Below are positions 1-32,000 of a stretch of 32,000 nt of DNA, in pieces. This DNA is from Nostoc sp. PCC 7120 = FACHB-418. Lineage in GTDB: Bacteria; Cyanobacteriota; Cyanobacteriia; Cyanobacteriales; Nostocaceae. A program made the translations under genes and the position numbers. How positions within the stretch are numbered: position 1 is the stretch's first letter; each line of letters opens with the position of its first letter. Location: contig NC_003272.1 in the NCBI RefSeq assembly GCF_000009705.1, positions 3,180,001 through 3,212,000 of the forward strand, written 5' to 3'. The notes below the pieces were generated by a model, which was not told the DNA's origin, searched no databases, and saw nothing but the letters and a program-made list of their open reading frames with translations.

Positions 1-2305
1 TGTGCTGAACATGGGGGAGTTGTTGAAGTTGCTGTACTAATTTCCATGTCAGAGGTTCACCCGCTAAATTCACTGTGTTCACAGAATGAGGAATAGCATT
101 AAAGTTGAGAAGTTGAGTTATCGCACTTGGTACAGTATTAATTAACGTCACCTCATATTTAGCAGGTAAATTCGGCAATTCCAGAGCATTTTCTGCCAAA
201 ATTACCTTACCCCCCCAACAAAGCGGGACAAAAATCTCAAACACCGATAAATCAAAACAAATAGAAGTAGCCGCCAACACCCCAGAAATCGCCTCATCAC
301 AAAAAACCTCACGCGCCCAGTACAATAAACAAACTGGACTGCGATGCTCAATCATCACCCCTTTAGGCTTACCCGTAGAACCCGAAGTATAAATCAAATA
401 AGCCAAATTCCCCGGCGTAACATCCGTCACAGGATTAGTAACAGGATATTCCCCAACACTCTCCCAATCTCCTAAATCAACAACCTTCTTTTCTTCCTTT
501 GCGTCTTTGCGCCTTTGCGTGAGCATTACCTCCACTTTCGCATCATCCAAAATATACTGTAATCTCTCATCAGGATAAGCCGGATCGAGCGGAACATAAA
601 AACCCCCAGCCTTGAGAATAGCTAACATCCCAATCACCATTTCCGGGGAACGTTCCAGACAAATTCCCACAGGCGTTTCTGGCTTAACTCCCAAAGTTTG
701 TAAATAATAAGCCAGTTGATTAGCCTTAATATTAATTTCTCGATAAGTAAAAGCTTCCTCACCAAAAATCAAAGCAATTGCATCAGGAGTTCTTTCTACC
801 TGCGCTGCAAATAATTCATGAATACACTCATGAGTAGGATATTCCCGTGATGTCGCATTCCAATTATTTAATAATTCTGCTTCCTGAGCAGTTAATAAAG
901 ATAAATCAGATATTTTTGCATCAATATTTGTCACTATACTTTCTAAAAGCATCTGCCAATGCTCTGCTATTTGAGCAATAGTAGCAGCATCAAATAATTC
1001 CGAACTATATTCAAATTGTCCCTTGATTCCCTGGGGAGTATCTTGTAAATTTAGACGTAATTCATATTTGGCATTATCATCATTAATTGGCAACCTTTCT
1101 ACAGATAATCCTGTTAGTTGAGGTGGTTGTACTGTTGCCAGTTGTAAATCAAATTTTACCTGAAATAAAGGCATCATTTGATTGAGATGACGTTCAGGAT
1201 TCAGAACTTCTACCAACTTTTCAAAAGGTAAATGTTGATGAGCGAAAGCACCAAGCGTTACCTCACGTACTCGTTTTAATAATTCTGCTACTGTGGGATT
1301 TCCGTCTAAATTGGTACGCAATACTACAGTGTTGACTAATAAGCCAATGAGATTTTCTGTTTCCTGGCGATCGCGGTTAACAATATCTGTACCAATTAAT
1401 AAATCTTCTTCTCCTGTGTAGCGATATAGTAATACTTGAAAACTTGCCAGCAGCAGCATAAATAAGGTGACACTCTGCTTGGCAGCTAAGGTTTTCAACG
1501 CTTGTGATAAAGACGGAGAAAGAGCAACTGTATATTGTGAGCCAGAGTATGTAGATACATCTTTACGCAGAGTAGGTAACTGTAAAACAGGCAATTCACC
1601 GCCTAATTTTTGTTGCCAATAATTAATTTGTTCTTCTAAAAATGCACCTTGTAATTGTTGTCTTTGCCACAATGCCCAATCAGCATATTGAATAGGTAAT
1701 TCTGATAAGGGTGCAGCTTCTCCCCGCACATAAGCGGAATATAATAGAGAAATTTCTTTGAGAAAGACACCGACTGACCAACGGTCAGAAATAATATGAT
1801 GGGTTGTGATTAATAAAATATGTTCGTTTTCAGCTAACCGGAAGAGGCTAGTTTTGAATAAAGGTTGAGTTAAATCAAAGGGTGTTTGTGCGGCTGTTAA
1901 TGCTATTTTTTCGATTTCTTCGGTTGTGTCTATAATTTGTAAGGTGATGGGTTGCCAAGGTTCGATAATTTGAATGGGTTGATTTTCGGAGTTGGTTGGG
2001 AAATAAGTTCTTAATGTTTCGTGTCTTTTTCTGAGTTGGTTGATAGCTGATTCTAATGCGGATAGTTGTAAATTTCCGTGCATTTTTAGGACGCAGGGAA
2101 CGTTATAAATGTAGCTATCTGGCTCTAGTTGTTGGATGAACCAGAGGCGTTGTTGAGCAAAAGATAGGGGGATGTTTTCTGTTTGATTTAGTCGGGGAAT
2201 GGTGGAGGATTGAGGGAGGGTTAATCCTTTTTCTTTAAGGCGACGTTCAAATAAGGCTTTTTGTTCTGGGGTTAGGGTTGAGAGGATTTGTGAGTAGTTT
2301 GACAT
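1..2305 (-). CDS. Non-ribosomal peptide synthetase, N-terminal part only: docking region, LCL-type condensation domain, and adenylation domain to about core A5. It continues past the left edge.
   Basis: Absent from the supplied ORF track because it has no stop in the window. My hand translation of the minus strand from ATG 2305-2303 stays open to nt 2. It reads MSNYSQILSTLTPEQKALFERRLKEKG..., C1 LSFAQQRLWFIQQLEP, C3 HHIISDRWS, then A-domain cores LKAGGFYVPLDP, LAYLIYTSGSTGKPKGV, FDLSVFEIF, NTVPS, NLAGEPL. Partial specificity residues are D-L-F-N-N-A. Confidence 0.9.
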   Translation of the reverse strand, partial: MSNYSQILSTLTPEQKALFERRLKEKGLTLPQSSTIPRLNQTENIPLSFAQQRLWFIQQLEPDSYIYNVPCVLKMHGNLQLSALESAINQLRKRHETLRTYFPTNSENQPIQIIEPWQPITLQIIDTTEEIEKIALTAAQTPFDLTQPLFKTSLFRLAENEHILLITTHHIISDRWSVGVFLKEISLLYSAYVRGEAAPLSELPIQYADWALWQRQQLQGAFLEEQINYWQQKLGGELPVLQLPTLRKDVSTYSGSQYTVALSPSLSQALKTLAAKQSVTLFMLLLASFQVLLYRYTGEEDLLIGTDIVNRDRQETENLIGLLVNTVVLRTNLDGNPTVAELLKRVREVTLGAFAHQHLPFEKLVEVLNPERHLNQMMPLFQVKFDLQLATVQPPQLTGLSVERLPINDDNAKYELRLNLQDTPQGIKGQFEYSSELFDAATIAQIAEHWQMLLESIVTNIDAKISDLSLLTAQEAELLNNWNATSREYPTHECIHELFAAQVERTPDAIALIFGEEAFTYREINIKANQLAYYLQTLGVKPETPVGICLERSPEMVIGMLAILKAGGFYVPLDPAYPDERLQYILDDAKVEVMLTQRRKDAKEEKKVVDLGDWESVGEYPVTNPVTDVTPGNLAYLIYTSGSTGKPKGVMIEHRSPVCLLYWAREVFCDEAISGVLAATSICFDLSVFEIFVPLCWGGKVILAENALELPNLPAKYEVTLINTVPSAITQLLNFNAIPHSVNTVNLAGEPLTWKLVQQLQQLPHVQH
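496..519 (-). repeat. Octamer array CCTTTGCG/TCTTTGCG/CCTTTGCG (complement CGCAAAGG type), 24 nt, in frame inside the A domain of the partial NRPS.
   Basis: Read directly. It encodes ..TQRRKDAKEE.. between cores A2 and A3. It belongs to the same repeat family as the intergenic arrays. Confidence 0.8.
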
Positions 2306-2314
2306 TTTTTTTAA

Positions 2315-2353
2315 CGCAGAGGTACGCGGAGGTAGGCGCGGAGGTACGCGGAG
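2315..2353. repeat. Intergenic GC-rich repeat CGCAGAGG-TA-CGCGGAGG-TAGG-CGCGGAGG-TA-CGCGGAG.
   Basis: Read directly. It fills most of the 51-nt spacer between the PKS stop (2357) and the next NRPS start (2305). Confidence 0.9.
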
Positions 2354-2356
2354 TTT

Positions 2357-5300
2357 TTAGGAGAGGTGGTTGAGTTGTTGGCGGATTTGTTCTGGGGTGA
2401 GGGTTTGGATTTCTGTGAGTAGGGCTGTCATTTGTTCTAGGTTTTGGTTTTGGGTGGTGATGATTGTGGCGATTGCGGCGATTGTGGGTGCTTCGTAGAG
2501 GAGGTTTCGCATTGAGAGTTCGACACCAAAGCGATCGCGTAATCTGGAAATGGCTTGGATGGCTAGTAGGGAGTGTCCGCCTAAGTCGAAGAAGCTATCA
2601 TTAATTCCTATGGGGGAAATTCCTAATAGGTCTTGCCAAATTTGGGCGATCGCTGTTTCAATTTCGTCACGGGGTGCAATATATTCATTGGTGAGTTGGG
2701 GACGGGTGTAGCTGTTATTGGTTTCTGTTTTGGTTTTGGTTGGGGTGTTTGTTACCCACTTTTCTAAACGTTTGTCTAAGTCAGATTTTGTAACTACAAC
2801 CGATTCTGGTAAACCCAATTTGATAATATGTTGGGTTGATTGCCATACTTCTGCCGGTGTGAGTGCTAATGTTACTAAATTGGCGGCGAAACTATGATTA
2901 ATATCTGTTTCTAAGTCGCTACGACAAGCATCCCAGTTAATGCTAATCCAGGGGAATTTGCTATTTTGATTTTGTTGGATAGCAAACATATCAATTACTG
3001 CATTCGCCGCAGCGTATACGGCTAAACCTAACCCACCTAACACTGTGGACAGGGAAGATTGTAATACACAGAAATCTAAAGGTTTATCCCGCAAAACTTC
3101 AGCTAAAACACATAAGCCCTGGATTTTGGTACGGTAGTTATATTCCCAGTGTTTTGTAGTTAATTGGGGTAAAAATGCCATTGAATGCTCATTGCTCATG
3201 GGTGTGGAGTAAAATACCCCATTTATTTGTCCGAATTTTGTTTCGGCTTGAGCTATAGCATTTTCTAATTCTGCTTGCTTGGTAATATCTATATTGAGTG
3301 ATAAGTAATCAATACCAACATTATCTAAACTTTGTTTGAGAGTTTCGGTAATGACATCACTAAGTAGCACTAATCGCACTGAATTTTTCATCAGAAATTC
3401 AGCAAATACTGTTCCTAAACCCGTTGTTAAGTCTCCCAAAATTACATAATTTCCTCCTTCATGTACAGATATTTTTGATTGTGCATCGTCCATTAATAAG
3501 GGTTTATAAATTTGATTCCATCTATAATTACCCCGATAAGCAACTACAGAATCATTCTGATTATTTAAACATTCTGTAATTAATTGTTGGGCGATTTGTT
3601 CATTTGTACTAGCTACAGTGGATAATGAAATATCAACACAGCGACAAGTTAATTGTGGTATTTCTTGAGAAATCACTTTACCCATACCCCAAACTGTCGC
3701 TTTCATGGGTTGAATATTTTCATTCCCTAACAACAATTGCCCATCATTTGTTACCAAAGTTAATGTTATTTCTCGCTCAATTGACTGTGATGAAATTGCT
3801 TGCGCTAAATACAACAAACTGAGTGGTTGCTGTTGTAAATCAGTTAAATCCCATAAATATAAAATATGGTGAGGAATGAGTTCTCGCAGTTCTAAATCTG
3901 ACCACAATTCCACAAAATCCTGTGAGTTTTGGGGATTAACTGTAAAAGTACGATATGCAGGTTGGTCGTATTTTTCACCTTGGCTCACAATAATTACATC
4001 ATGTCCAACCGCTTGTAGCGTATTAATTATTTCTTGATAAATACCGTAATTATCTGTAAACACCAACCAACACAAGCGTTTTTCAGCTATGTCTACTTGG
4101 GGATGAGGTAAACTACGTTCCCAAGAGGGAAGATAAAGCCGGGGACTGGGTATATTCTCGCTCCCCTGCTCTCCTGCTTTCAAATCAATCCAGTAACGCT
4201 GACGTTGAAAAGGATAGGTGGGTAATGGTAAACGTTGACGTTGTTGGTGTGTGTAGAAATTTTCCCAATCAATTGATACACCTGCTAACCACAATTGACC
4301 CAAGGTTTGCAGTAAAAATGCTACATCTGATTGTGTATCTTGGGGATGACGTAAGGAAGATAAAATTGTATGGCTGTTGGTTTGTTGTTTGGCTAAGGTA
4401 GCAAGTGTTCGTCCTGCTCCTACTTCTAGTAAAATTTGCTGAGGTTCTGTTAGCAGTTCTTTGATTCCTGTGGCAAATTGTACAGGTTGACGTAAGTGAT
4501 TTACCCAGTAGTGCGGATCAGTTGCTTGTTCTGCTGTAATCCAAGTTCCTGTAACGTTAGAAATAAAGGGAATTTTGGGTGTTTGCAGTGTAATTTTCTG
4601 GAAAGCGGCGATAAATGGAGTAATCATGGACTCCATTAAGGGTGAGTGGAAAGCGTGAGATGTTTGTAATCTACGGTTAGAAATTCCCTGTTTATTTAAG
4701 TTTGTTTCTAGTTGAACGATTTCCGCTTCAGTACCAGATACTACACATAATTCTGGTGCATTGTATGCCGCTATGACTAAATTATCTGTCAACAGAGGTT
4801 GTAGTTTAGCTGCTGACATTCCTACTGAGAGCATTGCACCAGTTGGACATTGCTGCATTAAACGACCACGCAATGCGACTAATTTTAAAACATCGGGGAG
4901 AGAAAAGACACCTGCTAAAGTGGCTACTACGTATTCGCCGAGACTATGACCAATCATGGCCTGTGGTTGAATACCCCAAGATATCCATAATTTTGCTAAG
5001 GCATATTCGATTATAAATAATGCTGGTTGTGCGTAGATGGTTTGGGACTGGGGACTGGGGACTGGGGACTGGGGACTGGGAATGCTTTCTGTTTCAAATA
5101 GGATGGATAGCAAATCTAACCCCAAATCATGCTGTAATAATTCACAGCAATGATCTATTTGCTCTCGAAATATAGCTTCTGTCTCATATAATTCCTTACC
5201 CATGTTGAGGTAATGACTACCTTGTCCGGGAAACATGAAGGCGATACTTGGGCTTTTTTCGGAATTTGTATGAGTGTATTTAGTTTCTTTCTCTAAAATT

Positions 5301-6823
5301 TGCGCTGCTTCTTCTGTGGTTTGACACAACACCATCCGGCGATATGCAAAATGTTGTCGTCCTATGTGGAGGGTATAAGCAATATCTGCAAGGTTGAATT
5401 GTGGATGCTGTTGTAAATATGTAGCCAGATTAATTGTTGCTTCTTCAAGAGCTTTTTCACTTTTAGCCGATAAACATAACATCTGATAATTAATTTTGAA
5501 TTTTGAATTTTGAATTTTGAATTTAATTGGTGCTTCTTCTAAAATTACATGAGCATTTGTCCCCCCAATTCCAAAGGAACTGACACCAGCACGGCGGGGA
5601 GTTTTATCTGTTTCCCAGTCAACTAAATTAGTATTCACATAAAAGGGTGTTTGGGAAAAATCTATTTGGGGATTTGGTTGTTGAAAATGTAAATTGGGGG
5701 GAATTTGTTGGTGTTTGAGTGCTAAAACTGTTTTGATTAAACTGGCAATTCCTGCTGCTGCATCTAAGTGTCCGATGTTGGTTTTTACTGATGATATGGC
5801 ACAAAATCCAGTTTTTTCTGTTCCGGCGCGGAAGGCTTGAGTTAAAGCAGCAATTTCAATGGGATCTCCTAATGCTGTTCCTGTTCCGTGGGTTTCAATA
5901 TAACTAATATCTGCTGGTTCTACTCCAGCTAATGCTTGTGCGGCGCGAATTACTGCTGCTTGGGTATCAATTCTCGGTGCTGTGTAACTGACTTTTAAAC
6001 CGCCATCATTATTAATAGCTGAACCTTTAATTACAGCATGAATATAATCTCTATCTTCAATAGCTTCTTGCAGTCTTTTAAGGACAACGATACCTAAACC
6101 ACTACCTGCAATTGTTCCTTGAGCATCAGCATCAAAGGCGCGACAATGACCATCAGGTGAGTAAATTCCGCCTTCTTGATATAAGTAACCTGTGGCTTTT
6201 GCTAAGGATACACCCCCTGCTAGGGCTATGTCGCATTCTCCACTTAATAAACTCTGACAAGCTACATGAACTGCTACTAAGGATGTGGAACAAGCTGTTT
6301 GAATATCTAAACTTGGGCCTCGTAAATTTAATTTATAAGAAACTCTGGTGGTGAGAAAGTCTTTATCGTTGGATAAAAATAGTTGATAGCGGCTAATTTG
6401 ATTTTGAATTTGTGGGTTTGTAATTAGGTTTAATAAATAGTTATTCATGGCTGCACCGGCATAAACTCCAATTGCTCCGGTGTAGTTTTCTGGGTTATAT
6501 CCTGCGTCTTCTAAGGCTGTCCAAGCACATTCTAAAAATAGTCTGTGCTGGGGGTCGAGAATTTCTGCTTCTCTGGGGTTAAAGCCAAAAAATTCTGCGT
6601 CAAAGTATTCTATGTTGTCTATTATGGCTTGTCTTTTGACGTAATTGGGATGTTTTAATTGTGTGGGGTCTACGCCGTTTTTTTGGATTTGTTCGTCGGT
6701 TAAGTTGGTGATTGATTCTACTCCGTTGCGGAGGTTTTGCCAATATTCTTCTAGGTTATTAGCACCGGGGAATTTACCGTTTATGCCAATTATTGCTATT
6801 TCTAGTCCTGTGGGGTTGTTCAT
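2357..6823 (-). CDS. Type I polyketide synthase module: KS - AT (malonyl-type) - KR (with structural psi-KR half) - carrier domain of NRPS (PCP) type.
   Basis: 1488-aa ORF. KS motifs: DIQTACSTSL (Cys178, codon 6290-6292), ETHGTGT, KTNIGHL. AT motifs: FMFPGQGS, GHSLGEY, SHAFHS (HAFH = malonyl type). KR motifs: YVILGDLTTGLG, RTKIQG, LQSSLSTVLG, AVYAAANAV. Carrier: YIAPRDEIETAIAQIWQDLLGI...FFDLGGHSLLAIQ. C-terminal helical tail TLTPEQIRQQLNHLS. Stop TAA at 2359-2357. Confidence 0.95.
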   Translation of the reverse strand: MNNPTGLEIAIIGINGKFPGANNLEEYWQNLRNGVESITNLTDEQIQKNGVDPTQLKHPNYVKRQAIIDNIEYFDAEFFGFNPREAEILDPQHRLFLECAWTALEDAGYNPENYTGAIGVYAGAAMNNYLLNLITNPQIQNQISRYQLFLSNDKDFLTTRVSYKLNLRGPSLDIQTACSTSLVAVHVACQSLLSGECDIALAGGVSLAKATGYLYQEGGIYSPDGHCRAFDADAQGTIAGSGLGIVVLKRLQEAIEDRDYIHAVIKGSAINNDGGLKVSYTAPRIDTQAAVIRAAQALAGVEPADISYIETHGTGTALGDPIEIAALTQAFRAGTEKTGFCAISSVKTNIGHLDAAAGIASLIKTVLALKHQQIPPNLHFQQPNPQIDFSQTPFYVNTNLVDWETDKTPRRAGVSSFGIGGTNAHVILEEAPIKFKIQNSKFKINYQMLCLSAKSEKALEEATINLATYLQQHPQFNLADIAYTLHIGRQHFAYRRMVLCQTTEEAAQILEKETKYTHTNSEKSPSIAFMFPGQGSHYLNMGKELYETEAIFREQIDHCCELLQHDLGLDLLSILFETESIPSPQSPVPSPQSQTIYAQPALFIIEYALAKLWISWGIQPQAMIGHSLGEYVVATLAGVFSLPDVLKLVALRGRLMQQCPTGAMLSVGMSAAKLQPLLTDNLVIAAYNAPELCVVSGTEAEIVQLETNLNKQGISNRRLQTSHAFHSPLMESMITPFIAAFQKITLQTPKIPFISNVTGTWITAEQATDPHYWVNHLRQPVQFATGIKELLTEPQQILLEVGAGRTLATLAKQQTNSHTILSSLRHPQDTQSDVAFLLQTLGQLWLAGVSIDWENFYTHQQRQRLPLPTYPFQRQRYWIDLKAGEQGSENIPSPRLYLPSWERSLPHPQVDIAEKRLCWLVFTDNYGIYQEIINTLQAVGHDVIIVSQGEKYDQPAYRTFTVNPQNSQDFVELWSDLELRELIPHHILYLWDLTDLQQQPLSLLYLAQAISSQSIEREITLTLVTNDGQLLLGNENIQPMKATVWGMGKVISQEIPQLTCRCVDISLSTVASTNEQIAQQLITECLNNQNDSVVAYRGNYRWNQIYKPLLMDDAQSKISVHEGGNYVILGDLTTGLGTVFAEFLMKNSVRLVLLSDVITETLKQSLDNVGIDYLSLNIDITKQAELENAIAQAETKFGQINGVFYSTPMSNEHSMAFLPQLTTKHWEYNYRTKIQGLCVLAEVLRDKPLDFCVLQSSLSTVLGGLGLAVYAAANAVIDMFAIQQNQNSKFPWISINWDACRSDLETDINHSFAANLVTLALTPAEVWQSTQHIIKLGLPESVVVTKSDLDKRLEKWVTNTPTKTKTETNNSYTRPQLTNEYIAPRDEIETAIAQIWQDLLGISPIGINDSFFDLGGHSLLAIQAISRLRDRFGVELSMRNLLYEAPTIAAIATIITTQNQNLEQMTALLTEIQTLTPEQIRQQLNHLS
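5044..5081. repeat. Heptamer tandem array GGGACTG x5 (+GGA). The complement CAGTCCC is a cyclic permutation of STRR1 CCCCAGT. It is in frame inside the PKS AT domain.
   Basis: Read directly. It encodes IPSPQSPVPSPQS between LSILFETES and QTIYAQPALF. Confidence 0.9.
5492..5524. repeat. Heptamer tandem array AATTTTG x4 (+AATTT), in frame in the KS-AT linker of the PKS.
   Basis: Read directly. It encodes KFKIQNSKFKI. Confidence 0.9.
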
Positions 6824-6837
6824 ATAGGTTTTTTAAA

Positions 6838-6877
6838 CGCAGAGGGGCGCAGAGGTAAGCGCAAAGGTGCGCGGAGA
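6838..6877. repeat. Intergenic GC-rich repeat CGCAGAGG-GG-CGCAGAGG-TAAG-CGCAAAGG-TG-CGCGGAGA.
   Basis: Read directly. It occupies most of the 67-nt spacer between the Gly-module NRPS stop (6891) and the PKS start (6823). Confidence 0.9.
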
Positions 6878-6890
6878 GTTTTTTTGAGGG

Positions 6891-9800
6891 TTAGGTTTTT
6901 AGTCTTGTTTGTCTTTGTTGGAGGAGTCTTTGTTTTCCGGTTTGTTGTTGGGAGATTCTGTTTTCTATTTCTTTATCTGATGTGGGGGTGTTTTGGGTTA
7001 GGTATTTTGCTAGGGAGTTGATGGTGGGATAACGGAATAGGTCTACTAGGGGTATGTTTTGATTGAGTTTTAGGGTGAGTTGTCCTTGCATTCTTACTAT
7101 TAATAATGAATGTCCTCCTAAGTCGAAGAAGTTATCATGAATGCTGATTTTTTCTCTACCTAATAATTGTTGCCAAATATCAGACAGGGTTTGTTCGATT
7201 TGGGTTTGCGGTGGTATGAAATTATTAGTGGTTGTTAAAGGTAAATTGTTGGATTTTGGTAATGCTTTGCGGTCTATTTTACCGTTGGGTGTGAGGGGGA
7301 ATTTTTCTAATAATATGAATGCCGATGGCATCATATATATAGGTAGTTTTTCACCTAAAAATGTGCGTAGTTCTGTGGGGATAATTTCAGGGTGGGAGAC
7401 TATATAGGCTACTAAACGCTGTTCTCCTGGTTCATCTTCTCGCAGGGTGACTACTGCTTGTTCTACTGCGGGATGTTGTGCTAGTACCGCTTCTATTTCT
7501 CCTAGTTCGATGCGAAATCCGCGAATTTTGATTTGATAATCTAGTCTCCCTAAGTATTCGAGTTTACCATCTCTTAGGTAGCGGACGCGATCGCCTGTTT
7601 TGTATAAGGGAGTAGGGAGTAGGGAGTAGGGAGTAGGGTAATTTCTCTGCCCAGTCCCCAGTCCCTTAAATCTCTCTGCTGTTAAGTCTGGGCGTTTCCA
7701 ATATCCTCTGGCGACTCCTGCACCACCAATATATAATTCTCCTGGTACGCCGATGGGGACGGGTTGTAACTGTTCGTCGAGGATGTAAAATTGTGTGTTG
7801 GCGATGGGATGACCGATGGTTACGGGTTCATCTATACTTAGTTTCTGGGCTGCTGACCAAATTGTGGTTTCTGTTGGGCCGTATAGATTCCAGACTTCTT
7901 GACTGCAAGATAATAACTGTTGGGCTAGGGTATTCTCTAGTGCTTCGCCACCACAGAGGATTTTTAAGTCCTGTTTCCCTTCCCAACCACTGGCTAGAAG
8001 TAACCGCCAAGTTGCGGGGGTGGCTTGCATGATGGTAATTTGATGGTGTTCTATGCAGTTGGCGAGTTGGCGAGGGTCAACTAAGGCTGTTTGGGGGGGT
8101 AATACGACTTGTGCGCCTGCAATTAAGGGGAGAAATAATTCTAAGGCGGCGATGTCAAAGGCGATGGTGGTGACTGCTAGGAGTTTGTCGTTAGGGGTGA
8201 TTGATAAACGTTGTTTCAGGTCTGTTAAGATGTTAACGAGCGATCGCCCTTCAATCATCACCCCTTTTGGTTGCCCTGTTGACCCAGATGTATAAATTAA
8301 ATAAGTTAGTTGTTCTGGTGTTACTTTAATTTGTGGGTCAAATATTGGCTGCTGGCTAATATCTTCCTCTAATTCATCGAGGTTAATTGTTGCTATTTTG
8401 TCAGTAATAACACTAGTTAAAGATGTTTGTGTAAGCAACAATTTTAACTCTGCATCTGCCATCATGAAACGCAGACGTTCTGGGGGGAAGGTGGGGTCTA
8501 GTGGTACGTAGGCTGCACCAGCTTTGAGGATACCCAGTAGGGCTATGATTAATAATGGCGATGAACGCTCTAAATAAACCCCAATTCTGGCTTCTGGTTT
8601 GATTCCTAGTTGTAGTAGATAATGGGCGATTTGGTTGGATTTGGCGTTTAATTCGGCATAAGTTAGGGTTTTATCTGCAAATACAACTGCTGTCGCGTCC
8701 GGTGTTTGTTGTGCTTGCTGGCTGATGATTTCATGAACACATTGCTGAGGAATTTCCTGTGTTGTGGCGTTCCAGTCAATGAGTATTTGCTGTTGTTGGG
8801 TGGGACTGAGAAATGGGAGTGTGGCTAAATTACAATCTCCCTGTGTCATTCCTAACAACAGGGTTTCTAACTGTTCTAAGATTTGGGTGATGGTGGTATG
8901 GTGAAAGCGATCGCTATCATATAAAATTCTCAAAGCAAGCTGAGAATCCACCACTGCATACAGCGTCAGAGGATAATTCGTCTGTTCCGTAGCTTGAATA
9001 TTGCGAATTTCCAAAGATGCTAAAGACTGTTTCAGAGCAGGTTCAATGGGATAATTTTCAAATACCACCAAGGTTTCAAATAGTGGTATGGATGGTGAAA
9101 CTTGACTCCAACGATGAATATCTACTAAAGAACTATATTCATATTGCCGTATTTCTACTTGCTGATTTTGTAGCTTTTGCAACCATTGATATAGTGTCTC
9201 TTCAGGAGAAACTAACACCCGGAATGGTAAGGTATTGATAAATAATCCCACCATTGCATCAGCACCATTCAGCGCACTGGGACGACCTGCACTAACGGTA
9301 GCAAATAAAACATTTTTTTCCCCACTATAGCGACTTAACAACAACGCCCAAGCACCTTGGACAAAGGTATTGATGGTTAATTGTTGTTGTTTGGCTAGGG
9401 TTTGCAGTTTGCTAGTTAATTCGACTGAAAGCTGAATTTTTTCCTCGTGATAATGACTATGTAAATTATCGGGACGAACATCTAGGTTTTGACCAACATT
9501 TAACTGCGTTGGCGACACAAACCCCTGTAATTGCTGTTTCCAAAAAGTCTCAGCTTCCGCCAAGTTTTGTTGCTGTAACCACCCAATATAATCTCGATAG
9601 CGACGTGGGTTGAGTAAAACAGGTGTTTGTTGTTGAATATATGCTTGATAAATAACAATAAATTCTTTTAAAAGTACCTGAACAGACCAACCATCTAATA
9701 ATAAATGGTGATAACTCCAAACAAACTGATAAACTTCAGATTTTAACTGAATGAGTGTCATTTGCATCAGAGGTGCTTGGGATAAATTAAATCCCTGTTC

Positions 9801-10151
9801 GCGCTGTTTTTGTAGCAGCAGAACTTTTAAAGCTTCCTGTTGTTGCTGAACTGAAACATCACTCCAATCAAGATGATTAATCTGACATTTTACTTGCTTC
9901 CCAACTACTTGTAGCGGCTTTTCTAAATTATCCCAAACAAAAGCTGTGCGTAAAACAGGATGACGATTGATTAAATCTTGCCAAGCAGCCTCAAAAGCCG
10001 CAATATTTAAATTACCATGTAACTCATAACTTACCTGTACCACATAAGCACCAGAGTTAGGCGCATACAGACTATGAAATAACATACCCTGCTGCAAAGA
10101 TGAGAGGGGATAAATATCCTCAATCATTTTTTGATTTAGAGTTGTATTCAT
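6891..10151 (-). CDS. NRPS module C(DCL-type)-A-T, predicted Gly-activating.
   Basis: 1086-aa ORF. Motifs: IYPLSSLQQGMLFHSL, SYHHLLLDGWS, LKAGAAYVPLDP, LTYLIYTSGSTGQPKGV, FDIAALELF, NLYGPTETTIW, GELYIGGAGVARGY, YKTGDRVRY, IKIRGFRIELGEIE, PLTPNGKIDRKAL, FFDLGGHSLLIV. Hand-extracted code DILQLGLIW(K) equals the published Gly code. The start ATG overlaps the upstream stop as ATGA at 10148-10151. Confidence 0.95.
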   Translation of the reverse strand: MNTTLNQKMIEDIYPLSSLQQGMLFHSLYAPNSGAYVVQVSYELHGNLNIAAFEAAWQDLINRHPVLRTAFVWDNLEKPLQVVGKQVKCQINHLDWSDVSVQQQQEALKVLLLQKQREQGFNLSQAPLMQMTLIQLKSEVYQFVWSYHHLLLDGWSVQVLLKEFIVIYQAYIQQQTPVLLNPRRYRDYIGWLQQQNLAEAETFWKQQLQGFVSPTQLNVGQNLDVRPDNLHSHYHEEKIQLSVELTSKLQTLAKQQQLTINTFVQGAWALLLSRYSGEKNVLFATVSAGRPSALNGADAMVGLFINTLPFRVLVSPEETLYQWLQKLQNQQVEIRQYEYSSLVDIHRWSQVSPSIPLFETLVVFENYPIEPALKQSLASLEIRNIQATEQTNYPLTLYAVVDSQLALRILYDSDRFHHTTITQILEQLETLLLGMTQGDCNLATLPFLSPTQQQQILIDWNATTQEIPQQCVHEIISQQAQQTPDATAVVFADKTLTYAELNAKSNQIAHYLLQLGIKPEARIGVYLERSSPLLIIALLGILKAGAAYVPLDPTFPPERLRFMMADAELKLLLTQTSLTSVITDKIATINLDELEEDISQQPIFDPQIKVTPEQLTYLIYTSGSTGQPKGVMIEGRSLVNILTDLKQRLSITPNDKLLAVTTIAFDIAALELFLPLIAGAQVVLPPQTALVDPRQLANCIEHHQITIMQATPATWRLLLASGWEGKQDLKILCGGEALENTLAQQLLSCSQEVWNLYGPTETTIWSAAQKLSIDEPVTIGHPIANTQFYILDEQLQPVPIGVPGELYIGGAGVARGYWKRPDLTAERFKGLGTGQRNYPTPYSLLPTPLYKTGDRVRYLRDGKLEYLGRLDYQIKIRGFRIELGEIEAVLAQHPAVEQAVVTLREDEPGEQRLVAYIVSHPEIIPTELRTFLGEKLPIYMMPSAFILLEKFPLTPNGKIDRKALPKSNNLPLTTTNNFIPPQTQIEQTLSDIWQQLLGREKISIHDNFFDLGGHSLLIVRMQGQLTLKLNQNIPLVDLFRYPTINSLAKYLTQNTPTSDKEIENRISQQQTGKQRLLQQRQTRLKT
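7608..7665. repeat. Composite heptamer arrays: GGGAGTA x4 (+GGGTA) at 7608-7640 and CCCAGT-CCCCAGT-CCC (STRR1-like) at 7650-7665. Both are in frame in the Gly A domain just upstream of core A7.
   Basis: Read directly. They encode GLGTGQRNYPTPYSLLPTP before LYKTGD. HIP1 is at 7587-7594. Confidence 0.9.
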
Positions 10152-13100
10152 TGCAAACCCTCCGGTGCAAAACTAATCATCCCCATCACCAAATCTAAAG
10201 TTTCTTGATTTAAATTTGCTAACTCAAAATCAGAAGGTGTGTAACCTCCCACATTAGGTAAACGACAGTGATTGATAATTGCTTGTAATCCTTGCTGAAA
10301 ATTATTTGCTAATTGTGAAATAGTTTCTTGTTGATACTGCTGCTGACTATATATCCAATCAAACTGTAATTTACCTTCGCGGACAAACCCAACAATTTCT
10401 ATAGCATAGCGTCGAGTTTGTTGTTTATCTTGGGTTGTAATTCCAGGTAAGGGTAGCCATTTCAATTTTCCATGTTCCAAACCTAAATCTAATTGTCCTA
10501 AATAATTAAAGCTGATTTCCGCTTGGGGTAAATCCCGCAACCTTTGACTCGCTTCACTATCATCAAGGTAGCGTAATATTCCATAACCAAATCCTTGATT
10601 GGGTACTGCTCGCAATTGTTCTTTAATACCCTTCAGCAATTCCCCCCAATCATCACTTTCCTTTGATAACAAACAGGGATAAATTGTTGTAAACCATCCC
10701 ACGGTCCGAGATATATCTATATCTTCCCCTGGAAAATTACGACCATAACCTTCTAAATCAAGCAACACCAAAGGATTATCTATCCAGGTTGAGATAGTAG
10801 CAGTTAAAGCCGTTAATAACACATCATTAATTTGTGTATTGTAGACCGGAGAAACTTCTGTAAGTAAAGCTTGAGTATCTTCCACAGAAAGTTTTATAGT
10901 CACAGTCTCAACATCAACCACCTGATTACCACCATCAGGATAATCAATTGGTAATCGTTTTACTTGTTGGTATTTATTGGATAACCAATATTCTAATTCA
11001 TCTTGTAGACATTCAGACCGAGCATAATCATATAACTTTTCCGCCCAAGTTAAAAACGAAGTAGTCTTAGCAGGTAAACTAATTGTCTGTTTCGCCAAAG
11101 CTTGTTGATAAGCCGTTTGAAAATCCGCCAACAAAATCCGCCAAGAAACCCCATCAACAACCAAATGATGAATAACAATTAATAACCTAGAAACCTCACC
11201 CAAATCAAAATGCACCACCCTTAATAAAGGAGCATAACCAATATTTAAACCAGCCTGTACTTCACCAGCAACCTCTTGAATAACTCTATCCTGCTCACTC
11301 CCAGACAAACCAGACAAATCACAAAAAACCAGAGGAACATCCCCACCCAACTCAACAACCTCTCCTATCTCTCTCTCTGCGCCTCTGCGCCTCTGCGTGA
11401 TAAAATTCTTCTCTCCAAATTGACACCGCAACATATCATGATGCAGCAATAACTTATTAATAACTGCAACCAAAACTTCCTGTTGTAACTTCTCCCCAGA
11501 CTCCAAAAACACCACCTGATTAAAATGATGCTGATTCACCAACTCCTGCTCAAAAAACCAACATTGAATCGGAGTCAACTGCACAGCACCAGTAACCATA
11601 CCCTGCGGTAGCAAAGAAGATTTATCAACAGTAAAAACTCCTGCAAGTTCGGCAATAGTTTGATATTGAAAAAGCTGCTTAGGCGTTAATTGTAATCCTA
11701 CTTGATTAGCCTTAGATATCAACTGAATCGCCAGAATTGAATCACCACCAAGCGCAAAGAAATTATCATAAATACTCACTTGGGACAAATTCAAAACTGA
11801 CGACCAAATTTCTAATAACTTAGCTTCTATATCAGAACGCGCTACAGTTCCATCTGGAAAACTTGTAATTTCTGGTGCTGGTAATTTCTGTCTATCTACC
11901 TTACCGTTAACTGTCAGAGGTAGAGTTTCTAAAGCAACAAAAAAGTGAGGAATTAAATAATCAGGAAGACGCTGCTGTAAAAATTCTCTGAGATTATCTG
12001 GTGTATTATCTAAAGCGATAAAGTAGGCTATGAGTTGTTTTTCACGAGCAATAACCACACATTCTTTTACTGCTGGATGCTGATTTAATACCGCTTCAAT
12101 CTCACCCAACTCAATGCGGAATCCCCGAATTTTTACTTGATTGTCTAATCTCCCTAAGTATTCAATATTACCATCTGCAAGGTAACGAGCGCGATCGCCT
12201 GTTTTATAGAGAGTGCTGAGTGTGGTAGTTCCCAGTCCCCAGTCCCCAGTCCCCAGTCCCCAATTAATAAATTTTTCGGCGGTTAAAGTTGGTTGATTTA
12301 AGTAACCCCGCGCTAGTCCGTCACCAGCAATATATAACTCACCGGGAACGCCTACAGGTAAGGGATTGAGGTGGTTATCGAGAATATAAACTTGAGTATT
12401 ATTGATAGGGCGACCGATGGGAACAGTGTTACTCTCACAGATATCGGTCACACTATAACAACAGGTAAAGGTAGTATTTTCAGTAGGGCCGTAACCATTA
12501 ATTACACGACATTCAGGATAGGTTTGCAGTAATTTATTAATATGAACCGCAGATAAAACATCACCACCAGCGATTAATTGTTTGACTGATTTCAAACTTT
12601 CAAGATGTTCATCTACCATCAGGTGAAATAAGCCTGCTGTTAACCACAGAGTAGTAATTTGATGTTGTGTAATAGCCTGTCCAATTTCTGCTAATGTGGG
12701 TTGTTGATTAGATAAAATTACTAAGCGACTACCATTTAATAATGCTCCCCAAATTTCAAATGTCGAAGCATCAAAAGATATTGGCGCGGCTTGGAGTATG
12801 CTTTCATCAGCACTTAAATTTATATAATTGCAATCTTTGACGAGTCGCACTACACCACGATGGGGTATACATACACCCTTGGGAACTCCTGTAGAACCAG
12901 AGGTGTACATGACGTAGGCGAGATTTTCCGGTGTGGTGTGGTTGACGGGGTTGGTTGTGGGGTGCTGTGTTAGGTTTGCTGTGTCTGTATCAAAACAGAA
13001 GATAGGTAAATCGGGTAATTGGGGGATGTGCTGCTGTTGGGTGAGTATTACCTGTATTTGAGCATCTTCAATTAGAAATTCTAGACGTTCTTGGGGGTAA

Positions 13101-16100
13101 GTTGGGTCTAAGGGAACATAGAAACCACCAGCTTTGAGGATTGCTAAAATACCAATGATAAAATCTAGGGAACGGTGAACGCAAATTCCTACAGCTATTT
13201 CTGGCTGAACTCCTAAAGATTTGAGATGATATGCAAGTTGATTAGCTTTGGTGTTTAGTTCTGAGTAAGTAAGTTTTTGATGTTGACAAATCACTGCAAT
13301 TTCATCACCAAATTTTGCAACTTGCTGCTCAAATAATTCTTGTATGCAATGAATGATGAGATTTGTTGGCGAAGTACCAAAATTGATGATTTGCTGAAGT
13401 TCTCCCCCACTCATTAAAGGTAAATCAGAAATTTTCTGACTAGGTTCAGAAGTCATTCCCAACAAAATATTCTGTAAATGTTCTGTAAAACGGTGAATCG
13501 TTGTTTCTGTAAATAAATCACAGTTATATTCCCATTTACCTTGTAAACCTGCATCTGTTTCCGCAATCATCAACGTAATGTCAAATTTTGCCGTACCGCC
13601 ATCAATTTCTAGGGGACTCCAACGTAAACCGGGAATTTCTATTGGCTGGGTAGGTGCATTTTCTACTGCCAGCATAACTTGAAATAAGGGTGAATGACTC
13701 AAAGAGCGAACTAATTTTAACTCTTCTACTACCTGCTCAAATGGTACATCTTGATGGCTGTACGCAGATAACACCATTTCTCGCACCCGTGGTAATAATT
13801 CCGCGACTGTGGGATTATCTTCTAGGGAAATTAACAGCGCGAAGGTATTCACAAAAAAGCCAATTAATCCCTCTGTTCCAGGATAATGACGATTGGCTAC
13901 AGGACTACCAATGACGATTTTTTCTTGTTGACTATAGCGATGCAACAGAATACTAAACGCCGAAAACATTACCATAAATAATGTAGTGTGCGTTTCCTGA
14001 CCGAGTTGTTTAATTTTCTCTGTTAATTCTTCAGATATTGTAAAACTATGTCGCTGACCTCGAAATGTTTGAATAGCTGGACGCGGATAATCTGTAGGTA
14101 AGTCTAATAGTTCTGGTGCTGACTCTAATTGTTGTCGCCAATATTCAACTTGATAGTTAAATTTATCACTTTGCGACCTTTGCCAAACAGCGAAATCAGC
14201 ATACTGAATTTTTAATGGTTGTAGAGGAGAAGATTGTCCTTGAGAAAAGGCTTGATATATAGTCGCCATTTCCTGCGCGAATACATTAATTGACCAACCA
14301 TCGGTAATAATGTGGTGCATGGTCAATAAGAGGATGTATTCCTGAGTATTTAAATATAAAAATTTGGCTCGTAAAAGTGGACTAATTTCTAAATTAAAAG
14401 GTTGTTGACTTTCCTCTTGCGCCAGTTCTTGGACAAGTTTTTGCTGTTGAGATGGGGGAAGAAAACTTAAATCTACAACCGGGATATGGGAATTGATTTC
14501 TGTTGCAATGACAGCTATCCCTTGACCATCGACATTGACAAAACTGGTACGCAAAATTTCATGACGGTGGATAATTTCTTGCAAACTTTGTGTCAGAACA
14601 TCAACATTGACATCACCAGTAAGTTGTAAAGCAGCAGCTACGTTGTATGATGGGTTTTCTGGTTCGATTTGCGCCAACATCCACAAACGTTGTTGAGCGA
14701 AGGAAAGCAATATTTTATCTGTACTTTCCCTCTCAGGAATTGAGCTATACAGAGATAATTTTGAAGAATTAATTAATGTTGCTAATTCAGCAATGGTAGG
14801 ATTTTCAAATATTTGTCGTAAAGAAATATCTACCCCAAACACCTGCTGAATTTGGGAAACCAGACGAATTACTAATAAAGAATGACCACCCAAAGCAAAG
14901 AAATTATCTGTAATTCCCACTGAATTTAAATTCAATATATTTTGCCAAATATTTAGCAATAATTCCTCTGTGGGTGTGCGTGGTGCAATTGTGTGTGATG
15001 ATGTTTTAAATTGTGGTTTTGGTAATGCACGACGGTCAACTTTACCATTAGGAGTGAGCGGTAGTGCATCTAAGGTGATAAATTGAGAAGGAATCATGTA
15101 ATCTGGCAGATTTTTTGCCAAATATTGCCGCAAATCTGTTATTTCTGGATTTTCTGAGACAATATAAGCCACTAACCGTTTATCACCAGTGGTATCTTCT
15201 GTCACAACTACAATAGCCGCTTGTACCTCTGAATGTTGGCTGAGTACGGTTTCTATCTCACCTAATTCAATCCGAAATCCACGAATTTTTACTTGGTTGT
15301 CTAATCTGCCTAAGTATTCTATTGTACCATCTCTTAGGTAGCGGGCGCGATCGCCTGTTTTGTATAGGGCATGGGGTATGGGGCATGGGGCATGGGGCAT
15401 TGGTGTAAGATAGCCTATGCTGCCCAAATCCGAATAACTAATAAATCTTTCTGCTGTTAATTCAGGGCGATTTAAGTAACCTCTGGCGACTCCCGCACCG
15501 CCAATGTAAAGTTCTCCTGGTACGCCGATGGGAACGGGTTGTAAATGCTGGTCAAGGATGTAAATGTGGGTGTTGGCGATAGGACGACCAATAGGTACGG
15601 TTTTTAAGTTAGTATGTTTTCGGCACTGCCAGAAAGTAACATCAATAGCTGCTTCTGTAGGGCCATAGAGGTTATATAATTCGCAGTCAAAACGCTCAAG
15701 AAATTGGTTTTGCAAATCTAAAGATAAGGCTTCACCACTACAAATTACTCTTTTAAGAGAGGTACATTTTTCTACATTACCGCTTTCTAAAAAGATTCGC
15801 AGCATGGAGGGTACAAAATGCAAAATAGTTATTTGCTCTTGAATAATTAGATTAATCAGATAAGCACTATCTCGATGTCCACCTGGTTTAGCAATTACTA
15901 AACGTGCGCCTGTTAATAAAGTCCAGAAGAATTCCCAGACAGATACATCAAAGCTAAAAGGTGTTTTTTGTAAAATGCTATCTGTAGAATTTATTTGATA
16001 AGTTTCTTGCATCCACAATAAGCGATTGCATATCCCTTGGTGGGTGTTCATTACACCTTTGGGTTTACCAGTAGAACCAGATGTGTAGATAACGTAAGCA

Positions 16101-17914
16101 AGATTATCTAGTTTTACTCCACTATCAGGATTAGTATTTGGTTGTCTGGAAATTTTATCCCATTCTGTATCTATACAAATCTTATGAGTTTGATTTTGAG
16201 GAATTTGAGCGAGTAATTGTTCCTGAGTTAAAAATACTTTAACCTGAGAATCTTCTAGCATATAAGCTATGCGTTCTTGGGGATATTCTGGATCAATGGG
16301 TACATAAGCACCCCCAGCTTTGATGATTCCCAACAAACAGACAGTCATTTCTAAAGAACGTTCTAAACAAATACCAACTAATATTTCCGGTTTTACCCCC
16401 AACTGCTGCAAATAATGAGCCAGTTGATTAGCTTTATTATTCAGTTCTCTATAAGTCAAACATTCCTCACCAAAAACCAACGCAATTGCATCAGGTGTTC
16501 TTTCCACCTGCGCCTCAAATAGCTGATGAATGCACTGATTTGGATATGCTTGTGTAGTTTGATTCCAATCTTTTAATATTAATTGCTTCTCCTGGGGCGT
16601 TAACATTGATAGTTGTGAAAGCCTTTGCTCAGGCTCATTCACCATTGACATCAGCAAAGTTTCTAAATGTCCTAAAAGACGCGAAATCGTTGCTGCATCA
16701 AAATAAGAGACATCATAACTAACCTTAAATAATAACTCCTCCCCAGGAATTACTGTTAATGTCAGAGGATAATTTGTTTTTTCAAATCCTTGGGTATCCT
16801 CAATTTGGAGAGTTTGATCAAAAGTTTTGATGACTGATTCTATCGACACTGGATAATTTTCAAATACCAGCAAACTCTCAAATAAAGATGTTCCACGGGG
16901 AACGGAACTCCAGCTTTGAATATCTACCAAGGAACTATAACTATATTGTTCTCTTTCTACCTGTTGAGCTTGCAATTGTTGCAGCCAAGGTATTATTTGC
17001 ATCTCTCCATTTACATCGACGCGCACAGGTAAAGTATTAATAAATAGACCAACTATGCTTTCTACTTGTGGTAATTCTGGAGGACGACCGGAAACAGTAG
17101 TACCAAACAATACATTATTCTCACCACTATAGCGGCTTAATAATAATGCCCAAGCCCCTTGTACTAAGATATTAAGGGTAAGACGATGCTGACGGACAAA
17201 GTTTTGTAGTTGTTCAGTTTGTTGACTGTTGACTTTTGACTGTTGACTGAAAATTGAGGATTGGTTATTTATTTTATTCCCCAAAACTGTTGGTGCTGTA
17301 AAATCTTGAAGCTGCTTACGCCAAAAACTTTCTGCTTGCTCTGGGTTTTGTTGCTGTAACCAGAGAATATAATTACCGTAGGGGATGGGTGATGGTAGAG
17401 TTACATCCTCACTTTGACAAAATGCTTTATATAGTGTGAAAACTTCTGTTAATAAAATCCCGTTACACCAACCATCCATGAGTAAATGATGGTGACTCCA
17501 GATAAATTGGTATTTATTGGCTTCTAAACGAATTACAGCACAACGCATCAGGGGAGGTTGCTGTAAATTGAAACCAGAATTACAGTCACATTCTAAAAAC
17601 TCAGTTAATTTAGCTTTTTGTACAGTAGCCTCTACACCACACCAATCTAATTCTTGCCAAGGTAATTCTACATAGTCATATACTACTTGCAATGGTTTTT
17701 CTAACTCTGAATAGTGAAAAGCAGTCCGCAAAACTGAATGACGCTCAACTACGCGCTGCCAAGCTTGACGAAAAGCTGGTAAATTCAAATTACCGCGAAT
17801 CAGACAACTACGCTGTTCAAAATATACGCCCGAATTGGGAGCGTACAAGGTATGAAATAACATTCCCGCCTGCATGGGAGAAAGTTCGTAGATGTCGATA
17901 ATACTGCTTTCCAC
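10148..17914 (-). CDS. Bimodular NRPS C(DCL)-A-T-C(LCL)-A-T-E, predicted Ser then Val (epimerised).
   Basis: 2588-aa ORF with a GTG start 5 nt after the upstream stop. Motifs: IYELSPMQAGMLFHTL, SHHHLLMDGWC, LAYVIYTSGSTGKPKGV, FFALGGHSLLVI, LSFAQQRLWMLAQIEP, MHHIITDGWS, LAYVMYTSGSTGVPKGV, FFALGGDSILAIQ (the GGDSI form typical of a carrier preceding an E domain), IHHLVVDGVSWRIL, GGYTPSDFELANL. Codes: DVWHISLID(K) ~ Ser and DAFWIGGTF(K) = Val. Confidence 0.95.
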   Translation of the reverse strand: MESSIIDIYELSPMQAGMLFHTLYAPNSGVYFEQRSCLIRGNLNLPAFRQAWQRVVERHSVLRTAFHYSELEKPLQVVYDYVELPWQELDWCGVEATVQKAKLTEFLECDCNSGFNLQQPPLMRCAVIRLEANKYQFIWSHHHLLMDGWCNGILLTEVFTLYKAFCQSEDVTLPSPIPYGNYILWLQQQNPEQAESFWRKQLQDFTAPTVLGNKINNQSSIFSQQSKVNSQQTEQLQNFVRQHRLTLNILVQGAWALLLSRYSGENNVLFGTTVSGRPPELPQVESIVGLFINTLPVRVDVNGEMQIIPWLQQLQAQQVEREQYSYSSLVDIQSWSSVPRGTSLFESLLVFENYPVSIESVIKTFDQTLQIEDTQGFEKTNYPLTLTVIPGEELLFKVSYDVSYFDAATISRLLGHLETLLMSMVNEPEQRLSQLSMLTPQEKQLILKDWNQTTQAYPNQCIHQLFEAQVERTPDAIALVFGEECLTYRELNNKANQLAHYLQQLGVKPEILVGICLERSLEMTVCLLGIIKAGGAYVPIDPEYPQERIAYMLEDSQVKVFLTQEQLLAQIPQNQTHKICIDTEWDKISRQPNTNPDSGVKLDNLAYVIYTSGSTGKPKGVMNTHQGICNRLLWMQETYQINSTDSILQKTPFSFDVSVWEFFWTLLTGARLVIAKPGGHRDSAYLINLIIQEQITILHFVPSMLRIFLESGNVEKCTSLKRVICSGEALSLDLQNQFLERFDCELYNLYGPTEAAIDVTFWQCRKHTNLKTVPIGRPIANTHIYILDQHLQPVPIGVPGELYIGGAGVARGYLNRPELTAERFISYSDLGSIGYLTPMPHAPCPIPHALYKTGDRARYLRDGTIEYLGRLDNQVKIRGFRIELGEIETVLSQHSEVQAAIVVVTEDTTGDKRLVAYIVSENPEITDLRQYLAKNLPDYMIPSQFITLDALPLTPNGKVDRRALPKPQFKTSSHTIAPRTPTEELLLNIWQNILNLNSVGITDNFFALGGHSLLVIRLVSQIQQVFGVDISLRQIFENPTIAELATLINSSKLSLYSSIPERESTDKILLSFAQQRLWMLAQIEPENPSYNVAAALQLTGDVNVDVLTQSLQEIIHRHEILRTSFVNVDGQGIAVIATEINSHIPVVDLSFLPPSQQQKLVQELAQEESQQPFNLEISPLLRAKFLYLNTQEYILLLTMHHIITDGWSINVFAQEMATIYQAFSQGQSSPLQPLKIQYADFAVWQRSQSDKFNYQVEYWRQQLESAPELLDLPTDYPRPAIQTFRGQRHSFTISEELTEKIKQLGQETHTTLFMVMFSAFSILLHRYSQQEKIVIGSPVANRHYPGTEGLIGFFVNTFALLISLEDNPTVAELLPRVREMVLSAYSHQDVPFEQVVEELKLVRSLSHSPLFQVMLAVENAPTQPIEIPGLRWSPLEIDGGTAKFDITLMIAETDAGLQGKWEYNCDLFTETTIHRFTEHLQNILLGMTSEPSQKISDLPLMSGGELQQIINFGTSPTNLIIHCIQELFEQQVAKFGDEIAVICQHQKLTYSELNTKANQLAYHLKSLGVQPEIAVGICVHRSLDFIIGILAILKAGGFYVPLDPTYPQERLEFLIEDAQIQVILTQQQHIPQLPDLPIFCFDTDTANLTQHPTTNPVNHTTPENLAYVMYTSGSTGVPKGVCIPHRGVVRLVKDCNYINLSADESILQAAPISFDASTFEIWGALLNGSRLVILSNQQPTLAEIGQAITQHQITTLWLTAGLFHLMVDEHLESLKSVKQLIAGGDVLSAVHINKLLQTYPECRVINGYGPTENTTFTCCYSVTDICESNTVPIGRPINNTQVYILDNHLNPLPVGVPGELYIAGDGLARGYLNQPTLTAEKFINWGLGTGDWGLGTTTLSTLYKTGDRARYLADGNIEYLGRLDNQVKIRGFRIELGEIEAVLNQHPAVKECVVIAREKQLIAYFIALDNTPDNLREFLQQRLPDYLIPHFFVALETLPLTVNGKVDRQKLPAPEITSFPDGTVARSDIEAKLLEIWSSVLNLSQVSIYDNFFALGGDSILAIQLISKANQVGLQLTPKQLFQYQTIAELAGVFTVDKSSLLPQGMVTGAVQLTPIQCWFFEQELVNQHHFNQVVFLESGEKLQQEVLVAVINKLLLHHDMLRCQFGEKNFITQRRRGAEREIGEVVELGGDVPLVFCDLSGLSGSEQDRVIQEVAGEVQAGLNIGYAPLLRVVHFDLGEVSRLLIVIHHLVVDGVSWRILLADFQTAYQQALAKQTISLPAKTTSFLTWAEKLYDYARSECLQDELEYWLSNKYQQVKRLPIDYPDGGNQVVDVETVTIKLSVEDTQALLTEVSPVYNTQINDVLLTALTATISTWIDNPLVLLDLEGYGRNFPGEDIDISRTVGWFTTIYPCLLSKESDDWGELLKGIKEQLRAVPNQGFGYGILRYLDDSEASQRLRDLPQAEISFNYLGQLDLGLEHGKLKWLPLPGITTQDKQQTRRYAIEIVGFVREGKLQFDWIYSQQQYQQETISQLANNFQQGLQAIINHCRLPNVGGYTPSDFELANLNQETLDLVMGMISFAPEGLQ
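11374..11397 (-). repeat. Octamer array TCTCTGCG-CCTCTGCG-CCTCTGCG (complement CGCAGAGG), 24 nt, in frame inside the E domain of the bimodular NRPS.
   Basis: Read directly. It encodes ..TQRRRGAERE.. Confidence 0.85.
12231..12262. repeat. Heptamer tandem array CCCCAGT (STRR1) ~4.5 units, in frame in the Val A domain upstream of core A7.
   Basis: Read directly. It encodes WGLGTGDWGLGT. HIP1 is at 12191-12198. Confidence 0.9.
15367..15401. repeat. Heptamer tandem array GGGCATG/GGGTATG x5, in frame in the Ser A domain upstream of core A7.
   Basis: Read directly. It encodes PMPHAPCPIPHA before LYKTGD. HIP1 is at 15347-15354. Confidence 0.9.
17221..17248. repeat. Heptamer tandem array GTTGACT x4 (one unit TTTGACT). 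The complement AGTCAAC is a cyclic permutation of STRR3 CAACAGT. It is in frame in the first C domain of the bimodular NRPS.
   Basis: Read directly. It encodes SQQSKVNSQQ. Confidence 0.9.
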
Positions 17915-17919
17915 TCTCG

Positions 17920-20900
17920 CTACCTTTTCTTTGGCTGAAGCTTGTTTAAAAATTTGTCGAGTTGCTGCTGATTTAAACGCGCACCTGCAAAATCTGATGG
18001 TGTGTAACCGCCACTATTTGGTGCTTGGCAATGTTGAATTATTGCTTGTAATGTTTTAATGAATTGCTGGGCTAAATTTTCAATGGTCGTTGTGTCATGT
18101 AAATTGCGACTGTATCGCCATTGAATTTGTAACTGAGATTGGGCTATCCAAGCATTGATATTTAATACATATCGACGCTGATTTAGAGGATGTGATGATA
18201 ATCCTGTAGATTCTTTTGCTAGTCCCAGAATCCATCCTTGGGAGGTGAATAAATCTAGTTGTCCCAAGTAATTAAAACTAATAGCAGATTGGGGTAGTGA
18301 TTGTAAAGTTTGAGATATCTGTTGATTCGGATTTAAATATCGTAGCAGCCCATAACTAATACCTTTTTGCGGAATTTCTCTAAGTCTTTCCTTTACATAT
18401 TTTAAATTCTCTTCCAGGTTATTTATATTTTTTAATTCTAAAAATACTGGAAAAATGGTAGTAAACCAACCTACTGTCCGAGTGATGTTGATATTAGCAA
18501 ATAAATCTTCTCGTCCATGCGTTTCTAAGTCAATCAGTACAGAATTTTGTTGTGTCCATTGACTATAAGTTAGTGCTAAAGCGGTTAATAATACATCATT
18601 GATTTGTGTCTGGTAGGCTTTGGGTACTGCTTCTATTAAGGCGCGAGTTTGACTAATATCTAGCTTAACCTGAATTTCAGCCTCAGATGCAATGTTATTA
18701 TCACCTTTACCAATCTTATCTAAAGGTAATTGGGGTAATTGTTTAGGGAGAATTTCTAACCAAGTTTTGAATTGTGCGACAACTTGATCAGATTCGGCAT
18801 AATTAACTAAATTTTGCGCCCATTCTCTGAAAGATGTGGTTTTTAGTGATAGTTTTATAGATGTTTGCTTGGCTTTTAGCTGTTGATAGGCTGTGACTAA
18901 ATCTTCTAGCAAAATGCGCCAAGAAATTCCATCAACGACTAAATGATGAATGATAAATAGTAGGCGATGATTTTGATTATCTCCTAGTTTAAACAAGGCT
19001 ACTTTAAATAGTATCCCCTGAGCTAAATCTAAACTAGCTTGCAGTTGAGATGCGACTGATTCAATTTGCTGGGTTTGCTGGTTTGCTGAGAATCCATTTA
19101 AATCAACAACTGTGAATATCTCCCCATTCTCGAAGGTAGGAATTATATCTTGCTCCCACGCACCATCTAAGGAAGAATTGATAAAACAAGAACGCAATAC
19201 ATCATGATGTAATACTAGTTCCTCAATTGCCTGTTTTAAGTAATCTACCTCTAAATCTGCCGCTACTTCCAAAAGCACAGCTTGGTTAAAGTAATCCCAT
19301 TTGTGCAAATTTTGCTCAAATAGCCAATGTTGAATCGGCGTTAAGGGGACTATTCCCGTCGCTATCCCTTGTTCTACTTGAGTTGTGGGCGCGATTTCTA
19401 TCACAGTTGCTAGTTCTGCGATGGTTTGATGCTGGAATAATTGCTTGGGTGTTAACTTTATTCCTGCATTATTCGCCTTTGCTACCATTTGAATACTCAG
19501 GATGGAATCTCCCCCACGCTCAAAGAAATTATCATGAATACCAACGCTAACACCGAGAATTTCTGTCCAGATTTCTACTAGGGTGGCTTCTATGGCGTTA
19601 CGTGGTGCGACTTGTTCTGATTCTGGTTTGGCTGCGGGTGCGGGAAGTTGTTGTTTGTCAACCTTCCCATTGGTTGTTAATGGTAATTGTTCCAGCCAGA
19701 CAAAGGCTGAAGGTAGCATATAAGCTGGTAATTTGGTTGCTAAATATTGCCGAAAATCTACCGTTTGCTGATTCCCGACAAGATAAGCGACTAATTGAGA
19801 CGATTGGGGGTGAACTTTCTGTAGGATGACTACAGCTTCTTGTACTGAGGGATGAGCTTTTAAAATTGCTTCAATTTCCCCCAATTCTACCCGAAATCCG
19901 CGAATTTTTACTTGATCGTCTAATCTGCCTAAGTATTCTATTGTACCGTCACTGAGGTAGCGGGCGCGATCGCCTGGTTTGTAGAGAGTGTTGACTGTTG
20001 ACTGTTGACTGTTGACTGTTGACTGTTGACTAATAAATCTTTCTGCGGTTAATTCGGGGCGATTTAAGTAACCTCTGGCGACTCCCGCACCACCTATGTA
20101 GAGTTCTCCGGGTACGCCGATGGGAACGGGTTGTAAATAGCGGTCTAAAATATAAAGTCGTGTATTGGCAATAGGACGACCAATAGGTACATTACCCTTG
20201 CTTGATTTTCCTTGTGAAGCATCATAAATACAGCACCCCACAACGGTTTCTGTGGGGCCATATTCATTAATTAACTTTGTTTGGGGAAAATAACTGCGCC
20301 AAAATTCTAAATGTTGTTCCGTTAGTGCTTCACCACCAATGATGAATGCTTGGGGGTATCCTGCTGGCACTTTTTGCGGTAGAAGTTGAGACAGTATGCT
20401 TAAATGAGCAGGGGTAAGTTTAACTAAACTAAAATTCCTTGCAGAACTGAGGGCGTTTTTTAGTGCTTCGATTTCCTCGGCTTCTGGTAGCAGTATTACC
20501 GCTTTCCCTACGAGTAGGGGTGTATATAAACTGGTAATGGTAGCATCAAAGCTGATGGCAGATTGTACAGGTACACCTACACCTAAATCTACTGGATAGG
20601 TTTGAATCGCCCATTGTAAATAATTAGCTAGTCCTCGATGGGTAAGCATTACGCCTTTTGGTTTACCCGTCGAACCAGATGTGTAAATTATGTAAGCGAG
20701 GTTTTCACCTGTAACTATGTTGGGTAAGTTTTCTGTGGGATTTTGAGCTATGCTTTGCCAATCTTCATCTAAACAGATTACAGTTCCTTGATAGTCTGGT
20801 AATCCCGTCACCGATGCAGCCATTGTTAATATAATTCTCGGTTGAGCATCCCCCAGCATATAAGCTAAACGTTCGGGAGGGAGTTTGTTATCTAGGGGGA

Positions 20901-22671
20901 TGTACGCGCCTCCAGCTTTGAGAACTGCTAGTAAGGCTATAATTAATTCTGGCGATCGCTCTAAATAAATTCCTACTAAAGACTCACAACCTACGCCTAA
21001 TTTTTGTAAATGATGGGCGAGTTGATTAACTTTGCTGTTCAGTTCTTGATAGGTAAGGGTTTGCTCTTGATAACAAACAGCGATACTATCGGGTGTGCGC
21101 TGAACTTGTTCCTCAAATAGTTGATGTAGCCATTTTTGCGGATAATCTACCTGGGTTTGATTCCATTCCACCAGAATTTGATGCTGTTCTTGGGGGGTGA
21201 GAATGGGAATTTCAGAAATTTTCCGGCTGGGGTTTTCGACAATGGCTGCTAGGATAACCCGCAAGTGCTGAATCATCCTGGTGATAGTCTGTTGCTGAAA
21301 TAAATCTGTACAATATTCCATCACCACTAGCAAACCTTGGGAACGTTCCACTATATGACAAGTTAAGTCAAATTTGGTTGCGCCAGTTTCTACCCAAGTT
21401 TGCTGAATTTCTAAGTCTGGTATTTGTAAATCTAACTGGGAATCATTCTGCAACTGATAAGCTTCGTTTTGTACCTGAAACATCACTTGCACTAAGGGAT
21501 TATGGCTCAAATCCCGTTCTATTTGCAGTGCTTCGACAACTTTGGCGAAGGGAATTTCTTGATATTCAAAGGCTTCGGCGGCGGTGGTGCGTATGCGTTC
21601 GAGAAGGGTGGTAAAGGTGGGATTTTCAGATAAATCTGTGCGTAATACTAACGTGTTGACGAAAAAACCAATTAAACTTTGTATTTGTTGGCGATCGCGG
21701 TTTGCACTCGGTACTCCTAAAACAATCTCGTCTTGCTGACAATAGCGATGTAGCAACACTTTAAAAGCTGCTAACAACAACATAAACAGCGTTACACCTT
21801 GCTGTTTACTCAATTGTTTCAGGGATTCTGAGAGAGTTTTGGGCAATAAATATGACTCGGTTTTCCCGTTAAACTTTTGTAGTGCGGTGCGTGGGTAATC
21901 TGTTGGTAGTTCTAGGGTAGGCAATTTGGCTAATTTTTGTTGCCAGTATGCCAATTGTGCTGCCATTTCTTCTCTTTGCAGACATTCTCTCTGCCATAAA
22001 GCAAAATCTGCATACTGATTTGATAATGCAGGTAGAGACGGTTGCTCATCGTTGATGAATGCACGATAGCAAGTTGCTAATTCCCGCAACAGGATGCCCC
22101 GTGACCATCCATCAGCGATGATATGGTGTAGTGTTAGCAGTAGGGTGGCTTGATTTGGTGCGAGGCGAATTAATTTCACCCGCATTAGGGGGGCTTGAGT
22201 TAAATCGAAGGGTTGACTGGCTTCTAGTTTGGCTAAATCTTGGGCTGTTTGTGCTTGTTGTTGCGGTGGTAAGCCTTGTAGGTCAATAATTGGTAGTTGT
22301 AAGTCAATATTTGCCGCAATTTTTTGATAAGGTTTACCTTCTTGGGATAAAAAGGCAGTCCTTAAACTTTCGTGGCGTTGGATAATTGTTTGTAAACTGG
22401 CTAATAAAGTCGAAATTTCTAATTTTCCTGCTAATTGCCAAGAAATTGCAATATTATAGGATGAATCGCTGGGGTTGATTTGATGCAGAAACCACAGTCT
22501 TTCTTGGGCTAAGGAAAGGGGTAATTCGGTGTTATTGTTGCGGGGTGGAATAGTTTGGCTAGAATTGGCTTTTTGGCGGAGTAGTTTTTCTAGTAAGGCT
22601 CGTTTTTCAGGCGTTAGTGAGGCTAAACGGCTTTGTAACTGCTGGGGGATGTTGGGCTGGGAGGATGTCAT
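17920..22671 (-). CDS. NRPS module C(LCL-type)-A-T-E, predicted Asn (epimerised). It is the first megasynthase gene of the co-directional run.
   Basis: 1583-aa ORF. N-terminal LASLTPEKRALLEKLLRQK region, then LSLAQERLWFLHQINP, LHHIIADGWS, LKAGGAYIPLD, LAYIIYTSGSTGKPKGV, FDATITSLY, KLTPAHL, INEYGPTETVVGC, YKPGDRARY, FFERGGDSILSIQ, IHHLVVDGISWRIL, GGYTPSDFAGARL. Code DATKIGEVG(K) ~ Asn. Confidence 0.95.
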   Translation of the reverse strand: MTSSQPNIPQQLQSRLASLTPEKRALLEKLLRQKANSSQTIPPRNNNTELPLSLAQERLWFLHQINPSDSSYNIAISWQLAGKLEISTLLASLQTIIQRHESLRTAFLSQEGKPYQKIAANIDLQLPIIDLQGLPPQQQAQTAQDLAKLEASQPFDLTQAPLMRVKLIRLAPNQATLLLTLHHIIADGWSRGILLRELATCYRAFINDEQPSLPALSNQYADFALWQRECLQREEMAAQLAYWQQKLAKLPTLELPTDYPRTALQKFNGKTESYLLPKTLSESLKQLSKQQGVTLFMLLLAAFKVLLHRYCQQDEIVLGVPSANRDRQQIQSLIGFFVNTLVLRTDLSENPTFTTLLERIRTTAAEAFEYQEIPFAKVVEALQIERDLSHNPLVQVMFQVQNEAYQLQNDSQLDLQIPDLEIQQTWVETGATKFDLTCHIVERSQGLLVVMEYCTDLFQQQTITRMIQHLRVILAAIVENPSRKISEIPILTPQEQHQILVEWNQTQVDYPQKWLHQLFEEQVQRTPDSIAVCYQEQTLTYQELNSKVNQLAHHLQKLGVGCESLVGIYLERSPELIIALLAVLKAGGAYIPLDNKLPPERLAYMLGDAQPRIILTMAASVTGLPDYQGTVICLDEDWQSIAQNPTENLPNIVTGENLAYIIYTSGSTGKPKGVMLTHRGLANYLQWAIQTYPVDLGVGVPVQSAISFDATITSLYTPLLVGKAVILLPEAEEIEALKNALSSARNFSLVKLTPAHLSILSQLLPQKVPAGYPQAFIIGGEALTEQHLEFWRSYFPQTKLINEYGPTETVVGCCIYDASQGKSSKGNVPIGRPIANTRLYILDRYLQPVPIGVPGELYIGGAGVARGYLNRPELTAERFISQQSTVNSQQSTVNTLYKPGDRARYLSDGTIEYLGRLDDQVKIRGFRVELGEIEAILKAHPSVQEAVVILQKVHPQSSQLVAYLVGNQQTVDFRQYLATKLPAYMLPSAFVWLEQLPLTTNGKVDKQQLPAPAAKPESEQVAPRNAIEATLVEIWTEILGVSVGIHDNFFERGGDSILSIQMVAKANNAGIKLTPKQLFQHQTIAELATVIEIAPTTQVEQGIATGIVPLTPIQHWLFEQNLHKWDYFNQAVLLEVAADLEVDYLKQAIEELVLHHDVLRSCFINSSLDGAWEQDIIPTFENGEIFTVVDLNGFSANQQTQQIESVASQLQASLDLAQGILFKVALFKLGDNQNHRLLFIIHHLVVDGISWRILLEDLVTAYQQLKAKQTSIKLSLKTTSFREWAQNLVNYAESDQVVAQFKTWLEILPKQLPQLPLDKIGKGDNNIASEAEIQVKLDISQTRALIEAVPKAYQTQINDVLLTALALTYSQWTQQNSVLIDLETHGREDLFANINITRTVGWFTTIFPVFLELKNINNLEENLKYVKERLREIPQKGISYGLLRYLNPNQQISQTLQSLPQSAISFNYLGQLDLFTSQGWILGLAKESTGLSSHPLNQRRYVLNINAWIAQSQLQIQWRYSRNLHDTTTIENLAQQFIKTLQAIIQHCQAPNSGGYTPSDFAGARLNQQQLDKFLNKLQPKKR
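19990..20031. repeat. Heptamer tandem array GTTGACT x6 (STRR3-like), 42 nt, in frame in the Asn A domain upstream of core A7.
   Basis: Read directly. It encodes QQSTVNSQQSTVN before TLYKPGD. HIP1 is at 19966-19973. Confidence 0.95.
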
Positions 22672-22823
22672 ATCAATATGTACTTACTCTATAGAATTGC
22701 TGAGTAAGGTAGAAAGTATAAATTGCTGGAAGCTTGAATATTTATGCTAAGTATTTGAATTTATTATTGCAAGTTTCTATTAATAAGTCTAGGGGGTTAT
22801 TGAACGCAGAGGGGAGGGGAGGT
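22672..22823 (-). promoter_or_regulatory. Largest non-repeat intergenic spacer (152 nt) upstream of the first NRPS gene, a candidate promoter/leader region.
   Basis: On the minus strand there is a TATACT -10-like hexamer (22720-22715) about 45 nt upstream of the ATG, with no convincing -35. A 7-bp inverted repeat CTTACTC...GAGTAAG (22683-22708) sits just upstream of the start codon. This is motif reading only. Confidence 0.25.
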
Positions 22824-22844
22824 TTACGCAAAGGGGCGCGGAGG
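22805..22844. repeat. GC-rich repeat CGCAGAGG-GGAGGGGAGG-TTTA-CGCAAAGG-GG-CGCGGAGG, overlapping the 3' end of the ABC transporter CDS.
   Basis: Read directly. The stop codon (22826-22824) and the last ~7 codons of the ABC gene lie inside the repeat. Confidence 0.85.
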
Positions 22845-24497
22845 TTTTATGAGTTCGAGTATGTGGTGATGGAAGGGGCGGAGTGAGGAGCGATGTCCGA
22901 CACTAATGTAGGTGATTTGGGTTGTTTGGAGTTGTTGATAAAGTTGGGTTTGATTGGTTTCGTCTAAGGCACTGGTGGCTTCGTCGAGAATGGCGTATTG
23001 GGGAGACTGTATTAGTAAGCGGGCAAATGCTAGTCTTTGTTGTTCTCCAACTGATAAGACTCTTTCCCAGTCGGTGATGCTATCTAAACCGTTGAAGCGT
23101 TCTATTAAGTCTGTTAAGTTTACTTGCTGTAACACTTGCAAGAGTTCATCGTCTGATATACTGCGGTTATTTTGGGGATATAGTAGCTGTTCTCGTAAGC
23201 TGCCGAGAATCATGTAGGGACGTTGGGGTAAAAAGAGTAGGTGCGATTTTGGATAGGTAATTTTTCCAGTTCCAGACTGCCACAATCCTGCTAATGCACG
23301 CAATACAGAGGTTTTACCTACGCCACTTTTACCGGTGATTAATAGGGATTCTCCAGGGGAAACAGTAAAGGATAAATCTTTGACTAAAATCTTTTGATAG
23401 TCGGGGGTGTGTAGGGTGACGTTTTGAAAACTGATGTAGGAATCTGCAAGTCGGTTAAGTATAATATACTGTTCTTGATTTAGATTGATGGGGTTTTCTA
23501 GTTTCTCAATGAGATTGTACAATTCATCTAACCGAGTGACGGCTGCGGCTAAGTTACTCAGTTGCTCAAATTGGCTAATAATTAAACCTAAAGCTAGTAA
23601 AATACTGCGGAAAGCTACTCCAGCTTGTGCGGATACGCCTATTTCTAGTTCTCCCGCTAAAATTCGGGGGGCTAATATAAATGTTGGTAGTAAAAATGTG
23701 ATGTATTGATAACTGTTTTGAAATAAGTCTAAGCCTAATTGCCAACGAATTAAATGTGTAAAGTTGCTGACGACTCTGAGAAACCTTTGCCAGATTTCTT
23801 GAGATTCTACCGCTTGTCCTTGGTAAAATGCGATCGCTTCTGCATTATCCCCCACGCGAATCAAGCCGTAGCGTAAATCAGCTTCTCGTTTGAGTTGTTC
23901 AAAGTTAATTCCAACTAAGGTTTTGCCAAAAACTATGGTTGTGAATACTGTGCCAACTACAGCGTAAATGATTAAAAACACCATTAATGTCGGTGCAATG
24001 CGCCACAACACTCCAGAGAAGGCAATCAGTTGTAAAATTGAGTCTAATAGGACTATGGCAAAATACAGCGATTGTTGGGTAAAATTTTGAATATCTTCCG
24101 CAATGCGCTGATCTGGGTTATCAATATCCGATGTTGTCGTCAGGTGGTAAAAGTTGCGTTGATGCAGATATTTATTAAGAAAATATGTAGTTAACCACTG
24201 TCGCCAAGATAAACTTAACTGGGCTTGTAAATAGGTTTTCAGGGCGAGAATTGGTACACCGATGAGTAAAATTCCCAGGAAGATTACCACCGCTTGGATA
24301 AATCGGTTGCTATCTACTGCGGCTAAAGATGATTCTAGTTCACCGAGAAACAGACTTAAGACAACGGTGACTACTGTACCGATGAGTGAGAGACATAGTA
24401 ACAGAAAAAGGAGTGCGATCGCTTGCCACTTTTTTTCTGAAAGCCAATAAAGTTTACCGATGCGCGAAAACTGTCTAAGCATTTTAATGAAAAACAT
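22824..24497 (-). CDS. ABC transporter, fused permease + ATPase half-transporter (YddA/SbmA-BacA/ABCD-like by its signature motif).
   Basis: 557-aa ORF. The N-terminal ~330 aa has several long hydrophobic spans. Walker A GKSGVGKTS, signature LSVGEQQRLAFARLL, Walker B YAILDEATSALD, H-loop SVGHR. ATG 24497-24495 overlaps the devC-like stop by 14 nt, and an alternative ATG at 24482-24480 lies 1 nt after that stop. The last residues KPPRPFA are encoded by the CGCAGAGG-type repeat. Confidence 0.85.
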   Translation of the reverse strand: MFFIKMLRQFSRIGKLYWLSEKKWQAIALLFLLLCLSLIGTVVTVVLSLFLGELESSLAAVDSNRFIQAVVIFLGILLIGVPILALKTYLQAQLSLSWRQWLTTYFLNKYLHQRNFYHLTTTSDIDNPDQRIAEDIQNFTQQSLYFAIVLLDSILQLIAFSGVLWRIAPTLMVFLIIYAVVGTVFTTIVFGKTLVGINFEQLKREADLRYGLIRVGDNAEAIAFYQGQAVESQEIWQRFLRVVSNFTHLIRWQLGLDLFQNSYQYITFLLPTFILAPRILAGELEIGVSAQAGVAFRSILLALGLIISQFEQLSNLAAAVTRLDELYNLIEKLENPINLNQEQYIILNRLADSYISFQNVTLHTPDYQKILVKDLSFTVSPGESLLITGKSGVGKTSVLRALAGLWQSGTGKITYPKSHLLFLPQRPYMILGSLREQLLYPQNNRSISDDELLQVLQQVNLTDLIERFNGLDSITDWERVLSVGEQQRLAFARLLIQSPQYAILDEATSALDETNQTQLYQQLQTTQITYISVGHRSSLRPFHHHILELIKPPRPFA

Positions 24498-25671
24498 CTG
24501 CGGGATCAGCAGAACGAAGTTTATTGGAGGCGATCGCAGCTGAAGCGAGACACATGATAAATGTTAAAATCAACACCATAACTGCCAAATCAGGTGTCAT
24601 CGCCAGTTCCAGTCGTGTTAAATCTGCGAGAAAATGGTACATTCCCACAGAGATAAAAAAGCCTGGAATAAAACCTAATACTGTCAGCATTGCTGCTTCT
24701 TGAAAAATCACCAATAAAAGATAAATATCAGAATAACCCATTGCTTTAAGGGTAGCGTATTCAGCTAAATGATCCCTAACATCGGCATACAAAACCTGAT
24801 AGACAATTACCACCCCAATAATAAATCCCATAACTGCACCAAAACTAAAAATCAATCCGGCTGGGTTTTCTTCTTGATATTTCAATTCTTTAGCTATCAA
24901 TTCTTGATGAGTATAGACACTAATACCAGGAACATTCTTTTCAATACCAGCCTTTACTGCTTCTGGATTCACACCGGGGTTTAAAATAACTATACCAATG
25001 CTGACTCTATTTAAAATATCCTTACCAAATATTTCTGCATAATTAGCTTCACTAGTAATCACATTACCTGTACCCAGAAAAAATGAATTACCCAGATTAA
25101 ATAATCCAACGATATCAGCCTTACGCCGATTAATTAAAGCTGTCAGTTGATTATTTTTGTTACTACTAAAATCTTGGACGACAGTTCCCAACTCTTGTTT
25201 AGCGAACCGATCAAATATAAAACTATCAGGTACACTGATTTTATGGCGTTGAGCATTCACTTCAGGAATATTAAAAACTTTCCTATTAGGATTAAAAGCA
25301 ATCACCCGTGCTTCATAAGATTGATATTCTTGTTTATAAGCCCAAGCAACACCAGAATTAATATAGAGAGGAATAGTATCAGCCACACCTGCAATTCCCG
25401 CCGCTTGATAAAGTCGCAAACGGTCAAATTCAATTGAACCCAAAAATCTAGTATCTGGGTGTACTAAAAATAAATCTCCCTGAAGACTTTCCGGTAAAGC
25501 CGTAGCCCCACTAGTAAATAATTGCCTAAATCCCAACTGCATAAAAATTAATATATTGGCAAATGCAATTCCTCCCATCGCTACCAAAAGACGAGTTTTT
25601 TGATATGATAATTGCGACCAAGCCAACGAACGCTGAAATTGTACTTTTTTAAAAATATATAACATTAACAA
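24484..25671 (-). CDS. devC: DevC-family ABC exporter permease (FtsX-like, MacB-type periplasmic domain).
   Basis: 395-aa ORF. N-terminal LAWSQLSYQKTRLLVAMGGIAFANILIFMQLGF, a large central soluble region, and a C-terminal FtsX-type block EYATLKAMGYS followed by hydrophobic spans. The track start at 25671 is TTG. An ATG two codons in (25665-25663, MLYIFKK...) is the more likely start. Confidence 0.85.
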   Translation of the reverse strand: MLMLYIFKKVQFQRSLAWSQLSYQKTRLLVAMGGIAFANILIFMQLGFRQLFTSGATALPESLQGDLFLVHPDTRFLGSIEFDRLRLYQAAGIAGVADTIPLYINSGVAWAYKQEYQSYEARVIAFNPNRKVFNIPEVNAQRHKISVPDSFIFDRFAKQELGTVVQDFSSNKNNQLTALINRRKADIVGLFNLGNSFFLGTGNVITSEANYAEIFGKDILNRVSIGIVILNPGVNPEAVKAGIEKNVPGISVYTHQELIAKELKYQEENPAGLIFSFGAVMGFIIGVVIVYQVLYADVRDHLAEYATLKAMGYSDIYLLLVIFQEAAMLTVLGFIPGFFISVGMYHFLADLTRLELAMTPDLAVMVLILTFIMCLASAAIASNKLRSADPADVFH

Positions 25672-25704
25672 TTCTTAGTATACTCAATAAAAACCTTAAC
25701 TAAC

Positions 25705-25729
25705 CCTTTGCGCCCCTCCGCGTTTAAAA
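25705..25729. repeat. GC-rich repeat in the opposite orientation: CCTTTGCG-CC-CCTCCGCG-TTTAAAAC, in the devB-devC spacer.
   Basis: Read directly. Confidence 0.85.
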
Positions 25730-25739
25730 CTCCAAAAAA

Positions 25740-26930
25740 CTACCCCCCAATATCAATCTTTACCCTTACCAACATATAAGTTAAAGCAGCAATTTTAGAA
25801 TTATACTTAGGGTCAATTCGCACCTTAACAGCAATCACCCGTGAATTATCATCCGTTGTAGGGCCTCTTGTATTAGCTGCATTTTGCAGAGTCCTTTTAC
25901 CAATTTGTAAAGCAATCTGTTCAACAGTACCTTTAATTTCACCGCTAAAACCGCCATACTCGCTGCTAATAATTGCCTTTTGTCCTCGACGCACTTTATC
26001 AATATCAGTTTCCGCTACTTCAGCTACAGCAAACATTTGGTTAGTTTGAGCAATTTCGACAATTCCTTGATTTGTATTTACCTGCTCACCAATACGAGTA
26101 TTTATTTTTAATATTTGACCAGCAGAAGGAGCGCGGACTTTGGCATTTTCTAACTGAGCTTTTCTTTGAATGACAGCGATTTTAGCTTTCTCTAAATGCA
26201 CTTTAGAAATTCTGACATCTACGGGACGAATTTCTTTTAATTGTGCTAATGTCGCCTCTTCTTGAGTAATTTGTGCTTGTAAAGTCGTGATAGTTTTCTC
26301 TAATTCTGCTTGGCGTTCCATCAAGGTAGCTTCAGCCGTAGCTAATTCTCTTTTAGCTGTGTCTGCATCTGCAATTGAAATAGCACCTTCAGTAGATAAA
26401 TCTTGGCGACGTTGATAAGTTAATTGTGCTTCTTGTAGGGTTGCTTCTGCACTATTTATAGCTGCTTGCTTTTGGGTAGTTTCTGCTTTCAACTGCGCTT
26501 CTAAACGAGCAATAGTAGCCCTTTGTGCAGCCATTTCCCCTTGTTTCGCTTCACCTTGTTCAACCTTTAAAAGTTCCGCCTCATGCAAGCGTACATTAGC
26601 CTCGGCATCGCGTAAATCTGCTTCTAATTGGTCAATTCCTTGTAAAATTGCGATAACTTGATTGGTTTTAACAAAATCCCCTTCCTTTACCAAAATTTGG
26701 TTAACTCGACTATCTTGAGCATTAGGAACAGAAAGTTTAATTACTTCTCCTTCTGGTTCAATTTGTCCCAGTGCAATTACAGCAGTCACAGGTGCAGGTT
26801 CGACTGCAATTTGAGCAGTAGAATTAATATTCGCCTGTGATGTTGTACAAGCTGTAGATAGACTCAACAAGCCCAAAATAATTGTTAAGTTACACCATTT
26901 TTTCATGAACTTAAAACCTAACCAAAACAC
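25740..26930 (-). CDS. devB: DevB/HlyD-family membrane fusion (periplasmic adaptor) protein.
   Basis: 396-aa ORF. ALGQIEPEGEVIKLSVP...RVNQILVKEGDFVKTNQVIAIL (lipoyl/barrel-sandwich half), a long Ala/Glu/Gln-rich coiled coil, and a C-terminal beta-barrel region. The track start at 26930 is GTG. ATG at 26906-26904 gives MKKWCNLTIILGLLSLSTAC, a signal peptide with a lipobox-like Cys. Confidence 0.85.
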   Translation of the reverse strand: MFWLGFKFMKKWCNLTIILGLLSLSTACTTSQANINSTAQIAVEPAPVTAVIALGQIEPEGEVIKLSVPNAQDSRVNQILVKEGDFVKTNQVIAILQGIDQLEADLRDAEANVRLHEAELLKVEQGEAKQGEMAAQRATIARLEAQLKAETTQKQAAINSAEATLQEAQLTYQRRQDLSTEGAISIADADTAKRELATAEATLMERQAELEKTITTLQAQITQEEATLAQLKEIRPVDVRISKVHLEKAKIAVIQRKAQLENAKVRAPSAGQILKINTRIGEQVNTNQGIVEIAQTNQMFAVAEVAETDIDKVRRGQKAIISSEYGGFSGEIKGTVEQIALQIGKRTLQNAANTRGPTTDDNSRVIAVKVRIDPKYNSKIAALTYMLVRVKIDIGG

Positions 26931-26932
26931 CC

Positions 26933-28003
26933 CTACACCCTTACACCAACCATTGATTTTTTATTTTCCTGCATCAGCTTTAATTGATTGACAAATGGTA
27001 GACTTGCCATCACCAAATCGTAATCTTGCACAAAATCAATTAAGCAAGCAATTTCATCAACACCAGCCGCTTGGATTTGTTCAACAAAGGGAAGACAACT
27101 TGCAGGAGTGCCAATGAGCGATCGCCCTTTCATAAATCCTTCCACGCCAAATTGCAGTAAACTATCAATATCATCTTCCGAGAAGTTTTTGATACTGACA
27201 TTTAACCCCATACCCTTAGCCAGATTTTCCAGCAAGTCGTAGTGAGTTTTGAGATAATTGCAAAAAGGCTGCGTAACTTTTGCTTTCACATCATTGATAT
27301 CATCCCCCAAAAAGGTATGAATCATCAACGCCACTTTCCCCGATTGGGGGTCGTGTCCATGTTTGGCTAAAGATTTCCGATAGAGTTGAATTTTTGGAAC
27401 AATATCATTAAGAGTACCACCTAATAAGGAAGTCAAAACATGAGTTCCTAATTTTCCTGCTTCCACAAAGGTTTCTGAAGATTGACAAGTCATCCAGACG
27501 GGTAGTTCATTTTGTACAGGTCGAGGTAGTGTTTTTACAGTGAAAGTTTTCCCTGTAGCATCTTGACGTTCAATAGCTTCACCCCGCCACAGCTTCCGCA
27601 TCACCTCCAAATCGCGCCACATCACAGCTTTGCGTTGAGCATGGGGTTCACGAGCCAAGACAAAATCATCCACAGTCCAACCAGAAGCAAAAGCGATCGC
27701 TACCCGACCATGTGATAAATTATCCACAACAGCCCACTCTTCCGTAGCCCGTACAGGGTCATGTAAAGGTAACACAAAACTCCCAGCCCGTAGCTGCACC
27801 CTTTCAGTAATCATCGCCAAAGCCGCACTTGTCAGAGTTGGATTAGGGTACAGACCACCAAAAGAGTGAAAATGCCGCTCTGGAGTCCAAACAGCCGTAA
27901 AATCATTAGTATCAGCAAACTTAGCACTCTCTATCAAAAGCTGATATTGATTCGGACGAGCAACAGAACCATCACCATCAAAATAAAACAGACTAAAATC
28001 CAT
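26933..28003 (-). CDS. Stand-alone luciferase-like monooxygenase of the natural-product-biosynthesis subfamily (flavin-dependent).
   Basis: 356-aa ORF. The N-terminus MDFSLFYFDGDGS...YQLLIESAKFADTNDFTAVWTPERHFHSFGGLYPNP matches my memory of the LLM domain found in NRPS/PKS clusters. A TIM-barrel-length protein. A GAGAGG sequence sits 10 nt upstream of the ATG. Confidence 0.8.
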   Translation of the reverse strand: MDFSLFYFDGDGSVARPNQYQLLIESAKFADTNDFTAVWTPERHFHSFGGLYPNPTLTSAALAMITERVQLRAGSFVLPLHDPVRATEEWAVVDNLSHGRVAIAFASGWTVDDFVLAREPHAQRKAVMWRDLEVMRKLWRGEAIERQDATGKTFTVKTLPRPVQNELPVWMTCQSSETFVEAGKLGTHVLTSLLGGTLNDIVPKIQLYRKSLAKHGHDPQSGKVALMIHTFLGDDINDVKAKVTQPFCNYLKTHYDLLENLAKGMGLNVSIKNFSEDDIDSLLQFGVEGFMKGRSLIGTPASCLPFVEQIQAAGVDEIACLIDFVQDYDLVMASLPFVNQLKLMQENKKSMVGVRV

Positions 28004-28020
28004 ACTTTTAAAACCTCTCT

Positions 28021-28060
28021 AAAAAATATCAGTAGAGACATAGCAACGCTACATCTCTAC
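28021..28060 (-). terminator. Intrinsic-terminator-like hairpin plus U-run on the minus strand, between the exoprotein gene and the monooxygenase gene.
   Basis: The minus strand reads GTAGAGATGTAGC-GTT-GCTATGTCTCTAC. That is a 13-bp stem including two G-U pairs and a 3-nt loop. It is followed by TGATATTTTTT, then AGAGAGG and the ATG 10 nt further on. Confidence 0.4.
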
Positions 28061-28150
28061 TCCGCGTACCTCTGCGCTTACCTCCGCGCTACGGCAGTCG
28101 CTTCAAGTCGGCAAAGCCGCCCAACGCGCTGCCTCCCCTCTGCGTTTAAA
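28060..28150. repeat. Composite GC-rich repeat element: CTCCGCG-TA-CCTCTGCG-CTTA-CCTCCGCG, a ~43-nt GC-rich core (GGCAGTCGCTTCAAGTCGGCAAAGCCGCCCAACGCGCTGCC), then CCTCCCCTCTGCG-TTTAAAC.
   Basis: Read directly. The core can fold: GGCAG(T)CGC pairs with GCGCTGCC, with an inner GGC-AAA-GCC mini hairpin. It lies between the exoprotein stop (28157) and the monooxygenase start (28003). Confidence 0.8.
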
Positions 28151-28156
28151 CTTCAT

Positions 28157-31100
28157 TTAAACAACAGTAAACGCCGCAGAACTCAGACTACTAGATTGAA
28201 CAAACTTCAACACAGCCAGAGCCTCATCACCGACCTGAATCAGCGTATCCAAACCACTTTGACTGAAAGTTAGTTGCTCAAAAGTGATACCACCACTCAA
28301 ACCAACCTTTTGACCCAAACTGACTTGGAAATTGTTGATAGTGTCAATACCCGCACCTTGAGCCACAACTATAGTATCTTGACCACCATTCAAGAAGATG
28401 ATGTCATTACCAAGACCACCATTAATCAAGTCATCACCAGAGCCACTGTAGATAATGTCATCACCAGCACCGCCCAGTAAAGTATCTTGACCACCATTAC
28501 CATAGAGGAGATCATTACCGTCACCCCCATCTAATAGATTGTCGCCAGTACCACCAGTTAAGTAATCATTACCAGCACCACCAAGCAAGGTATCTGTACC
28601 AGCACCACCAAACAACGCGTCATTACCCTCGCCACCATCTAAGAGGTCGTCACCAGCACCGCCAAATAGCTTGTCATCACCGCCTCTAGCATAGAGTATG
28701 TCATTACCACCATTACCAAACAGGCTCTCTTCCTCGTCAGTCCCAATCAGGGTATCATCACCTGAAGTCCCAACGGGGTTAGTGGGTTGTTCTGGAGTCA
28801 GATTAAAACTAACTGTGTACTCACCATTTTCAATTCCGAAATCAGCGAATAGCCAACCAGAACCACTACCAACCACATTCGGATCATAATAGTCATTACC
28901 AATCTGACTGATGCCAACATAGTAAGTACCAGTTGTTTCAGCGGTGAACTCTAAGTAAGGGTCATTAAAGGCTGAGAACACCTCATCCGGTGCGGCTTGA
29001 AAGTCATCAAAATCGGTCTTCGCCAGTTCATTACCTTCTGCATCAAAGACTCGCAACTGTGCATACAGTAACTTAGAATCAATTTCCGCCGCATCAACGT
29101 TAATTGACAGCTTCTCCCCTACCTTGAGATTGACTTTGTATAGGTCTACATCCTCAGTTCCGTCAACCTGAATACGTTCCTCACCTTCCCCGACGGTATA
29201 TTCAGCGATTTCGCTATCAAAGGTGACTGTGGTGTTAGTTGTAGTCAACCCAGTTGCGATCGCAGTTGCTAGAGTATCATTAGATTCTTCTAAGGAACTA
29301 GGAGCTAGTTCTGGTGAATCCACTAGTGTCAATGTACCGCTATTAGCTAGGGGGTTAATTTGATAACCATCACCAGCTAAGAGAGTTACAGTAGCCGTTT
29401 CGACACCTTCAGCGATATTATCGTTGGCGATCGCTACACTTAAACTCGCAGTCTTTTCGGTAATCTTCAGAGTGAAGGTATTATCTGCGGCTGAAAATCC
29501 CAGTAATTCCCCTCCCTCTACCACCAAGCTATCTGTGACAAAGTTTTCAGCAATATCAGTCACGCTGACGGTGACAATCACCCCTGCAACTGGTGGGGTA
29601 GCACTCAAGCTAAAATTCAACTTGGCTACCGTTCCTTCTGTCTCAATCAACACCTGTGGTTCAGTGCTGAGACTAACCTGAATTTCCGACTCAGGAGTAT
29701 CTTTAATTGTGATGACAGCCGAACTCTGTTCTGGATTGACAGTGTAACCGACTCCAGGCTTGACCTCAAAATTAAATTCCTCAATCCCTTCAACAATGTC
29801 GGTACTGTTAAATACAGGTAAGGTAATAGTTGCAGTTTGAGCCAACAACTTAAAATAGAAGCCACTAACTGCACCATCGGCGATCGGTACACCACCAGTA
29901 AACTGTGCTTGGAAGATGCTAAACTCATTCAAGGCATCCTGAGCATTGCCACTGATGTAAACTTGTACACCTTCTGCTGGAGGTGGTTCACTCAGAGAAA
30001 TGGTGATTGTGAAAGAAGTTTCCTCAGACTCAATTAATTCTGTGGTGCTAAATGCCAAACTGACTTCTGGAGTCACCGAGGGAGCAGGAACTTGCTCTAG
30101 GGTATCGTAGAAGGTGACAGTAGAACTGCTAGCAGCCGGATTGACTTGGTAGCCAAGGCTTTCCACAATAGTAAATGTAGCCGTTTCTGCCCCGTCAGTT
30201 TCCGCTTCCTCTCGATTTGTGGGATTGAGGGTAATCGTAGCAAAAGATTCCGTCAGCCTGAACCTAAAGCCAATAGCCTCACCAGCTTCGTTGTAAACAG
30301 CATCCAGAAATTCCCCACCACGACTAAAGGGTTTACCGTTGAGATTCCCCCCATAAGGGACTGAATAATCTTCCTCCAAACCACCAAAGTAATCTGTCAG
30401 AACAATATCACTGGTAATAAAAACATCAATCCCCTCTTCGGGAACTTCACCACCAGCAACCAAGACAATATTCAGTGCAGAACCCGCATCTTCCCCAGAT
30501 GTTTCCACCAAAGCCGGGGCTAAAATTTGAAAATCGCGGTTCTCGAAATCATTATTGTAAGTTCCGGCGATCGTTTGTAGAAAGATGGTAGGGCCTGCGC
30601 CATTACCAGGGGGAATTTCCGTCGCTCCAGCTACAAAGCCAGTGGGGTTGTTGAGACTGATGTTGAGGGTATACTCACCAGTACCATACTCATCCGGGTC
30701 GGTGCTGCTATAACCATTACCACTAGCAGGTTTGTTGGGGTCATACTCACTGTTGTTATACAGAGTCACGCCCACATAGTAAACACCGTCACTAGGCGCA
30801 GTAAATTCAATGTAGGACTGGAAACCAGAGTCAAAAACTTCATTTGGGGCTGCACCATCATCATTTGATGCTAATTCTGTACCACTGACATCGAACAGAC
30901 GCAACCAAGTATCTACCTTTCTCCCATCTGCAAATTGATTGGAGTCAGTATCAATTTTGATAGTGTCACCAGCTTTCAGTTCAACTTTGTAGAAGTCTAC
31001 ATCTTCGGAAGCATCTACATAAACTAAACCGTTGTCAGTGACGTAGCTATTATCAAAATCAAAATCCAGGGTGCTGTTAATAGTAAAGAAAGGCGCATCT

Positions 31101-32000
31101 GCACTCAACCTTGTATCAAAAGCTGTGTCAATTGTGTCGTTGGGTTCGCTAACTTCACTCAAAGGTGGTGCTAATTCAGGTACATCAACAATCGTAAAAT
31201 TACCAGAATTCGCAGCCTGATTCACCTGATATCCTGCACCTGGTGACAGGCTAAACACTACCTGTTCATCAGATTCAGCCACACCATCCGCCTGTATAGG
31301 TAGCTGAATTGTTGCCGACTTAGCAGTAATTTTTAAGTCAAATCCATCACTGCGGACAGCGACAATTTCCCCTCCCTCAACTTGGATAGCATCAAGGTTA
31401 AACTCGTTCAGGTTGGGAGCATTTACCGATACAGTCACACCTGCGGCTGGTGGCGTAGCACTGAGATTGAAAGTATGTAGTGATATAGTGCTTTCCGACT
31501 CAATCAGCAATTGTGGAGAAGTGGTGAGACTGACTTGAATTTGGGAGGTTGCATCATCTACAACTGTGATAGTAGCTCCTGATGCAGTTTCATTAATCGT
31601 ATAACCTGGGGCTGATTGCAAATTGAAAGTCAATTCTTCAATACCTTCAACGGCATCATCAGCAAAGGCTGACAGAGTAATACTAGCGGTTTGCTCAGTG
31701 ATTTTAAAGTAAAAACCGTTGGCAGCAAAATTAGGTGCAGGGAAAACTCCCCCCTCAACTTGAGCATTGTAAACATCGAATTCCGATATATCCCGTCCTG
31801 CGGGGTCGCCTTCGCCACCAGTTTGAGTATTACTCTTAACATAAACGAGTACACCTCCGGCTGGTGGTGGTTCACTGAGGGTAAATCTCAGTGTAGTAGT
31901 ATTACCTTCAGCTTCGCTAATAGTGGCATTTTCCACACTCAGGCTGATTTCCGGTGTCACACTAGGGGTAGGTACTTCCTCAAGGCTGGCGTAGAAGGTG
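28157..32000 (-). CDS. Giant secreted calcium-binding repeat protein (Calx-beta-like domains + two PPC pre-peptidase C-terminal domains + RTX nonapeptide block). The N-terminus lies beyond the right edge.
   Basis: The ORF track starts it at GTG 31960, but the frame stays open to nt 32000. The upstream residues TFYASLEEVPTPS|VTPEIS align with the internal unit boundary TFYDTLEQVPAPS|VTPEVS. EPNDTIDTA...DVDFYKV and ESNDTLATA...DVDLYKV are PPC-like. The C-terminal GGAGNDYLTGGTGDNLLDGGDGNDLLYGNGGQDTLLGGAGDD block is RTX. Stop TAA at 28159-28157. Confidence 0.9.
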   Translation of the reverse strand, partial: TFYASLEEVPTPSVTPEISLSVENATISEAEGNTTTLRFTLSEPPPAGGVLVYVKSNTQTGGEGDPAGRDISEFDVYNAQVEGGVFPAPNFAANGFYFKITEQTASITLSAFADDAVEGIEELTFNLQSAPGYTINETASGATITVVDDATSQIQVSLTTSPQLLIESESTISLHTFNLSATPPAAGVTVSVNAPNLNEFNLDAIQVEGGEIVAVRSDGFDLKITAKSATIQLPIQADGVAESDEQVVFSLSPGAGYQVNQAANSGNFTIVDVPELAPPLSEVSEPNDTIDTAFDTRLSADAPFFTINSTLDFDFDNSYVTDNGLVYVDASEDVDFYKVELKAGDTIKIDTDSNQFADGRKVDTWLRLFDVSGTELASNDDGAAPNEVFDSGFQSYIEFTAPSDGVYYVGVTLYNNSEYDPNKPASGNGYSSTDPDEYGTGEYTLNISLNNPTGFVAGATEIPPGNGAGPTIFLQTIAGTYNNDFENRDFQILAPALVETSGEDAGSALNIVLVAGGEVPEEGIDVFITSDIVLTDYFGGLEEDYSVPYGGNLNGKPFSRGGEFLDAVYNEAGEAIGFRFRLTESFATITLNPTNREEAETDGAETATFTIVESLGYQVNPAASSSTVTFYDTLEQVPAPSVTPEVSLAFSTTELIESEETSFTITISLSEPPPAEGVQVYISGNAQDALNEFSIFQAQFTGGVPIADGAVSGFYFKLLAQTATITLPVFNSTDIVEGIEEFNFEVKPGVGYTVNPEQSSAVITIKDTPESEIQVSLSTEPQVLIETEGTVAKLNFSLSATPPVAGVIVTVSVTDIAENFVTDSLVVEGGELLGFSAADNTFTLKITEKTASLSVAIANDNIAEGVETATVTLLAGDGYQINPLANSGTLTLVDSPELAPSSLEESNDTLATAIATGLTTTNTTVTFDSEIAEYTVGEGEERIQVDGTEDVDLYKVNLKVGEKLSINVDAAEIDSKLLYAQLRVFDAEGNELAKTDFDDFQAAPDEVFSAFNDPYLEFTAETTGTYYVGISQIGNDYYDPNVVGSGSGWLFADFGIENGEYTVSFNLTPEQPTNPVGTSGDDTLIGTDEEESLFGNGGNDILYARGGDDKLFGGAGDDLLDGGEGNDALFGGAGTDTLLGGAGNDYLTGGTGDNLLDGGDGNDLLYGNGGQDTLLGGAGDDIIYSGSGDDLINGGLGNDIIFLNGGQDTIVVAQGAGIDTINNFQVSLGQKVGLSGGITFEQLTFSQSGLDTLIQVGDEALAVLKFVQSSSLSSAAFTVV
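28370..28768 (-). repeat. RTX (GGxGxD-type nonapeptide) calcium-binding repeat block, about 14 units, inside the exoprotein gene.
   Basis: Residues ~1065-1197 of the listed ORF: GNGGNDILY ARGGDDKLF GGAGDDLLD GGEGNDALF GGAGTDTLL GGAGNDYLT GGTGDNLLD GGDGNDLLY GNGGQDTLL GGAGDDIIY SGSGDDLIN GGLGNDIIF. Confidence 0.85.

Follow-up and report, generated by a model that had tools for sequence, protein, structure and literature searches.

The closest described relatives of the arrays analysed here are the short tandemly repeated repetitive (STRR) heptanucleotide sequences of heterocystous cyanobacteria, which Mazel et al. are said to have reported in 1990, with units that we take to be CCCCAGT for STRR1, TTGGTCA for STRR2 and CAACAGT for STRR3; we know of no explanation of their origin and spread since 1990. 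The small dispersed repeats (SDR) of Nostoc, reportedly from Elhai et al. in 2008, are said to be dispersed elements of 21-27 nt with a conserved hairpin. The coding sequences of simple-sequence contingency loci, as in Haemophilus and Neisseria, contain 5'-proximal tandem units of a length not divisible by three, and interrupted adenylation (A) domains carry a methyltransferase, ketoreductase or oxidase inserted at A8-A9 or A2-A3. For Nostoc/Anabaena sp. PCC 7120, Rehm et al. 2015 (PMC4692102) recorded 89 GGGGA(C/T)T sites on the 6.4-Mb chromosome, mainly intergenic (68%) and discussed as regulatory or G-quadruplex elements, and a TTCAAAA family is found genome-wide, with 21 upstream sites (bioRxiv 10.1101/2022.06.06.494920). 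Replacement of A domains by recombination has been described in cyanobacterial NRPSs, for example mcyB/mcyC (PMC2174460).

The arrays in the window, the stretch of 32,000 nucleotides of the PCC 7120 chromosome that was analysed, share with the STRR and GGGGA(C/T)T repeats the units CCCCAGT/GGGGACT and CAACAGT, the tandem layout and the organism, but they are translated, occupy a single fixed loop within a catalytic domain and are replaced from one orthologue to the next. As in the case of the SDR, very small elements nest in heptamer arrays, and a hairpin cassette of the orthologous loops is dispersed, although the inserts of the window itself are plain tandem arrays rather than hairpins. The resemblance to the contingency loci lies in tandem units within coding sequence, of a length that is not a multiple of three; unlike those loci, the arrays here are internal, change in frame-keeping steps of three units and show no out-of-frame alleles. 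Interrupted A domains likewise illustrate that the A domain tolerates extra sequence, but here the site is A6-A7 and the insert is of low complexity, with neither a fold nor a catalytic role. With the mcyB/mcyC replacements the locus has in common the probable use of conserved motif-coding DNA within A domains as a recombination site, the difference being that a loop cassette of tens of nucleotides, and not the specificity-conferring core, would be exchanged.

S2 Table C of Rehm et al. 2015 (PMC4692102) already contains three of the arrays as intragenic repeats, namely #48 (5044..5080, all2646), #49 (12227..12262) and #50 (15367..15400, both all2648), without any mapping of intragenic repeats onto protein domains. 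The observation, of which the sequence-only reading of the window knew no earlier description, is therefore not wholly new. Neither the fixed position in the loop nor the turnover of the repeats was found described in the literature searched.

Heptanucleotide arrays in the A6-A7 loop

The window contains the genes all2649 to all2646, a siderophore NRPS/PKS cluster encoded entirely on the minus strand and reported to be regulated by FurA and iron and to yield a secreted product. Two of the cluster proteins (BAB74346 and BAB74348) are encoded on the PCC 7120 chromosome, with which the window coordinates match.

17920..22671, minus strand: N1 (all2649), NRPS; Condensation, AMP-binding, PP-binding, Condensation-type (Pfam)
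10148..17914, minus strand: N2 (all2648), two-module NRPS (Pfam)
6891..10151, minus strand: N3 (all2647), NRPS, C-A-T (Pfam)
2357..6823, minus strand: all2646, PKS, KS-AT-KR-ACP (Pfam)

Pfam detects in N1-N3 only standard NRPS families (Condensation, AMP-binding, AMP-binding_C and PP-binding), and no auxiliary catalytic domain in their A domains. From the reported role of the cluster in siderophore synthesis, its NRPS enzymes are presumed to be active.

In each of the four complete A domains of the window, a heptanucleotide array lies in frame between A6 and A7. This had been proposed from the letters alone, and is borne out by Tandem Repeats Finder, which calls period-7 arrays with a match of 92-100%, and by translation, in which every array falls between TAE(R/K)F and LYK(T/P)GD of the AMP-binding domain (Pfam).

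19989..20031, minus strand: CAACAGT (STRR3) x6.1 array encoding SQQSTVNSQQSTVN, A6-A7 loop of module 1 (N1, all2649)
15367..15400, minus strand: CCCCATG-type (ATGCCCC) x4.9 array encoding TPMPHAPCPIPHA, A6-A7 loop of module 2 (N2, all2648)
12227..12262, minus strand: GGGGACT (STRR1 complement) x5.1 array encoding NWGLGTGDWGLG, A6-A7 loop of module 3 (N2, all2648)
7607..7638, minus strand: CCCTACT x4.6 array, 100% match, encoding YPTPYSLLPTP, A6-A7 loop of module 4 (N3, all2647)
7650..7665, minus strand: GGGACTG x2.3 short array encoding GLGTG, alongside the CCCTACT array in the same loop of N3 (module 4)

The position is fixed by PF00501 and PF13193, by motif-anchored extraction and by alignment to solved A domains, LgrA and PheA among them: the array-bearing loops are bracketed by A6 (GELxIGGxGxARGY) and A7 (Y(K/R)TGD), and end 4 residues before the Asp of A7. 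The translated loops read ISQQSTVNSQQSTVNT in N1, ISYSDLGSIGYLTPMPHAPCPIPHA and INWGLGTGDWGLGTTTLST in the two modules of N2 (N2a and N2b) and KGLGTGQRNYPTPYSLLPTP in N3; through its array, the module-1 loop of N1 is 7 residues longer than that of the solved LgrA A domain. A fifth A domain just beyond the window has an insert in the same loop. The loop is assumed to be surface-exposed by homology to solved A domains, since an AlphaFold (AF2) model has a pLDDT below 50 at residues 798-853, including the A6 motif, and of 29-35 at 801-850.

With a minimum length of 21 nt, the window has 6 perfect period-7 runs, spanning 23-43 nt, against 0 in 100 dinucleotide shuffles, and the same comparison shows no enrichment of the other periods from 5 to 10. 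Six near-identical strains, represented by independent assemblies and metagenomes, do not differ in their arrays, which are therefore not assembly artefacts. They consist of head-to-tail tandem copies of 7 nt in a heterocystous cyanobacterial host, as STRR sequences do, and the proposed kinship of their units to STRR1 and STRR3 is confirmed: read on the coding strand, CAACAGT is STRR3 itself and GGGGACT the complement of STRR1. STRR1 or its complement accounts for 12227-12262, 7650-7665 and 5044-5080, and STRR3 for 19989-20031 and 17220-17249; CCCTACT, CCCCATG and AAATTCA lie outside the three named units. Over the cluster family the array units belong to genome-wide families, namely GGGGA(C/T)T, TTCAAAA, an octamer family of intergenic spacers and a hairpin family. 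Units that are not G-rich act alike, and G-quadruplex formation is therefore not the common denominator.

Other arrays of the cluster and the HIP1 palindrome

The sequence-only reading had described the arrays of A domains, but they are not exclusive to these: further in-frame arrays, absent from that reading, lie in one C domain and two PKS linkers, and an octamer array is also present.

17220..17249, minus strand: CAGTCAA x4.3 array, in frame, first C domain of N2; SQQSKVNSQQ; STRR3 unit
5492..5524, minus strand: AAATTCA x4.7 array, in frame, KS-AT linker of the PKS; KFKIQNSKFKI; TTCAAAA family
5044..5080, minus strand: CCCCAGT (STRR1) x5.3 array, in frame, start of the PKS AT domain; PSPQSPVPSPQ
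11375..11397, minus strand: CGCAGAGG octamer x2.9, in frame, C-terminal condensation/epimerization-type domain of N2; RRGAERE

These sites behave like the A-domain loops, in that the PKS linker and C-domain arrays also turn over among orthologues, which have TGGGGAC arrays at the site of the N2 C-domain array (17220..17249). The octamer at 11375..11397 shares its family with the octamer loop cassette found in orthologues and with the intergenic spacers.

Each A-domain array has a copy of the highly iterated palindrome HIP1 (GCGATCGC) nearby, at the positions and with the G-D-R coding given previously.

7587..7594, unstranded: HIP1 of N3 (module 4), encodes G-D-R of A7
12191..12198, unstranded: HIP1 of module 3, encodes G-D-R of A7
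15347..15354, unstranded: HIP1 of module 2, encodes G-D-R of A7
19966..19973, unstranded: HIP1 of module 1, encodes G-D-R of A7

The link that had been drawn between HIP1 and the arrays is not upheld. HIP1 is strongly over-represented (18 sites against 0.12 expected), and its presence next to the arrays is incidental, reflecting the genome's preferred spelling of G-D-R in A7, because GGCGATCGC spells this tripeptide in 4/4 of its occurrences in the window, because HIP1 is present in all but one of the loops checked in the cluster family, array-less loops included, and because the three heptamer arrays outside A domains are about 2 kb or more from the nearest HIP1.

Turnover among orthologous clusters

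Comparison of 11 orthologous clusters, each from a different genome, provided 33 A6-A7 loops, 31 of which contain an insert. The flanks of the loop are 87-100% identical and cluster by module, whereas the interior holds at least 8 unrelated inserts across the 11 clusters, in the form of different heptamers, an CTCTGCGC octamer cassette, a hairpin mini-element, composites of these, or nothing. A single orthologous module is found in 3-7 different loop states: the N3 orthologues have at least 4 unrelated loops at more than 90% protein identity, module 5 has three different inserts behind upstream flanks that are 99% identical, and in module 3 of JGI33 and Fischerella the inserts differ next to a 240-nt downstream flank of 100% identity. 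The nearest neighbour of each flank is always the same-module orthologue. This, taken together with the equal identity of paralogous flanks within a genome (0.73 upstream, 0.84 downstream) and of different-module flanks between genomes (0.72 and 0.83), shows that the flanks are vertically inherited. Near-identical flanks around unrelated inserts in turn show turnover at the DNA level in a permissive loop, and not protein conservation. The earlier suggestion that a tolerant loop is a hotspot for insertion or expansion at the DNA level is thereby supported, and it withstands the refutation test proposed with it: orthologues with more than 90% protein or 87-100% flank DNA identity have different repeats or none, and do not share the loop peptides. 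The same reading called the arrays unrelated in sequence, which overstates the case, given that some units are one nucleotide apart (CCCTACT/CCCCACT, CAACAGT/CAACTGT) and some non-repeat tails are shared; its hand-counted flank identities between modules 1 and 2 (102/110 and 60/65) are exact.

The inserts are low-complexity stretches of 4-50 residues, with A6-end-to-A7 loops of up to 73 residues in some orthologues, and some arrays extend into the conserved ELTAERF segment, replacing part of it. Canonical short loops are kept in two genomes of the cluster family. Probable ancestral states survive in Cronbergia and Nodularia UHCC 0506, as the loop IQHPLSSPL, and in N. edaphicum and JGI33, where an array comes after NPF or HPF. 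One and the same cassette, its non-repeat tail included, can be found in more than one module, the octamer cassette varies together with the adjoining EKF-L codons, and the hairpin cassette CCCTCCCCTT-ggt-AAGGGGAGGG of the orthologous loops belongs to a dispersed family. In PCC 7120 the A core of module 2 has been replaced, with the 3' breakpoint immediately upstream of A6. As background, 150 diverse giant NRPSs provided 644 loops, of which 99% measure 19-30 aa and none has a 7-aa periodicity.

Every array unit is present in its stop-free (open) orientation; when reverse-complemented, CAACAGT, AATTCAA, CCCTACT and ACTCAGC contain stop codons. Copy-number variants are three units (21 nt) apart (CAACAGT x6 against x3; GGGGACT x4.6 against x1.6), and a GGGAATT x16.9 array has a 21-nt super-period with a 97% match, compared to 81% for period 7. 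Copy number is stable where orthologues of 77-95% identity share a unit, and no slippage event was seen directly in these or in the six near-identical strains.

Origin of the loop inserts

We favour, at a probability of roughly 70%, the reading that the A6-A7 loop is an indel-tolerant stretch in which the STRR-type heptamers, CTCTGCGC-type octamers and small hairpins of the genome nest, their turnover being filtered by selection. A repeat cassette would arise in the loop or be copied into it, and would then presumably grow or shrink through replication slippage, with selection purging variants that break the frame or bear stops, such that stop-free orientations and 21-nt steps would remain. 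Occasionally a whole cassette would be replaced, most likely by short-patch recombination between modules, for which the nearly invariant DNA coding for ...ELTAERF and YKTGDRARY might serve as homology arms; the sharing of cassettes and the few flank nucleotides linked to them suggest short-patch conversion as the most likely route. The loop peptides would be by-products without conserved sequence, and we infer that they are functionally neutral.

Other NRPS clusters of Nostocales (L012-L016) have canonical loops, and permissiveness alone therefore fails to explain the saturation of the siderophore cluster family. A rival reading is an active, sequence-directed hotspot, in which an uncharacterised repeat-propagating mechanism would target the A6-tail/A7 DNA or existing repeats, with insertion driving the turnover. 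In at least 8 cassette types the insert borders indeed vary by no more than a few nucleotides, different repeat classes re-use the same sites, some loops are composite or nested, many unit types favour arrays of ~32 nt, and 7 of the 89 GGGGA(C/T)T repeats that the 6.4-Mb chromosome contains fall within all2642-all2648 (Rehm et al. 2015, PMC4692102). Nevertheless, neither target-site duplications nor element-encoded functions were seen, HIP1 occurs in array-less loops as well, permissive linkers devoid of A6/A7 flanks behave alike, and purifying selection on essential flanking residues predicts fixed borders equally well, which makes such a hotspot unlikely. We are similarly doubtful that the A6-A7 loop and a few other megasynthase linkers are truly targeted by the process through which STRR heptamers spread in heterocystous cyanobacteria.

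The remaining alternatives are much weaker. As any single-unit change of a 7-nt repeat shifts the frame, and at least 8 arrays are packed into 20 kb of one operon-like cluster that is iron-regulated and has a secreted product, gain or loss of one unit could truncate a synthetase and toggle costly siderophore production within a filament population, in the manner of a contingency locus. Yet every array keeps the frame and is unchanged across the six near-identical strains, which have no out-of-frame copy-number alleles, orthologues differ only by three-unit steps or whole cassettes, and the arrays are situated in mid-gene or in the 3' part rather than near the start, so that a switch of this kind is very improbable. 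There is equally little to recommend selection of a Gly/Pro/Ser/Thr-rich insert as a flexible spacer or docking element: nearly all loops of the cluster family are lengthened, in enzymes presumed to be active, but the inserts have no conserved sequence, length or composition among orthologues, the short loops of two genomes are canonical, and basic or hydrophobic peptides such as NSKFKIQNSK and LLKTPLCASAPLREKT are among the inserts. Finally, the close paralogy of modules 1 and 2 near the loop (92-94% identity) might hint at a single ancestral array copied by module duplication, with no recurrent events; this scarcely tenable scenario is contradicted by the orthologue comparison, in which each orthologous module has several states, array-less ones among them, despite its conserved flanks.

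Possible uses of the loop and cautions for annotation

Were the loop and linkers a genuine target of STRR spread, they would be the first place where the birth, replacement and nesting of STRR cassettes could be reconstructed event by event, since the flanks of the loop are protein-constrained and alignable to the nucleotide. Such turnover is very hard to trace in intergenic DNA, whereas here the heptamer repeats are codon-anchored. Provided that the carrier enzymes are active, the A6-A7 loop also represents a naturally validated and highly permissive insertion site for the tagging or engineering of NRPSs, and its sequences could serve as fast-evolving strain markers within a conserved biosynthetic cluster. 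Annotators and phylogeneticists should be aware that the loop peptides are by-products of repeats, which can break assemblies and inflate apparent divergence. One assembly gap of NIES-23 falls on a loop array. The apparent fragmentation of genes in L003 and L006 results from runs of N in the assemblies.

Siderophore cluster and its heptanucleotide arrays

The window comprises all2649 to all2646 of Nostoc/Anabaena sp. PCC 7120, which belong to an NRPS/PKS gene cluster for a siderophore under FurA control (PMC4005646). This assignment follows from exact protein matches (N1 to BAB74348.1 and N3 to BAB74346.1), from a table of PCC 7120 repeats (Rehm et al. 2015, PMC4692102), which names all2646 and all2648 and whose entries #48-50 are three of the window arrays with chromosome coordinates equal to window position plus 3,180,000, and from the FurA box AATAGAAACTTGCAATAAT, reported 5' of all2649 (PMC4005646) and found here upstream of N1. 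The minus strand is the coding strand for all large ORFs in the window.

Synthetase genes (domains by Pfam)
17920-22671, minus strand: N1 (all2649, module 1), Condensation, AMP-binding, PP-binding and Condensation-type domains
10148-17914, minus strand: N2 (all2648, modules 2 and 3), NRPS of two modules
6891-10151, minus strand: N3 (all2647, module 4), C-A-T
2357-6823, minus strand: PKS (all2646), KS-AT-KR-ACP polyketide synthase

Period-7 arrays in adenylation (A) domain loops (Tandem Repeats Finder)
19989-20031, minus strand: module-1 loop of N1
15367-15400, minus strand: module-2 loop of N2
12227-12262, minus strand: module-3 loop of N2
7650-7665, minus strand: loop of N3
7607-7638, minus strand: loop of N3

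Repeat arrays elsewhere in the synthetases
17220-17249, minus strand: heptamer array, in frame, first C domain of N2
11375-11397, minus strand: octamer array (RRGAERE stretch) in N2
5492-5524, minus strand: heptamer array AAATTCA, in frame, KS-AT linker of the PKS
5044-5080, minus strand: heptamer array of STRR1 (CCCCAGT), in frame, AT start of the PKS

Translation of the coding strand places 5/5 of the loop arrays between TAE(R/K)F and LYK(T/P)GD, the stretch between core motifs A6 and A7, and bears out the array positions and repeat units proposed in the sequence-only reading. Six perfect runs of period 7, each 21 nt or longer, occur in the window; 100 dinucleotide-preserving shuffles gave none, and no enrichment of other periods from 5 to 10 was seen there against shuffles. 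The arrays read the same in six independent assemblies or metagenomes and are therefore no artefact. Their presence in the loops is thus confirmed as real. A rough calculation, which assumes uniform placement and ignores paralogy and selection, gives a probability of ~7e-7 that four of seven array loci would fall in the four loops (<=240 nt in total) of 20.2 kb of NRPS/PKS coding DNA.

The lengths of perfect runs, in the window as well as in orthologous loci (L007-L011, L032 and L036), cluster at ~32-33 nt (4.6 units), whether the units are G-rich or AT-rich. A preference for four units has been ascribed to G-quadruplex formation (Rehm et al. 2015, PMC4692102), an explanation that would not extend to units that are not G-rich.

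Turnover of the loop interior among orthologues

The near-identical strain loci (L001-L006) show no array differences and hence are silent on turnover. More divergent orthologous clusters were found by a scan of species-representative genomes and look-ups of N3 relatives, and come from Nostoc parmelioides, Cronbergia, two Trichormus MAGs, two Nodularia, Nostoc UHCC 0870, Fischerella thermalis, Nostoc edaphicum and two metagenome contigs. The loop interior varies among these genomes in every orthologous module, including module 5, which lies just outside the window.

Loop states by module
Module 1: CAACAGT x6; octamer cassette; GGGGACT x4.6 or a degenerate remnant; TCCCCAC x4.6; non-repetitive loop
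Module 2: ATGCCCC; octamer; CAACTGT or CAACAGT; GGGGACT remnant
Module 3: GGGGACT; AATTCAA with ACTCAGC; CAACAGT; CCCTACT; composite with AGCAGGGG x4; plain nine-residue loop, IQHPLSS(P/H)L, in Cronbergia and Nodularia UHCC 0506
Module 4: at least four unrelated loops despite >90% overall protein identity
Module 5: CAACAGT x6 (PCC 7120 type); hairpin element (Nostoc UHCC 0870); GGGGAAT/GGGGACT (Fischerella)

Copy number reaches 15-17 in more distant members, in some of which part of the conserved ELTAERF is overwritten; N. edaphicum retains the canonical NPF and carries its arrays directly after it. Two very long in-frame loop arrays, both in the distant orthologous locus L035, are GGGAATT x16.9 (7510-7627), in which a 21-nt super-period matches at 97% as against 81% for period 7, and CCAATTC x15.3 (2660-2766), which overwrites the conserved TAEKFI segment.

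The DNA bordering the loops has a different history. When the flanks of each loop are compared (upstream 168 nt, downstream 240 nt), their nearest neighbours are always same-module orthologues, with no grouping by insert type. In module 5 three different inserts stand behind a 99% identical upstream flank, and in module 3 the inserts of JGI33 and Fischerella differ next to a 100% identical downstream flank.

Flank identity
Orthologues: upstream 0.87, downstream 0.88
Paralogues inside one genome: upstream 0.73, downstream 0.84
Different modules of different genomes: upstream 0.72, downstream 0.83

Large-tract gene conversion between modules was considered as the source of cassettes common to several of them. 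It was rejected: the flanks group by module, and paralogues are no closer within a genome than across genomes, so that there is no large-tract concerted evolution. The close similarity of modules 1 and 2 that had been counted by hand (102/110 and 60/65 nt) is reproduced by our recount, and is present in other genomes too, being ancient paralogy. The loop interior thus turns over between vertically descended flanks. The earlier proposal of a DNA-level hotspot in a tolerant loop gains support from this combination of interior turnover and inherited flanks; its restriction to A domains is not supported, given the arrays in the C domain and PKS linkers.

A separate feature of module 2 is that its A core (window 15425-16237, N2 residues ~560-830) has only 20-59% identity to orthologues, as against 90-100% for the rest of N2. 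It looks like an A-core (specificity) replacement in PCC 7120, with a 3' breakpoint that shortly precedes A6 and the repeat loop.

Cassettes, possible slippage and the reading frame

Individual cassettes are typified by non-repeat tails, such as GGGAATTACCTCACTCAGCACT after GGGGACT, which are found again in other genomes and modules (1, 2, 3 and 5). Co-variation with the neighbouring EKF-L codons is seen for the octamer cassette, and the hairpin cassettes of module 4 in one genome and module 5 in a second one match at 62/72 positions. Cassettes therefore either move between modules or enter repeatedly from a common source, without detectable flanks. The most economical route would be short-patch recombination via the ~25 nt of near-invariant DNA on either side of the loop.

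Within a cassette, copy-number variants lie three units apart (CAACAGT x6 vs x3; GGGGACT x4.6 vs x1.6), and some units are one nucleotide apart (CCCTACT/CCCCACT; CAACAGT/CAACTGT). The 21-nt super-period of the GGGAATT x16.9 array would be the trace expected from frame-preserving slippage. Every unit is oriented so that none of its frames holds a stop codon; CAACAGT, AATTCAA, CCCTACT and ACTCAGC would all bring in stops if reverse-complemented. Array copy number could in principle serve phase variation by frameshift switching, but no out-of-frame allele was found among the loci compared. The fragmented genes and apparent frameshifts of L003 and L006, considered as slippage events, are due to runs of N. 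The loop may be an active target of repeats or only a selective refuge for them.

In L003 (AP018216.1, which we take to be Trichormus variabilis NIES-23), which carries an identical N3 protein, one N run (22439-22577, vs 22439-22469 in L001) lies exactly over an in-frame CCCCCTG x4 array (HIPLPPAPCPPA) of the next NRPS gene. Arrays of this kind can thus break assemblies.

HIP1, the highly iterated octamer palindrome, has 18 copies in the window, where 0.12 would be expected. All GDR tripeptides there (4/4) are spelled GGCGATCGC, and AIA, xDR or xRS is encoded by the other 13 sites that fall within the nine large ORFs. Of the loops checked in the cluster family, all but that of L035 module 4 have the A7 site. 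The suspected link between HIP1 and the arrays is not supported, as this site is also present in array-less loops and every GDR in the window uses HIP1.

Generality and structural context

A set of 150 diverse giant NRPSs, multi-module proteins without taxon labels, supplied 644 A6-A7 stretches that serve as a background length distribution only; 99% of them span 19-30 residues and none shows 7-residue periodicity. In the closest relatives, which are mostly cyanobacterial, about 70% of 107 stretches are canonical, and proteins with extended repeat-like loops come from Nostoc, Calothrix, Plectonema, Fischerella and Microcoleus. A homologue search with an A6-A10 fragment was uninformative, matching short fragments only, with canonical loops. 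Other Nostocales NRPS clusters sampled (L012-L016) have mostly canonical loops and no arrays. The loop is length-variable in general, and saturated with repeats only in this siderophore cluster family.

In comparison with the solved LgrA structure, the array of N1 cleanly inserts 7 residues into the A6-A7 loop, the surface exposure of which is an assumption. The AlphaFold2 model of N3 (40-sequence alignment) has pLDDT <50 over residues 798-853, A6 included, and supports no more than the absence of confident structure there.

Relation to described repeats and other repeat sites

Three of the arrays were given as intragenic by Rehm et al. 2015 (PMC4692102), who report an unusually high intragenic fraction for PCC 7120 and, for GGGGA(C/T)T, 89 chromosomal sites, 68% of them intergenic and seven within all2642-all2648. 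That study contains no protein-domain mapping, the term "peptide synthetase" appearing in neither main text nor supplements. TTCAAAA/AAATTCA has been reported at 21 upstream regions (bioRxiv 10.1101/2022.06.06.494920). A full-text literature search, with Elhai 2008 and Mazel 1990 outside its scope, turned up no account of arrays in the A6-A7 loop or of turnover there. The heptamer repeats, including three window arrays, are known; what is new is that known cyanobacterial repeat families occupy one codon-precise catalytic-domain loop, in frame, and are repeatedly replaced.

Re-use by different repeats in orthologues is likewise seen at both PKS linkers and in the C domain. The C-domain site, a loop of N2, holds CAGTCAA in PCC 7120, N. 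parmelioides and Cronbergia, and TGGGGAC arrays in Trichormus and Nodularia (L009 12652-12683; L011 14024-14062); arrays tabulated ~755-793 nt into all2643 and all2642 (Rehm et al. 2015, PMC4692102) possibly lie at the same C-domain position. The PKS sites (5044-5080 and 5492-5524) are occupied in orthologues by other repeats or by hairpin elements, or are empty. The hairpin family, TACCCCACCC..CCCTCCCCTTgcaAAGGGGAGGG, has ~8 copies in the N. edaphicum cluster (L036 4716, 6381, 9892, 12853, 15291, 17034, 18208 and 21992), with another at L001 ~21083; copies translated outside that cluster are in frame (..NPPLxKGR..).

Short spacers between synthetase genes carry CCTCTGCG/ACCTCCGCG-type repeats (window 2300-2356, 6824-6890 and 28063-28090), the first two consisting of the octamer family. 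These repeats form one family with the octamer cassette (LLKTPLCASAPLREKT) that orthologous loops carry in frame, and with the RRGAERE stretch of N2. The ORF at 28157-31960 (1267 aa) contains 27-nt tandem repeats (28403-28627) encoding Gly/Asp-rich nonapeptides (GGAGDDxLxGG...), which resemble RTX-like calcium-binding repeats and have no relation to the heptamer arrays. The N1 orthologues of Trichormus and Nodularia (L009-L011, alignment columns 791-867) carry in their module-1 A domain an in-frame insertion of ~45-70 residues (PSFAQDLENPSP...GKGVRGLGF), missing from PCC 7120, that is probably a nested mini-element.
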